Counted from the stretch's first letter, positions 1-64,000 are shown. The stretch: 64,000 nt of DNA from Candidatus Bathyarchaeota archaeon (GCA_963807605.1 CAWECG010000004.1:64001-128000); one strand, 5' to 3'. Translations and numbers: made by a program. Notes: a model not told the origin generated them from the sequence alone.

Positions 1-612
1 GCCCTTTTAGGATCTAATGGAGCCGGCAAGTCCACTCTCATGTACTGTATAACAGGGTTGCAGAAGATATGGTCCGGTGCCCTTCGTCTAGAGGGATCTG
101 ACATCACCAAAGTCAAAGCTAACAAACGAGTTGACTTGGGCATCTCTTTGGTTCCTGAAGGTAGAAGAATCTTCCCCGATATGACAGTCTTTGAGAATCT
201 CCAGATGGGCGCCTACACGAAGAAAGGAAGAGAAAAACTGAATGACTCACTTGAGCTGGTATACCAAATATTTCCGGTGTTGAAGGAACGTCTAAGCCAG
301 AGAGCAGGCACCCTTAGCGGAGGCGAACAGCAAATGCTTGCGATCTCCAGAGCACTAATGGCGAGGCCCAAACTCTTGATGTTGGATGAGCCTTCTACGG
401 GACTAAGTCCAAGACTAAGCGTCTTGGTCATGGATACTCTAGGTGACTTGAGCGAGGAGTTGCCCATACTGCTGGTAGAGCAGAACGTTAAGAGATCATT
501 AGAGATCTCAGACACCGCTTACCTTTTAGAGAATGGAAAAATAGTGCTGCAGGGAAAAAGCAAAGAACTCAGCGTCGACGAGAATATTAGGAAGGCTTAC
601 ATCGGAATTTAG
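1..612 (+). CDS. livF: Branched-chain amino acid ABC transporter ATP-binding subunit (5' partial)
   Basis: Frame open from base 1: GSNGAGKST Walker A, LSGGEQQM signature, LMLDEPS Walker B, LVEQN. Confidence 0.93.
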   Translation, partial: ALLGSNGAGKSTLMYCITGLQKIWSGALRLEGSDITKVKANKRVDLGISLVPEGRRIFPDMTVFENLQMGAYTKKGREKLNDSLELVYQIFPVLKERLSQRAGTLSGGEQQMLAISRALMARPKLLMLDEPSTGLSPRLSVLVMDTLGDLSEELPILLVEQNVKRSLEISDTAYLLENGKIVLQGKSKELSVDENIRKAYIGI

Positions 613-732
613 GGCGCATGACACTCGCGTCTTTCGCGTCGTGCGCCGATTTGCTTTTCTTTTTGACGATCAAATCATAATTGTAAATCTTAATAATTAC
701 GAGGCTGTCGCGAACAAAAAACGGAGAAGGCT

Positions 733-1257
733 TTATGCCTTCTCAAAATCCAGTCTTGTTGCTATCTCCGTTTCGGTGTCGTACTTCCGGGTTATGTTGA
801 GCCCATTCACTTCGATTATAGTAATGTCCATCGTGGCCAGCACGAGGTTTGAACCCGGTGGCACGCCAAAGTCTCCTCCCAACACATAGTCCGGCTTCGG
901 TTTTCCGCCTTCGACACTCGTTCTGTTGACGAGTCCATGCAGATGGATCTTGCGGGTGCCGTCTTCGCCTAACGTTATAACCCCCTGTCCTCCAAGGAAC
1001 TCAATTGGTCCATCGAGTGTGTACGGTTCACCGTACCCGGATCCAAGTTTCAGTTTCGGGTTGGGGATCAGAAACTTGAAGACTGCCTTCCGTAGGCTGC
1101 CGATGCAGTCTACGATGACTCCGTTCTTGATGTTGTACTGCTCGCAGAGTTTGTTTAACCCTTCCATCAAGTCTGTTCCGGGCAGGAGACGTCCGACAAT
1201 TATCCTACCGATTCTGCCCTCTCCAGATGCAAAACGTAATTCGCTCATAGTATTCAC
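733..1257 (-). CDS. PPC/DUF296 (AF0104-like) domain protein
   Basis: GRLLPGTDL, CIGSL, IHLHG and GG motifs typical of DUF296. Confidence 0.85.
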   Translation of the reverse strand: MNTMSELRFASGEGRIGRIIVGRLLPGTDLMEGLNKLCEQYNIKNGVIVDCIGSLRKAVFKFLIPNPKLKLGSGYGEPYTLDGPIEFLGGQGVITLGEDGTRKIHLHGLVNRTSVEGGKPKPDYVLGGDFGVPPGSNLVLATMDITIIEVNGLNITRKYDTETEIATRLDFEKA

Positions 1258-1449
1258 CTTACGCTATAACGATATGACTATGTCATTTAAGACTTCAGTG
1301 CGATTAAGTAATCACATCTAACAGATTCTCTCAACCCTCTTCCTCACTATCCTGTACCCTCAAAAGTACAGAACAAGAAGCGATCGTAGGACTTGGACCA
1401 AAACGAGACTAGAGAACCAAAAAATAGACAGAAACCTTAAACTGAAAAG

Positions 1450-1595
1450 TGGCGCCGCCGGAAGGATTCGAACCTTCGACCAACGGGTTGCCGCGTCCAC
1501 CGAGATGGAACTTAACAGCTTCAGCCCCAACTAAGTTGAGTCCGCTGCTCTACCACTGAGCTATCGCCTACTGTGCGCTCGGCGTAAACGGCGGC
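1450..1595 (-). tRNA. tRNA-Asn(GTT) with three introns (8/9: 1563-1587; 30/31: 1520-1541; 37/38: 1489-1512), CCA encoded
   Basis: Spliced sequence GCCGCCG TA GCTC AGTGGTA GAGC A GCGGG CT GTT AA CCCGT TGGTC GAAGG TTCGAAT CCTTC CGGCGGC G CCA folds as a canonical cloverleaf; each intron forms a bulge-helix-bulge. Confidence 0.93.
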
Positions 1596-1638
1596 ATGGA
1601 TTTTTCGGCGGCACCTCAGCATCAAATTTTGGGTGATC

Positions 1639-1646
1639 TATTAAAG
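1639..1646 (-). promoter_or_regulatory. Probable TATA box of tRNA-Asn
   Basis: CTTTAATA on the minus strand ~45 nt upstream of the mature 5' end. Confidence 0.5.
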
Positions 1647-1719
1647 CTATTTGGTCAGTCGACTATGATGTTTGACGTACAGGGATATTTTGTCGCAGGA
1701 TACGTAAGCTCTCAGAGGA

Positions 1720-1732
1720 GAAACACTTTATA
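1720..1732 (+). promoter_or_regulatory. BRE/TATA promoter of tRNA-Ile2
   Basis: GAAACACTTTATA ~35 nt upstream of the tRNA. Confidence 0.6.
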
Positions 1733-1766
1733 GTCCATTCAGTTTCTTGGATAATTCTGTTGGATT

Positions 1767-1889
1767 GGGCCCGTAGCTCAGTCTGGTCTAGCACCATAAT
1801 GCGCACAGAAAGAGCGACAGAAAAAGTCGAGGCTCATAAGAGGCTGAGTGACCTGTTGGCCATGGGTTCAAATCCCACCGGGCCCACCA
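1767..1889 (+). tRNA. tRNA with CAT anticodon, probably tRNA-Ile2, with three introns (D-loop ~1788-1810; 30/31: 1821-1831; 37/38: 1839-1850)
   Basis: GGGCCCG/CGGGCCC acceptor stem (Ile-type, not initiator AGCGGG), ACAGG/CCTGT anticodon stem, CT CAT AA loop, TTCAAAT T-loop, A-CCA end; BHB central helices CGAC/GTCG and CTCA/TGAG. Confidence 0.9.
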
Positions 1890-1890
1890 C
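1862..1890 (+). repeat. attL (tRNA 3' end)
   Basis: ATGGGTTCAAATCCCACCGGGCCCACCAC, 27/29 identical to 25458-25486. Confidence 0.88.
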
Positions 1891-1920
1891 ACTTACGGTT
1901 CAAGTCCTCCTGATTTTTTA

Positions 1921-3189
1921 GTGGAAACAAAACAGAAGCTTGCGCCTTTTAAAAGGCGTCCTGACAGAGATGGTATGTCGAAGGCGAAGTACCTCTATCT
2001 GCTGGAGGATCCTCCGGTTAAGCGTTGGTACAAGAATGTTGCTCGGGGCTCCGAGATAACTGCTGATGTTTATCTGCGTAGGTTGGGGAGTTTCATTTTT
2101 TCTAGGGGTTTGTCGGCTGGTGAGCTTGTGGATAGGGATGAGGGTGCTGCTGATCTCTTGTTGGATGCTGTTACTGAGTTTGAGGAGCAGGGTTACTCTG
2201 GTGGGTATATTGCGAGTACTGTGAAGGCTGTCAGGTCTTGGATTCGCCATAACAGGGTGAAGCTTCCTGTCTACATCAAGATTGCTGGTTCAGACGATAC
2301 GCCTACGCTTGAGGATGAGCAGACGCCGACGCATGAGGAGTTGTCAAGATTCTTCAGGGCGTGCTGGCTTGATGCTAGGGCTGCTGGTGGATTGATGGCT
2401 TTCTCTGGTGTTAGGCCGCAGGCGATTGGAAACTACAGGGGAATTGACGGGCTAAGGATCGGTGACTTTCTTGAGGTTGAGATAGATAACGCCGACAAGA
2501 AGGTTGAGTTCAAGAGTGTTCCAGCTTTGGTTTGTGTTAGGAAGGTCTTGAGCAAGGCAGGTCACCAGTACCTGACGTTTCTATGTGAGGAGGGCTGCCG
2601 CTACTTGAAGGAGTACTGGGAGTACCGGATGCGGCATGGTGAGGTGTTGACTTCTGAATCGGCAGCAATCAAAGCTAGGAGGGTCTGTAAGAAGCATTTC
2701 ATTCGGGCCACAAATGTTGGCGACAAGATAAGGAATGGGATCAGAGCAGCTAACTTTCCGTGGAGGCCATACATTCTCAGGTGTTACTTCGATACGCAAC
2801 TGATGGTTGCTGAAAGCAACAAACTCGTTATCAGAGACTATCGGCAGTTCTGGATGGGTCACAGAGGCGATATTGAACGCAGATACACCACAAACAAGTG
2901 TCACCTACCTCCACCTGTAATTGAGGATATGAGGAACGCTTACAGGAGATCGCAGAGGTACCTCCAGACAGAACCATCCAGCGAATACGTGAACACCAAG
3001 ATAGAGTTCAGAAGACAGCTGCTGCAGGTGGCAGGCTACGCCGAGTCTGAAGTCGACGGAATCGATTTGGAGAAGCTCAGCGACGAAGAGGTCCACCTCA
3101 AGACTCGAGAGCGGTTCCTCAAGAACAACAACAGCAGCAACATCAAGCAGAGGGTTGTTCCACTGGACGAGGTGGAGAAGTATATTTAG
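1921..3189 (+). CDS. Tyrosine recombinase/integrase of the island (alternative start ATG 1975)
   Basis: SGVRPQ (R), SKAG (K), PYILR, WMGH and ERRY catalytic-type motifs; adjacent to the tRNA. Confidence 0.92.
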   Translation: METKQKLAPFKRRPDRDGMSKAKYLYLLEDPPVKRWYKNVARGSEITADVYLRRLGSFIFSRGLSAGELVDRDEGAADLLLDAVTEFEEQGYSGGYIASTVKAVRSWIRHNRVKLPVYIKIAGSDDTPTLEDEQTPTHEELSRFFRACWLDARAAGGLMAFSGVRPQAIGNYRGIDGLRIGDFLEVEIDNADKKVEFKSVPALVCVRKVLSKAGHQYLTFLCEEGCRYLKEYWEYRMRHGEVLTSESAAIKARRVCKKHFIRATNVGDKIRNGIRAANFPWRPYILRCYFDTQLMVAESNKLVIRDYRQFWMGHRGDIERRYTTNKCHLPPPVIEDMRNAYRRSQRYLQTEPSSEYVNTKIEFRRQLLQVAGYAESEVDGIDLEKLSDEEVHLKTRERFLKNNNSSNIKQRVVPLDEVEKYI

Positions 3190-3194
3190 TCAAA

Positions 3195-3359
3195 TCAAAC
3201 GGGAATGGCGGAGAGCTTCAACCACAGCCTAGCCTTACTCAGGAAATCAGCAGTGGATAGGTTATCATCCTCCACCATCAACACCTTCTTCAGCGGATGA
3301 TCCTCTGGAAGCTGCAGTGCATACTCTTTCAACTTTCTAATATCTATATTATTGCTCAT
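3195..3359 (-). CDS. Small integrase-adjacent protein, 54 aa
   Basis: ATG 3359, MSNNIDIRKLKEYALQLPEDHPLKKVL...; convergent on the integrase; resembles 18582-18812. Confidence 0.6.
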   Translation of the reverse strand: MSNNIDIRKLKEYALQLPEDHPLKKVLMVEDDNLSTADFLSKARLWLKLSAIPV

Positions 3360-3412
3360 AAGAAGTCTGTAAGGGAGAGTATTAAAACGGGTGGGAGCTC
3401 TAAAGAAGCAGT

Positions 3413-3540
3413 ACACCAATTTTGACAGGTTATCAAATCTTTCACAACTACCTGAGACCACATGAAGCCTTGAGGGGTAAAACGCCAGCGGAAGCATGTG
3501 GAATCAAGATGGAGGGAAGGGACAAGTGGCTAGCCCTTCC
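3413..3540 (+). pseudogene. C-terminal remnant of an archaeal DDE (IS6-like) transposase
   Basis: Translates TPILTGYQIFHNYLRPHEALRGKTPAEACGIKMEGRDKWLAL (HNxxRPH..L.GKTPAE); no start codon. Confidence 0.75.
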
Positions 3541-3615
3541 AATATCAGCAACCTCCTCCCTCGTATGAATAGGTTCACTTTTGGCCAAATTTGGCGAAAG
3601 GTCAGTCCTCTTTCC

Positions 3616-3865
3616 CTATTGCTTCTCTGAAGTCAGTATATGCCATTCTCTTATGGTGGGGTAGACGTTGTAAAAGAAGACGTAAGTGAACCGGGAAATT
3701 AGTTTTGAATTCATGATCGCATTGAGATAGTGAATTGGAAACGTATCATCGATCACAACAGTATTCATGACTGTATCAAGGTTGAAGGTTCCGTGCTCAT
3801 TGACTGCAGCCATTATTACTATGTGATCTTTCGGGTGAATCACGTGGGCCACTATATTTTGTGAG
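3616..3865 (-). pseudogene. Fragment of a TaqI-like specificity domain (restriction-modification methyltransferase relic)
   Basis: QNIVAHVIHPKDHIVIMAA...NLDTVMN...YLNAIMNSKLISRF resembles TaqI_C; no N-terminus. Confidence 0.55.
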
Positions 3866-4470
3866 TTCTCTGCGTTTCCTATTCGTGACGATGACGACTG
3901 CAACAGCCGCGACCACTCCGAAGACGACCAAATATGGTGTGAGAAGTGTGAGTTTGTTGACGGGTTCCACGACGCCGCCGACCGGTCTTGCAGGCAGTAC
4001 AGTAAGCGTGGCTGGCCCACCGGGGTCAGTAATTGTGCCACTGGCTGATGCGGTGAAGGTTAACGTGATAATGGTTCGCATGGAATCAAGCGATGCTGAT
4101 GGAAACTGAGTCCACGCACCAGACTGAAACTTCCAATACGAGAAGGAACCAGCGGGCAACGGAGCAGGCAACGTGAGGGTTACTGTAACCGTCGCCCCCG
4201 GTGCGAGGCCTGAGATTGTGAAGGAGAATAAACCGTCAGGAAACGTTAACCCCGCTGGCGGAGCGGTTGAGACACTCGACAATGCTGAAGCGGTTAGATT
4301 TGTGAATCCTCCAGCAGTACTCGGACTCATAGTGTACGTCACCGTCCCAGTGCCCGTGGCGCTGGCCACCTGAACCGAAGTAGGCGCAAACGCATACACC
4401 CTACCATCATTTGAGCCTACGTACACGAGACCGCCCGAAACAGCAGGAGAAGAAGCGACAGGGCCACCGC
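3797..4470 (-). pseudogene. 5'-truncated surface protein: PQQ-like repeat, choice-of-anchor U domain, PVGG C-terminal anchor
   Basis: VASSPAVSGGLVYVGSNDGRVYAF; FPDGLFSFTISGLAPGATVTVTL...DPGGP; PVGG..PVNKL + TM + RKRR; cut off by the repeat starting at 4478. Confidence 0.75.
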
Positions 4471-4477
4471 GCGCGCG

Positions 4478-5426
4478 CTCCTAACTAATTGGAATTTATC
4501 GCGGTTGGTGATTGTAGCGTGCCTAGGCAACTCCACGATCGCTTCACGTCTTCTTGCTGAGTGCAAATGCAAAGAATGCCAAATAGGCCAATCCTATTGC
4601 TAGGTAGCCGTACGCTTCTGGCCATCGAACAACTGTTCCATGCTTGACGTATACGTCCAGGAGGGCACCCATAGGTATGAATATCGGCCACTGGTTCAAG
4701 ACACTCCTGGTCGTTCTGAAGACAGCCGCGTAGACTATCCCTACAACGAACAGCGTCATGATATTCTCGGGTGTCACCCATCCTGGATAGCCGATGTGAT
4801 AGAGTGAGTACATCGCAGATGCGATCAATATGCCAGGTATGATTCCGAAGGCCCCATCAAACCTCAATTGAAGGAATCCTCGGAAGAAGACGGCTTCAAA
4901 AAATCCACTGACAAGGACAAGCATCAACAATGGCAGGAGTATACTCAGATCCCCCAGCCTTGATACACCTGCGCCGATAAGCGGGGGTATCACGAACACT
5001 ATTGTTGCCACCAGTCCTATCAGGATGCTAAGCTTCCATCTCTGCTTGGTTATTCCAATCTCTCGAAAGGCTTCTCTCCTCAAGAATCTGATGTAACCTA
5101 CCGGGATGAGCACCCCAGCAAAGAATAGGAGACCAACATCGTAGAATATTATGGCATCAATCATTGACCCTCGGGCGAAAGCAAGATAATTGAAAAGCAC
5201 GACGAGAGCCCACGCCCCAATTGCAACCAGCAAACTCTTGTCAGGCGAATATCTGACCGCCAGAACCTGCTTGCATTTCATGCTTCGTTGGTCGATTTGA
5301 GGCTGGTGAAAAGGTTTGCGATAGGATCGATCCTTCGTGAACTCTGAAAAGCGAAGCGTCGTCGATTGTTCATAGGTGGCTCGTCGAGGAGTCACAACGG
5401 TCCAGACTCGCCTTGCAAAAGACGGA
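4478..5426. repeat. 949-bp direct repeat copy 1 (CPBP module)
   Basis: Colinear with 22224-23172 at constant offset 17746, scattered substitutions only. Confidence 0.95.
4544..5281 (-). CDS. CPBP (CAAX/Abi) family intramembrane metalloprotease, copy 1
   Basis: FEAVFFRG and YSLYH motifs, multiple TM helices; probable start MKCKQ. Confidence 0.85.
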   Translation of the reverse strand: MKCKQVLAVRYSPDKSLLVAIGAWALVVLFNYLAFARGSMIDAIIFYDVGLLFFAGVLIPVGYIRFLRREAFREIGITKQRWKLSILIGLVATIVFVIPPLIGAGVSRLGDLSILLPLLMLVLVSGFFEAVFFRGFLQLRFDGAFGIIPGILIASAMYSLYHIGYPGWVTPENIMTLFVVGIVYAAVFRTTRSVLNQWPIFIPMGALLDVYVKHGTVVRWPEAYGYLAIGLAYLAFFAFALSKKT

Positions 5427-5429
5427 AAG

Positions 5430-5618
5430 GCTCCCAACAGTACCTCCGACATGATCGCCAGAAGAAAGGAAGGCGGAGCCGAAGGTGGACGGGTGAAACG
5501 ATACATCGAGTTCGAATACAAGTGCAGCCACATACCGTCTTCGATATGTCGTTGTCAAGAACCCATGACTCTGCAGATGCCTGGCCAACGCATTGATCAC
5601 GGTCTTACCTCTTGGTAG
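5430..5618 (+). pseudogene. Degenerate PD-(D/E)XK nuclease fragment
   Basis: SDMIARRK...RYIEFEYK resembles a D..ExK nuclease core; truncated by the CPBP repeat. Confidence 0.35.
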
Positions 5619-5927
5619 CCGAAGGATCTCAAAGATTCCAAGGTCACCCGTCATGAGATTCTTTGAGCTGGAAGTTTGAGTTTTCGGGCAAATACGGAGT
5701 AGATTGAGCATGCAAGTTAATAGAATCAGTATAACCTAAGGAAGTGTCAACCGATGGAAATGTCGTGGTTGTTAAATGACTAGATCAAGAAAAACGGTCT
5801 TAAACGAACGTGTGATAGTCAAAGCATTAGCCAGAAAACTGGAGACAAGAAACAGACTCCTCGGAACGCGCGTGCTGGACAAAGACTTTTGAGCTTGAGG
5901 GGTGATCGCTTGATTGGTGTTTGAGGT

Positions 5928-6251
5928 TTGGAGTCTAGGCTTGCCGACTTCTTGAAGTCCGGTAAGGACTGGGAGAGGAAGGCTACGTCGGTTCCGGGAG
6001 TATTCATTTTAAAGATGCCACCGTACAGAGGTGCTCCGACAAGGTTGGCTGTGGAGTTGAATCCGGTTGATGAAGCTGGTAGACCCACAAAGAAGAGAGG
6101 TGTTCTTTTAAGATCCTCCAGGAGTTGGCTGAATACAAGAAGATTATTGATGATGAGCGGCTTACTAATTTGTTGAAGAACATTGGACTCGATAAGCCCG
6201 AAGCCTGCGAAGAAAGAGGAGGAGAAGAAACCGGACATCATTGAGCTTTAA
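5928..6251 (+). CDS. Small protein upstream of the helicase, possibly PC4-like ssDNA-binding fold; two compensating frameshifts (~6120, ~6185)
   Basis: Joined reading ...NPVDEAGRPTKKRGVLLRSS/ELAEYKKIIDDERL/DSISPK...IIEL*. Confidence 0.6.
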
Positions 6252-6265
6252 TAGAGCAAGACTAT

Positions 6266-8419
6266 ATGCCCCCTCAGAAGGAGTGCTGAGAAAAATTTTG
6301 TTGAAGGATCCTCTAATTTGGCCTGGCAGGGTTGAGGTGAGGGCTATACCAGCAGACCATAGCTGAGAAAGCCACCAAAAGAAACACACTCGTGGTCTTG
6401 CCGACAGCTCTAGGCAAGACAGTGATATCAGCGCTGGCCGCTGCCCACTTCCTCTACAACTACAAACAAATGCGAATCCTAGTCATGGCGCCGACGAGGC
6501 CTCTAGTATTACAGCACAAAGAAACCTACATGAGTATTCTGAAGCTCACGGAAGATGATGCGGTTGCGTTGACGGGTAAGATGCCTGCCGCGTATAGGAA
6601 ACAGATCTGGGATGGGAAGGCCCAAATAGTATTTGCGACGCCTCAAGTCGTTAAGAACGACTGGGAGAGTGGAGACCTGTCATTGAAGGACTTCAGCTTC
6701 ATCGTCTTTGATGAATGCCACAGAGCAAGGAAAGAGTATGCGTACACAGATGTCGCGAAGAAGTATATTGAACAAGCATCATGGCCTATCATGCTTGGAA
6801 TGACAGCAAGCCCAGGAGCGGACAAGAAGAAGATAGCCGAGATATGTGAAGCCCTCTTCATCGAGCAGATCGAGTATAGGTCAGAAGAAGACCCAGACGT
6901 TGTTCCATATATCAATCCAGTGGAGGTTGAATGGAAGTATGTTGATCTTCCAAACGAGTATAGAGAACTCAGCCAGATAATTCGATCCATGCTCAATGAC
7001 CGATTGAGCTGGCTCAAGCGGGCTGGTATCATTCAAAGACCGGTGCAATACATAACCAGAAGAGATCTCCTCGAGGCTGGCGAGGAGCTTAGATATCGTT
7101 TGGAAGAGAGCATCGAAGAGGAGAGAGGCCCGATCTACAGTGCTATTGTAACCCAATCCGTCTCCTTGACTTTATTCCATGCACTGGAACTCTTGGAAAC
7201 GCAAGGAATACCTACGCTCACATCCTTCCTAGATAGAATGGAGCAGGAAAGCGATGAGAAAAGAAGCTACAAGACCATCATCAACGATCCACAATACACT
7301 GAACTCAAGACGCTCCTCAACCAGAACATGAAACTGGAGCACCCAAAACTTCCTCTTCTAAAGGACGAGGTTGAGAATCAGCTCAAGCAGCGTCCAAACT
7401 CGAAGGTGCTTGTTTTCACACAGTATAGAGACACAGCATCCCATCTCGTCGATAAGCTCAGAGAGGCAGGCCGGCTGTCCGTTGAGAGATTCGTAGGTCA
7501 AGCCTCAAAGCAGGACGATCCAGGATTAAGTCAAGATGAGCAGGCTGAAATACTGATAAACTTCCGAGATGGAGATACAAATCTGCTTGTTGCAACATGC
7601 ATAGCAGAGGAAGGCTTGGATATCCCAAGCGTCGACTTGGTTGTCTTTTACGAGCCCATTCCAAGCGAGATCAGATATATTCAGAGGAAGGGTAGAACCG
7701 GGAGGAAGACAGCTGGTAAGGCTGTGATCCTAGTTGCTAACGACACATTCGACATAGCCTACCTCTACGCGAGCAGACGTAGAGTCGAGAGGATGAGGAG
7801 GATCACTGCAAGCCTCAACCTAGAACTGAATCCACTGCAGAGGCTTGGACCGAGAGCAAATCCAAACCCGATGACAATTGAAGAGATAAAAGAGATAGAG
7901 AAGTATGCAACAGTCACCCGTCTCGAGCCACAACTTATCAAGCCTGAAGAGGAGAAGGCTAAGCAGTTTCTGAAGGAAATCGATAAGGCATCCAGATACA
8001 TATGGACGAAAGCGATGAGGGCTGGAAGCCGAGGTCTACTGGTGGAAGACCTGATGGAGGAGGCTTTCGAAGAAGGCATAACATCGGCCATAGCAAAGGC
8101 TGCAATAGAGAAACTCGAGGATATAGGTAAGATAGGAAAGATCGGATGGGATAGAGTGGCTACAATCGAAAGCATGCGAGTGCAGAAGAGTGTAGGTACC
8201 GTCGAAAGAGATGCATATGAGATCACGGTTGAAAAGATTTATCCTGGCAAGGCTGTCGTCCTGATAAACGATAAGTGGAGGGCTCGGATAACATCTCAAG
8301 ACTTTGAGGGACCAACCAACATAATCAAGAAGGACGCGAGATTCAAGGCTAGAGGCACCTTATACCATGACGGAGACACATTATGCTTCAGATTAAAAGA
8401 AGTCATACAACTATCCTAG
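6266..8419 (+). CDS. Hef/FANCM/Mph1-like SF2 DEAH helicase lacking the ERCC4 nuclease domain (5' end has +1 indels; intact ORF from 6392)
   Basis: LPTALGKT, DECH, TASPG, AEEGLD, QRKGRTGR; upstream frames give FVE/DPLIWPGRVEVR/LYQQTIAEKA. Confidence 0.9.
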
Positions 8420-8556
8420 ATGAAATTCAGAATTGTCCAATGAGGCTTTCGAAATAACGGAGCGAGGGATTGTTCTTAGCGCAAGGTGATATAGGCGGTA
8501 ACGTCAAGTTCTCGTCACCTAGGCTCGGTCTAAATGGGTTGTCAAAAATCGTCACC

Positions 8557-9195
8557 TTATCCAGTTGGTTGATAGCTGCGAGTTTGGTTACTTTTGGTTT
8601 CTTTCATTTCCGAAAGGGACTCTAGGGCTTCTTTTGCGACGAATGCAAGTATTACAGCCGTTGCTACATAGTCAACCCATGAAATTCGCCATAGGTAATT
8701 GATCAATAGACCAACGAGCAAGGTCACTGACATTAAGAAACAGGTTGCAGACTCAATTGCGTCTATGATCAAGGGCAGACAGTGGGTAGCTTCGCCGATC
8801 CGTTTCTTCTCATACCATAATAACGGCATGAATACAACTGCAGCAAAAGCAACCGCAATACCGAGCGTGGATGCTTCTGCCTTGATCCCTGTCACGTAGG
8901 AATACGCTGTACCGAACCCGATTATTGGAATTAATGTGAACAGAAGGAAAGCGGTGATTCGTTCAACCTTCTCGTCGCGCTCACTCTTTTCTCCTCTCTT
9001 CCTCCTTCTCAGATAGTCAGCTACAGTGTATGAAGAGATCAGTTCGATGAAACTATCTCCACCGAATGCTAAGAGCGCAAGGCTCCCTGAGAACAATCCT
9101 GCACCTGAGGCTACGAGACTTTCGACCATCATCCATACTACGCTGGCGTATTCTACGAGCAAGCCGCGATGAAGTAACTGAGATTCTTCAGTCAT
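8557..9195 (-). CDS. Cation diffusion facilitator-like metal transporter
   Basis: SGSLALLAFGGDSFIE, LIIDAIES, WVDYVA; ~6 TM helices. Confidence 0.85.
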   Translation of the reverse strand: MTEESQLLHRGLLVEYASVVWMMVESLVASGAGLFSGSLALLAFGGDSFIELISSYTVADYLRRRKRGEKSERDEKVERITAFLLFTLIPIIGFGTAYSYVTGIKAEASTLGIAVAFAAVVFMPLLWYEKKRIGEATHCLPLIIDAIESATCFLMSVTLLVGLLINYLWRISWVDYVATAVILAFVAKEALESLSEMKETKSNQTRSYQPTG

Positions 9196-9277
9196 GCATC
9201 TGTTTCTTGCTTGCATTCTGTATTAGCGTTATCCATTTGTTTTCGCCCTCGATTTTGATACCTGCTGCCTCAGCGGT
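9188..9277 (-). pseudogene. Second C-terminal remnant of the same DDE transposase family
   Basis: AEAAGIKIEGENKWITLIQNAS aligns with AEACGIKMEGRDKWLAL at 3413-3540. Confidence 0.7.
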
Positions 9278-9316
9278 AACTTCTTGCGTATTCTTCAGTA
9301 CGTACATCGAAGGGCA

Positions 9317-10381
9317 CTAGTCATCATCCGGAGTATGCTTGTGTCTATGATGAGTATCTGGCCAATGAACATGAGTGTGAGTCACTTCAAGGTGCGTATG
9401 GTCGTGAATGTTCGACTCAGAAACTGTTTCAGAATGTTTGTGTAGATGATGCATTTCACCATGATCGTGCAGATGAATATGGGTCATCGTGTCATGATAA
9501 TGAAGATGTAAATGCTCTTCACTCACTATCAACCAAACTCCAATTATCATAAATCCTGTCGCTGGAAACATCACCCATCCTATCCATTCCCTGAGTATGA
9601 GTAGGGAGGTCACAGCGGCGATGAATGGTGCGAGACTAAAGAATGCTCCAGTCCTGGATGAGCCTAATCCTTCAAGAGCTTTGATGAAGAATACCAAACT
9701 CGCACCATAACTAAAAGCGCCCACCAGAAGGGCAAACACAATCGTGGCATCCAGCGGTATCCTCGTTCCAAGCATTAAAGCAAATGAAAGAGACACGGCT
9801 CCAGCGATTCGGCCTTTGATTTCAGCGAGCTGTACCGGATCTTTGTCGGATAGGTTGCGAGTCAAATTATTGTCTACACCCCAACATACCATTGCAAAGA
9901 CAAGCAATAATGGACCTAGTGGCATGAACCTGCCTTGGCTAGGATCCCAAGTCAAGAATACCCCTGCTACGGTCATACATACCAACGCTATCCACAGACG
10001 TTTTCCCACGGTTTCACTGAAAACGAACGCGGCGATTGCAGCGGTGGCGACCCCTTCTAAGTTTAGCAGTAGGGACGCAGAAAAACCAGAGACAAGCCTC
10101 AGTCCCATCATCATACTTATTGGCGCCAATATTCCACCCGTGATTGTCGCACCGGATAACCAAGGAAAATCCTTCCTGCCCAACGATGCCACTTTATCAT
10201 TCGAGCCAGTCATCATCCTTCTTCCAATAGAATACAAGTATAGACCGACAAATGCACCAAGATAGAGCAAACCAGCCAGGGCCACAGGAGGAATGTCCCT
10301 TACAAGTAGTTTAGCGAGGGGCGGACTGATTCCAAACAATGAAGCAGATATTATGACGAAGACTAATGGTTCTTTATCCAA
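9317..10381 (-). CDS. DMT/EamA family transporter with His-rich C-terminal tail
   Basis: Two EamA repeats, SLLLNLE, WGVDNNLTR, tail ending HTHVHWPDTHHRHKH. Confidence 0.9.
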   Translation of the reverse strand: MDKEPLVFVIISASLFGISPPLAKLLVRDIPPVALAGLLYLGAFVGLYLYSIGRRMMTGSNDKVASLGRKDFPWLSGATITGGILAPISMMMGLRLVSGFSASLLLNLEGVATAAIAAFVFSETVGKRLWIALVCMTVAGVFLTWDPSQGRFMPLGPLLLVFAMVCWGVDNNLTRNLSDKDPVQLAEIKGRIAGAVSLSFALMLGTRIPLDATIVFALLVGAFSYGASLVFFIKALEGLGSSRTGAFFSLAPFIAAVTSLLILREWIGWVMFPATGFMIIGVWLIVSEEHLHLHYHDTMTHIHLHDHGEMHHLHKHSETVSESNIHDHTHLEVTHTHVHWPDTHHRHKHTPDDD

Positions 10382-10469
10382 TTACCTCACATTTGTTGTC
10401 GCGTTTGAGTTGAATACGTTGTTCTTGAATGTTACCTTGCATTCATCAGATGATGTTGCTACCTAGAAA

Positions 10470-10489
10470 TGGTGTGGTGGTGCTCACCA
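10470..10489 (+). repeat. Intergenic motif copy (20-bp exact repeat of 15575-15594)
   Basis: TGGTGTGGTGGTGCTCACCA. Confidence 0.85.
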
Positions 10490-10947
10490 AGGGACACGAC
10501 GACGACACACACAGAATCTAATTGTTTGATTTTGGGTGTCCTCACTAGCGCCTATGTGAAGGCTCCTCTTCCACCCTTGTTCCTGGATGAATATATTTGG
10601 CATGCGCCTATTCGCCCACAGATGGGGCATTATGGCTTCGCATCCAGGCTATCCTCAATCGCGCTAACGTCCACCTTAAGGGACAGTGCTTTCACGAGGA
10701 GGTTTCTCTAGGCCTGACAATAATACAATTATTCATTTATCAATAATTGTCTTTCTATCGCAGTCTAGAATCGTTGAGTAGTGTGACTCCTCATTCACAT
10801 CCAAACCATCAGAAAGGGCGCTCATACAATGGCATGAGCGCCTCCTCTGCAAAAAAACTTCCCATACCATCGCGCTAGATTGAATAACGCGAGCGGTTCA
10901 AGGTAATCATTATATCTAAGCTAGTTAAGGAACAGAATGTGGTAAAT

Positions 10948-11115
10948 ATGCTAAAACATCCAGGACATGAAAAACATCTCTGCAAAATGGTAGTCGGCGA
11001 TATGGAAGACATCGCAAACATCAAACCGCTTGTAAATAATCCGAAGTACATCTGCAGTGGATGTGGAAGAGTGGCCAACAAAGCAGAAAATCTCTGCGCC
11101 CCCACTAGTCTTTAA
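10948..11115 (+). CDS. Small His/Cys-rich metal-binding protein, 55 aa (below ORF-track cutoff)
   Basis: [12 protein letters not shown]...[24 protein letters not shown]. Confidence 0.75.
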
Positions 11116-11326
11116 AAAACTACGTCGAAAACAAGATCGTGATCAACTCTTCTTTTTTCAAGCGCCCGCTATACGCTCAACAGTTATATTCACAAAGAAT
11201 TCAGAAAAGGGTCTAGTGCTTGCGCTTAGCACGCTACCTTAGCTATTGCGCTAAACACAATCCCGAAGGCATTCGAGATATGATTTAATAGAAGCAACGA
11301 CTGATTTAGATTCTGGTCGATATTGA

Positions 11327-11641
11327 ATGCCGATAGATCCTGAGTTCATGACCAAGGTCAAGAAGCACAGCCAACATAACGGACATGACGTTTGGGGCGA
11401 AGTGAAACCCCCTGAAAAATTGGGAATCCACGGAACCAACGTGGCTGTAGACCACGACCTATGCGACGGTGACGCCACGTGTGCGCAGGTCTGCCCAGTC
11501 AACGTATTCGAAATGATCGATAGCCCTGGTCACCCAACCTCAAACAAGAAATCAGATCCTGTAAGGGAGTCAGAATGCATATACTGTATGGCCTGCGAGA
11601 TACAATGCCCTCCCAAAGCAATCAAAATAACGCAAAAATAG
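11327..11641 (+). CDS. zfx: Zinc-containing dicluster ferredoxin (Sulfolobus/Thermoplasma type)
   Basis: N-terminal H..H...LGIHG extension; CxxDxxCxxxCP and CxxCxxCxxxCP. Confidence 0.9.
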   Translation: MPIDPEFMTKVKKHSQHNGHDVWGEVKPPEKLGIHGTNVAVDHDLCDGDATCAQVCPVNVFEMIDSPGHPTSNKKSDPVRESECIYCMACEIQCPPKAIKITQK

Positions 11642-11699
11642 GAAACCTCAAAGTATTATGCGCTATGTTGGCGCTATTCTTATGCGATGATATATGGTC

Positions 11700-12143
11700 A
11701 TGAAATGACAAGCCATTGCTGCCATCATTGTAGTGTTGGCCATTATTGGTGTCGGGTCCATATACATGGTTCAACAACAGAAGCCTTTACCAACATCATT
11801 TCCAACACCGAATGCAGCACCCACATTAACACCAACTCCGACTCCCACGTCAACACCAACTCCTACTCTATCCCCTACGCCCACCCCAACACCGACCCCC
11901 ACACAATCAGCTGCTGAAGAAGGCCGCATCCGTGACATTGTGAAGGCCTACTATGCCGCATTCAGCCAACATTCAGAAGGAGCCGTAGCAGGATTCTTTA
12001 CGATAGATGGACAGAAGCTGCTCAACAGTGGAAAAGATGGTTCGTTCATAGACCGTGACGCAATAAGGACAGGATTGGCAGGGGGCTTCGGAAATGGCAG
12101 AGACGTAACCATCAAGGAGTTAAACATCACTAAACTACCCTGA
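11700..12143 (+). pseudogene. Membrane-anchored Pro/Thr-linker, SnoaL/NTF2-like protein; nonsense codon at codon 3 and truncated by IS200
   Basis: ATG AAA TGA CAA GCC..., TM helix, (TP)n linker, IRDIVKAYYAAF; ends at the IS hairpin. Confidence 0.6.
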
Positions 12144-12338
12144 GCTAAAGCTCAGGGGGTTCTATGCTGCTTAGGCTAGGTATTCGCTGAGGGATTTCTG
12201 TTTGAATTGTAGGTAGACGTCGTGGTCCACGGCCTTCCAGTGTTTCCTCTGACTGTGTTCAAGGTAGTACCTGATGACTTCATTCGTGGTGACGCCGACC
12301 GAGCGGTAGAAGTAGCCCGCTGTCCAGAAGGCGTCACC
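12138..12338 (-). mobile_element. tnpA: IS200/IS605 tnpA remnant with terminal hairpin
   Basis: FWTAGYFYRSVGVTTNEVIRYYLEHSQ (Y1 transposase C-terminus); hairpin CCCTGAGCT-AA-AGCTCAGGG at 12138-12157. Confidence 0.85.
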
Positions 12339-12659
12339 CTAAAGCTTCGCCCTGACCCTGCTCCGGCATTTCTGGCGGATCCGCCTTGAGCTGACGCCTT
12401 TCAGGAGGCGTGCCAGCTCCGAGACGGCCAGATTCTTGCATGCGCCAAGTAAGATGTGGACATGGTCCGGACCGAACTCTATGGCGTGAAGCGCAAAACC
12501 GTATCGGGCCGCGGTCTCGCGGAAGCTCTCCTCGCAGACAAAGCATTCAACATGATTAAATCATATGCTAAGTGGCACTTGGATCGTCTTCGTCGGTAGC
12601 GTAGCAGTTTGCATTGTCGTTTACGCTGATCTAAAAGCTCGATTCTACGAGCGCTAAGA

Positions 12660-12929
12660 ATGAACACCAACGAAGAACCCAGATATGATGAAAAGGTGCA
12701 GTTTGCCGAGTTGGTTGGCAAGAGCTTTGTGGTGCTCAACTATGAAGTGTTCCCATCCAAATTCGAGGGCTGTGAGGAGTTCGCGGTCATTCTGATTAGG
12801 CAAAACGGTAGCGAGGCTATCACGACCACCAGCTCAAGGGTGATACTTGACCAGCTTGGAAAGATGAAGGATAAACTGCCGGTAAAGGTGAAGTTTCTGA
12901 GAAAAAATAGATATTTTACATTTAGCTAG
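12660..12929 (+). CDS. Hypothetical protein, possible virus/plasmid OB-fold SSB-like
   Basis: 89 aa, beta-rich, TTSSRVILDQL...LPVKV...RYFTFS. Confidence 0.55.
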   Translation: MNTNEEPRYDEKVQFAELVGKSFVVLNYEVFPSKFEGCEEFAVILIRQNGSEAITTTSSRVILDQLGKMKDKLPVKVKFLRKNRYFTFS

Positions 12930-13027
12930 TCTTTTTTCTACAATACTCGTTTTGTCAATCTAGCTTAGGTCCGACGGACATTATTTCAGGCGCGCTTGTT
13001 GCCTACGGATGTGGATTCAAACAAGCG

Positions 13028-13390
13028 TTAATCTAAAATCTTTTTCCTCGCAATCATATCCCTGTTTCTGCCGAATATCCAATAGCTGTAACCGCCATGC
13101 TCAAGCTTTCCACCAGCACTCTGGAGCTTCATGAAAAGCCCCATTGCTTCTTGCATGCTCGCCCACTCCCCTGTTCCCCGCTTCCAAGGCTTCCAGTCAA
13201 TAGCTTGAATATCCAATTCGACTTTCGGCTCTGATACAGCCTGAACGTTCATCTTGATTTGCTTTGCAGCCTCCACAGGCTTATCGAGCGATTGTTCTGG
13301 CGTTGAAGTTATCGTAATTCTAAGCTTCTCGCCGCACTTTGGGCACCTAACGACTGCTTCACTCAAGGATAGTCTCCCCATAGAAGACAT
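13028..13390 (-). CDS. Hypothetical protein with CPKCG motif and Trp/Gly-rich C-terminal domain
   Basis: RCPKCG; IDWKPWK..GEW..GGYSYW. Confidence 0.6.
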   Translation of the reverse strand: MSSMGRLSLSEAVVRCPKCGEKLRITITSTPEQSLDKPVEAAKQIKMNVQAVSEPKVELDIQAIDWKPWKRGTGEWASMQEAMGLFMKLQSAGGKLEHGGYSYWIFGRNRDMIARKKILD

Positions 13391-13603
13391 AATATCATGA
13401 GCAAAGGCTTTTGAATTAACCTCAGCACTACCAGTGACTCACCATTCTTGCAACGCCTTCAACGCAACCTTCTCATCTTTCAGCTCAATCTGCAAACTTT
13501 GATTACCAAGTGGCCTGATTCGCATCGAGAGTTGAGATGGTTCTTCATGGGAATTAGGCAATAAAGTGATAGCCTGTCTGACAATGTCTGACACCTTCAA
13601 GCC

Positions 13604-13876
13604 TTGGGATTGGCTCTTCAGCAACAAGTGGTTCTCCCAACTCAGTCGGCTCTAAATCATCTTGTTCTACAAAGGCTCAATATTATTGAAAAGAGAATAG
13701 GCAGAATCAGCGAAGAATCTAAAGCTGAAACCAAGCAAGCTCAAGTTGCAAAGCAAGAACTCATCAAATCTCTTGAAGCGCTTCTCGAAAACGTCGGGCG
13801 GAACGCATCGGAGCATGAAAAAGTCCTCAAGAGGCTTAAGGAGCTACCTTCACCAGACGAAAGACAATTTGCCTAG
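13604..13876 (+). CDS. Hypothetical coiled-coil protein, possibly a fragment
   Basis: 90-aa helical ORF in an AT-rich tract. Confidence 0.35.
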   Translation: MGLALQQQVVLPTQSALNHLVLQRLNIIEKRIGRISEESKAETKQAQVAKQELIKSLEALLENVGRNASEHEKVLKRLKELPSPDERQFA

Positions 13877-13890
13877 ATGATCTCAAATGG

Positions 13891-14604
13891 ATGATGATTT
13901 GGCTTTTCAGTTTCTTCCAAGATAGAAAGTTCCTACATGAATTGTTTCAACTTGTTGCTGAGGAATACAATAGAATTCTGCTTCAGTTATGCAGATTCTA
14001 CCAGAACCATAGGAGTGCATATAACAAGCTCAAACATGGTTTGATGTTTGCTCTCATTCAAATGGAGACTGGACAGGATGTCGTGAAGACGGTCATGACA
14101 TATGATAGATATGATAAGGAAGAATTCTACAGACTTGCAGACTGCTATCGCCCGCCAAAGAATCCCTCTCCACCTGGGATGGACTGGTTCAATCTAGTGT
14201 CCTATTTGCTGCAAGAGAGCCATGTTTTTGAGAAGTATAAGTACGTGAATTCTATGGTGTGGAAGCTGGCTAAAACACTCATCAGGAACTATTTTGATTT
14301 CGGCTCAAACTGTGGTCGTGACTATTTACCTGAGGGTGTGGACGACATTCTGCAATCGAGAAACATGCTGAGAGAGCTTGACAGGTACAAAGAAATAAAA
14401 AACAGACTCTATCCCAAAATGATTTCTCTCTCAATTACACAAGAAATCATACACAATCTTAGAGAAGAAGCATACAGGAAAACTACAGAACATTGGAACG
14501 CCAATCAGATTTCGAATCATTGGTACCCTCCCGTAGAGGAAGATAAGGAAACGTCTTTGCCTCCTAATGAGCCGATTATATCAACGGACTACAATGTGAA
14601 ATAG
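13891..14604 (+). CDS. Putative HEPN-like protein, probably N-terminally truncated
   Basis: Helical, AYNKLKHG motif. Confidence 0.45.
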   Translation: MMIWLFSFFQDRKFLHELFQLVAEEYNRILLQLCRFYQNHRSAYNKLKHGLMFALIQMETGQDVVKTVMTYDRYDKEEFYRLADCYRPPKNPSPPGMDWFNLVSYLLQESHVFEKYKYVNSMVWKLAKTLIRNYFDFGSNCGRDYLPEGVDDILQSRNMLRELDRYKEIKNRLYPKMISLSITQEIIHNLREEAYRKTTEHWNANQISNHWYPPVEEDKETSLPPNEPIISTDYNVK

Positions 14605-14639
14605 CCAACAGACACAAGAGCTAACTTTTTGGGGGCGGT

Positions 14640-14650
14640 CTCACCAGCTA
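14640..14650 (-). repeat. Intergenic motif copy
   Basis: CTCACCAGCTA, the reverse complement of TAGCTGGTGAG. Confidence 0.8.
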
Positions 14651-14741
14651 GCGCACGCTAAAGGAGCTCCTAGGATTCCTATCCTGATGTAAACATGACC
14701 TTCTCACTACATGGTAATGGTACTCCAAGAGGAGATGCGGA

Positions 14742-15500
14742 TTGACCAGAAAGCTTGACCTTGCAAAAACAACCGATGAGAAATGGGACAGTCTGAATGA
14801 CAGCTATAATAGAATAGTCGACAGAATCAATGAAATATCATGCAATCATCACCTACAAACAGCCGCTTTCAGAACCACTGATGGAACTGCCATAAATCTG
14901 AATGAATTCAATGAAAAAATGCTTACCCTACACTACAAATTGAGATATGCCTGTGTCAGTTTGGAATACCTAAGAAATGTATATCGCCAGTTCTCAGATA
15001 CGCTGGACAAGGCCATGAAAGCTATGACCGAATCGATTTCTGAGGATTTCATTTTCCATACTGATGTTTTCTTCATTTTTGGGTACAGCGCATTTGACAT
15101 CGTAGCTGGAATACTTGATATGATGACACAAACTGGTCTTCAGAAGAAGGAAGTCAATTTCTATAACGTAATAGAGGCACTTGCGAGTTCAAATTACTCC
15201 GACACTCATCCAATTTTCAGGACACTGAAACAGGAAAATAAGACAGGATGGATTCGTGAATTTCGACGCTACAGAGTGTTCTTGGTTCACTACTCAACCA
15301 TGCGTCTTCAAAAAGAATTTAAATACACTGCAAGAGACCAAACAATTGAAATCAACTTTTTCCTCTTACCAGATGACCCAGAGAAGAGGCCTTACGAATA
15401 TAACTCCAAAAGAGAACTTGTCCCTTATTGCGAGAAAGTAATGGAAAAAGAACTTGACGCCATAAAGGAACTTTTTGACTTCACTAGAACACTGATTTAG
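14742..15500 (+). CDS. Putative HEPN-domain RNase (Cthe_2314-like)
   Basis: YSAFDIVA helix followed by R-x4-H (YRVFLVH). Confidence 0.6.
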   Translation: MTRKLDLAKTTDEKWDSLNDSYNRIVDRINEISCNHHLQTAAFRTTDGTAINLNEFNEKMLTLHYKLRYACVSLEYLRNVYRQFSDTLDKAMKAMTESISEDFIFHTDVFFIFGYSAFDIVAGILDMMTQTGLQKKEVNFYNVIEALASSNYSDTHPIFRTLKQENKTGWIREFRRYRVFLVHYSTMRLQKEFKYTARDQTIEINFFLLPDDPEKRPYEYNSKRELVPYCEKVMEKELDAIKELFDFTRTLI

Positions 15501-15523
15501 CAGCAATAGCCGGTCTTCTCGAC

Positions 15524-15556
15524 AGGGGAAGAGGGCTTTCTGGGGGGTCTTCCCCT
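15524..15556. terminator. Hairpin between convergent genes
   Basis: AGGGGAAGA...TCTTCCCCT 9-bp stem. Confidence 0.4.
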
Positions 15557-15574
15557 AATGGGGATAGTCAGTCT

Positions 15575-15594
15575 TGGTGTGGTGGTGCTCACCA
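15575..15594 (+). repeat. Intergenic motif copy (exact repeat of 10470-10489)
   Basis: TGGTGTGGTGGTGCTCACCA. Confidence 0.85.
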
Positions 15595-15654
15595 TCTACA
15601 GTACGCACAAAGAGTATTTCGAATGGATGAATTGCGATTCTACTGCCGCTCGAT

Positions 15655-16332
15655 TCAATTGGAACTTTGTTTGAAGTATTTTCTATAATTACTTTCAAGG
15701 TCACGAAGAGCGTCGTTCTTCAGCCACCCTCTTAGTCTTCTTCTCACGTCCTGCAAGTTCGCTCCTTTCTTGCTAACAACGGAATTGCACCATTCATCAC
15801 CAGTCCTTACCTTTGAATATGGAAACCTTGTGAGGTAAAATCTCCCTTTGCTTGCCAGAGGCTTAACCGGTATGGGAGGCGGCCCTACCGTTACGATTCG
15901 GATTCGGCAGTTGCGCTTTGCTTTCCTATTCCGCTTTGCTTTACTGTTCCAGGCTACAAATTGCTCTAACCCTAAGTCCATAGTGGAATACATGACGAGA
16001 TTCTTTGTTGGCAGCGTCACGTTTTCAAATCGGGCTCTGATTATCTGTACATTCTGCAAAGCTTTCCGCTCTACGTTTTTCTTAGCTCTCCGGAAACGAA
16101 TTGGGTGGGACTCTATGCCGATGGCTGACTTGCAACGTCGTGCAGCCCAGATGCAGACCCATCCGTCGCCGCATCCCAAATCGCAGAAAACGTCTCTCCT
16201 TGTCAACTTCGCAAGTTCGAAGACTCGAATCGCTTCATCATGTGACGTAGCGGTGGGTGAACCTCTCCAATCGCGCATCAAGTTCACTTTGCTACGCATT
16301 TTCACCATGCTACACACACCCTGAAACGACAA
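15655..16332 (-). CDS. Class I SAM-dependent methyltransferase, DOT1/aKMT/FAM173-like
   Basis: ELAKLTRRDVFCDLGCGDG, AIGIE. Confidence 0.75.
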   Translation of the reverse strand: MSFQGVCSMVKMRSKVNLMRDWRGSPTATSHDEAIRVFELAKLTRRDVFCDLGCGDGWVCIWAARRCKSAIGIESHPIRFRRAKKNVERKALQNVQIIRARFENVTLPTKNLVMYSTMDLGLEQFVAWNSKAKRNRKAKRNCRIRIVTVGPPPIPVKPLASKGRFYLTRFPYSKVRTGDEWCNSVVSKKGANLQDVRRRLRGWLKNDALRDLESNYRKYFKQSSN

Positions 16333-16574
16333 TGGTTACTTACCTAGACCTCCTTTGCACGTTTCTAGGCTTCTTTCTCCCCCTTTTCGTTGTTGCTCCT
16401 TTTTACAAATCTTCCTTCTTCTCATGTCAAACACCTCAAGAAGTAAATCTCGAAAAATAGTCAATTTTTTGCCATTACATTCACTAATAACAGCAATTCG
16501 GTCAAATAGAAGACCAATGCTAACTCATAATTCTAAAAAATCAACTAAATACTAGATTTACTGGAGGACTAACC

Positions 16575-16826
16575 TTGCCCAGAAGAAAAACGTCTGACAT
16601 AATAGCTCACGTTTTGAGTTCTGCTGAGAGTCTAAAGAATAATATTGCTGCCGTACCAGTTGAGATTCAAGACAGAATTAGAGACTTGGCTCTAGTTATA
16701 GTCAACAAACCTGTAAAGAGGCGGGGTCGCCCACCCGGAAGGAAGAGGGGTAGACCTCCTGGAAGAAAGAAAAGGGGCAGACCAAGGAAGAGGGCAAAAG
16801 CAGTAGAGACGCCAACACAAGCCTAA
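16575..16826 (+). CDS. Small basic AT-hook protein, copy 1
   Basis: GGAGG ribosome-binding site + TTG; helical N-terminus then three RGRP motifs; paralog at 21430. Confidence 0.85.
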   Translation: MPRRKTSDIIAHVLSSAESLKNNIAAVPVEIQDRIRDLALVIVNKPVKRRGRPPGRKRGRPPGRKKRGRPRKRAKAVETPTQA

Positions 16827-16998
16827 TCGCGAAACATATTCTTTTTTGTTTCTGCAGCTTCCAGAGGATCATCTGTTGAAGAAGGTATTGATGGTGAGGA
16901 TGATAGCCTATCCACTGCTGACTTAGTGTAATGTCAGGGTTTTGTTCTCAATTCCTTCTCCAGCATGTCGTCTTCGAGTATCTTGCTTCGCATCAATT

Positions 16999-17806
16999 TC
17001 AGCGATTGATACGTGTCACGCTTCTGAGAAGCAGGGAAGTGTCCACGCTCCTCCCGTACAGGGTTAATGCGCCTCTATCTTTCAAGACATCTCGGAGGGT
17101 ATCCGTTACGAGGTCCGTGAGGCCGAACTCCACTGCAAGAGCGCGGATCTGCGCGTAGTCCATCGCGTCCTTCATTATGCTTCTCCTTTCTTTGGGGTCA
17201 AGCAACGCAATGATGTCAGAGCCATCCTTGGCAACCTTGCCTCTCAGCCACGCTAGCCTGGCAGCATTCATAGTGGCGCCTTTGGTTCTGATATCGTACT
17301 GCCTGTCACGCCTGGCCTTTACCTTGAACAGTGCTAGAAGTGCCTTGCTCGGAACGTAGCAGGCGCAGTCTCTCGCTATGCTGATCTCCCTCTTGCAACC
17401 ATCCCTCTCACAGAGGGAATAGGGAAGGGCCTTCGAGCCACCCTCGTGGAATTGACTCGCACCGCTGCGTTCGTAGGTGCACGCATCGATTTCCATGTCT
17501 CCTATCTTTCTCCCTCCCTTCGAGTAGATCGGTTTGCTGGCTGTTATCTCTGTCCCGAGCGCATCCTGTTGCAGGATTTCGTACCCGTGAGACTTTTCGT
17601 ATCCCTCGATTATCTCGTCGAACGCGTCCCTGTGGCTCGAATCCAACCACGTCGATGTCGACGGAACCGTAATAGGGGTTGTAGAAGTATACTGCCCAGC
17701 CCCCTACTATGACAGGTGCTCCGAAATGTCGGAAATAGCGAACGAAACTGACGAGTTCCCGGTAAGATGTCCTTACCGGCGCTGGCCCTTTCGGAGTTCC
17801 GCTCAT
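16999..17806 (-). CDS. AbiEii-like nucleotidyltransferase toxin (+1 frameshift near 17641)
   Basis: PVIVGGWAV...GSVDIDVV joined to a downstream frame with LLALFKVKA...KDGSDI. Confidence 0.75.
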
Positions 17807-18426
17807 CTTCCTTTTTTTATCTCCTCGTATAGCTTCATCGCGCCATCCCTGCCCGCTCCTCCCAGGCAGAACAAATCTATAACGACCTGAACAGGTTCGA
17901 CCAGAACAAATTCCTTGATTCGTCTCGCGTTCTGCAGGATTAGCTCCGAGTCCGGGCTGAGAACCTGTATCGTTACGTCGCCTCTTCCCCTGGGAATCCG
18001 ATTCGCAAGTTCGAGTGGCTTCTGGGAGTAAACGTGCACCGACGGATACGTGATGTAGTACTCGACGTACTTGGCGAGCGCGGAAAAGGCAGTCAGCGCA
18101 TACCCGCCCGTATGCACTACAGCGTTCCTGACCATTCTTTCGATTTTCGATATCTCCGACTCCTCGGTTCTGACCTCCGAAACAACTAGCTTGGAGAGCG
18201 GCCGCTCCGTCGAGAGAACCTCCAGCAACCTGAGTGAATCACTAAGCTCCAAGTGTCCCTTCCCTCTCTGCGCGACTATCCCGGGCGCCTCAATCTCGCT
18301 GATGACGTGATTTACTAGATTCCTGGAGACGCCTGCCTTCCTTGAGATTTCAATCTGGGAAGTCTGAGGGTGTGTCAGCAGGTATGCTACAACCTTGTAG
18401 GTCTGCGGGGAGGTTAGTCTGACCAA
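17803..18426 (-). CDS. AbiEi-like antitoxin (wHTH + C-terminal domain)
   Basis: SQIEISRKAGVSRNLVNHVI HTH; YALTAFSAL, VHVY, VQVVIDLF; overlaps the toxin start. Confidence 0.75.
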   Translation of the reverse strand: MVRLTSPQTYKVVAYLLTHPQTSQIEISRKAGVSRNLVNHVISEIEAPGIVAQRGKGHLELSDSLRLLEVLSTERPLSKLVVSEVRTEESEISKIERMVRNAVVHTGGYALTAFSALAKYVEYYITYPSVHVYSQKPLELANRIPRGRGDVTIQVLSPDSELILQNARRIKEFVLVEPVQVVIDLFCLGGAGRDGAMKLYEEIKKGR

Positions 18427-18581
18427 TTCTCTTCCTGTCGTCCTTCGCGCTGGGTCATATTTAAAGAAATCCCATATTCATGGGATTATCCCATAAACAT
18501 GGGATAACCAACGGCGCGAAGACGCGTTGCGACCCCACTTCGGCACTACTGCGGTTAAGAGCACCGCACCACCTTACTCTC

Positions 18582-18812
18582 ATGAAATCAAAAACTACGC
18601 TCCAGAACAATGGGACTGTAGGCATACGCGCGTTCAAGAATGGGCTCAAGAAGAAGCTCCCTCCCGACAGCCCCGTCCTGATGGACCTCCTCCATGAGCC
18701 AGACTCGATGCCCCTCACCAGGGCTGATGTCCTGATTCCGCACTACCTGCAGAGGCTGGAGAGGGAACTCGAGAAGTACGAGTCGTCAGGACCCGTGGTT
18801 CTGCGTTCATGA
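18582..18812 (+). CDS. Small protein resembling 3195-3359
   Basis: IRAFKNGLKKKLPPDSPVLMDLLHEPDSM. Confidence 0.5.
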   Translation: MKSKTTLQNNGTVGIRAFKNGLKKKLPPDSPVLMDLLHEPDSMPLTRADVLIPHYLQRLERELEKYESSGPVVLRS

Positions 18813-18903
18813 TCTAGCTAGCCCGTCTTTATCCCAATCACGACCTTGTCATTAGGCAGGTCTCGCTTGTAGTCCCAGCCTTGCTCTATCTACAGTTTCA
18901 AAT

Positions 18904-19330
18904 GTGTATGCTCAACTACCAGTATTGCCATCAGGTACAACGGTGGCCAGCAACATCAATGACTACCTTATTGCTGTGACATTGGCTGTCTTTCTTGCTG
19001 CTAGCACAGATCTCCTTCAGAATTACTTCGTACTTCATGAGAGCTGGAAGACGTTTGCATTGGCCAGCTTCTTTACCGGATTGATCTTGCTCTTGATGTT
19101 CATAATGTGTTTTTTTTGGGCGCAGTATTGCAGAAATGCAGACGCTGAAAGATGTCGCAATGTTGCCCTCCCCACAGGTCGTTGACCAAGGACAAGTTGC
19201 GACGACTTTGGCTAATTTCAAAAAGGAGCTAGAAGATGCGATCGCCCTAAGTAAAGAAGATGCTGACAAAAATCTTCGACTACTGGAAAAGATCAAGAAA
19301 GCTCAGGTCAAGATTTCTGACAAACCTTAG
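18904..19330 (+). CDS. Hypothetical two-TM membrane protein, frameshift in a T8 run (~19110)
   Basis: ORFs 18904-19185 and 19136-19330 join if one T is removed. Confidence 0.5.
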
Positions 19331-19401
19331 CGCCCGCTAACCAAACATATATCGAATTTATTGTGAATACATAAGCAGTATATGGTTATGTGTCCGCCCT
19401 C

Positions 19402-19468
19402 GCTGGTGAAAACATCCAGATTTGAACCGTTAGGAATTGATTTTGTGTGTCACACCTTAGCTGGTGAG
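19402..19468 (+). repeat. Long intergenic motif copy plus a second core
   Basis: GCTGGTGAAAACATCCAGATTTGAACCGTTAG...TTGATTTTGTGTGT and TAGCTGGTGAG at 19458. Confidence 0.8.
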
Positions 19469-19553
19469 CAAACTCAGATTTCTATAGCCTATTCGCGGCT
19501 TCAATGCTTCAACAGTCGTCTCACAGCACAAGTGAAAAAAATCTTGACAATTG

Positions 19554-20003
19554 CTATAGTGAAGCAGCTATATCGGCTGCGATTTGTCTAAACGTTTCTT
19601 CCGCACCTTCTTCGAGCCGTGCCTCTTTCGAATTGAATACGGCTGAGGCATGTGGTCGGACAACATTCATTCCTAGTTTCTCTAGCCTTGCCTCTATCTT
19701 CTTTCCAGCACTGCCAGCGAATTTGCTCTTCAGTTTGGTGTCAAACGCGAATGCTTTCTTACCATGGAGATCTGTACCTTCCAGTTCTTTAAGGAGGATC
19801 TTCATAGGTTTGGACAGACCAAACGCGTGCGTCGGTCCACCTACCGCCAGTAAATCATACTCATTCAATCTACCGATCTGGACCTCTTTGACGTTAATGC
19901 AGTCGGCTTCGACCCCTTTCTTCGTCATTCCTTCTGCTAACGCCTTCGCTATCTTTTCTGTATTTCCGAATTTTGTATCGTAGATCACCATCGCTTTCGT
20001 CAT
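19554..20003 (-). CDS. Flavodoxin-like protein
   Basis: YDTKFGNTEKIA, VGGPTH, AFDT. Confidence 0.92.
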   Translation of the reverse strand: MTKAMVIYDTKFGNTEKIAKALAEGMTKKGVEADCINVKEVQIGRLNEYDLLAVGGPTHAFGLSKPMKILLKELEGTDLHGKKAFAFDTKLKSKFAGSAGKKIEARLEKLGMNVVRPHASAVFNSKEARLEEGAEETFRQIAADIAASL

Positions 20004-20086
20004 CTATGATTACCGTTGAAGAGTTCTGGCGGTGACACTATTTATGATTTGAATTTGGTCTGAAGCTGCGCTATGGGTTTTGATCT

Positions 20087-20151
20087 TAGCTGGTGGTGGC
20101 ACCCTTGGCGAGAGCGTCGTAATTTGAACTGTCAGATTTGATTCGTGTGTG
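20087..20151 (+). repeat. Long intergenic motif copy
   Basis: TAGCTGGTGG...TGGCGAGAGCGTCGTAATTTGAACTGTCAGATTTGATTCGTGTGT; 21/30 identical to 19404-19433. Confidence 0.7.
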
Positions 20152-20337
20152 AAGAGATGAAAAGTCTAGTTCTAGTGACATGTTGATTCTCTGTGGTTGG
20201 TAAGCCTTAAACCAACCCGTCACTCCACGGTACGAAAATCATAGTATGTAACTCACTCTAAATGTTTACTTGATATACAGTCACGCTTGCATCTTTGATA
20301 AGAAAGCTTTTGTGAAACAGAATATCAATAACACTAC

Positions 20338-21129
20338 ATGATTAAAATTGAGTCATACGAGGATGTAAGACAGATCACTGCTAGCGTTACGCTATTTGGT
20401 AAAGAAGTCTTTTCTACTAATTCTTATGTTGTAGCCAATCTTCTAATTGATACCGGTCCCGCTAAACTGTCTGAGAAATTTCTGAAAGTCTTGGAACCTT
20501 TTACCGTTAAAAAAGTAGTGAATACTCATGCCCATTCAGATCATATTGGATCAAATTATGCATTTCCCTTTGTTTTTGCACATCCTGAAGGCTTTGAAAG
20601 GTTGAAGAATCCTAAACTCGAAATGATAATAGAGAGATTCCTACTCGGTCTGCCTAAACCATGCAACCCTAGAGAGGTTCCGGCAAAGATTGCTGCGGAT
20701 AACTTCACATTGAACGTGTTACATACACCAGGGCATTCACCAGATCATATATCCTTGTATGAACCGGATCGGAGATGGGTTTTCACTGGAGATTTGTTGC
20801 TATGGAGTCGTACCCGAGAAGTCTTTAAGGACGTAAAGATATATGATGCAATCGAGTCTCTGCGCCGTTTATCTAAGTTGAAAATTGAAATACTATTTCC
20901 CGGACATGGGCCTCCTTTCAAAAATCCGAACGAAGCCTTGAGAATGCAGGTGGAAACTCTAGAAACATTTGAAACACAGATAAGAAAGGCTTATGAAAGG
21001 GGATTATATGCTGAGGAAATTCGGAATGAAATGTTTGGGAAAGAAAGAATGTTTACATATCTTTGTGGAGGGAAATTCTCTGCTTTAAATTTAGTGAATA
21101 GTTTCCTTAAGAATGGGGAAGGATGTTAG
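20338..21129 (+). CDS. Metallo-beta-lactamase fold hydrolase
   Basis: THAHSDHIG, TPGHSPDH, FTGD, PGHG. Confidence 0.92.
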   Translation: MIKIESYEDVRQITASVTLFGKEVFSTNSYVVANLLIDTGPAKLSEKFLKVLEPFTVKKVVNTHAHSDHIGSNYAFPFVFAHPEGFERLKNPKLEMIIERFLLGLPKPCNPREVPAKIAADNFTLNVLHTPGHSPDHISLYEPDRRWVFTGDLLLWSRTREVFKDVKIYDAIESLRRLSKLKIEILFPGHGPPFKNPNEALRMQVETLETFETQIRKAYERGLYAEEIRNEMFGKERMFTYLCGGKFSALNLVNSFLKNGEGC

Positions 21130-21303
21130 ACCCTTATTGATTTGGGGTTCCGTATGAGAACTATGTAAGATTCATTGTATGATGAGAACTAAGGTCTGGA
21201 AAGGAAATCTCACTTCAATCTAGAAATGTTCATGTGGATGTCCACGTCGAAGAACCCGTATCCACATGGACACCCCAAACAGCCAGTTATTCATATCCCC
21301 CTA

Positions 21304-21358
21304 TAGCTGGTGAGTGTGTGGGATAGCTGGTGAGAGCATTCAAGATTTGAACTATCAA
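21304..21358 (+). repeat. Tandem motif cores plus long copy
   Basis: TAGCTGGTGAG at 21304 and 21324; the second continues AGCATTCAAGATTTGAACTATCA. Confidence 0.82.
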
Positions 21359-21429
21359 TATATCATACGCATATTGAAAGGAGTGGTATTAAATACGGTA
21401 CGAATGAACAAGATAATAGTGCTATCAAT

Positions 21430-21675
21430 ATGCCTAGACGGAAGAGTTCAAGCATAATATCTGAAGTGCTAACCGCCGCTGAAAGCTTAAGGAACGGTCT
21501 AAACGCTGTCCCAGCTGAGGTTCAAGACAGAATTAGAGACTTGGCTCTAGTTATACTCAACAAACCTGTAAAGAGGCGGGGTCGCCCACCAGGAAAGCGA
21601 AGGGGAAGACCGAGAAAGAAGAGGGGAAGACCAAGGAAGAGGGCAAAAGCAGTAGAGTCGCCGCCACAAGCCTAA
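21430..21675 (+). CDS. Small basic AT-hook protein, copy 2
   Basis: Paralog of 16575-16826 with three RGRP motifs. Confidence 0.85.
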   Translation: MPRRKSSSIISEVLTAAESLRNGLNAVPAEVQDRIRDLALVILNKPVKRRGRPPGKRRGRPRKKRGRPRKRAKAVESPPQA

Positions 21676-22223
21676 TCGCGAAATATATTCCTTTTTGTTT
21701 CTGCAGCGATCTTTTCAACTATCGCAATTTCCGCCATTTCTCTCTCGTCCAACGGTCGTTTTTCTACCACAGCAATATTCTTGATACCTTCAACATAACC
21801 TTCTATGTAACCATCCATATTGTCCATGAACTCCTTCTCGGTCTTTGGAATCCTTCTTCTACCTCTAGTCGGAACAGTTCACTTGACCGCAATAATATAT
21901 GGCACAATTTCACTAGTCAATACGTCTCTTGCATCCCCATAGTTGCTTTTTTGATTGCAGCACTATCCTCAATTTCATTCTACGTAGTCTGTCCAGTGAC
22001 AACAATCAGACTCATTCATAGGAAGGCAATCCAGCTCCACCTCCCCACATGCGAAGACCTTCCCTCTTCACCTTCCCAATCAAACCTCTAGCGTCCCTCG
22101 GCCCCCTCTCGAAGAAAAGCTGCCCAGCTGAGAGAGTAGAAACGATCCTTGACCGTTCCAGGATCATTGAAAAAGGAACTGTGGATTGAACACGCAGAAC
22201 TCGCAGTAGACTAGAAAGCTGCA

Positions 22224-23172
22224 CTCCTAACTAACTGGAATTCAACGCGGCTGGTGATTGTAGCGTGCCCAAGCAACTCCACGATCGCTTCACGTCTTCT
22301 TGCTGAGTGCAAATGCAAAGAATGCCAAGTAGGCCAATCCTATTGCCAGATAGCCGTACGCTTCTGGCCATCGAACAACTGTTCCATGCTTGACGTATAC
22401 GTCCAGGAGGGCACCCATCGGTATGAATATCGGCCACTGATTCAAGACACTCCTCGTCGTTCTGAAGACAGCCGCGTAGACTATCCCTACAACAAACAGA
22501 GTCATGATATTCTCGGGTGTCGCCCATCCTGGATAGCCGATGTGATAGAGTGAGTACATCGCAGATGCGATCAATATGCCAGGTATGATTCCGAAGGCCC
22601 TGTTAAACCTCAGTTGAAGGAATCCTCGGAAGAAGACGGCTTCAAAGAATCCGCTCACAAGGACAAGCATCAACAATGGCGGGAGTATACCCAGATCCCC
22701 CAGCCTTGATACACCTGCGCCGATAAGCGGGGGCATCACGAACACTATTGTTGCCACCAGTCCAATAAGGATGCTAAGCTTCCATCTCTGCTTGGTTATT
22801 CCAATCTCTCGAAAGGCTTCTCTCCTCAAGAATCTGATGTAACCTACCGGGATGAGAACCCCAGCAAAGAATAGGAGACCAACATCGTAGAATATGATGG
22901 CATCAATCATTGACGCTCGGGCGAAAGCAAGATAATTGAAAAGGACGACGAGAGCCCACGCCCCAATCGCGACTAGCAAACTCTTGTCAGGCGAATATCT
23001 GACCGCCAGAACCTGCTTGCATTTCATGCTTCGTTGGTCGATTTGAGGCTGGTGAAAAGGTTTACGATAGGATCGATCCTTCGTGAACTCTAAAAAGCAA
23101 AGCGTCGTCGATTGTTCATAGGTGGCTCGTCGAGAAGTCACAACGGTCCAGACTCGCCTTGCAAAAGACGGA
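22224..23172. repeat. 949-bp direct repeat copy 2 (CPBP module)
   Basis: Colinear with 4478-5426. Confidence 0.95.
22290..23027 (-). CDS. CPBP family intramembrane metalloprotease, copy 2
   Basis: Near-identical to 4544-5281. Confidence 0.85.
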   Translation of the reverse strand: MKCKQVLAVRYSPDKSLLVAIGAWALVVLFNYLAFARASMIDAIIFYDVGLLFFAGVLIPVGYIRFLRREAFREIGITKQRWKLSILIGLVATIVFVMPPLIGAGVSRLGDLGILPPLLMLVLVSGFFEAVFFRGFLQLRFNRAFGIIPGILIASAMYSLYHIGYPGWATPENIMTLFVVGIVYAAVFRTTRSVLNQWPIFIPMGALLDVYVKHGTVVRWPEAYGYLAIGLAYLAFFAFALSKKT

Positions 23173-23218
23173 CAGACTTCCACGATCCCCACCAAAGAGC
23201 CAAATTACCTATATCCCC

Positions 23219-23228
23219 CTCACCAGCT
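23219..23228 (-). repeat. Intergenic motif copy
   Basis: CTCACCAGCT. Confidence 0.7.
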
Positions 23229-23369
23229 TGGGCGCACACACAACGATGTACGAATAAGGGCCTGGAGCGATGGATAAGGAATCTCCCAGCGGCCTCCCCA
23301 TCTGTCTCAAGTTGCGGTGAAATGTTATTAGCCACCCGTAAGAGTGGTGTTGGGGGTCGGTTTTCGGCA

Positions 23370-23950
23370 ATGTCCGAGAAGTCCAGAATTAGGACCTTCT
23401 CAGATTATGTGTTCGGACTTGTAGTGGTCTTCAGCAGCTTCTCACTGACTAACAGCGTCATTCAGGCGCCAGTCGATCTTGTCAGTAGTATAGCGTTGTT
23501 TACTTTGAGTTTTGCGATCTTGATCACAGTGTGGCTCATATATGACGGCCTGATGGCCAAACTTCGTGTGGAAACCAGCACGGCCCTGGCTCTAAACATC
23601 ATATTATTGTTTCTCGCGGTGTTGGAGCCTTTCCTGTTGAACATCGTTTTTTGAACCCTAGGGTCTCCGATTTCGCGTCTACTTGCTATGCCATTGATAT
23701 GGGTGGTCTGCTTGGAATATGTGCTCTGCTAGCTCATATGCTTGCAATAGACAGCCGCAACGCGCTTTCGGTGGAGGTGTCAAAGACTCTCAGGTCCGAG
23801 AGGAATCTGTTCGCGATTGTTGCTGCGATTTTCGTTGTGTCGACCGCGCCTTTGCTAGTGACCTTCACGTTTTTGGGTTGGACATTGCGAGCATGGCTAT
23901 GGGTGGCGATGTTGTTCGTGTACCCCATCAGAAGAGCGACTTCACGATAA
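23370..23950 (+). CDS. TMEM175-family potassium channel-like protein, frameshift in a T6 run (~23650)
   Basis: SRIRTFSDYVFG, SFAILITVW, LNIILLF..LEPF. Confidence 0.75.
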
Positions 23951-24084
23951 CTAGCGCGTGATAGCGCGCCCGAGGTTTGCGGTTGTTCAGGCCTCCTCGT
24001 GGCGTGACGGTCTCTGTTAAATGGTATCGGAATAACTAACAAGTGTTTTATACCTGTTACAAGGAGAGCTTGTTGGTAATTCTG

Positions 24085-25203
24085 ATGTCTATTACGGGTA
24101 AGCTTCCACTAACCCTACTATTGATGATGGTGATTGTCTCAGCAGGCTCCCTCATCCAGTTGCAGCCTGCCTCCGCAACCTTTCCAGGAGCTAACGGCAA
24201 GATAGTATTCTCAAGAATCATCGGAACCCTTCCAACTTTAACCACTCCAACTATTTTCGCTCCAACCCCTCCAACTATACCCTATCAACTTGAGATCTTC
24301 ACTGTGAACCCTGACGGCTCAGGCTTAACTCAGCTTACCTCGACCGGGCCAGGCATGGCTAATTCATACCCACGTTGGTCTGCGGACGGTACAAAAATAG
24401 TATTCTCAAGCTTCAGGACTGGCGTATCCGCGATCTGGGTGATGAATGCTAACGGATCAGGACAGAATCAAATAACCCATCCACCACCTTCTACACGTAA
24501 CTATGAACCGGCCTTTTCTCCAGACGGATCAAAGATTGTATTCACAAACGCATCATCAACTACTACTAACATTTGGGTGACTAATGTTGACGGCTCAAAC
24601 CAGAAGCAACTGACTATAGGATCTGAGACAGACACTTTTCCTGTCTGGTCTCCTGACGGGTCGAAGATAGCATTTATGAGATATCCGGTATCCGGCAACG
24701 AACACATCTTTGTAATGAATCCTGACGGCTCAGGCCAGACCGACATAAGCAAGGATCCTACTGCACAAGACTACTACCCTGAATGGTCCCCCAACGGAGG
24801 GATGATTGCATTCAGTAGCTTCCCCAGTCTTGCGATATGGGTGATGAATGCTGACGGATCAGGCAGAAAGCAACTGAGCACTCCTCCTAATGGAGTGTCA
24901 GATTTCTATCCCGCTTGGTCTCCTGACGGAACAAAGATCGCATTCGCCAGAGGCGAACTCGCTAGCATAATTGTGATGAATGCAGACGGCTCAAACCCGA
25001 CTGATATAACCCAATCACAGCCAAACTCAACCACAGACACTACTCCAAATTGGCAGCCTCTGTTCCTGCCTCCGCCCGCAAGACCTGTAGGCGGTGTAAC
25101 CCTACCAACCAACAAGCTTGAGATCCTAACACCCTCCCTAACCTTAGCAGGACTAGCCGCTGCAGTATCCGCAGTTGTAGTAGTTAAGAGAAGAAGAGAC
25201 TAA
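24085..25203 (+). CDS. Secreted TolB-like (PD40) beta-propeller with PVGG C-terminal membrane anchor
   Basis: Signal peptide ending PASA/TFPG; repeated P.WSPDG.KI.F; PVGG..PTNKL + TM + KRRRD. Confidence 0.9.
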   Translation: MSITGKLPLTLLLMMVIVSAGSLIQLQPASATFPGANGKIVFSRIIGTLPTLTTPTIFAPTPPTIPYQLEIFTVNPDGSGLTQLTSTGPGMANSYPRWSADGTKIVFSSFRTGVSAIWVMNANGSGQNQITHPPPSTRNYEPAFSPDGSKIVFTNASSTTTNIWVTNVDGSNQKQLTIGSETDTFPVWSPDGSKIAFMRYPVSGNEHIFVMNPDGSGQTDISKDPTAQDYYPEWSPNGGMIAFSSFPSLAIWVMNADGSGRKQLSTPPNGVSDFYPAWSPDGTKIAFARGELASIIVMNADGSNPTDITQSQPNSTTDTTPNWQPLFLPPPARPVGGVTLPTNKLEILTPSLTLAGLAAAVSAVVVVKRRRD

Positions 25204-25457
25204 CCAAAACATCCTTTATCTTTTTTCGTAACTTCCTAGGATACTTTCTTTTTTGAGGCTGTCCTTCTTGCCTATCCTCCTGTGTCGTTATGCCCCTACA
25301 TATGTAGAGACAGAATAGGTTCGGTTCAACTATAATCGAACCAGATCTCACCACGACGTGCCAGTAACAAAGAATTTAAGATGGAAAATCGTATTATTTA
25401 GAAACGTTGAGTCTGGAATGACTTTTTCCATGAAAAAAGGGCAGGATTTGAACCCTA

Positions 25458-25486
25458 ATGGGTTCAAATACCACCGGGTCCACCAC
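25458..25486 (+). repeat. attR (duplicated tRNA-Ile2 3' end)
   Basis: ATGGGTTCAAATACCACCGGGTCCACCAC, 27/29 identical to 1862-1890. Confidence 0.88.
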
Positions 25487-25627
25487 GTAACCCGCACACA
25501 GATCATCGCAGCTAGCGAGCGCTAGAAGCGACTGTCATTCATTCTTTTTGTCATGTGAGCACGAGAAAAACATCATTTATATCTTGGGATTTCATCGCTC
25601 TTATCCCAATATGTCGAGGTAAGATCT

Positions 25628-25822
25628 TTGCCTTCGGAAATCTCTGATGAAGAGTCTTTCATCAAACTCTCAGAGTCCGCTCTGGAATGTCGTGTTAGAA
25701 GGGCAGGGGACTCTGTTAAACTGAAGCTTCGTACCCCTAGAAAACTCTATACTATGAAGGTGGCCAGTTCAAAGGCCGAGGATATCATTAAGAGACTTGT
25801 CTGCGAGGTCGTAGAAGTCTAA
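25628..25822 (+). CDS. rpl38e: 50S ribosomal protein eL38
   Basis: MPSEI.D...F, VKLKLRTPRKLYT. Confidence 0.85.
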   Translation: MPSEISDEESFIKLSESALECRVRRAGDSVKLKLRTPRKLYTMKVASSKAEDIIKRLVCEVVEV

Positions 25823-25829
25823 GCGAGCC

Positions 25830-26118
25830 CTAGCCTCCATGAGCAGTTGGGATAAGCGTCAAGATATCTCCGTCTGAAAGAGAGGTCTCAAGCCCCTCCA
25901 AGAGACCTATTTCAACATCATTGACCAGAATTACCATACTAGGCCTAGGATTCGAAGGAGTTCTCATCGCCAATAATTGATTTCAGCTTAGTGAACTCAG
26001 ATACGAGTGTTTCGATTACGTTCCTGACTTTCCCCCATCCCTCAGTTTCCACTTCGATCTGCTCTCTGCCTGAGGCCCACCTGAAGGCCCCGACAAACTT
26101 TACCCTGATCTTGCCCAA
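25830..26118 (-). CDS. MoaD/ThiS/SAMP ubiquitin-like protein (+1 indel near 25960; absent from ORF track)
   Basis: LGKIRVKFVGAFR... / ...ILVNDVEIGLLEGLETSLSDGDILTLIPTAHGG* with C-terminal GG. Confidence 0.85.
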
Positions 26119-26128
26119 GACCCCTCAT

Positions 26129-26509
26129 CTACTGTAGAGTCTCGACAACTGACTCAGCTGCATTGACAATTATCCTCGTGGTCTCAACCACAGTCTCCTT
26201 CTTCGGAGGATGCTCTTGCTCAGAGAGGCTTTGTGCGACTTCTCGCATTTTAATGAGAATCCTTGCAGAAGCTTCCTCTAGGCTTAACCCTCTTAGACTC
26301 TGCTCATCTGCAATGATCTCAGGATACTCTGGTTGACTAAGAGCATACTTGACAGCCAACCGTGCTTTCCTGATGGCAATAAGCGCCAGCTCCATTACTG
26401 TCTCGGGGTTGTTGAGTTCTTGTGCTAAAGAAAGATCGACTATGGCTTCTCTAATGTACCTCAACGCCCATACTCTATCCGATTCAGGGCAGAAGCTAAG
26501 AAGTTTCAT
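26129..26509 (-). CDS. Hypothetical helical protein
   Basis: 126-aa ORF apparently in operon with the SAMP gene. Confidence 0.65.
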   Translation of the reverse strand: MKLLSFCPESDRVWALRYIREAIVDLSLAQELNNPETVMELALIAIRKARLAVKYALSQPEYPEIIADEQSLRGLSLEEASARILIKMREVAQSLSEQEHPPKKETVVETTRIIVNAAESVVETLQ

Positions 26510-26708
26510 AACTTTCTCACAAAGTGGAATCGGGCCAACTTTCTGATAGTACTATCTGTTATAGGTATCCGTTTTTGGAAAAAAGAAGGTTATCACAGAA
26601 TCTCAGATGGCGAGCTGGCTTAAAATGGGATAATTGGAGGCCCGGCCAACCTCGTGGCTCACCAATATGAGCCTCCTATCTACTCAAGATTGGGGAATGA
26701 ATTATCTC

Positions 26709-26993
26709 TCAACTGGATTTTGTGAGAGTTATCTCGATTGTAGAGACGGACCTAGTTCCGCCCTCTTCCATGGGTATGTCTTCTGTCCCGACGTTTACTT
26801 TCTCGATCTTAAGGTTTTCCATGAATCTACGTCTAGTTATCTCGGCGACATCAACAGCGGTTGATATGGCCTGCCCTCTGGCCTTGAGGGTGACTTCCTT
26901 CGTCTCTCCCCCGCCGAAGAGGGTTATCACAGCCAGCACATAGTTCATGGTCGGCTTTCGTCCTATGAATACTGTATTCGGTTCCCTTGACAT
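26709..26993 (-). CDS. albA: Chromatin protein Alba
   Basis: VFIGRKPTMNYVLA, LKARGQAISTAVDVAE, VSTIEI. Confidence 0.97.
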   Translation of the reverse strand: MSREPNTVFIGRKPTMNYVLAVITLFGGGETKEVTLKARGQAISTAVDVAEITRRRFMENLKIEKVNVGTEDIPMEEGGTRSVSTIEITLTKSS

Positions 26994-27074
26994 TGTATTG
27001 TATTCCTCCTCCAATGAGTTTCTAGTGAAAGGTTATGTCGTATCATCGATATTTAAACGCTTTTCAGAGCGTAT

Positions 27075-27326
27075 TCAGCGACTTCTCTCTTCTTCAGGAG
27101 GTGCGACCGCCGCAGGAGCCATCATGTGTTCTTTTCTATGCTCTTCAACGCGCTTCAGTCCCGTCAAGTATCCGGCGATTCTGTTGCGCATCTTATTCGT
27201 ACTCGTCTCGACATACTGATCTACCAACTGCTTGTTGGCGTCAAAGTCCGTGGTGACTTTGTCTCCATGTGCCTGTATGATCTCGTCCGCCGTCTTCTTG
27301 ATGATGTACGCCCTTACCTTCCCCAA
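27075..27326 (-). CDS. rps17e: 30S ribosomal protein eS17
   Basis: MGKVR..IIKK, TTDFDANK, KMRNRIAGYLT. Confidence 0.96.
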   Translation of the reverse strand: MGKVRAYIIKKTADEIIQAHGDKVTTDFDANKQLVDQYVETSTNKMRNRIAGYLTGLKRVEEHRKEHMMAPAAVAPPEEERSR

Positions 27327-27490
27327 TCGTTGTCATCTCATTCTTGATCTGTCTAGGCGAGAAGGATTCCAAACAACACTAAAAATGTTTGGGTACGTTT
27401 CCAATTGTCAGAATTTTTAACCTCCTTCACTTTCTGGAGGTCTCTCAACGTGTTATTCACACTCTCCAGACAACTTTGAGGCTGTTGCCG

Positions 27491-27506
27491 GAAAAATCCT
27501 TAAATA
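27491..27506 (+). promoter_or_regulatory. BRE/TATA promoter of the histone gene
   Basis: GAAAAATCCTTAAATA ~35 nt before ATG 27540. Confidence 0.6.
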
Positions 27507-27539
27507 TCAAGCAATTTTTTGGAAATAACAGGGAACTCT

Positions 27540-27755
27540 ATGACTGATAATGAACTCTCAACAGCTGCCATACACCGGCTCATCGAGAAAGCAGGAGCTG
27601 CAAGAGTCGGCGACGGTGCCGTGGAAGTATTGAGAGAAGTACTTGAAAACATGGCCGTTCAGATAAGCAAGGATGCAATCGATTTTGCATCTCATGCAGG
27701 CAGAAGAACTGTGAGAGCTGAAGACATCAAACTTGCAGCAAAGAAATTCGCATAA
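27540..27755 (+). CDS. Archaeal histone
   Basis: [19 protein letters not shown]...[17 protein letters not shown] histone fold. Confidence 0.96.
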
Positions 27756-27876
27756 GAAGAGCCCCACAAACATGAAGTTTTCCAGTACACTGAGGATCAA
27801 GATCCTCTGAGCGACGTTCAAGCCAGAGATATCAGCACGCAAACGTATTTAACGCCAAGCTATTGTTGAGTAGTGT

Positions 27877-27990
27877 GCTCCGGTAGTATAGCCCGGTCAA
27901 GTTCAGCCGAAAGTATGACGGCCTCTCGAGTCGCCGACGCGGGTTCAAAAGCAGTCACAATGCCTGCTGAAATTCCCGCCCGGAGCACCA
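27877..27990 (+). tRNA. tRNA-Glu(CTC) with two introns (20b/21: 27900-27911; 59/60: 27950-27973)
   Basis: GCTCCGG/CCGGAGC acceptor, CT CTC GA loop, GCGGG/CCCGC T-stem, A-CCA; BHB helices CGGT/GCCG and TTCA/TGAA. Confidence 0.92.
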
Positions 27991-28013
27991 ACTGTGAGAC
28001 GGTGGCGATAAGA

Positions 28014-28619
28014 TTGAGTAAGATAGTGGTGACTGGGACTCCTGGTTCCGGAAAGACAACCGTCGCTAGATTGATGGCTAAATCACTCAACGGCATCCAT
28101 ATAGACTGTGGCAGGCTAGCCCTTCGTGAAGGCCTGATACGCAGATACGACCCTGCTACCGGTTCATACGTAGTTGACTCACAAGGCCTTTCGAGACGAC
28201 TTCACAAGATTCTGAAATATGTGCAGAAAGATGTCATCCTTGAAGGGCACGTGATCCCGAGCATACCAGGATTCGCACCCTCAAGAGTCTTCGTCCTGAG
28301 ATGTCATCCTGACCTCTTGATCGCGAGGCTCAAACGAAGAGGCTACTCAAGAAGAAAAATCGTTGAGAATATTGCCGCTGAGATCTTGGACTCTTGCCTC
28401 GAAGAGGCTGTCGAATTATTCGGGATTAAAAGGATCGTCGAGTTGGATTCCTCTAATAAACGTCCCGCACAAGTCGCGTCGCTAGCATTCAGGATCCTCT
28501 TGGGAGAAGTTAAAGGAACACGTAATCATATGGACTGGATTCGAAGACTCGAGAGGGAAGGTAGGCTATATGAGATTCTGAATTATGTGGAGACAAAGAC
28601 TAGCCGCGATTATCTTTAG
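28014..28619 (+). CDS. AK6/Fap7-like adenylate kinase
   Basis: TGTPGSGKT, LEGH, VLRCHP..L..RL..RGY...KI.EN; the ORF-track start overlaps the tRNA so the start was moved. Confidence 0.9.
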   Translation: MSKIVVTGTPGSGKTTVARLMAKSLNGIHIDCGRLALREGLIRRYDPATGSYVVDSQGLSRRLHKILKYVQKDVILEGHVIPSIPGFAPSRVFVLRCHPDLLIARLKRRGYSRRKIVENIAAEILDSCLEEAVELFGIKRIVELDSSNKRPAQVASLAFRILLGEVKGTRNHMDWIRRLEREGRLYEILNYVETKTSRDYL

Positions 28620-28626
28620 TTAGAAC

Positions 28627-28887
28627 GTGATGATATTGCACTCGAGTTCTGCCAAGAACAGATACGCTATAATTCGATGCCCTAGGTGTGATGGTCTGCA
28701 GGTTGTTCGTTCAGGAGTGAAATCCCATGGGTGTTCCTACTGCGACAAGATCATTAGGCTTGAAGGGTCAGCAACCAGACCACTATTGCTAACCGATTCC
28801 TCTCGCGAGGCATCGAGAGTAGTCATGAAGCTCAAGAGCAAAGAGACACTTGACCGGACCTCGGGACGGACCGTGCCAAAGTCATAA
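28627..28887 (+). CDS. Zn-ribbon protein (DUF1922-like)
   Basis: CPRC...CSYC. Confidence 0.7.
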   Translation: MMILHSSSAKNRYAIIRCPRCDGLQVVRSGVKSHGCSYCDKIIRLEGSATRPLLLTDSSREASRVVMKLKSKETLDRTSGRTVPKS

Positions 28888-28925
28888 AAGGGAACGGGTA
28901 GTATTGATGAAATGGTTATGCTTGA

Positions 28926-29354
28926 ATGTCATCAGTTGTCGAGCGAAGATTTAGGGAGGAACTATCGTTACTTCTCCAGAAGCCAGTTACTGTCCGAACA
29001 TCTCTTGGCAAAACATATACAGGGATCCTTTACGGCGTGGATGCAAATACCCTCAGCCTCTGTCTGGCGAACGTTAAAGACGAATCCGGTCAAGAAGTAC
29101 CTCGATTGTTCATCAATGGGAGGGCAGTCTTCGAAGTTCACGGGCTGGAGATGTCGTTCGACCTTCGTAGCTTTGCAGAGCGACTTGAGAGAGTATTTCC
29201 AAAGATGGTAAAGATAATCGATGAGGCCGGAGTCGTAGTTGTTATGGACAAGATCAGGGTTACTGAAAAAGGAGTGATCGAGGGAAGAGGTCCCGCTACT
29301 GAGCGGGTTCAGAAGGTTTACGAAGAATTCATGCGCGAGAGAAAATCTCCCTAG
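28926..29354 (+). CDS. Lsm/SmAP3-type RNA-binding protein
   Basis: Sm fold (GKTYTGILYGVD, LFING) plus C-terminal domain. Confidence 0.9.
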   Translation: MSSVVERRFREELSLLLQKPVTVRTSLGKTYTGILYGVDANTLSLCLANVKDESGQEVPRLFINGRAVFEVHGLEMSFDLRSFAERLERVFPKMVKIIDEAGVVVVMDKIRVTEKGVIEGRGPATERVQKVYEEFMRERKSP

Positions 29355-29359
29355 ATCTC

Positions 29360-30067
29360 TTATCTGTCGGTTGTGAGCTCTTTACTCTCTTTGCCTAGAA
29401 GCATCTGTGTCGCTTCAACAGCCTTATCCAAGCCGGAGACGTCCACAGTCAATCCCAAAAACCTCGACAAGAAGTCAAGTGCCACCCGTGCCGCCAATGC
29501 ATCTGGGTATAGGCCCAGTGTCTCAACGAGTATACAGTAACCATTCATCTTTCGAAGTCCTGCCAGACCGGGTAGAATACCTGCAGCCCCGTAGATCCTT
29601 CCTGTGAGTTTTGAGGCACCCAGACGTAAGGTGCCTTCAAGACTGTTCTTGTCCGTCGCAGTGCAGTAGACTTTGGGAGACGCTGAGGATGAATCCCTCT
29701 TGAGCCCACCGATCGTAACAACAGTCTGGCAGCCTAAGGATCGGACGACGTCTAGAATCCTCCCAGCAAGTTCGTATTGACCCTCAACACTCAGAGCCTG
29801 TGTATTACCGTAGAGAATGATGACATCATTCGTCGCTTCGGTCTTGGCGTAAAAGAGCTCGTTTATCGGAGACCTTATACCTCCATTTTCAGTGGTCAGA
29901 GCAATAGCCTGGAATGAGGGCAAGTGGATCGTACAGAAACGTTTTGCTTTGGTTTCCTTGATCAGATGCAGTCCAACAATATTTGCCACGAATCCTATGC
30001 CGGGTAAGGCCTCTATTAACACGGGGTTTTTCAACTGTGGCTTCTCAGAGAAGACTTCAATGTTCAA
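29360..30067 (-). CDS. PAC2-family proteasome assembly chaperone
   Basis: LIEALPGIGFVA, TIGG, IYGAAG, YPD. Confidence 0.9.
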   Translation of the reverse strand: MNIEVFSEKPQLKNPVLIEALPGIGFVANIVGLHLIKETKAKRFCTIHLPSFQAIALTTENGGIRSPINELFYAKTEATNDVIILYGNTQALSVEGQYELAGRILDVVRSLGCQTVVTIGGLKRDSSSASPKVYCTATDKNSLEGTLRLGASKLTGRIYGAAGILPGLAGLRKMNGYCILVETLGLYPDALAARVALDFLSRFLGLTVDVSGLDKAVEATQMLLGKESKELTTDR

Positions 30068-30107
30068 TTTAGGAGATCCTTCTGGGACTCCGAGCTATCA
30101 AGAACCT

Positions 30108-30299
30108 TCAGGGCTGCTTTTTGCTTCTGAGGACTCCGCTCTGTGCAAATTTTGCCTTGGGCATCTCGTGGAATTCTATCCAGACGATCTCTTTTGAGAC
30201 CCCAAGTATCGTTACGAAGGCTTCTGTGATTGCTTCCGCAAGTTTCTCTATTTGCTCTTGGCTTCGTCCTTCGACTAGATTTACCTGAACAAAAGGCAT
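30108..30299 (-). CDS. 4-oxalocrotonate tautomerase family protein
   Basis: N-terminal Pro, GRSQEQ..KL...IT. Confidence 0.9.
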   Translation of the reverse strand: MPFVQVNLVEGRSQEQIEKLAEAITEAFVTILGVSKEIVWIEFHEMPKAKFAQSGVLRSKKQP

Positions 30300-30409
30300 C
30301 GATATCACCAAGACGGGTACTCATCGACTTCCTTAACAAGTTTCCGAGTAATTGTGCAGCTTATATGCAGCTTGACTATCCCGTAACAAATGTCTTGAGG
30401 AAGATACAC

Positions 30410-32080
30410 ATGGCGTCGAAGATGAATTTCAAACCTCTCTTAAGAAGGGATGACATTTTCGAAGTCACGAACAAAGACATGTTGGGCAGAATAGGAAGGC
30501 TTCACACAAAGAGTGGAACAATAGAGACTCCAGCACTTCTTCCCGTGGTTCATCCAACTGACCAGATAGTATCTCCAAGAGAAATCGGTAGCATGGGATT
30601 CCAAGCAATAATGACAAACGCCTATTTGACTCGTAGGGCTTTCGGTCGCGACGTAAGCAAGAGAATTCACGATCTTCTTGATTTTCCAGGGATAGTTGCA
30701 ACAGACTCCGGCGCTTATCAGATACTAACATATGGCAAGGTGGACATCAGTCAGACAGAGGTAATCAAGTTTCAGGAGCGGATAGAATCCGACATTGCCG
30801 TCATACTCGACATACCCACAGGCCTAACCGCAGATAGGAAACATGCAGAGAGCACCGTCAAAGAAACGATAGTGCGAGCCGACCTAGCCATCGGGACAAT
30901 CGAGGAGCAGAGGATCCTTTGGGTTGGCCCAATTCAAGGGGGCATTCATCTAGACTTGGTATCGCAATGCGCAGCAGAGATGAGCAAGAGGCCCTTTTCA
31001 ATTCTAGCATTAGGCAGTCCGACCCAAGTGATGGAGCAATATATGTATCGAACGCTTGTCCAGATGATCGTTGCTTGCAAGCAGAACATCAGACCGAGCA
31101 TTCCCCTCCACCTCTTCGGTGGGGGACATCCGTCGATGTTTGGCTTGGCAGTCTCTCTGGGATGCGATCTCTTTGACTCAGCTTCCTATGCAATATACGC
31201 CAGAAAGAATCGGTATCTCACACCGAATGGAACAATAAGGCTAGAGGAGCTTCAGTACTTGCCATGTTCTTGTGAGGTATGTAGAAGTCTCTCCGCCAAG
31301 GATCTGATCAATTCTCCTCCTCCTGAAAGGATGAGAAAACTCGCGATCCACAACCTCAATGCCTGTCTTGAGGAGATACGCAGGGTCAAGGAGAGTATCA
31401 TAGAAGGAAGGCTATGGGAGCTGGTCATGCAAAGGGCTAGAGCTCACCCCAGACTATTTGAGTCTATTCACGAGTTTGGAAAGTACAGGAACCTGTTCGA
31501 AGGTCACTCGCCACTATCAAAGAAGAGGGGGCTCTTCTTCTTTGACCATCTGGATCTCGATAGGCCTGAGGTCTTTAGGTTCAGAAAACGTGTGGCTAGC
31601 ATTTACCACTCACTTGAAGGGTCAAAAACGCTGGTTCTGCTTCCACTGCCTCCAACTAAACCATATGTTGAAGACAGAAATCTGAAGAATCTCCTGAAAT
31701 CAATTGACAGATCGGAAGATTTCCACGTATGTTTTTATGGCATTCCTCTTGGAGCGATTCCTCTAGAGTTGGGAGATGTCTACCCAGTCGCCCAGACAGA
31801 GGCTGATAACGAGCCAAACAGTATTGTCGTACAAGACACCGCCAAGGTCCTGGCCCAATACTTGAGGGGCTCCGGGTGTAGAAAGATAATTCTTCACGTT
31901 TCAAACGAATCTTGGCATCGTGAGATAGAATTCAGAATCAAGAAGGTATGCAGGGAGACCCATAGGAATTTGGTAATCTCGCGCTGTGGAGACGATGTTT
32001 GGGGTGCTGAAGCATTCGCCAGACTATCCTCTCATCTGACCACGTCGAGGAAAGGTCGCAAACACGCGTGCGTCAAGTGA
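30410..32080 (+). CDS. tgtA: Archaeosine tRNA-guanine(15) transglycosylase
   Basis: GRIGRL.T..G.IETP, TDSGAYQ, HLFGGGHP, DLFDSASY, CSCEVC. Confidence 0.95.
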   Translation: MASKMNFKPLLRRDDIFEVTNKDMLGRIGRLHTKSGTIETPALLPVVHPTDQIVSPREIGSMGFQAIMTNAYLTRRAFGRDVSKRIHDLLDFPGIVATDSGAYQILTYGKVDISQTEVIKFQERIESDIAVILDIPTGLTADRKHAESTVKETIVRADLAIGTIEEQRILWVGPIQGGIHLDLVSQCAAEMSKRPFSILALGSPTQVMEQYMYRTLVQMIVACKQNIRPSIPLHLFGGGHPSMFGLAVSLGCDLFDSASYAIYARKNRYLTPNGTIRLEELQYLPCSCEVCRSLSAKDLINSPPPERMRKLAIHNLNACLEEIRRVKESIIEGRLWELVMQRARAHPRLFESIHEFGKYRNLFEGHSPLSKKRGLFFFDHLDLDRPEVFRFRKRVASIYHSLEGSKTLVLLPLPPTKPYVEDRNLKNLLKSIDRSEDFHVCFYGIPLGAIPLELGDVYPVAQTEADNEPNSIVVQDTAKVLAQYLRGSGCRKIILHVSNESWHREIEFRIKKVCRETHRNLVISRCGDDVWGAEAFARLSSHLTTSRKGRKHACVK

Positions 32081-32175
32081 CAGAGAGTAGTACTTCTTAA
32101 CCACAGCCTTTGCATGAAAAAAGTCGTTTGCTGCAAGGTAACTGATGCGTGCGTAGGAAGTTTTCCACGGAAAAC

Positions 32176-32877
32176 CTAGACGAACATTCCTTGAAGCGAT
32201 CTATGTGCTTGCTTCATCCTTTGCTCAATTTCAGTCTCAATTTCTCTGGCATCTCTCTCCAGGTCGGCGACGTTCACTTTCATGTTGTATGTCTTACAGA
32301 GACTTCGTATTGCGACCGCGGCAGCCGCTGGATCTGGTCTCGTTAATGATGCGTAAGGAAGAATAGCCATGGCAGGAAAGTTGTGTATCTCAAATTCACC
32401 CAGCATTATTGCCAGTGGACCGTAAACGAAGAGTTCCTCCTCAAGCCTGAGAGCGTTCAAGGATCGGTTACGTATAGGATAGGCTTTGGTATGGACGACC
32501 CTAAGGGTGGAATTACTGGTCTTGAAACTTGAGTCGAGGCCACCAATCAACACAGCATCTTTGAATCTCTCCTTCACAACCCATTGGGATAGAGTCTTGA
32601 CAAACTCGGCTTCTTCGCTCTTGTGAGGTGAGAATTCAAACCTGGCAATGATCATTCTGCCTTTCTTATAGATCTCGAATGGCGTGACTAGTGCCTTAGG
32701 TGTCGAATTCACAAAGGGCGGAGGATGTGCAACTTCGATGAACCCAATCCTTTGAGCCTGCAACGCGTGAACCAGAAAAGAGGTGGCAATGTACCCAGTC
32801 TCCCCGATTCCATGAAAACCCGTTATCAATGTGGAACCCTTGTAGTTGTCTCTGCTAACGTTTATCTGAACTGTCAT
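32176..32877 (-). CDS. PAC2-family proteasome assembly chaperone
   Basis: ITGFHGIGETGYIA, LIGGLD, GPLA, RPDP. Confidence 0.9.
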   Translation of the reverse strand: MTVQINVSRDNYKGSTLITGFHGIGETGYIATSFLVHALQAQRIGFIEVAHPPPFVNSTPKALVTPFEIYKKGRMIIARFEFSPHKSEEAEFVKTLSQWVVKERFKDAVLIGGLDSSFKTSNSTLRVVHTKAYPIRNRSLNALRLEEELFVYGPLAIMLGEFEIHNFPAMAILPYASLTRPDPAAAAVAIRSLCKTYNMKVNVADLERDAREIETEIEQRMKQAHRSLQGMFV

Positions 32878-33557
32878 CCTAAAGACCGGCCAATGGGCTA
32901 GTGGCAAGAGGAAAACCTATCATTAAAGTATTGCTCTGAAGGTTTTCGTTGTGTGTTAATTCGAGCATTTTCGGATTGGTCTCTGGCAGTTCTAGTTTGT
33001 TCTCTAGGCTAAATTCTTGGGGGTCGAAGAGTCTGAGGGTGGAGAGGTCAAATTGAATGATAGGTGTCAGGGGGCGATTGAGGCGTTGGCTAGCCAACCT
33101 TATCCGCCAAGATGTTTATGCCGCTTCCTCGTAAGGAGCGAATCAATCAGCAGAACGCTTAGTTCTTCTCAGACGGTGGTCTTTCTGGGACTTTGGCTTT
33201 TGACCTTTTATGTGTAGGAAAACATGCCTTGCTGATTCGTCCCTTGGTTCTCCTGCTTACGCTGATTTTTTTGGACTCCTCCCCGGATTTTGATATGAAT
33301 CCATACTGGAGCGGCAGTTCTACAGAATCCTAATAATACTGACGAATATCAAAGAAGCAGGAAGCCGTGATGTTGGCTTCGTTTCGCAAAAAAAGTTAAG
33401 CGAAAGTGCAGTTAGGTTTTCAGAAATAGACGACGGCATTGCTGTACGTTGAGCTTCGCTTTCCGGAGCCAACGTACATTCTCGTGAGAATCTCTCTCAC
33501 GGCCGCTACGAATATGCAAACTGAGATGCACTATATAAGCTGATCTCGAGCAATTCA

Positions 33558-33920
33558 TTACCCTGCTGGCGACCTCAGTAGAATTTGTGCCTTGACTTGT
33601 TCGTACTTCACAGCAATTAACAGTAGCACGGCGGCAGCCACCAAGAATCCCAAGCAAAGAATGATACTTTGAGGGCTTGGATTTGGGTTTGCGAAAAGTA
33701 TTATCAAGTCTGCTACTACGAGCGCTACACCAAGAAATCCTGTGACCATCCTCCAAAAATTCGTCACTTTCTGTTCAGCGGCCAGATCAGACTTCAGGTT
33801 TTTGATCCGGTCGCTTAATTGCATCACAGACTGCTCGTGTTGGCGGCTAAGCTCACTTATCTTCTCATCAAACACGTAGCCGATGTGAGAATTGAGTTCT
33901 CTTTTCAACTCCTCCATCAA
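33558..33920 (-). CDS. Hypothetical coiled-coil + two-TM protein
   Basis: Downstream of the recombinase, two hydrophobic helices. Confidence 0.55.
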   Translation of the reverse strand: MMEELKRELNSHIGYVFDEKISELSRQHEQSVMQLSDRIKNLKSDLAAEQKVTNFWRMVTGFLGVALVVADLIILFANPNPSPQSIILCLGFLVAAAVLLLIAVKYEQVKAQILLRSPAG

Positions 33921-34070
33921 AGGTTGTACGGCTTTTCCCTCTTTTCGTGCAGCTGAGACCTTCGACGTATACGCGCGCGCGTTGCGGCTGTCAAGAAAAG
34001 AAGCAGAGATAGATTCATCGATCTATTTTATTGACGATCTCCTAAGCTGAAGCAGGGGCCTTCTAACTTC

Positions 34071-35219
34071 TCAAAAGTTTCCTTCGCCATGTTTCTCTTC
34101 CACGGGGGACAATTTGGCTCCTACACGGTTCTCAAGGGCATCCAGAAGCTTCTCAAATGCGGGCCTGTTCCGTATGATCATTTCGATCATGTCCTCGGCA
34201 TTCTGCAGTTGTGGGCTCATGGAGGATCCTGACATAATGTTGAGGTATTTCTCAGCTACCCGGTAATGCTCCAGAGTGTAGTTCTTGTCCATGTAGAACT
34301 TGTCGTATTGATTCGGATCCGCGGTGTGTCCCATCCAATACTCGACGCAGTCAAGGTCTAAGCCCTCGCCTTTACCCTTCAGGTGTAACAGTGTTCTCGC
34401 GACATCTCTGAACTCGTGGAGATTGTAGCCGTAGCGGGCAGCCTTCGAGTGGCCACGCTGAACATATTTGAGCCGCTCGAGCAGTCTCATGTGGAGCTGC
34501 CGATATGATTTCTTCGTGCAGCCTCGGCCGCCGTTGATCATCAAGATCTGCTCACCCTCTCGAGGCCAGCTGCGGATCCTCTCAAAATACTCCTTCCAAG
34601 CCGCCAGAGCGTCGCGGCCTATGAAGGTCTGAAACTTCTTCTTGTTCTTGTTTCGCTTCCTGCCTGGGTACTCGAACATGAACGGCGTCCCGACTCCCTC
34701 CTTCTTCAGATGCTTAGTCAGCGCCTCACCGCATGAGTTGTTGAACTGTAGAAACCGCTCCAAGTCCATAAGGCCCTGCCACAAAGTCAAATAGAATGCC
34801 TTCCTTCCAAGAGGCGAACTATCAACCAATGTCTTAATGATCTCAACTGTCAACCTCCCGCTTGAGGGAGGCCGATCCGCATGAACCTGGAAATCATCAC
34901 TCGGCAGAGCCGCTCGGTTCTTCTTGAAGAAACTCCTGACAATCGCATACTGAACGATCAAACTGTTGTAGGTTCCATTCTTCCCCTGGAAATAATTCTG
35001 CAAGGCGTCAAGAATCACAAACTGGCTGTTCTTCTCAGCGTTCAACTGAAAATCAATAAGCTCCCTCGGAGTCAAACCCCCAAGCCGCTCATGACCCAGC
35101 AAGAACTCGAGAAACCCAGCCAACTTGTACGCCCGGTTTCGTCGATCGACGGCTGGATAATGGCTTAACCACTTGGCAACCGCTGGATCACCTGACAGCG
35201 GCTCCACCTTGGATGTCAA
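34071..35219 (-). CDS. Second tyrosine recombinase/integrase-like protein
   Basis: LHEFRD (HxxR), YWMGH, NQYDKF. Confidence 0.85.
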   Translation of the reverse strand: MTSKVEPLSGDPAVAKWLSHYPAVDRRNRAYKLAGFLEFLLGHERLGGLTPRELIDFQLNAEKNSQFVILDALQNYFQGKNGTYNSLIVQYAIVRSFFKKNRAALPSDDFQVHADRPPSSGRLTVEIIKTLVDSSPLGRKAFYLTLWQGLMDLERFLQFNNSCGEALTKHLKKEGVGTPFMFEYPGRKRNKNKKKFQTFIGRDALAAWKEYFERIRSWPREGEQILMINGGRGCTKKSYRQLHMRLLERLKYVQRGHSKAARYGYNLHEFRDVARTLLHLKGKGEGLDLDCVEYWMGHTADPNQYDKFYMDKNYTLEHYRVAEKYLNIMSGSSMSPQLQNAEDMIEMIIRNRPAFEKLLDALENRVGAKLSPVEEKHGEGNF

Positions 35220-35397
35220 CAGTCAAACCACTAACCGTAACAAGATTCAAATTAAATATATAACAAGACTGACATCGTTAAGGTATTACTGAAAACACAT
35301 CGTAGAGTGGCGGTCTGTTGATGACTATTTCACATTCTCGCTCTGTTTAATAGCAAGACGGAATAGTGGAACCTTCATATCGCCTTGTGAAGAGTGC

Positions 35398-36660
35398 ATG
35401 ATTTTGAAGCTTCAATTCCTAGGAGCATGTCGTGAAGTTGGCAGGTCAGCGGTGGCCGTTGAAGTAAATGCAAAACGTCTCTTATTGGATTACGGCGTGC
35501 TTATGGATGAGCCTGTAGGTTTTCCAACACATATATCCCCTAAAGACTTGGACGCCATCTTACTTTCGCACGCCCATTTGGACCACAGCGGCTTATTGCC
35601 GATCTTCTACTTGCGACGTCACCTACCCCTATATGGTGTTCAGCCTACGTTCGACTTCACAAACTTGCTGATCAAGGACTTCATTCATATCAGCGGTTAT
35701 TTCCTTCCCTACGAGTATGTAGATCTTGATACTATGATGAAGAACTCCATCCCCATGCCCTACCGAAGAGAGTTTGAGATTGAAGGGACTAAGATCACCT
35801 TCCTCAATGCAGGACACATACCTGGCAGTTGCCAAATCTTGATCGAAGGTGAAGGCAAACGTATCCTTTATACCGGCGACTTCAATCCTGGCGAGACGAG
35901 AACGCTAGGCTCCGCGGATCGAGACTATGGCGACTTGGATGCGATAATCACTGAATCAACGTATGCGACAGAAGACCATCCTAACAGAGCCGTTGTAGAG
36001 AAAGAGTTTGTTTCAAGAGTGACAGAAGTGGTCGAGAGAGATGGCATTGCTTTGGTTCCAGCTTTTGGAGTGGGCAGATCACAAGAGGTTGCAACAGTAC
36101 TTGCAGCGCACGACTTCAAATATCCGGTATTTATGGATGGGATGGCGCTGGATGCTACCGAGATCCTAACAAACTATCCAAGTTCGCTGAGGGATGAAGA
36201 TCTATTCAAAAGAGCTGTCAAGAAGACTCGATGGGTCGGCAACTGGAACGAGAGGAGAAAAGTCGTCAAGACCCCCTCAGTAATAATCTCGCCTGCGGGC
36301 ATGCTTAAGGGAGGAGCGGCGATGTTTTACATGGAGCAGGTTGCTAAATCGGAGAAGAACGCCGTGTTTCTTGTGAGTTTCCAGATACCTGGAACTCCGG
36401 GGAGCATCCTTCTTGAGAAGAGGAGATTCGTACTGCAAGGCAGGCCCAGAAAAGTAAAAGCAGAGGTCGACAAGTTTGTCTTCACTTCCCACGGAGGTCG
36501 CAGTGACCTCGAAGCTACTCTATCAAAACTCAGTGGAAAGGCAAAGGTCTTCACCGTCCATGGAGCAGAAGCGAACTGTCTCAGACTTGCCAGCTGGGCA
36601 TCGAAAGAACTTGGTCTGGAAGCTTGCGCGCCCAAAGCCGGCGAAAGATTTGAAGTATAA
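35398..36660 (+). CDS. Beta-CASP metallo-beta-lactamase ribonuclease (aCPSF-like, no KH domains)
   Basis: GACREVGRSA, SHAHLDHSG, AGHIPGS, ESTY, GRSQE, VHG. Confidence 0.92.
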   Translation: MILKLQFLGACREVGRSAVAVEVNAKRLLLDYGVLMDEPVGFPTHISPKDLDAILLSHAHLDHSGLLPIFYLRRHLPLYGVQPTFDFTNLLIKDFIHISGYFLPYEYVDLDTMMKNSIPMPYRREFEIEGTKITFLNAGHIPGSCQILIEGEGKRILYTGDFNPGETRTLGSADRDYGDLDAIITESTYATEDHPNRAVVEKEFVSRVTEVVERDGIALVPAFGVGRSQEVATVLAAHDFKYPVFMDGMALDATEILTNYPSSLRDEDLFKRAVKKTRWVGNWNERRKVVKTPSVIISPAGMLKGGAAMFYMEQVAKSEKNAVFLVSFQIPGTPGSILLEKRRFVLQGRPRKVKAEVDKFVFTSHGGRSDLEATLSKLSGKAKVFTVHGAEANCLRLASWASKELGLEACAPKAGERFEV

Positions 36661-36804
36661 GCTGGGACTTTTACGCTTGTTGTTGTGATCGCAGAAGAGC
36701 TGATTCAACAGTCTGTAGATATCGTCTAGAAGTCGAAGGCATGCTATGAGGTTCCAACAGCGCTGCAAAGACACAAATTAAGATGATGGGAGTGTTCCTA
36801 AAGG

Positions 36805-37674
36805 ATGCAGGAAGAGGCTTCAGATCAAACGGGTGGACGAGCCTTCGAGGTTCGTCTGGAGTATTTGTTTCCCCTAGTGTGGGCACTCGTGCTTACAGGC
36901 GCTCTCTCAATTTACCTAGTGAGAATGGAGAGCTACCGTGAGCTGCTAACACTGTTCCCGGAGACGCCAGAAGGTGCATCCCTAAACTCACTCACGTTCG
37001 TCTTACCACTCTTCGTATCCGCAACGATTATGTACCTTCTAGTAAGGAGTCGCCATCTGAGGGTTGTGAAGCTCGTTGTGAGGATTTCTCTGGTCTTGGC
37101 AACTTTTCTATTAACGACCTGGTATACCTTCAAAATAGTCTGGGGTCTTCCCATATCAATTCCTAGTATGTACGTATCGACTTTGGCGTCAGCATGTCTG
37201 ACTGCCCTGATGCTCCTTGCAGTGTACAGAGCAGGAGGGCTGATGCAAGCCCTCGCTTTGGCATCGATAGGTGCATTAATAGGAACTTTCTTGGCCTTCT
37301 CCATACCAACATTGTCGGCCGTCGTGCTTCTTGGAGCCTTGGTGGTGTACGATATTCTCTCCGTTTACAAGGGCCCGATTGGTAAGCTTGTTGAGAATGT
37401 CAACCTGAAAGACTTCGTTGGTACGGTCTATACTCTAGGGGACGTTACCGTCGGCATGGGTGACATGGTCTTCTATTCGATGCTTGTCTCCATAGCCATC
37501 TCCAACTTTGGTGTTTTTTCATATGTAATGACTTCTTTAGGAGTCCTTGGAGGTGCCTACTTTGGGATGCGACTGCTCCGAAGGTGGGACTATCTGCCGG
37601 GTCTTCCCCTAGCCATACTTGGTGGACTCGTGCTGATGTTTCTGTCTGCACTTATGCTCGGCAAACTCACTTGA
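36805..37674 (+). CDS. Presenilin-family GxGD intramembrane aspartyl protease
   Basis: VYDILSV..GP, GMGDMVFYS, LPGLP. Confidence 0.9.
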   Translation: MQEEASDQTGGRAFEVRLEYLFPLVWALVLTGALSIYLVRMESYRELLTLFPETPEGASLNSLTFVLPLFVSATIMYLLVRSRHLRVVKLVVRISLVLATFLLTTWYTFKIVWGLPISIPSMYVSTLASACLTALMLLAVYRAGGLMQALALASIGALIGTFLAFSIPTLSAVVLLGALVVYDILSVYKGPIGKLVENVNLKDFVGTVYTLGDVTVGMGDMVFYSMLVSIAISNFGVFSYVMTSLGVLGGAYFGMRLLRRWDYLPGLPLAILGGLVLMFLSALMLGKLT

Positions 37675-37949
37675 CAATGAATCCGCGCTAAAGATCTGGC
37701 ATCTATTGGGTTGACGAAAGGACTCGTCTCCCTCCAACCCGAAGATCAGGCCAGCGTCCTCCGTTCTAGTCTTTTTCTTTAAAGGAGCTGCAGGAAATAA
37801 GCATATTCGCAAAACGAAGTATGCGACCTGAATGTAGTCGCGTCGAATGAGGCAGCTCGATTAGGACTAGCTTTTCGAGTTCGGGCTGGAGAGCCTGAAA
37901 ACCATATATGCATACTGTGAATCTGCATTGCCTTACAGGGTCAGACTCC

Positions 37950-38483
37950 ATGCTTGAGAAATTCAATCTACTCGTGTCGACTTCACGTGGTAATGAGCGA
38001 AACGCGTGCAGAGAGATCTGGTATCTGTTGAACGAGCTGGGTGACAAGAATCCCGAGGTTGACACTTCCCCTGCGATAGGCTTGACGGTTGCATTGACAT
38101 CGCTTGAACCGGTAGGGGTCGTATCCAAACTGCGCAGTATTCTCAAGGATAAGCCATGGGAGTTTCGATACATCCTGAAAATCGTCCCTTTAGAGCATAT
38201 GGTCCCAGCAGATCTATCGGAGATAGGGAGAACCTCACGACAGTTGGCTGAGAAGATAGGAACCGACGAATCTTATCGGGTCACTGTAAGAAAAAGACAT
38301 AACGAGTTAAGATCCAAGGACATAATCGAGGCTGTTGCATCCGGCATTGATAGAAGGATTGACCTGGATCATCCAGACAAGACAGTGCTGGTAGAGGTCA
38401 TTTCGGGATTTGCTGGGATTTCCCTAATTACACAGGACAATATCTTGGGGATCGAGAAGGAAAGGCGGACTCTTAAGCGCTGA
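37950..38483 (+). CDS. THUMP domain protein (Tan1-like)
   Basis: FNLLVSTSRG.E, SYRVTVRKR, IDLDHPD..VLVEV. Confidence 0.88.
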   Translation: MLEKFNLLVSTSRGNERNACREIWYLLNELGDKNPEVDTSPAIGLTVALTSLEPVGVVSKLRSILKDKPWEFRYILKIVPLEHMVPADLSEIGRTSRQLAEKIGTDESYRVTVRKRHNELRSKDIIEAVASGIDRRIDLDHPDKTVLVEVISGFAGISLITQDNILGIEKERRTLKR

Positions 38484-39042
38484 CTGATAGAAGTGCCATC
38501 ATCTCAACAACGAGTTTCTCCAAAACCACTCTTTCTGAGGAGTCTTGCAGGCCGATAGACCGAAGTTCTGCATCGGATATTCCGAATATTCTTCTTAACC
38601 GATCCAGTTTCTCACGGCTCCAATCGTTGAGAAACGAGCTGTCGAGGTTTAATGTCAGGATTTGAGGGATCGACTCTTTGAGCCTCTCCAGTTCTGCCCT
38701 ATCTTTAGATACCGCTACCAAGATTAGTTGCGCGACATCTCCCTTGACTCCAAGCATTTCAACGCTGTTCTTGATTTGACGTTGAGCCGAAGCGTACACA
38801 AGTATTTCAAGGGAGAGATCATCGCAGATCATCCGGCCGTTTTGTTTAGCTTCCAGCGCATTGAGAACAGCGAAGAGGATATGGTCGTAACCCAGAATCT
38901 TGCTTCCGTCCATAATTTGAATTGTGCTACTCGGGGCAATCTCTCTGAATCTTTCCATCAGTTCTGCGAATTCGATTTTGTCATTTGAGATAAGACCCTC
39001 GATCAATAGCGTCTGGTTGTACTGAGGGAGTTGAGTTATCAT
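38473..39042 (-). CDS. cgi121: KEOPS complex subunit Cgi121
   Basis: LEILVYASAQRQIKNSV..LGV. Confidence 0.9.
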   Translation of the reverse strand: MITQLPQYNQTLLIEGLISNDKIEFAELMERFREIAPSSTIQIMDGSKILGYDHILFAVLNALEAKQNGRMICDDLSLEILVYASAQRQIKNSVEMLGVKGDVAQLILVAVSKDRAELERLKESIPQILTLNLDSSFLNDWSREKLDRLRRIFGISDAELRSIGLQDSSERVVLEKLVVEMMALLSVSA

Positions 39043-39054
39043 GATCTCACTAGG

Positions 39055-39858
39055 TCATTGGTTTTTCAGATTATCTTGGGATGAGAGGAACATGTGGCGT
39101 CCTCTAGTCTCAACAGCAACCTCCAAGTGGCGGATAGCCTCCTTTAGAAGAAGACTGCAAGTTTGCTCATTCTCTCCAAAAGCCAGAATCTCGATAGGAA
39201 GGCCGGTGGCCGGAACATATCCGCTAACCAAGGGCTTTAGGTAAACAGTGCCGAGTTTGCTTTCGATCTCTTCAGTAAGCGGAGTGACTTCCGACTCGAA
39301 CATGTCCACAAACACCCTTTGCGAGCGAGCTCTGTGCTCTCCGTCTTTTCTAATGAGGTCGGATATCGATGCCTCGAATATTGCTTGAACCTCTTTCGGA
39401 GGACCCGGCATCACCACGAGTGTCGTCTCAGCTATCTTGAGAACTGTGCAAGGAGACACCCCCAATGGGTTGGTGACAGCGGTGCCTCCCGAGAGAGTTC
39501 TAGCCATTCTGATAAAGTGCTGTGGCAACTTCTCTTGGGGAATCCCTTTACGCTCTGAAACCTTCTCAAGTGTCAACTGGTTCGTAACTATACTTGAGTG
39601 GGTTAACTTTGAGATCGCGTCTATTGTCTTATCATCTTTTGTTGGACCAAGTCCTCCAGTAACCAGTACAAAACTAGGTTTCCTGCCAAAGGATTCTTCA
39701 AGAACTCTGCAGATTTGGTCCTCATAATCTCTGACGCAGGTTATTCTGGTGACTGTGCCGCCTAGAAGTGTAACCTTATCGGCTAACCAGAATGAGTTTG
39801 TGTCGGCAACCTTGCCATAACAGAGCTCGCTGCCTACAGCTACAATCTCGATGTCCAT
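39055..39858 (-). CDS. CinA-like molybdopterin-binding domain protein
   Basis: VGSELCYG...DTNSFWL, TGGLGPTKDD, PGPPKE. Confidence 0.9.
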   Translation of the reverse strand: MDIEIVAVGSELCYGKVADTNSFWLADKVTLLGGTVTRITCVRDYEDQICRVLEESFGRKPSFVLVTGGLGPTKDDKTIDAISKLTHSSIVTNQLTLEKVSERKGIPQEKLPQHFIRMARTLSGGTAVTNPLGVSPCTVLKIAETTLVVMPGPPKEVQAIFEASISDLIRKDGEHRARSQRVFVDMFESEVTPLTEEIESKLGTVYLKPLVSGYVPATGLPIEILAFGENEQTCSLLLKEAIRHLEVAVETRGRHMFLSSQDNLKNQ

Positions 39859-40091
39859 TGATTTGACTTCCAACCTGCGACTGCCTTGTTTCATGCATTT
39901 TGAACCTATTAATCTTCGCACAAATGTTTGCAGAAGAAAGCTCATTCAGAGAGACAAGGACAGGATCTCGACGATTCTGTCTGTAGTGGAACATTGTAGG
40001 GTAGAAGCGAAGAACGGTCCGATGCCCTTTTGGAGAAGCAGAAATCATAATTAAATCTGGGAGGAACAAATCCCTAACTAAGGAGATTCAC

Positions 40092-40817
40092 TTGGGTCTT
40101 AGAGCACTTCTCTTCGACTTAGGAGGAACCTTGACAACGAGGGATGTTGAAGATCGAGTCGTAGACGAGGCCGCCCTAAGTTCGCTGATGTATTATTTGG
40201 CTTCAAAAGGTATCGAGATCTCTGAAGAAGACTTTCTAACCAGATATTGGGCTCATTACCATATGATTCACGATCTTCGTGAACGTTTCATGATTGAGAT
40301 ACCCATGAGCATCTGGCTCGGCGGATTCGTCTACAGATCATTTCCTAAAGTTGCGAATGAAATCCTGAATACTATTGAGGCAACGATCGTTAATTCGAGA
40401 GTCAAATCAGCGATTCTATTTACGGAAACCGTGAGTGTTCTTGAAGAATTGCAATCCAAATACCTACTTGGCGTGGTCACAAATACGTCATCTGACCAGG
40501 TAGCCCGGCAGATACTAAGATCACTGAGGCTAAACAGATTCTTTGAGTGCGTGATTACCTCAGCAGAATTCGGGGTTCGGAAACCATATCCAGGTATCTT
40601 CCTTTGTGCTCTAAGAGAACTGTATGCAAAAGCCGAGGATGCAATGTTCATTGGCGACTCTTTGAAATATGATATCGTGGGCGCAAAAATGTCTCATATC
40701 AAGAGTTGCTTCATTAATCACAAAGGCGTCAAGCCGCCACGTGGATCCGCCCAGCCGGACTTGATCGTGGAGAATCTGGCTGAGTTGCCGGTAGCCTTAG
40801 AATCAATCTCTCCATGA
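40092..40817 (+). CDS. HAD-superfamily hydrolase
   Basis: FDLGGTL, VVTN, RKPYPGIF, IGDSLKYD. Confidence 0.92.
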   Translation: MGLRALLFDLGGTLTTRDVEDRVVDEAALSSLMYYLASKGIEISEEDFLTRYWAHYHMIHDLRERFMIEIPMSIWLGGFVYRSFPKVANEILNTIEATIVNSRVKSAILFTETVSVLEELQSKYLLGVVTNTSSDQVARQILRSLRLNRFFECVITSAEFGVRKPYPGIFLCALRELYAKAEDAMFIGDSLKYDIVGAKMSHIKSCFINHKGVKPPRGSAQPDLIVENLAELPVALESISP

Positions 40818-40945
40818 GTACGAATTACCCCTTCTGTCTCTCTCGCATAGCCCTGCCTTAAGAAGCGGGCAATCCTAGCTGACCATAAACCTTAAAACAT
40901 TCTAATCCAGCCAGATAAATTCCTTAGTTTGTGAGGAGGTTCGCC

Positions 40946-41041
40946 TTGATAATAGACAGAACGAAGTGGAGTGTGGAAGAAGAGCCTGGCGAGGAGGAAG
41001 AGTGGGGCGAGGAAGAAGGTTGGGAAGAAGAGGAGTGGTAG
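40946..41041 (+). CDS. Putative 31-aa acidic Glu/Trp micropeptide
   Basis: GAGGAGGT ribosome-binding site then TTG; LIIDRTKWSVEEEPGEEEEWGEEEGWEEEEW*. Confidence 0.6.
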   Translation: MIIDRTKWSVEEEPGEEEEWGEEEGWEEEEW

Positions 41042-41107
41042 CCCTACCCTCGCGAGTCTCCTTCTTCAATTTCGTGTAACTTTTAGTTTCTCTACCGGAT
41101 GAATCCC

Positions 41108-42907
41108 ATGGCAAGAGTTGCAGTACTAGACAGGGACGCCTGTAAGCCAAAGGAGTGCGGATCCCTATGTGTCAAGTTCTGTCCTAAGGTTAGAACCAGA
41201 GTCGAGACTATAAAATTCATAGAGCATGAAAAAACGCCCATAATAACTGAGGCGCTATGCACTGGTTGCGGAATCTGCGTGAAGAAGTGCCCTTTCAAGG
41301 CTATAACGATAGTGAACCTTCCGGAAGAACTGGAGGGTGAGTGCAGTCATCGGTTCGGGCCCAATCTCTTCAAGCTCTATCGCCTTCCAATGCCCAAAAA
41401 GGGCCTTGTTACGGGGATCTTGGGCAGAAATGGAACAGGTAAAACTACGGCTCTGCAGATTCTTGCCGGCGAGCTGACGCCTAATCTGGGAGATTTTGAG
41501 ACCCAACCAGATTGGCAAGAGATAATACTGAAGTACAGAGGGTCAAGCCTCCAAACATACTTCGAGAGACTTTCAACAGGCAGACTAAAGGTTGTTCACA
41601 AGCCTCAATACGTTGACAAGATTACATATCCAGTCAAAGGTAAAGTCGCAGAGATCTTGGATGCTGCGGATGAGAAGGGTGTGATGCAGAAGCTCGCTCA
41701 AGACTTGCAGCTCCAAAAGATAATGGATCGGTCGATCGAAGTCCTAAGCGGTGGCGAGCTCCAGAGAGTTGCTATAGCAGCAGCGGCCGCTCGGCGAGGG
41801 GACGTCTACATATTTGATGAACCGTCGAGTCACCTAGATGTCAGCCAGAGGATTCGGGCTTCCAGAATAATCAGGGAGCTTGTCACAGAGAACGTGATTG
41901 TAATAGTGTCAGAGCACGATCTGGCTATGCTTGATTATCTCTCCGATCAGGTTTGCCTCATCTACGGTGAGCCAGGAGTCTACGGTATAGTCTCACACAT
42001 ACATGGACTGGGCGAGGGTATAAACATCTACCTGAGTGGCTTCATACCTGACGAGAATATGCGCTTTAGGGTCGAACCTATCAGATTCCATGTTAAACCG
42101 GCCAGAGAGGCGAGAGAAGAGGGCGGTGAGAAGATCCGGTGGGAAAGAATGACCGAACATCGAGGAGACTTCACTTTAGAAGTTGGGTCTGGTGAGATCG
42201 GTCAGGGCGAAGTTGTTGGAGTGTTGGGTCCTAATGGTATTGGGAAGACCACCTTCATAAAGCTCCTAGCAGGCGTGGACAGCTCGAGCAACACCAATCA
42301 GATACCTCTTTCTTTCCGCACTGTAAGCTACAAGCCACAATACATAGCGACTCAGTACTCCGGTCAAGTCCGTGAATTGCTTTCCAACCTTTCGCCAAAC
42401 AGTTACGGAACAGATCGCTATGAGAGTGAATTCCTGAGGCCTCTTGGACTGACGAAGCTCCTTGACAGAGATCTCAAAGATCTTAGCGGAGGAGAACTCC
42501 AGAGGGTAGCAATAGCAGCCTGTCTGTCCAGAAGTGCAAAGGTATTTCTCCTTGATGAGCCCAGCGCATATCTTGATGTAGAGGAGAGGCTTGTCGTTGC
42601 CAAGTTGATTCGGAGAACTGCAGAAGAACGAAGCGCTTTCGTTTTCGTCGTAGAACACGATATCGTTGCGCAAGACTTCGTTTCAGATCGCTTAATGATA
42701 TTCGAAGGGCAGCCTGGAGTGAAGGGCAAGGCGAATAAACCCGTTTCCTTGAGGGAGGGCATGAATACCTTTCTCTCCATGATGAACATGACGTTCAGAA
42801 GAGATCCAGATTCTGGCAGGCCAAGAGTCAATAAACCTGAAAGCAGACTCGACAGGACGCAGAAAGAAATAGGCGAGTACTACTACATCCCTACTTCTCA
42901 AGATTGA
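41108..42907 (+). CDS. abcE1: Ribosome recycling ATPase ABCE1/Rli1
   Basis: N-terminal 4Fe-4S Cys motifs, two ABC domains, FRRD...RPRVNK. Confidence 0.97.
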   Translation: MARVAVLDRDACKPKECGSLCVKFCPKVRTRVETIKFIEHEKTPIITEALCTGCGICVKKCPFKAITIVNLPEELEGECSHRFGPNLFKLYRLPMPKKGLVTGILGRNGTGKTTALQILAGELTPNLGDFETQPDWQEIILKYRGSSLQTYFERLSTGRLKVVHKPQYVDKITYPVKGKVAEILDAADEKGVMQKLAQDLQLQKIMDRSIEVLSGGELQRVAIAAAAARRGDVYIFDEPSSHLDVSQRIRASRIIRELVTENVIVIVSEHDLAMLDYLSDQVCLIYGEPGVYGIVSHIHGLGEGINIYLSGFIPDENMRFRVEPIRFHVKPAREAREEGGEKIRWERMTEHRGDFTLEVGSGEIGQGEVVGVLGPNGIGKTTFIKLLAGVDSSSNTNQIPLSFRTVSYKPQYIATQYSGQVRELLSNLSPNSYGTDRYESEFLRPLGLTKLLDRDLKDLSGGELQRVAIAACLSRSAKVFLLDEPSAYLDVEERLVVAKLIRRTAEERSAFVFVVEHDIVAQDFVSDRLMIFEGQPGVKGKANKPVSLREGMNTFLSMMNMTFRRDPDSGRPRVNKPESRLDRTQKEIGEYYYIPTSQD

Positions 42908-42984
42908 TTAAACCTATGCTTAGGCTCACAGCAAAAGACACAAATTAGAGTCCTCCATCAAGGCCTTTGAGATGTATCCAGAAC

Positions 42985-43194
42985 ATGGCCAATTACTGTC
43001 CAGAGTGCGGCGGGGAACTCGGATATGATCCAGTAATCAAACAATACGCCTGCAAGAGCTGTGGATTGACATTCACCTCCCAACAACTCATGGAGGAAAA
43101 AGACAAGATGTTTGACAGGAGGGAGGGCGTTCTAGATCAGAAGAAGAAGAGACAGGATGACTACTTGAAGTGGTGGCTCTCAAAGAAAGATTAA
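42985..43194 (+). CDS. Small Zn-ribbon protein
   Basis: CPECGG...CKSCG, YLKWWLS. Confidence 0.75.
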   Translation: MANYCPECGGELGYDPVIKQYACKSCGLTFTSQQLMEEKDKMFDRREGVLDQKKKRQDDYLKWWLSKKD

Positions 43195-43216
43195 GGTCAG
43201 AACTCGTTGGATTAGA

Positions 43217-44089
43217 ATGACCTGTAAAGTGGAACTGCTGTGCATCGGTAACGAGCTGCTCATCGGCAAGACCCTGAATACTAATGCGCAATGGCTGTCA
43301 GAGAGAATAACGAAGCTAGGCGGGGATGTGACCAGGATAACAGTAGTAGGCGACGACATCAAGGCTATCTCATCGACAATCAGGGAGGTCTCGGAAAGAA
43401 AACCCGACGTGGTTATAACATCTGGAGGGTTAGGACCCACATTTGACGACAAGACTCTTCAAGGCTTCTCGAACCTATTCAAGAAGCCGCTAAGGCTCGA
43501 TCAAAATGCGCTTAGACTGGTAAGATCAAGATACTCAAAGATACTGGGAAAGCAAGACCTTCAGCTAACGCGACCTAGATTGAAGATGGCCATGTTGCCT
43601 GTCGGAGCAAGAGCTATACCTAATCTCGTTGGCACGGCTCCTGGGGTGACATTGATTGAAGGAGAAACGAGGTTCATTATTCTCCCCGGCGTCCCCGCTG
43701 AACTTCAATCGATATTCGAAAATAGCATTGCGCGGCTGATCAAGAAGATTGCTGGCAGACAACACTTCTATGAGGCCAGCATCATCGTCTATGGACTGCT
43801 AGAATCACAAGTTGCCCCAATAATAGATCAAGTCATGGCTGCCATTCCTGAGGTGTACATCAAATCCCACGCGAAAGGCGGAGAAGGAAGGGTAGGAGGT
43901 TTCATTGAACTGCATTTCTCATCGAAAGGGACAGAACGCAGAACTGTGAGACACAGAATCATGAGAGCGATCACCATGATGAGTGAGCTTCTGGGCAGAT
44001 CCAGACCGACACAGCAGCCAGCACAGAAAAGGATCTTCAAACAAGTGACGACGCTTTCGGCAGATTACCCTAAGGTCACCCCTAGATGA
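43217..44089 (+). CDS. CinA-like molybdopterin-binding domain protein
   Basis: IGNELLIG...NTNAQWL, SGGLGPTFDD, LPGVPAE. Confidence 0.9.
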   Translation: MTCKVELLCIGNELLIGKTLNTNAQWLSERITKLGGDVTRITVVGDDIKAISSTIREVSERKPDVVITSGGLGPTFDDKTLQGFSNLFKKPLRLDQNALRLVRSRYSKILGKQDLQLTRPRLKMAMLPVGARAIPNLVGTAPGVTLIEGETRFIILPGVPAELQSIFENSIARLIKKIAGRQHFYEASIIVYGLLESQVAPIIDQVMAAIPEVYIKSHAKGGEGRVGGFIELHFSSKGTERRTVRHRIMRAITMMSELLGRSRPTQQPAQKRIFKQVTTLSADYPKVTPR

Positions 44090-44847
44090 ACCTAATATTT
44101 ATTGTTGGTATGGCTGGATCCGGGAAATCCTCACTCGTCGGATTCTTCCAAGAATGGCTGAGACTCAATGAACAGAACACTGCCACTGTTAATCTCGATC
44201 CAGGAGTCACCAATCTGCCATACAATCCCGACATTGATGTCAGAAGCTACATCAATCTTGGCGAAATAATGGAGAAGTATCAGCTAGGTCCCAATGGTGG
44301 TCTTGTCGTGGCAGCGGATCTCATTGGCGATAATATCGAATTCATAAGTGACGGCTTAAGCGAAATAGAACCCGACATTGTCTTAGTAGACACCCCTGGA
44401 CAGATCGAGCTATTTGCACTGAGAGAGAGCGGACCATTCATAGCCAATGAGATCGCGAAGTGTCCGAAAGCCGTAGTTTACCTATTCGATGGACCATTCT
44501 CTTCCAAACCACTGAACTACATTTCCAATACCTATCTTGCAGCAGCAGTCTACACAAGACTTCTCAAACCCCAAGTGTACGCTCTGACAAAAGCAGACCT
44601 TCTGGACAAAGAGAGACTTCAGGAGACGCTTAGCTGGGCCAAGCGTCCTTCAAGATTGATCGAGGCTCTAGAGAAAGGCCCGAACAAGACCGCTTCACTC
44701 GTGGGAAGTGACCTCTCAAGAGCCATATTCAGAACTAACCTGAGCTTTGATCTTATCCCAACCGCCTCAAAACAGTACTTGGGATTTTTGAATCTAAATG
44801 CGGCACTGACGCGGATTTTGACTGGTGGGGAAGAACTTCGGCCATGA
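44086..44847 (+). CDS. GPN-loop GTPase
   Basis: GMAGSGKS, NLDPG, LGPNG, DTPGQIE. Confidence 0.95.
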   Translation: MNLIFIVGMAGSGKSSLVGFFQEWLRLNEQNTATVNLDPGVTNLPYNPDIDVRSYINLGEIMEKYQLGPNGGLVVAADLIGDNIEFISDGLSEIEPDIVLVDTPGQIELFALRESGPFIANEIAKCPKAVVYLFDGPFSSKPLNYISNTYLAAAVYTRLLKPQVYALTKADLLDKERLQETLSWAKRPSRLIEALEKGPNKTASLVGSDLSRAIFRTNLSFDLIPTASKQYLGFLNLNAALTRILTGGEELRP

Positions 44848-45186
44848 CCGCCAAGAGATGCTTGACCTTGACGAAGCGAATCTCGGATTCTGCAAAAGAA
44901 CTCCCTTGAATGCATAATTATGGCCGGGCCAGCTCAACATAGAAGACATCTGATTAGCTCGCAATTTGCGATAGTTGATATCTCGAAGAATTGCCAAGCT
45001 ACTTTCACCCGAATCGATCACCAAAATGAATAGAGAAATCCTTAAGTGTTGACTTTCTGCACTACCTTGGAAAATGACGGATGGTTGATACATTCCGTCA
45101 ATCAAGTCTTTGCTATACACGTGGTTTTGACTTGACAAGAAATGAACGAAGATATTGCCCGAGCTAAGTATACGGATGTGTATGTG

Positions 45187-45891
45187 ATGGGAAAAACGTC
45201 TACTAAGATAATCGAGAACGCCCTTGATGAAGGCAGACTTAACCTGCTCGAACCAGAGGCAAAGGCCATATGCATAGATTACGGAATTTCGACTCCAGAT
45301 TTCTCCGTAGCCTCGAGCAAAGATGAGGCTTTGGAAGCTTCCAAGAAGTTAGGTTACCCCGTAGTCCTGAAGATCGTCTCACCCGACATTCTTCATAAGA
45401 CGGAGGCCGGGGGCGTCATTGTAGGCTTGAATAGCGCCGAAGAGGTCGAGAAGGGCTACGACCAGATAATCCAAAATTCGAAGCGTTACAAAGTTGACGC
45501 GAAGATAAACGGCGTCTTGGTCCAGAAGATGGCTCCTAAGGGAACAGAGGTAATCGTGGGTGGACTTAAGGATCCACAGTTCGGACAAACCTTAATGTTC
45601 GGTCTTGGTGGCGTCTTCGTAGAAATATTGAAGGACGTCACATTCAGAATAGCCCCTATAGATGAGTCTGACGCACGATCCATGATGGCTGAGATAAAGG
45701 CGTACCCGCTCTTAAAGGGATATAGAGGCCAAGAACCCGTTGACGAGGATGCAATTGTCAAGATATTGCTGCAAGCATCCAAGCTTCTAATGGATCTCCC
45801 AGAGATAAATCAAATGGACCTTAATCCCATCATGGCTTATAACAAAGGAGCCAGCGTTGTAGATGCCAGAATGCTACTGGAAAAGCGGTAG
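45187..45891 (+). CDS. acdB: ADP-forming acetate/acyl-CoA ligase beta subunit
   Basis: GYPVVLKIVSPDILHKTEAGGV, DPQFG, MDLNP. Confidence 0.9.
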   Translation: MGKTSTKIIENALDEGRLNLLEPEAKAICIDYGISTPDFSVASSKDEALEASKKLGYPVVLKIVSPDILHKTEAGGVIVGLNSAEEVEKGYDQIIQNSKRYKVDAKINGVLVQKMAPKGTEVIVGGLKDPQFGQTLMFGLGGVFVEILKDVTFRIAPIDESDARSMMAEIKAYPLLKGYRGQEPVDEDAIVKILLQASKLLMDLPEINQMDLNPIMAYNKGASVVDARMLLEKR

Positions 45892-45963
45892 AGATTCAGA
45901 ATAATTCTAAGATAACGTTGAGTCGTTTATGCCAAAATACGGTCAGATTACTGGAACTGCTCA

Positions 45964-46326
45964 GTGGATCTGACCGTGACCGACTTGAAAGTCTACGTTG
46001 ACGGCTCAGGGAAGAACGGTACCTACTGCTATCTTGTAGCAGGGTCTAACCCTCGAATATTCACAGAAGGAAATCTAACAAACAACCAGGCCGAGTACAA
46101 AGCAATAATTGCAGCACTTAGAGAGCTTCCGGGAGAAGACCTCACAGTGTATTCTGACAGTCAACTGGCTGTAAGACAACTGAACGGCATATACCAAATA
46201 AAAGACCCTGAACTTAGGAATCTGGCTTCAAGGGTTCATGGATTATGTCAAAACAGAGAAATCCACTTCAAATGGCTTCCGCGTGAACGAAATCTGGCAG
46301 GAAAGATACTTGAGAAGTTTGTTTGA
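45964..46326 (+). CDS. Ribonuclease HI family protein
   Basis: YVDGSG, TNNQAEY, SDSQL, PRERN.A. Confidence 0.88.
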   Translation: MDLTVTDLKVYVDGSGKNGTYCYLVAGSNPRIFTEGNLTNNQAEYKAIIAALRELPGEDLTVYSDSQLAVRQLNGIYQIKDPELRNLASRVHGLCQNREIHFKWLPRERNLAGKILEKFV

Positions 46327-46398
46327 ACTTGAGCAGCTTCATAGACTGATGAAGAGAACCTGTCATGCCACGACAATAGCGCAGAATATATAGGAAAG

Positions 46399-46593
46399 AT
46401 GACTCAACAGAAAGAAGACCAATCAAAGCATTTTCGAAGGCAGGATAAAGTGAAAAAGGAAGAGAGTAACAAATGCCCGCGTTGCGGAGCAGAACTATCA
46501 AAGAAAGCTTCGATAAGAGATTATAGCTACATGTTTATGCTAGTATGCGAGAAGTGTGGATATACCTCAACGGAAAAGCCTGTAAGTATATAG
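46399..46593 (+). CDS. Small Zn-ribbon protein
   Basis: CPRCG...CEKCGY. Confidence 0.6.
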   Translation: MTQQKEDQSKHFRRQDKVKKEESNKCPRCGAELSKKASIRDYSYMFMLVCEKCGYTSTEKPVSI

Positions 46594-46722
46594 TTACTTA
46601 AATACCCACAGATGATGCACACGATGCAAGTCGAATATCTGCAGGGTCACTCATGGCCATCAAGACTGTAGAGTTCATGAACAGCCTCCACGAACCAACT
46701 AATAGCGAGGGATGAGGCTTCA

Positions 46723-47595
46723 ATGGAAGACAATGAAGCTGAAGCCAGGTATGAGCTGATAGATGCCGTTGAGGCCGGACTCGAAAAGATTAGGACTCAA
46801 CGAGCAAAACTTCAGGATGACTGCAAAACATGGGTCGAACGTCGCAACAACTTCAACGGCGAACTCAAGGAACTGAGCGAAAAGATAAGAAATATCAAGA
46901 ATGAAAGGGATGCTGTGAACTCCGAGGTCAAGGCTCTCAAGGAATCCAGAGACAAGATCCGGGCGGAGATAACAGAGAAACACAACAAGATTGCTTTGAT
47001 TCTAATACCTCTCAAAGAATTCCGTTCACAAGTTCAAGGTACTTTCCATCAGACAAAGAGCTCCTTTGAAGAACTCGAATGGGAATTACAGACATCATGT
47101 CTCGATCCGAAGGAAGAAAGCAGGCTCTTAAGACAGGTCAAAGAACTGGAGTTGCAGCTTGTGAAACATCAGCGAGTGAATGAGCTTAAGGCGATAATTA
47201 CGGAGCATAGAGCTGCCATTGAACCCCTGAAGCCTAACGCTCAATCAATTCACCAGAAGATCCTAGCGACTGCTGAAGTGAGTGCACGATTGCATGGAGA
47301 GATGATGCAGCTTGTTACTAAACTGAAGGAGATTAAGACCGCAGCGGATGAAGCGCATAGAAAGTACGTAGAAGCACGAAATGAGTCCGAACGGTTAGAA
47401 CAGGAGCTTGTGCGCATTGTCTTGGAGAAAAAGAGACTTCGGAGTGAGATCCTAGGAGACGAGGAGACCGAGCGCTTGAAGAAGCGAAAAGAATTCGCTG
47501 ACAGACTTGCCGAGTCAGGCTCAGCAAAGCTGAGTCAAGGAAAGAGGTTGTCTCTTGAGGAGTTCAAGGTTCTGATGGAGCAGAAGAAGATCTAG
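46723..47595 (+). CDS. Archaeal coiled-coil protein (COG1340-like)
   Basis: Heptad-rich, LEWELQT..LDP.EE, GKRLSLEE. Confidence 0.8.
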   Translation: MEDNEAEARYELIDAVEAGLEKIRTQRAKLQDDCKTWVERRNNFNGELKELSEKIRNIKNERDAVNSEVKALKESRDKIRAEITEKHNKIALILIPLKEFRSQVQGTFHQTKSSFEELEWELQTSCLDPKEESRLLRQVKELELQLVKHQRVNELKAIITEHRAAIEPLKPNAQSIHQKILATAEVSARLHGEMMQLVTKLKEIKTAADEAHRKYVEARNESERLEQELVRIVLEKKRLRSEILGDEETERLKKRKEFADRLAESGSAKLSQGKRLSLEEFKVLMEQKKI

Positions 47596-47714
47596 TCACT
47601 GATCATCAATTGACTAGCGTAGTTCAATGAAGCCTCACATCAGTAAGGATCCACGAACAGAATGCCATCATATTCTTCAAGATTCGACGAAGTGTTTGGA
47701 AAGGGGATTTAGGC

Positions 47715-48497
47715 GTGCTCACAGGTTTTCTACGAGCAATAGGTGTCTACAAAGTATACGAAAAATGGTTGACCGAGCAGGTAAAGAGAGCCGATATGCC
47801 CCGGCACATTGGTGTCATTTTAGACGGTAACAGGCGGTGGGCCATAGAAAGGTCACTGACCGTTGCTGAGGGCCATTTTAGAGGCGCAATGAAGGGGGAA
47901 GACTTTCTTGATTGGTGTCTGAGCCTGGGTGTAAGGACAGTAACAATATATGCTTTCTCGGCGGAGAATTTTCAGAGATCATCAGATGAGGTAAAGAATA
48001 TTCTCTCAATTATAGAAAGACAAGCTCTACGACTCACGTCCGATTTGAGAATACATGACAAAAAAGTCAGAGTGAAGGCGCTCGGGAGGCTAGACTATCT
48101 TCCTGAGGGTCTAAGAAGGGTTCTCCAAGGAATTGAGGAGGCGACAATGGCCTACGACGGACACTACCTCAACATTGCGGTAGCATACGGAGGCAGAGCG
48201 GAGATAATTGACGCCACAAGGAATATCGCGCGCGACGTGAGCGAAGGCAAAGTGGCCATCGACCAAATAGACGAGACCTCTTTCATGAAATACCTCTACA
48301 CAGCTCATCTTCCAAACCCCTATCCCGACATGATAATTAGAACATCAGGTGAAGAACGCCTGAGCGGATTCTTACTTTGGCAATCTGCATACAGTGAACT
48401 CTGTTTCATCGATGTCTGGTGGCCTGACTTCAGAAAGATAGACCTACTCCGGGCTATACGAACATATCAGAAGCGCGTGAGGAAACTCGGTAAGTAG
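47715..48497 (+). CDS. uppS: cis-prenyltransferase (polyprenyl diphosphate synthase)
   Basis: HIGVILDGNRRWA, FSAENF.R, IRTSGEERLSGFLLWQ. Confidence 0.96.
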   Translation: MLTGFLRAIGVYKVYEKWLTEQVKRADMPRHIGVILDGNRRWAIERSLTVAEGHFRGAMKGEDFLDWCLSLGVRTVTIYAFSAENFQRSSDEVKNILSIIERQALRLTSDLRIHDKKVRVKALGRLDYLPEGLRRVLQGIEEATMAYDGHYLNIAVAYGGRAEIIDATRNIARDVSEGKVAIDQIDETSFMKYLYTAHLPNPYPDMIIRTSGEERLSGFLLWQSAYSELCFIDVWWPDFRKIDLLRAIRTYQKRVRKLGK

Positions 48498-48677
48498 ATT
48501 AAATCGAGCTTCAATATTGCAGGAATGGACGGCTGAAATTCAATGTGCCTCGCGAGAATTCAAGAGCGAGGAGCCGAAGAGGGGGCATTTGCCACAACCC
48601 GCTTATCAGTTCAGAAGCGAAGAGCCACAACTCAACCTAGAAGTCGCCCAAAGATCTCTGGGCGGTGATTTGGCAAT

Positions 48678-51600
48678 ATGGTTTACATAAAAAGGATCGA
48701 CCTCAGAGGATTCAAAACCTTCGGCAAGAAGGCTACGCTGAAGCTCAGTCAAGGATTGACAGTCATCACTGGGCCGAACGGTTCTGGCAAGTCAAACGTT
48801 CTAGACTCGCTTAGGTTTGCGCTCGGAGAACTGAGCCCCAAGGAACTGAGGGGGTCTTCACTCTCAGACCTCGTATCAAAATCAAATTTTTCGAACCCTC
48901 CCAGATCAGCGCACGTATCAGTCCAATTTGATAACGCTGATAGGAGACTGCCCATGGATGCAGACTCCGTCACAATATCGCGCGAATTCTACAGAGGAGG
49001 AGAAGGCGTATACCGCCTTAATGGTAGAAGAGTCTCTCGAAAACAACTGACCGAACTGCTTTCATCAGCCGATATTCACGTGGCAGGATATAATATTGTT
49101 CCACAACATGCCATAACAAGACTCGCCGAGGTTACCTCCGAGGAGCGACGTAAGATAGTGGAGGACCTCGTAGGTCTGGGGACATATGACCTGAAGAAAG
49201 CTGAGGCCCAGATCCAACTCACTCAAGCCGATACAAACCTCAGGATCGCTTCAGCTAGAGTTGATGAAGTAAGAATTCGAGTGGAATCTCTTGAGAAAGA
49301 AAGAAACGACTTCTTGAGACACGCCCTTCTAACCAAAGAGATCACAAAACTGCAGGCACAGACTATATCAAGTAAAATAGCAACTCTGACAGACGATATC
49401 AAAGCCCTCAGAGAACAAACCGATAGTAAAGAGTCGCAGCTAAACAATTTGAAAGCCGAAAGAGACAGACTCTCTCTCTCACGACTACAAATTGAACAAG
49501 AGATGAGAAACCTCCAAGAGAAGCTTGTGGAGAAGGGAGGACAGAAGATACATGAACTTGAGAGATCTCTAAGCGAGATAAATTCCACAATAGGCAGCCT
49601 CAAGGCAGAAATTGAGGCTAAGAAACTGAATCTTCAACTTCTCAAGAGACAGAACGAGGGCTTAGAACAAGATAAAGGACAATACCTGTCTGAACTTGAA
49701 GCGACAAGGACCGAACTTGCCAAACTTGAAAAGGAAGAAGTTCAGCTTGAAACGCCCCTAAAGGAAAAGGAAACCAGCGCCCACGAGCTCTCAATCAGAA
49801 TCCAAGCAATGAAGAATGAACTGGCAGAAAAGTCTAGAGTTCTTAAAGAGACTGAAGGAAAACTTGAACTAGCAAACAAAGAATTTGTCAAGGCCAGCTC
49901 ACAACTCGAAGCTGAATCAACTAGAATCACTATAGTAGAGGATGAATTCAAGACAGCCCAAGTTCGAGAACTTGAACTTCAAAAGTCTCTTGAAGATGCA
50001 CAGAAAAGAAGAGACGAGCTTAGCGATGCACGGCGACGTCAAGAGGAAACATTGAACAAGACCGATCAGGAAATAACCCAATGCTTGACCCCGACGGAGC
50101 AGAGACAAAAAGAACTGGGTGAGGCCACAGAGATTGCTGAAATGGCCAATGAATCGATACTTGAGTTCGATGCTCAAAAGAAAATCGTGAACATATTAAA
50201 TCCAGAAGAGTTGACTCTGACTGGAATTGAGGAGTTGCGAGCCTCCAATATCCTGCATGGTGTTGTGGGTCGCCTGAGAGATCTTCTACGACTTGACAAG
50301 AGATATGAGAGAGCGGTTTACGCTGCCTGCGGAGATTGGCTAGATTCAATAGTCGTCAAGGATCTTGCTACGGCCATCACCTGCGTCGAATGCCTTAAAC
50401 GTTACAGGCTCGGTCGGATCAAAATAATCCCTCTCGACGTCGTGGCAGGCACGTCTCAGATAAGTGAGACGCCCGATGTTGAAGGCGTGATCAGCCGGCT
50501 AGTTGACTGTGTAAAATACGATGCCTCACTTGAATCTGCGGTGAACTTTGTTCTCGGCGACACAGTAGTGACAGAGAGTCAAAGATCTGCTTACCTGTCA
50601 TCCATCCGAGGGTTCAGAGCAGTCGTTCTGACTGGAGATTTGTATGAGCCTGGAGGCGCTATAGAAGCTGGCTATTATAGGGTGCCACTTGACATAGGCT
50701 CCATAGCGCCGAGAGCCGGGCTCCTCAATGACCTTAAAGAGACAATCGTCTCCCTCAACGATCTCGCTGAGAAGGCTGGAGCCCGCCTACTGAGCCTCAG
50801 ATCAAGAGTTGAGAAACTCAAAGAGGAAAGACACGGAATACGGAGAAGTCTAGACCAAATTCAGAACGACACTGAAGTAGTCGAAACCAAGCTCGTCTCC
50901 GTAAGCGAGGAGATGACGAGAGTAAAGGGTAAGCTCAAGTCTCTGGAAGAGCACATCGAAAAATCTGGAGAAAGCATCAAAACCTATGCGGATAGGAAAT
51001 GTGAATTAGAGAAGACCCTGAGGATTCTCGGGGATGCAAAGAACGCGCTAAATAGTATTGTTCATTCGGAAGAGATCAGGAGCTCTGAAGGGCAACACTC
51101 ACTTTTGATAGACGAACTGAATAGAATAAACGGAATGAAAGCAGTTATTCATTCGAGAATCTCAAGTCTCAAAACGGCCATAGAGTCGAAAGGTCAGATC
51201 TTGGAACGCACAGAATCTCAGTTAAGCTATATTCAGGGAAAAGAGCACGAACTCGCATCAGGACTTGGATCCGCAGAAATCGAGCTTGAGACTTATAGCA
51301 ATAAGCTATCTGAAGTCACACTGGAGAGAGATAACCTTGTCAGGTCACTGGAGTCCTTGAGGGAGGGCACGGCCAACGCCCAAACAAGACTGGATGATGT
51401 AAACGAGTCTCTCCGCAGGGCTGAGCAAGAGTTAGAGCCGCTAAACTCGAATCTAATCATGCTAAGACTTGAACTCAATAAGAAGGAGCTTGAAGAGAAC
51501 TACCTCCTAGAGGAACTTGGCAGGCTTGGATACGAAAGAATCGCTTGAGGTCTCTGATCTAGATCCGAGAACAGTTGAGACTCATCTCTCAACTTTAAGA

Positions 51601-52230
51601 GATGAACTCCAGCAGATAGGCGCCGTAAATGCCCTCGCCGTTGCACACTATGAAGAGCAGAGGAAGAACTACAAGCAGCTATCCATAAGGATAAACCAGC
51701 TCGAAGAAGAGAAACGATCTATTCTGAGGTTTATGGAAGAGATAGATCGAAAGAAACGCGATACTTTCATGGATGTCTTCGATAGATTAAGTCGCAACTT
51801 CGATGAGATCTTCTCAAAAATCACTGATGGCGGTGAGGGTAGACTGGTGCTTGAGAACCCCGAAGATGTCTTCAGTGCTGGCGTAGACATGCACCTCGCA
51901 TTCCCGGGGAAGGCAGAGTTATCCATAGGAAGCGCTAGTGGAGGGGAGAAATCTGTAGCCGCAGTCTGTTTCTTACTAGCTCTACAAGGGATACATCCAA
52001 TGCCGTTCTACGTCTTTGACGAGATCGATGCACATCTGGACATGGTCAACTCCCAAAGACTTGCCGATCTTCTCAAGGATCGCTCAACCAACTCTCAATT
52101 CATAGTCGTCTCCCTAAAAGATACGACCATCTCAAGGGCCAGCGGGGTCTACGGAATATTCATACAGGATGGCTTCTCCCAAGTTGTATCACTTCCAAAA
52201 CCAGAGGCTCAAAATGATGTCAGAACTTGA
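48678..52230 (+). CDS. smc: Chromosome segregation protein SMC (split by a +1 indel near 51536)
   Basis: GPNGSGKS, hinge (GRLRDL, GDLYEPGG); C-terminal ORF has SGGEKS and FDEIDAHLD. Confidence 0.95.
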
Positions 52231-52897
52231 GAAACCCTTCTGGATGAGGCAGCCTTACCTCATCCTCTTTGATCTCTTGAGGCTACACCGCGTCAAGCCT
52301 TGGGATGTGAACATCACGAACCTTCTCCATGCATTTCTGGCCGAGATGAAGCACAGGGGGCATGTAGACTTTTCAGTCTCCGGAACTGCCCTCTTGAGCT
52401 CATCCATAATACACAGAATGAAATCTGAGTTGGTTCTCAAGATGGAGGAACCGCCGAAGCCTCCAATCGAAAAGCCTCAAGAGAATATCCCGCCCCCACT
52501 TCCACTTCCGATCAGGTTCGAGTACACTGCGACCCCGTTGGCCGAAGTCTTACAGGCGATTGAAGAGGTTCTAAAGAGTGAGATTCAACTTTTGTCCAGA
52601 GAGGTTTCAAGCCTAAAACCCTCACCCGTCGTCGAGGCGCTCGACGACTTCGTTACGAACATTCAGGATCATCTAGAGGACTTATACCATCAGCTTATCC
52701 ATCGCTACGAACGTGGAGAGGAAATATCATTCAGAATACTTACAGTAAGAATGAACATCCAGGAGATGGTTAGGACTTTTCTCTTGATACTCTTCTTGGC
52801 AAGTAGAGGAAGAGTCAGACTGATGCAAGAGGAGGAATTTGGAGACATTAAGATCGAGGTGGCTGGATCCAGTGAAGGCGTCGGAGCAATCAGATAG
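52217..52897 (+). CDS. scpA: Kleisin ScpA
   Basis: KPWDVNI, FLLILFLA..G.V.L.QEE.FGDI; directly after smc. Confidence 0.9.
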   Translation: MSELEKPFWMRQPYLILFDLLRLHRVKPWDVNITNLLHAFLAEMKHRGHVDFSVSGTALLSSSIIHRMKSELVLKMEEPPKPPIEKPQENIPPPLPLPIRFEYTATPLAEVLQAIEEVLKSEIQLLSREVSSLKPSPVVEALDDFVTNIQDHLEDLYHQLIHRYERGEEISFRILTVRMNIQEMVRTFLLILFLASRGRVRLMQEEEFGDIKIEVAGSSEGVGAIR

Positions 52898-53498
52898 ACT
52901 CCTCAAGGCTAAAGAGAAGAACCACATCGATCTTATCGAAGCTGCTCTTTATGCGGCTGGGAGACCCCTGGACTTGGAAACCCTCTCTTTGCTAATCAAT
53001 GTAAAATCGAGTGCGATTGTAAAATCCCTCGCCGAGCAACTCATGAAAAGATACGAGGAGACTAATGGGGCTTTGGAACTGCTGAGACTCCAAGACGGAA
53101 GATATGTGATGCAGTTGCGTACCGATCTGGCCCAAGGAGTCATGAAACTGGTCACGAAGAGGCTTCTTACGAGAGGGCCGCTCAAAACCCTATCTTTCAT
53201 CGCGATCAAGCAGCCTGTCACGCAGGCCTACGTCGTGAAGGTGAGAGGAAATCTAGCTTATGGTCACGTAAGGTCTCTATACGAGAAAGGTCTCATATCC
53301 GAGGAACGCCTCGGCAGAACTAAGGTATTGAAAACTACGTCTGCCTTCGCCGATTACTTTAACCTAAGCAACGACCCCAGACTCATGAAAAATCAGCTGC
53401 AGAAGATCTTTGAACAACAAACTAAGAGCACAGGACAATACAAATCAACTCCCGAAATAATGCCTAGGCGCATTGATAAGGACGAAGAAAAGGTCTGA
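52872..53498 (+). CDS. scpB: ScpB
   Basis: IEAALYAAGRPL, LSFIAIKQPVTQ, TT..FADYF. Confidence 0.93.
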   Translation: MKASEQSDRLLKAKEKNHIDLIEAALYAAGRPLDLETLSLLINVKSSAIVKSLAEQLMKRYEETNGALELLRLQDGRYVMQLRTDLAQGVMKLVTKRLLTRGPLKTLSFIAIKQPVTQAYVVKVRGNLAYGHVRSLYEKGLISEERLGRTKVLKTTSAFADYFNLSNDPRLMKNQLQKIFEQQTKSTGQYKSTPEIMPRRIDKDEEKV

Positions 53499-53580
53499 GA
53501 ATTCAGCGACACACATCCTGCACAACCCTTATATTAATAAGATCTGTGGAAACTCCGAAGTCTAAAGGTGTATGAGAAAG

Positions 53581-53970
53581 ATGCCTCGATGGCATGGCGG
53601 TTTGACAAAGCGCAAGAAATCTGGCGGAAGACGAAGGGCCTACAGAGGGAAAAGAGCATTTGAGATCGGTGGAGAGCCCACAGAGACTGCTGTCGGCGAA
53701 ATTAGGAGAGTCAAGTCCAGAGGTTACGGCGGAAATGTCAAGCCTAGACTTCTGAAGTCCAACGTTGCCAATGTCACAGATCCGTCCACTAACATTACTA
53801 AGAAAGTTCAGATTACACGTGTAATCAAGAACCCATCAAACGTAGACTACCAAAGACGGGGCATAATTACCAAGGGCTCAGTGATAGAGACACCAATTGG
53901 TGAGGCTCATGTGACGTCAAGGCCAGGACAAGATGGCGTCGTGAATGCCCTTCTGCTTAAGCCGCGTTGA
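53581..53970 (+). CDS. rps8e: 30S ribosomal protein eS8
   Basis: KRKKSGGR, RRGIITKG, VTSRPGQDGVVNA. Confidence 0.97.
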   Translation: MPRWHGGLTKRKKSGGRRRAYRGKRAFEIGGEPTETAVGEIRRVKSRGYGGNVKPRLLKSNVANVTDPSTNITKKVQITRVIKNPSNVDYQRRGIITKGSVIETPIGEAHVTSRPGQDGVVNALLLKPR

Positions 53971-54282
53971 TTGACGGGTGTCGCCTTGAAGCAGCCGGGA
54001 AAGGCTGTAATCTGGCCTGCAAACTGCGACTCTACGAAAACGACCAAGCAGGGCCGAAGAGTTCGTAAAGAGCTCTGCGTCAACTTCCCAAAGCTGCAGG
54101 AGATAATGGCAGCAGCAGGCAATTTGGGTCTAAGATTTGAGCTTGTGAAGGATTCCTCTAGACCCAATTCTTGGTGGGAAAAGACAGGGAACTTAATAGT
54201 TGAAAAATCTGGACTGAGAAAGAGGGCTCTTCTGCTGGTGTTAGCTAAGGAGATCCGACGCCTGAGAGTAGGTAAGGCCTAG
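53971..54282 (+). CDS. srp19: Signal recognition particle protein SRP19
   Basis: VIWPA..DS..T..QGRRV, P.SWWE..G. Confidence 0.9.
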   Translation: MTGVALKQPGKAVIWPANCDSTKTTKQGRRVRKELCVNFPKLQEIMAAAGNLGLRFELVKDSSRPNSWWEKTGNLIVEKSGLRKRALLLVLAKEIRRLRVGKA

Positions 54283-54336
54283 GAAGCGCCGAGGTTTTGA
54301 CCCACTCCTCTTGAACTCCTTCGTTACGAACCTACT

Positions 54337-56349
54337 TTGAAGAGATCTGAAAAGAGATTGAGCGAACGAAAGATCTTCAGGACGTTGATGACACTAGACC
54401 AGGTTAAATCCATACTCGAATCACACGCCCTTATTTCAGTTCCAGATCGAGATATGAAGATGGAAGACTCACGGGGGCATGTCTTGGCCGAGGATATCGT
54501 CTCTACAATAGACGTGCCAGGCTTCGATCGGGCAACGATGGATGGATATGCTCTCAAGGCTCAAGATACATTCGGAGCTAATGAAGTCCAACCGCGCGTC
54601 TTGAAGTTGGTTGGGCGAATCGAACCTGGAGAAGAATCCGTCTTCACACTGAGCAGAGGAGAAGCTTCGGAGATCGCTACCGGCGCAGCTCTGCCAGTCG
54701 GAGCTAATGCTGTTTTGATGATCGAACATAGTAGAAGCTCAGGTGAAGTTGTGGAGATCTTCAAATCTGTTACACCGGGGGAGAACGTGATGGCTGCAGG
54801 ATCCGACCTCATGGCTGGCGAACTGCTGCTCAGAAGAGACCAACCAATAACTTCGCGGGAGGTCGGCATTCTAGCAGCGCTCGGAAAGGGGAGTGTGAGG
54901 GTACATGGTTCGCCAAAAGTTGCCATCATCTCTACAGGAAATGAGTTGGTTGCACCTGGATCAACGTTAGGCAAAGCTAAGATCTACGACATAAATGCCC
55001 CCGCGTTAGCTGCCGCAGTACGGGATTCTGGAGGAGTCCCAATTATGCTTGGCATAGCCCAGGATGATGAGAAGAAGATATCGGAGCTGTTGGAAGAGGC
55101 ACTCAGAGTAGCCGATATAGTTCTGACTTCAGGAAGCACTTCCGCCGGAAGGCGAGATCTCCTACCAAGACTAATCTCTTCTCTCAAGAACTCTCAAATA
55201 CTGGCCAATGGCTTGGCGGTGAAGCCGGGAAAGCCCGCCCTCACGGCTTTAGTTGGGGGAAAACCTCTATTTGCACTTCCTGGAAACCCTACCTCCGCCC
55301 TCATGGTATTCCACGCGCTGGTCAAGCCGACAATAAAGGGTTTGGCTGGAATGGCAACTCAATCCGATGAACATCTAGTAGAGGCTCAGGTCGCATTCAA
55401 AACCTTCTCAGTTCGGGGCAAGCAGGAGTTGTTGCCTGTACATGTGGTAACAGACGAGGTCGGGGCCTATCTAGCCTATCCAACTCTTGCCGGATCTGGA
55501 GCAATAACATCATTCGCGCTAGCTGACGGATTCGTAAAGATTCCTGCTGACAGGGATATCTTGCTTGAGGGCGAGAGAGTCCAAGTACATCTTTTCAGTC
55601 CTACGATCGAAATAGCTGATCTTGTGATAATTGGAAGCCATTGCATTGGGATCGATGTGTTGCTCAGGATAATGTCGAGACATCAGCGACAGGTCTCGAG
55701 CAAGATCATAAACGTGGGATCCCTTGGCGGCCTTCATGCAGTGAAGAGAGGTGAGGCTGACTTGGCAGGAATACATCTCTTGGATGAAACATCTGGAGAT
55801 TATAATACGCCATTCATAAAAAGGCTCAAGCTTGAAGAAAAGGTCGTACTCGTAAGGGGTTATGCTCGCGAACAAGGATTGATTACTGCAAAGGGTAATC
55901 CGAAACGAATACAAAATTATGAAGATCTACTTCGACCTGAAGTCACCTTCATCAATCGCAACGCTGGTTCAGGAACCCGGATCATCATAGATATGAGTCT
56001 TACAGCCCTAGCGAGGGAGAAAGCTATTTCTTTTGAAACGCTCACACAGCGAATCGAGGGCTATGATCTTGAGGCCAAGTCTCACAGTGCTGTTGCGGCA
56101 GCAATTCTACACGGTAAGGTAGATGTCGGCTTAGGAATAAGAACCGTTGCAGAGCAGAATGGTCTTGACTTCATTCCACACTCCCGTGAGAGATTCGACT
56201 TTGCGATTGGCAAGAGTCGTATTCATAAGAATTCCATCAGACTATTCCTTGAAACCTTGAAATCTGAAGAGTTCAAGCAAACCCTTGATAAAGAGGCGCC
56301 AGGACTCTGCGCGGATGATGAGACTGGTAATCAAATTCTCATATCCTAG
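54337..56349 (+). CDS. moeA: Molybdopterin biosynthesis MoeA fused to a periplasmic-binding-protein (PBP) domain
   Basis: FDRATMDGYA, STGNEL, KPGKP, LPGNP, GSHC, INRNAGSGTR. Confidence 0.93.
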   Translation: MKRSEKRLSERKIFRTLMTLDQVKSILESHALISVPDRDMKMEDSRGHVLAEDIVSTIDVPGFDRATMDGYALKAQDTFGANEVQPRVLKLVGRIEPGEESVFTLSRGEASEIATGAALPVGANAVLMIEHSRSSGEVVEIFKSVTPGENVMAAGSDLMAGELLLRRDQPITSREVGILAALGKGSVRVHGSPKVAIISTGNELVAPGSTLGKAKIYDINAPALAAAVRDSGGVPIMLGIAQDDEKKISELLEEALRVADIVLTSGSTSAGRRDLLPRLISSLKNSQILANGLAVKPGKPALTALVGGKPLFALPGNPTSALMVFHALVKPTIKGLAGMATQSDEHLVEAQVAFKTFSVRGKQELLPVHVVTDEVGAYLAYPTLAGSGAITSFALADGFVKIPADRDILLEGERVQVHLFSPTIEIADLVIIGSHCIGIDVLLRIMSRHQRQVSSKIINVGSLGGLHAVKRGEADLAGIHLLDETSGDYNTPFIKRLKLEEKVVLVRGYAREQGLITAKGNPKRIQNYEDLLRPEVTFINRNAGSGTRIIIDMSLTALAREKAISFETLTQRIEGYDLEAKSHSAVAAAILHGKVDVGLGIRTVAEQNGLDFIPHSRERFDFAIGKSRIHKNSIRLFLETLKSEEFKQTLDKEAPGLCADDETGNQILIS

Positions 56350-56469
56350 GAAGCTAGGATCTGGACGCGTACCACGAAGACGCGTGCGTAACGAGCGATA
56401 AGAGGTGATGTGACGAGCCTAAGCTCAAAAGAGCCAAACGCTATCTTAATATAATTTATCCCACTTCGA

Positions 56470-56727
56470 TTGTCTAAATCACTCGGCAAGTGCGAATTCT
56501 TGAGGAGGCTTAACAAGATTATCCATCTCTCAAAGAGCGGCAACTTGATAGTCCGACTTGACTCCAACATGTACCCGAAGCTTGGAGAGAAAGTCTTCGA
56601 CAGCAAACTCAGAGAGATAGGTAAGATCCAAGATATTTTCGGTCCAGTCCTCAAACCCTACATATCCATAAGTCCCACGACCTCTGACCCGTCTTCTTTT
56701 GTCGGGAAGCTTGTCTACTCAGAATAG
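56470..56727 (+). CDS. gar1: H/ACA RNP subunit Gar1
   Basis: IGKIQDIFGPV..PY; upstream of tfb. Confidence 0.88.
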   Translation: MSKSLGKCEFLRRLNKIIHLSKSGNLIVRLDSNMYPKLGEKVFDSKLREIGKIQDIFGPVLKPYISISPTTSDPSSFVGKLVYSE

Positions 56728-56739
56728 TGGTAGTGAGTC

Positions 56740-57693
56740 GTGTCAGAAGGGAACCCCGGGTCTAGCGGAGTCGAGACTAGTCCTCAGAGAGTTCGGATCT
56801 GTCCTGAATGCGGCAGATCAAGATTCATGAGAGACTACGATGCTGCAGAGGTGGTCTGCATGGACTGCGGGTGCGTAATATTGGAGAAGATAGCTGACTC
56901 TAGCCCTGAGTGGCGAGCCTTCGACGATGAACAGAGAACCAGAAGGGCTAGGGTGGGTGCCCCCATGACCTATACAATTCATGACAAAGGGCTATCGACT
57001 GTAATAGATTGGCATGATAAGCGATCATCTGGTAAGAGGCTCACTTCCGCGCAGAGAATCGAACTCTACGTCTTGAGGAAGTGGCAGAGAAGAGTACGAG
57101 TCTCAGATGCTACCGAGCGGAATCTCGCGGTGGCCCTCTCCGATCTGAGCAAACTATCATCAACCCTCAACTTGCCAAAGAATATCCTGGAGACAGCCTC
57201 AGTGATATACAGGAAGGCGATCAAGAAGCGACTGATAAGAGGAAGATCAATACATAACGTTACGGCTGCAGCGATCTACATGTCCTGCCGTCAATGCGGC
57301 ATACCCAGAACCCTCGATGAGATTGCGGAGGCAGCAAACCTCAACAAGAAGGATATAGGAAGAAGCTACCGATTCATGGTCAGAGAGCTAGAAGCATTCG
57401 TTCCTCCTTCAACCAGCAGACACTACGCCGCCAGATTCTCAAACAAACTCGTAATCTCTGGCAGAGCCGAGGCTATAGCGATAAAGATCCTTGATACCGC
57501 GAAGAAGATGAAATTGACAAGCGGCAGAGGCCCTACAGGAATAGCTGCTGCCGCAACCTACGTGGCCACAGTCCTAACGAATGAGAGGAAAACCCAAAGA
57601 GAGATCGCCGAGATAGCTAATGTGACTGAGGTAACAATTCGAAATAGGTACAAGGAACTTCTTGAACGTCTACTCATAGAGGTCCCACTCTAG
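56740..57693 (+). CDS. tfb: Transcription initiation factor IIB
   Basis: CPECG Zn ribbon, PEWRAF, two cyclin repeats, VTEVTIRNRYKEL. Confidence 0.97.
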   Translation: MSEGNPGSSGVETSPQRVRICPECGRSRFMRDYDAAEVVCMDCGCVILEKIADSSPEWRAFDDEQRTRRARVGAPMTYTIHDKGLSTVIDWHDKRSSGKRLTSAQRIELYVLRKWQRRVRVSDATERNLAVALSDLSKLSSTLNLPKNILETASVIYRKAIKKRLIRGRSIHNVTAAAIYMSCRQCGIPRTLDEIAEAANLNKKDIGRSYRFMVRELEAFVPPSTSRHYAARFSNKLVISGRAEAIAIKILDTAKKMKLTSGRGPTGIAAAATYVATVLTNERKTQREIAEIANVTEVTIRNRYKELLERLLIEVPL

Positions 57694-57758
57694 AGGAAAA
57701 GCTCTCCTCTCCAGAATCCCGGAAACGTTCACGATAAAGTAAATCGATTGTGATTTGG

Positions 57759-58994
57759 ATGGGTCTTGCAAGGGAGGTAGCGATTGTCGGGTGTGGAATG
57801 ACAAGGTTCCACCACAACCTACATTTGGACAAGAACAGCCGTGAGATATTTGCCGAAGCCGCAGACGAATGCTTGAACTCTGTCGATAATGGAATATCGA
57901 CTAAAGAGATCGACGCCCTTGTCATTGGGAGTACAGTAGGAGAATTCTTCGAGAAGCAATCTCACTATGCATCCTTGATGTCTGACTGGACAGGATTGCT
58001 TCCTGTACCTTCATTCCGCATCGAGACTGCCTGCGCTAGCTCATCAACAGCGGTCGAAGTAGCTGCCTTAGGCATAGCCTCGGGAATGTATGACACCGTA
58101 CTGGTTGGAGGGGTAGAGAAGATGTCGACTCTAAAGACTGAGATGATGACAGAGGCGCTAATGTCTGGTGTCGATGTCGCATACGACTATCCTGCGGGCG
58201 CAACCAACCCTGCACTCTACGCCATGATGGCCAACGCTCACTTTCACAAGTACGGATCGACCTGGGAGCAACTCACCGCCATTACAGTGAAGAATCATCA
58301 CAACGCAACTATGAACCCGAAGGCCCAATACCAATCCGAAGTTGTAGCATTAGGAAATAAGATAGGAGCAAAACAAGGCCTATCTTTCAAGGACCCTCTG
58401 AGTTTCCTCAGATCTGCGGTCAACCCGATCGTCGCCCATCCCTTAAGACTCTTCGACTGCTCCCCGACAAGTGACGGCGGTTCGGCTATAATAATGACGG
58501 CATCTAAGAATGCAAAGAAGTACACTGACACACCGGTTCACTTGGTCGGTCTGGGGCACGCTTCCGGAACGATGTCCCTCCATGACAGACCTGACTTGAC
58601 ATCTATCCCTGCCACTATCGAGGCTGCCAGAACGGCTTATAAGATGGCAAAGATCGAGGCTAGAAAAGTCGACCTTGGGATGGTGCATGACTGCTTCACT
58701 GTGGCTGAGATGCTGGCCACGGAAGATCTGGGATTCTTCAAGAAAGGTGAAGGTGGCAGAGCGGCAGAACAGGGAAGGACCGCGATAAACGGTGAGATTC
58801 CCATAAACACCGACGGTGGTCTCAAGGCCAAAGGCCATCCAATCGGTGCTACGGGTGTCGCAATGGTTCACGAGGTATACAAGCAACTGAGAGCAGAAGC
58901 TGGGGAGCGGCAAGTTAAGGACGCTGAGACAGGTCTTATTCACAACGTAGGCGCCACTGGTGGCACCGCGATAGTACAGATCTTCACTACTTGA
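57759..58994 (+). CDS. Thiolase-family protein (archaeal/SCP-x type)
   Basis: ETACASS, HDCFT, GGLKAKGHPIGATG. Confidence 0.92.
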   Translation: MGLAREVAIVGCGMTRFHHNLHLDKNSREIFAEAADECLNSVDNGISTKEIDALVIGSTVGEFFEKQSHYASLMSDWTGLLPVPSFRIETACASSSTAVEVAALGIASGMYDTVLVGGVEKMSTLKTEMMTEALMSGVDVAYDYPAGATNPALYAMMANAHFHKYGSTWEQLTAITVKNHHNATMNPKAQYQSEVVALGNKIGAKQGLSFKDPLSFLRSAVNPIVAHPLRLFDCSPTSDGGSAIIMTASKNAKKYTDTPVHLVGLGHASGTMSLHDRPDLTSIPATIEAARTAYKMAKIEARKVDLGMVHDCFTVAEMLATEDLGFFKKGEGGRAAEQGRTAINGEIPINTDGGLKAKGHPIGATGVAMVHEVYKQLRAEAGERQVKDAETGLIHNVGATGGTAIVQIFTT

Positions 58995-59077
58995 GCAGAC
59001 AAAAAGTACAGATCGAGAAAGCCCCAAATCTCGCAGTCTGCTCGTGCATATCTTGAAGTTCACCTGAGGCGGATTCT

Positions 59078-59569
59078 GTGTCAGAGCTCAAGTTGAAGAC
59101 GGTTGAGATAGAGAGGCCGGAAGGCGTAAACATCATTCTAGGACAGTGTCACTTCATTAAGAGTGTTGATGATCTTTATGAAGTCATTTCAGGAGGCGTT
59201 CCGGGAGCAAAGTTTGGAATCGCGTTTTCAGAGTCGTCAGGTCCGTGCTTGGTCAGACGTGCCGGTACTGACCAGGAACTCGTAGATCTAGCTGTTAAGA
59301 ATATGCTGAATATTTCAGCAGGCCACACCTTCATCGTCATGCTTAGGAATCTCTATCCGATAAACATCTTGAACTCGGTAAAGAACGTTCCAGAAGTCTG
59401 CAACATCTATTGTGCAACAGCAAATCCCGTGAGAGTCATAGTTGCGGATATCGGCGAGGGAAGAGGCATTCTTGGAGTTGTCGATGGCTACTCGCCAAAA
59501 GGAGTGGAGGATGACGCAGAGACCGAGAAAAGAAAAGCGTTTCTCAGAAAAATTGGATACAAGCTTTGA
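59078..59569 (+). CDS. Adenosine-specific kinase family protein (DUF355)
   Basis: NIILGQCHFIKSV.D, FSESSG, CATANP, GVVDG. Confidence 0.9.
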   Translation: MSELKLKTVEIERPEGVNIILGQCHFIKSVDDLYEVISGGVPGAKFGIAFSESSGPCLVRRAGTDQELVDLAVKNMLNISAGHTFIVMLRNLYPINILNSVKNVPEVCNIYCATANPVRVIVADIGEGRGILGVVDGYSPKGVEDDAETEKRKAFLRKIGYKL

Positions 59570-59629
59570 TGCCTATGCAAAGACGGTACTCCAAGAACAT
59601 GATATGACTAAGATAAATGGTGCAACACA

Positions 59630-61045
59630 TTGGTTTTGCAAGTATTCAACACAATGACTGGAACCGAGGAAGAGTTCAAACCCATCCACGGAAACAGGGT
59701 GAATATGTTTGTATGCGGTCCGACAGTGTATGACCACGCGCATATCGGCCATGCGAGAACGTATCTGGCCTACGACGTGATAGCTAGATATTTGCGATTC
59801 AAGGGTTACAGCGTCTTCTACTTGATGAATATAACTGATGTCGATGATAAGATCATCGACAGAGCCAAAGAAAGAGACACCCATCCTCTAGCTCTCTCTA
59901 AGCACTTCACGCGAGAATTCATTCGCGATCTAATGCTGCTTAATGTATCATCTGTAAATCTCTTTGCAAAGGCTTCGGAGCACATTCCTGAGATAATCGA
60001 TCAGGTCAAAGTACTCCTGACGAAAGACTGCGCCTACGTGGTTGACGGCGATGTCTACTTTAACATCTCAAAATTCCCAGACTATGGTAAGTTATCTCAC
60101 CAAAGACCTGAAGAGCTGAAGAAACATAGGATCGAACCAGATCCCAGAAAGAGAGATCCTAGTGACTTCTCACTGTGGAAGAGTCGAGAAAAGCGCGAGT
60201 TGGGGTGGGATAGCCCGTGGGGTTGGGGAAGGCCAGGGTGGCATATAGAAGACACCGCAATAACTGAGACATACTTTGGTCCCCAATACGATATTCATGG
60301 AGGCGCTATCGAACTCGTATTCCCACACCATGAAGCAGAGATTGCTCAAGAGGAGTCTGCAAGCGGAAAAAAGCCGCTGGTCAAGTACTGGATACACACA
60401 GGGATGGTGAATGTAAAAGGACAAAAGATGTCGAAGTCGCTGGGGAACTTTGTAACAATCAGAGAAGTACTCGAAAAGTACAGTCCAAACGTCCTAAGAG
60501 TCTTCTTCGCCTCAAGCCACTACCAGAGTCCCATAGACTACAGCGAGGCAAATCTCCGGAATGCTCAAGATAACTATCTCCGGATAGCAAATGCTCACTC
60601 CGAAACCCAGAAGTCATTGGCTACCGCAAAGTCCAAGGAAAATCCCGAAGAGGTCAGCTTCCTGAAGATAACCGAAGATTTTGCGAAGCAATTCATTGAA
60701 GCAATGGACGACGACTTCAACACTCCTGTCGCCCTCTCAATCATGCTCTCCTTCGCAAAAAAGCTTGAGAATTATGCTAAGGAAAACCCGGAGAAGAACA
60801 CACTCTCCAAGGCACTAGGCATCCTCAACGATTTCACCTTAATACTCGGAATCGAGTTCTCTGGAAACCATGTTCCACAAGTGGGAATTGTCGAAGACCT
60901 TATGGACCTAATTGTGGATGTGAGAGAAGTGGCTAGAAAGAAGGGTGATTGGGAAATGGCTGACGAGATAAGGCGAAGGCTAGACTCTCTCAAAATAACT
61001 CTTGAAGATACCTCCGCAGGGACGCGCTGGCGAAGAATGGACTAA
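59630..61045 (+). CDS. cysS: Cysteine--tRNA ligase
   Basis: CGPTVYD, HIGH, GRPGWHIE, KMSKS. Confidence 0.97.
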   Translation: MVLQVFNTMTGTEEEFKPIHGNRVNMFVCGPTVYDHAHIGHARTYLAYDVIARYLRFKGYSVFYLMNITDVDDKIIDRAKERDTHPLALSKHFTREFIRDLMLLNVSSVNLFAKASEHIPEIIDQVKVLLTKDCAYVVDGDVYFNISKFPDYGKLSHQRPEELKKHRIEPDPRKRDPSDFSLWKSREKRELGWDSPWGWGRPGWHIEDTAITETYFGPQYDIHGGAIELVFPHHEAEIAQEESASGKKPLVKYWIHTGMVNVKGQKMSKSLGNFVTIREVLEKYSPNVLRVFFASSHYQSPIDYSEANLRNAQDNYLRIANAHSETQKSLATAKSKENPEEVSFLKITEDFAKQFIEAMDDDFNTPVALSIMLSFAKKLENYAKENPEKNTLSKALGILNDFTLILGIEFSGNHVPQVGIVEDLMDLIVDVREVARKKGDWEMADEIRRRLDSLKITLEDTSAGTRWRRMD

Positions 61046-61197
61046 TTCTAGATCCCTCGCCACATTTCATAGCTCTTGAGCTTTTTCGAACCGGATGAGA
61101 AAATCTAATAGACGAGCATAGTGAACTGTAATGTTTAATAATTATATTGTCTTTCTATCACTCAGTAACGGTGTTTTTATTGGCAAAAAGAGGTTCG

Positions 61198-61542
61198 ATG
61201 GAGCAAGACGTCCTCAATATGGTTATGAATGCAGGCGACAACGGGCTTCTCCAGTCAGAGCTTTGGAAGATAATCACGGCTGACAGTAGAGAAGGCTCAC
61301 GAGCCATACTAAGGCTTGAAAGAAAGAGGCTGATCGAGCGTCGAAAAGAACTGTTTGATGGAAGATGGACCTATAGGATCTTAGCCAAGAGAAAGATTCC
61401 AAGAGTGGACTCTATAATAGCCATACCATGTGCATTCTGCGATCTCGAAACTAGATGTAGTCAATCGGGTCTTGTCTCCCCTGCGAAATGTGACAGATTA
61501 ACTGTCTGGTTGAAGAATCTCGCAACAGCTAAGTCTGCTTAA
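61198..61542 (+). CDS. TFE-beta/RPC34-like protein (wHTH + Fe-S cysteine cluster)
   Basis: GLLQSELWK...SREGSR wHTH; PCAFC..RC..VSPAKC..L..WL. Confidence 0.8.
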   Translation: MEQDVLNMVMNAGDNGLLQSELWKIITADSREGSRAILRLERKRLIERRKELFDGRWTYRILAKRKIPRVDSIIAIPCAFCDLETRCSQSGLVSPAKCDRLTVWLKNLATAKSA

Positions 61543-61664
61543 GTATCATCCTTCGCGGAAGCACTTACGATTCCTGCAACTTCGCTGACACAGTGTATAG
61601 TCTTACGTGGGCACTAAGAGATGATCCCCTTCAGGGAACACGTTCCAAAGTCGGAATATTGTAA

Positions 61665-62324
61665 ATGACCAAAAACTCCTCTTGGATTCAAAGACGGCGC
61701 AAAGACCAGTACTATAAACTGGCGAAAGACAAAGGCTATCGAAGCAGGGCCGCCTTCAAACTTTCACAAATGATTGAAAGCTATCGATTCATCCAGAGGG
61801 GTGACCGGGTTATCGAACTTGGGGCCGCCCCCGGAGGCTGGACTCAAGTAGTTGCTAAGACAGTTGGAACGGGGGGCTACGTCCTAGGAGTGGACATCAA
61901 ACCGATTGAGCCACTTGACCAGCCCCAAGTAGAATTTCTAAAGCTCGATATAACTTCCGATCCCATAATCGAAGCTCTCACAGAGAAGTTTCCCAATAAG
62001 GTTGACGCCATTATTTCGGACGTCTCGCCGAACATCTCCGGCGCATGGGATGTTGACCATTCGAGACAGATTTACTTGGCTCAGAAATCACTTGAACTGG
62101 CACGAACTCTTTTGAAGCTGAAGGGAAACTTCCTTGTTAAGATCTTTCAAGGTAGCGAAACGGATCAATTCCTGAAGGAAATTAGAGAGAATTTCCGCAT
62201 AGTCAGAATCATTAGGCCGCGTGCTACCAGAACATCTAGTTCTGAAATCTACGTTCTAGGTTTGGTTTTCCTCAACCGACCTAGATCACAGATGGAACCC
62301 ACAGATCCTAACTCGCTTTCCTAA
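61665..62324 (+). CDS. rlmE: 23S rRNA Um2552 methyltransferase RlmE/FtsJ
   Basis: YRSRAAFKL, LGAAPGGW, SD.SPN.SG, SSEIY. Confidence 0.95.
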   Translation: MTKNSSWIQRRRKDQYYKLAKDKGYRSRAAFKLSQMIESYRFIQRGDRVIELGAAPGGWTQVVAKTVGTGGYVLGVDIKPIEPLDQPQVEFLKLDITSDPIIEALTEKFPNKVDAIISDVSPNISGAWDVDHSRQIYLAQKSLELARTLLKLKGNFLVKIFQGSETDQFLKEIRENFRIVRIIRPRATRTSSSEIYVLGLVFLNRPRSQMEPTDPNSLS

Positions 62325-63435
62325 TCAAAGCCTCAATAGAATCAACAGATGCATTCGTCTTGAAAGCCCTTCCGTCAAAGTGAGTTCTCGTTGCAATATG
62401 GCCTTGGCTCTTCAAACCCTCAATTATTACACTTGGACTCGGAGTAGCCAAACCTAGCCTGTCGCAGATTGCATCGACTGTGTAAAAGGTTGGAGGGGAA
62501 TTGGCTTCCTCCAATTCTAGAAGAAGCAGCCTAGAGAGCCTATTATTCTTCTCTCCCCCTATGTGAAATGCGATCAACCTTTTGCAGAAATCTTCGTCTG
62601 ATAATCTACCCAGAAAGAGCGGTCCTGCCAAAGTAGTTGGGCGATCACATCTTGTGCATTTGTTGTATTTGATCGGGCCAGCGAAGGTCGTTCGCGCGAG
62701 ACAATTGAAACAATGAGATATGTGCCCCATCTCAACAAGATTCTTATCAGCGCCTTTGGCTGACCGGCTTACTCTAACGTATGTACGAACATAATGGTCT
62801 GTGCTGTGTGAGAATTTTACATCAACTGCCATATTATGTCTGGCAGCTGTCACTATCAGTGATCCGAGGAGTAACCTCAGTGCAACTTCACGTGAGTACT
62901 CACTTCTCAATGGTCTGCCTCCATATCTTCTGTAGCAGGTGCGAGGTTTGGCTCCACAGAGAACGGCCATATCGGTAGCCGTCATGGCCAGAAATCCGCC
63001 ATTGATCAATGCTCTGAGGGCCGAGTCCATGTATGGTACGGGCGAGCCGTACGGATCAAGGTCTATGAGGTGCAGTCTCTTTCCGGGTACTGAGTGTAGG
63101 TTAAGGAAGACATTTGCATCCATGCACTGGACATCGATCTTACTTGCGAGGTTATTGACAACAGAATTGTAGTAAGTGACTGCAGCCGCGTTTGGTTCTA
63201 TGTCGTTTAGTAAGATCTGTTCTGTATCCGCCACTTCCGACGCATACCTCAACCCGCGTATTCCTGAACCAGTCATGGGATCAGCGATCCTCAGTTTTCT
63301 CTTGAAATCGGACCGAAAGGATCGGGCGACTAGAATCGAGATATCTCTGTTCAAGATCATTCTCGGATTGTAGAACACGTTTGAGCTGTCACCCTTAGAT
63401 TGCAGTACGAACTTAATTGAGCTCTCAACTAACAT
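62308..63435 (-). CDS. trm1: tRNA (guanine26-N2)-dimethyltransferase
   Basis: VFYNPRM..NRD, GSGIRGLRY, DLDPYGSP, TATD. Confidence 0.95.
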   Translation of the reverse strand: MLVESSIKFVLQSKGDSSNVFYNPRMILNRDISILVARSFRSDFKRKLRIADPMTGSGIRGLRYASEVADTEQILLNDIEPNAAAVTYYNSVVNNLASKIDVQCMDANVFLNLHSVPGKRLHLIDLDPYGSPVPYMDSALRALINGGFLAMTATDMAVLCGAKPRTCYRRYGGRPLRSEYSREVALRLLLGSLIVTAARHNMAVDVKFSHSTDHYVRTYVRVSRSAKGADKNLVEMGHISHCFNCLARTTFAGPIKYNKCTRCDRPTTLAGPLFLGRLSDEDFCKRLIAFHIGGEKNNRLSRLLLLELEEANSPPTFYTVDAICDRLGLATPSPSVIIEGLKSQGHIATRTHFDGRAFKTNASVDSIEALIRKAS

Positions 63436-63565
63436 TCGCGTTCCGAATGAGCGATTTAGAGCGACAGATGAGCACCTCAGATGAGAGTTGGGTTTGCGCT
63501 GGTTCTATTAGGGTGTGGGTGGATAAGCCCTTGATAAAAGCTCTGCCAAATAGGATACGGTCTCG

Positions 63566-64000
63566 TTGTTTGAAGCTATTCTGGTCACCGGGGTTCCAGG
63601 TGTAGGCAAGACCACCTTAACCCTGAAGATTGTAGAAGCCGTTAGAGCCGAAGGGTACGTCGTCGGAGGAATGATTACAGAAGAGATTAGGGAAAACGGG
63701 GTAAGGACTGGTTTCGAGATACTGGATCTGCTCACTGGTTCAAAGGGATTACTGGCGCATGTGGATGTTGAAGATGGTCATAGCGTCGGAAAATACAAAG
63801 TTGATGCTAAGAGCCTTGAAGGAGTTGGAGTCGCTGCAATTGTTAACAGTCTTGAGCGGCAGAATGTCGATCTCCTCGTGGTCGATGAGCTGGGTCCTAT
63901 GGAGTTCTCTAGCAAGAAGTTTAGAGAAGCGGCGAAAGAGGCATTGACTGGAATCAAGCCTTTTCTTGGAACGGTTCAATTCAGACTTCGTAAGCAGCTC
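63566..64000 (+). CDS. THEP1-family NTPase (3' partial; absent from ORF track)
   Basis: ILVTGVPGVGKTT, GGMITEEIRE.G.R.GF, VGKYKV, VVDELGPME. Confidence 0.92.
   Translation, partial: MFEAILVTGVPGVGKTTLTLKIVEAVRAEGYVVGGMITEEIRENGVRTGFEILDLLTGSKGLLAHVDVEDGHSVGKYKVDAKSLEGVGVAAIVNSLERQNVDLLVVDELGPMEFSSKKFREAAKEALTGIKPFLGTVQFRLRKQL

Follow-up and report, generated by a model that had tools for sequence, protein, structure and literature searches.

Casposons are transposons whose integration depends on a casposase, a homologue of Cas1 that, in family 2 casposons, is extended at its C terminus in comparison with the CRISPR protein. They are self-synthesising elements with PolB as a defining gene, and they are held to be ancestral to the CRISPR adaptation machinery. 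Descriptions of casposons are few, and those known so far are large elements with PolB. Integrons place IntI beside attI and a cassette promoter, and their attC sites are imperfect palindromes that recombine as folded single strands; their cassettes share one orientation and have one site each. In M. mazei, the target-site duplication (TSD) of a casposon, 14 bp in length, contains a conserved CGCA, corresponding to the last 4 bp of a tRNA-Leu, and targeting needs the TSD together with 30 bp upstream (PMC6977970). Tandem casposons that share one TSD, as well as solo terminal inverted repeats beside target motifs, are found in Methanosarcina (PMC4779613). Furthermore, a non-autonomous mini-casposon has been mobilised in vivo in M. 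mazei; excision leaves one TSD, and a circular intermediate has been proposed (PMC10359463).

Here, we analysed a stretch of 64,000 nt from a Candidatus Bathyarchaeota archaeon (hereafter, the window), in which copies of a short motif stand between genes. The motif is probably a landing site, with a tRNA-like guide, of Cas1-driven elements, and in the window it would mark the decayed remains of piled-up small units that carry genes.

Motif copies in the window and their host island

The exact 11-mer was found by a window scan at 19458, 21304, and 21324 (+) and, reversed, at 14640, with one-mismatch copies at 15588 and 23219. The six matches compare with 1.0 expected, and this count was reached in 0 of 100 shuffles. 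Longer copies, running from a T-loop block to CCA, were located on the minus strand at 19404, 20106, and 21328, the first two showing 21/30 identity, and the 20-bp pair at 10470 and 15575 is an exact match. All cores in the window lie outside ORFs of at least 100 aa, with the sole exception of 23219, which falls within the unmatched N-terminal extension of a mechanically called ORF whose TMEM175 match begins at residue 92. Pfam confirmed the neighbours as a flavodoxin, an MBL-fold hydrolase, TMEM175, and a PD40/TolB-like protein; the HEPN match was weak, and the Pfam search of the AT-hook gene returned no matches. What an earlier note on this DNA had observed of motif positions, longer copies, and neighbours was borne out in every detail. 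Our analysis also supports its proposals that the copies are target sites for DNA insertion or recombination, that they stand between single unrelated genes, and that the longer ones mimic a tRNA 3' end.

The sites and the genes between them are listed in Table 1. The degenerate core S4' agrees with the consensus at 11 of 14 positions by hand count. Most units in the window have a single recognisable tip and lack a matched inverted one, some junctions carry two cores, and no pair of flanking cores in the window is identical over 14 nt. A duplicated segment of 96% identity (22221-23182) stops at the inner edge of the G-arm remnant of S8.

Table 1. Features of the island and its sites, in window coordinates
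Feature	Position	Strand	Evidence or remark
Intron-containing tRNA gene, island attachment site	1767..1889	+	Rfam RF00005, 38.7 bits
tRNA-adjacent integrase, divergent tyrosine-recombinase family	1921..3189	+	homologues
Site S1: (CCA)-type right tip, 14-bp B-type core (10483-10496), (CGA)/(CA)-type left tip	10470..10514	+	
Site S2: 14-bp core with exact 11-mer, degenerate tips either side	14640..14653	+	
HEPN-like cargo gene, flanked by S2 and S3	14742..15500	+	PF18730, E 2.8e-4, weak match under the curated cut-off
Site S3: (CCA)-type right tip equal to that of S1, then one-mismatch core (15588-15601)	15575..15601	+	
Core S4 (19455-19468), then (CA) tip, linker, T-loop leader (19411-19454), degenerate core S4' (19397-19410)	19397..19468	- (minus-strand reading)	
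Flavodoxin cargo gene	19554..20003	-	PF00258, E 6e-16
(CA) tip, linker, T-loop leader (20113-20150), B-type core S5 (20099-20112), (CCA)-type tip (20082-20098)	20082..20150	- (minus-strand reading)	
Metallo-beta-lactamase (MBL)-fold hydrolase cargo gene	20338..21129	+	PF00753, E 4e-28
~95-nt G-arm, putative orphan casposon end adjoining core S6	21209..21300	-	~10 genome copies, each beside a core
T-loop leader (21335-21352), core S7 (21321-21334), 6-nt CACACA, core S6 (21301-21314)	21301..21352	- (minus-strand reading)	
Site S8: G-arm remnant (23180-23218), one-mismatch core (23219-23232), (CA)-type tip	23180..23245	+	
Degenerate half-site: first 7 bases of the core fused to a CGA tip	25347..25358	+	too short for a score of its own
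Distal att, direct repeat of the tRNA 3' end	25458..25486	+	27/29 bases equal to 1862-1890

The array lies within an island of 23.6 kb that consists of a tRNA gene, which ARAGORN does not detect, a neighbouring integrase, and, at the opposite boundary, 29 nt that repeat the tRNA 3' end (tRNA end at 1866-1889, repeated at 25462-25485). The integrase protein itself had no matches in Pfam, PHROG, NCBIfam, or PDB. It has more than 1300 homologues, many of which, at 52-57% identity, carry PF00589 or bear the name site-specific integrase, and ten paralogous matches in the genome, at least four of them adjoining tRNA genes. With its integrase beside a tRNA and its distal direct repeat, the island is of the same kind as archaeal tRNA-integrating tyrosine-recombinase elements; in contrast to what belongs to such elements, the motif copies are not repeats of the island att and are unlinked to the integrase family elsewhere in the genome. 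If the motif serves Cas1-driven elements, the array would be lodged within a tRNA island integrated by an unrelated tyrosine recombinase. The segment adjacent to the distal att (25358-25483) shows 79% identity to a stretch ~12 kb from an integrase paralogue (C4:451595).

A 330-nt repeat (10548-10880) was considered as part of the array and rejected as unrelated, because its other copies are not preceded by cores. The PD40 gene has a repeated 3' end, which showed no similarity to the ORFs downstream of cas1. A DNA search of the family with 10000-25600 returned gene-level homologues and repeats, and no orthologous array. Exact-protein look-ups with the MBL and flavodoxin products found one other contig only, with the same gene order and no polymorphism.

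In the leader, the T-loop block stands at a fixed distance of 17 nt, a spacing kept in 44 of 47 copies, and 1-3 of the 5 pairs of the T-stem form. The core starts with CTCA or CGCA, at the position of the discriminator and the three acceptor bases preceding it; the 14-bp TSD of M. mazei has the same register. None of the genome tRNAs listed ends like the leader and core, which led us to reject an origin of the copies as leftovers from a resident tRNA gene. As part of a Cas1-driven system, the leader would be a DNA recognition signal derived from a tRNA 3' end and not a folded RNA.

Cas1-encoding elements adjoining the motif

Genome-wide, the exact 11-mer is among the most over-represented words, with 69 copies compared with 1 for a control, and it is therefore not an island-specific feature. 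Copies with recognisable arms number ~145, in 50 clusters; the motif is thus not a second site set for the island's own integrase. Among related genomes, casposase-type matches were obtained in six of the seven relatives having at least five exact cores.

The 402-aa Cas1 encoded at G000:C3:803495-804700 (G000 denoting the present genome) matched the M. mazei casposase 6OPM, its closest relative of solved structure, with an E value of 6e-72, covering residues 21-407 of 431, compared with only 4e-25 for the best CRISPR Cas1. This protein carries a Pro where the catalytic His would be. Its element, of ~9.0 kb, is flanked by two identical 14-mers, a sequence present in three copies in the genome, and has terminal inverted repeats in the form of (CGA)n tips and a T-loop leader on one side. 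In a relative (G038), a casposase element of 9.3 kb likewise has an identical 14-mer on both sides and terminal inverted repeats, here (CA)n/(TG)n, with an internal leader and core ~45 nt inside its left end. Two further relatives show the order leader, core, G-arm, full-length casposase gene (G013) and leader, core, (CA)n, casposase gene (G040). In these four genomes, the core abuts the ends of Cas1 elements, on both sides in two and at the sole visible end in two. The G-arm adjoins cores in G038 and in another genome (G001) too. An initial guess that the motif was a REP- or MITE-like repeat was given up once the arms proved to be the ends of Cas1 elements.

The core is most likely the 14-bp target duplication of a casposon, because the Cas1 element of this genome has identical 14-mer flanks and three related genomes share the layout with the other arm types. 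From sequence, the TSD length can be fixed no better than 12-15 bp, because the bases bordering the core are alike in nearly every context; around the G000 and G038 elements, the duplication boundary is uncertain by a single base on either side. The earlier note had counted it against its own reading if the motif proved to be the end of a known IS/MITE; the motif does appear to belong to a known mobile element, though as the element's target and not its end. No Cas1 gene or fragment was matched in the window (C4:64001-128000). The PolB domain is absent from the G000 and G038 Cas1 elements; PF00136 has two matches only in the genome, far from the listed armed-core clusters, and PF03175 has none.

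These elements resemble family 2 casposons (MetMaz-C1, MetMaz1FA1A3-C2; 6OPM) in having a Cas1-type integrase with nearly full-length homology, a direct duplication of 14 bp that opens with the four closing bases of a tRNA acceptor arm (CGCA in M. mazei; here, CTCA or CGCA), ~30 bp of tRNA sequence lying upstream, required there and conserved here, short inverted end repeats, and tandem elements with one common TSD along with solo ends by target motifs (PMC6977970, PMC4779613). They differ in that the Cas1-encoding elements examined here are without PolB. Moreover, the landing site is free-standing, in no tRNA gene found in the genome, and lies inside an element in at least one case. The tips are three kinds of simple repeat, or a 95-nt arm, and many units are 0.7-2 kb in size, with one gene and without Cas1.

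Origin of the array

We propose that the 11-mer represents the conserved part of a 14-bp target that would be duplicated upon insertion of a family-2-type casposon, and that the longer copies would combine this core with the upstream tRNA-3'-end-like leader that family 2 casposases need. The (CA)n, (CGA)n, and (CCA)n arms and the 95-nt G-arm would be the end tips of different casposon subfamilies. Some elements appear to carry an internal leader and core, so that landing sites may spread along with the elements, and new units inserting beside old ones would generate arrays of core, small cargo unit, and core. The duplications were presumably produced by a casposase, and the single-gene units in the window may have been mobilised in trans. 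We infer that the window array is now a fossil, an old relic, because it has no Cas1 gene and no identical flanking cores, several units are without a matched second tip, and the only full-length casposase in the genome has a Pro at the position of the catalytic His.

The cores and leaders could be casposon pads even if no casposase placed the single-gene units of the window one at a time, the mosaic being the outcome of recombination (homologous or illegitimate), deletion, and duplication in which scattered pads and other repeats took part. Segments with 80-98% identity to other loci make up the island like a patchwork, and further junction repeats, namely GC palindromes and the 330-nt repeat, occur in the same region; these features, the differing flanking cores, and the units with one recognisable tip all speak for such an origin. 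Intragenomic duplication ends lie within 40 nt of cores ~3.5-fold more often than random positions by a crude control, though in only 21 of 1442 cases (5.6 for random). The tip types of adjacent cores match genome-wide in 11 of 20 cases versus 8.3 expected (P about 0.09), which is not significant, and the proof of unit-by-unit insertion is therefore weak. However, at other places in the genome same-sense cores enclose 11 small units (0.7-9 kb) whose tips are matched and inverted, and the M. mazei mini-casposon was mobilised non-autonomously by experiment (PMC10359463). We consider a purely recombinational mosaic rather unlikely.

The earlier note had assigned the sites to the island's tyrosine recombinase, as secondary att sites for integron-like capture or shuffling of gene modules. 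All armed copies in the window do lie inside the integrase island, several other integrase islands hold cores, and the copies resemble a tRNA 3' end, like the att sites of such integrases. However, armed cores are not enriched near the ten integrase paralogues (6 versus 4.5 expected within 5 kb; 21 versus 17.6 within 25 kb), whereas around Cas1 genes or fragments they are ~3-fold more frequent than expected (11 versus 3.3), and for ~85% of the sites the nearest paralogue lies over 25 kb away. In islands of other samples with a 90%-identical integrase, no cores occur in the readable 3-4 kb, where the contigs end. The likeness of the motif to the 29-nt island att is generic, limited to a T-loop and ACCA that are common to most genome tRNAs checked, and Cas1 elements explain the cores, arms, and leader without the integrase, which leaves its involvement very improbable. 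Nor do we find it credible that the host keeps the motif as a signal for regulation or structure, for instance as a terminator, a transcription-factor site, or an RNA element resembling a tRNA. The arm types combine freely, T-stem pairing is not preserved, neither the partner gene nor the orientation is constant, the copies sit in 50 patches and not at promoters, and the number of exact cores in related genomes (0 to 69) goes roughly together with whether casposase-type genes are present. These observations outweigh the intergenic placement and conservation of the motif in at least three genera, and the hairpins that (TG)n-core-(CA)n arrangements could form.

Relation to integrons and CRISPR arrays

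With landing by Cas1-driven elements as the preferred reading, the array resembles integrons in that single unrelated genes are set apart by repeated recombination sites. An integron-like cassette logic is suggested because excision of the M. mazei casposon leaves one target copy and a circle has been proposed (PMC10359463). In contrast to integrons, no IntI-type integrase lies by the array; the integrase-family gene at 1921-3189 is separated from the first site by 7.3 kb, and the proteins homologous to it are of the generic PF00589 type. The sites consist of a bipartite, asymmetric leader and core, not of the attC type, and by sequence no palindromic pair is present in the window sites. In addition, gene orientation is mixed (flavodoxin -, MBL +), two cores may occupy one junction, and the sites occur genome-wide, accompanying Cas1 and not a tyrosine recombinase. 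The likeness to CRISPR arrays lies in the Cas1-family enzyme, the leader beside the duplicated site, and the duplicated target as the repeat between inserts. In contrast to CRISPR arrays, the inserts here are kilobase-sized units that carry genes and have end tips of their own; the repeat measures 14 bp, further leaders occur within arrays, and linked Cas2 or effector genes are absent.

The biology of the window array probably belongs to the past, given its decay and the missing catalytic histidine in the only full-length casposase of the genome. For annotation, the motif should be taken in these genomes as a marker of mobile-element junctions and not be called an integrase att site. We tentatively raise the possibility, itself somewhat doubtful, of a Bathyarchaeia casposon clade that has lost PolB and brings its own landing pad, in which the casposase acts as a cassette integrase that inserts, excises, and stacks small single-gene units, tipped with simple repeats, at multiplying pads. 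Such a PolB-less, pad-carrying clade would be a natural intermediate of transposon, integron, and CRISPR array, with a leader, a duplicated 'repeat', and a gene-sized 'spacer'. In this genome, the probable target site appears to have left a tRNA gene; it has reached ~145 copies and stands between small Cas1-less cargo units. If the casposase moves these units, they would show a route from a Cas1 transposon to an array-building system and provide archaea with an integron-like collection of accessory genes.

Anatomy and distribution of the motif sites

The 11-mer lies exactly at 19458, 21304 and 21324 (+) and at 14640 (reverse strand), where the earlier note had placed it, with one-mismatch copies at 15588 and 23219. 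Six matches in the window compare with 1.0 expected, and none of 100 shuffles reached six. The 20-bp pair at 10470/15575 proved exact, copies 19404 and 20106 agree at 21 of 30 positions, and the longer minus-strand copies (19404, 20106, 21328) do contain the T-loop block and CCA-type end common to the tRNA 3' end (1866-1889) and the repeat at 25462-25485.

Each site is a 14-nt stretch in which a conserved core precedes two variable bases and one G. On the upstream side of the core is either a T-loop block (the leader), whose distance is fixed at 17 nt in 44 of 47 copies, or an end tip, namely (TG)n, (CGT)n, (GGT)n or the inverted end of a ~95-nt G-rich arm (G-arm). The complementary tip types follow downstream, and every combination was found. 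In the T-loop block no more than 1-3 of five stem pairs form, so it does not fold as a T-arm, and the two conserved blocks are separated by 5 nt that vary freely. None of the tRNAs listed for the genome ends with the leader/core sequence; the T-loop and ACCA are carried by most tRNAs checked. The failed stem pairing and the lack of such an end among the listed tRNAs point to a DNA signal that probably descends from a tRNA 3' end. The att mimicry proposed earlier is thus retained as a likeness to tRNA ends and not as a copy of the island's att, with which the motif has only the T-loop and ACCA in common.

The motif is not, as had been supposed, specific to the island: the 2.65-Mb archaeal genome (five contigs, 94%-complete assembly) holds 69 exact 11-mer copies versus 1 for the backwards control, and words containing it rank among the most over-represented in a 12-mer census. 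In that census, strong over-representation also marks a GC palindrome of AGCGCGCGCT type, with 25-36 copies, and a run of overlapping 12-mers, ~25 copies each, that spans at least 40 nt and resembles a CRISPR-type repeat. With a single mismatch tolerated, a second variant of the core included and a recognisable arm required, we counted 145 sites in 50 clusters. The motif is abundant in a second genus of the family (45, 27, 9 and 5 copies), occurs 12 times in the sister genome and six times in a third genus, and is near zero in most other relatives.

Casposase genes and their elements

The genome encodes one full-length Cas1, at C3:803495-804700 (L012:9496-10704, a locus on contig C3). Its best solved relative is the Methanosarcina mazei casposase (6OPM; E 6e-72, residues 21-407 of 431), as against E 4e-25 for the best CRISPR Cas1. 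The gene sits in a ~9.0-kb segment (L012:2435-11417) with an identical 14-mer at both borders, a variant with only three genome copies; inverted (CGA)n tips lie just within the borders and a T-loop leader just outside one of them. In the related genome G038 (casposase 67% identical), a 9.3-kb element (L024:3220-12559, contig C14) likewise has an identical 14-mer on both sides, with (CA)n/(TG)n tips. The order is leader, core, G-arm and a casposase gene ~1 kb inside in G013 (48%), and leader, core, (CA)n, casposase gene in G040 (69%). Of the tip classes, (CA)n, (CGA)n and the G-arm thus each occur on an element end next to a casposase gene, whereas none of the casposase elements seen had (CCA)n tips. 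A second leader and core lie ~45 nt inside the left tip of the G038 element, between the identical outer 14-mers, an arrangement compatible with elements that bring a spare landing site along.

The motif most likely belongs to a known mobile-element class, the casposons, which are integrated by a Cas1 homologue. In M. mazei the target site duplication measures 14 bp and opens with a conserved CGCA that corresponds to the final 4 bp of tRNA-Leu; efficient targeting requires the duplication plus ~30 bp of upstream tRNA sequence (PMC6977970). Similarly, the cores here open with CTCA or CGCA, which matches the M. mazei register of three acceptor bases plus the discriminator, and the conserved leader covers ~25-30 nt upstream. 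Tandem casposons with one common duplication and solo terminal inverted repeats beside target motifs have both been described (PMC4779613), and in vivo excision leaves one target copy; mobilisation of an engineered mini-casposon has also been achieved (PMC10359463). Unlike casposons as defined, the Cas1 elements of this genome and G038 lack a family B DNA polymerase. Their common module has Cas1 between two unknown ORFs, of ~225-250 and ~220-230 aa, followed by a divergent, P-loop ATPase-like gene of 275-283 aa (31% identical between the genomes, weak TniB match), and their cargo includes SIR2-like, ATPase_2 and DUF4365 genes.

The full-length casposase keeps both catalytic Glu equivalents and carries Pro (CCT, L012:10201-10203) at the residue equivalent to the M. 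mazei catalytic His232. The His is kept in the casposases of G038 (gene at C14:15817-17022), G013 (gene at C43:2622-3809) and G040 and in the truncated second copy at C3:1057683. With this change in the lone full-length gene, no canonical active casposase is visible in the 94%-complete assembly.

The tRNA island and its integrase

Features of the window
Feature	Position	Strand or sense	Detail
Divergent tRNA gene pair	1461-1563; 1767-1886	-; +	both with long insertions
Intron-bearing tRNA	1767-1889		Rfam
Match to tandem array	4389-4468
Rce1-like CAAX-protease genes	4475-5436; 22221-23182		DNA 96% identical
Sites	10483, 14640, 15588, 23219	plus
Dispersed repeat	10548-10880		~330 nt
Small paralogous ORFs	16575-16826; 21430-21675		AT-hook genes of the earlier note
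Array, first half	from 21352	minus	leader and core (together 21321-21352), CACACA, core, G-arm, MBL gene, tip-linker-leader
Array, continued		minus	core, (CCA) tip, flavodoxin gene, core, tip-linker-leader, degenerate core
Recurrent gene end	25084-25253
Degenerate half-site	25347
Repeat of tRNA end	25458-25486		27/29 identical

The 422-aa protein adjoining the tRNA, encoded at 1921-3189, has no family match of its own; its family exceeds 1300 members, and among those 52-57% identical to it many bear PF00589 or are named site-specific integrase. At least four integrase paralogues in the genome lie next to tRNA genes. The tRNA, the adjacent integrase-family protein and the distal repeat together identify 1890-25486 as a conventional tRNA island, the product of a tyrosine recombinase. 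The earlier note had made this recombinase the enzyme behind the motif sites, in the manner of an integron. This is not supported, because armed cores (those with a recognisable arm) are ~3-fold enriched near casposase genes or fragments (11 versus 3.3 within 5 kb; 20 versus 7.9 within 12 kb) and not near the integrase paralogues, of which there are ten (6 cores within 5 kb versus 4.5 expected; 21 versus 17.6 within 25 kb), and because casposase-type matches occur in six of the seven genomes that contain five or more exact cores. What survives of the cassette array is a set of cassette-like units with tRNA-end-like insertion sites between them; the enzyme and the island specificity do not.

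The island is a mosaic, with segments 80-98% identical to other loci, and a 96%-identical duplication stops at the inner edge of the G-arm remnant adjoining core 23219. Rfam detects both genes of the divergent tRNA pair and ARAGORN neither. Parts of the Rce1-like copies match C2:9842-10302 at 97%. The tandem array matched by 4389-4468 (C1:338735-339651, period ~120 nt) adjoins an N-terminal casposase fragment with one stop codon (C1:340629-340964). The AT-hook-type ORFs, which have no Pfam family, recur at C1:219122, C3:423034, C3:187320 and C3:1096234. The dispersed repeat starts with a GCGCC motif and has at least eight genome copies, with more in related genomes; cores are absent upstream of its other copies, so it is a separate repeat family. 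Segment 25084-25253 covers the C-terminal membrane-anchor region at the 3' end of the PD40/TolB-like gene and ~50 nt beyond it. At 75-90% identity it is found dozens of times in genomes of the family, often no more than 100-200 nt from a core or casposase remnant.

State of the array

Between the sites lie, as noted earlier, genes for a flavodoxin, an MBL-fold hydrolase, TMEM175, a PD40/TolB-like protein and a weakly HEPN-like protein. The 64-kb window holds no Cas1 gene or fragment, no pair of its flanking cores is identical over 14 nt, and several units have a single recognisable tip. Elsewhere in the genome we found eleven small units with matched tips; genome-wide tip matching of adjacent cores, a weak test, gave 11/20 versus 8.3. 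The window genes may each have come by casposase insertion or through later recombination between the landing pads. In our reading, casposon-derived units and orphan ends were stacked inside the integrase island long ago and have since eroded, and the lack of a visible canonical active enzyme fits such a fossil array.
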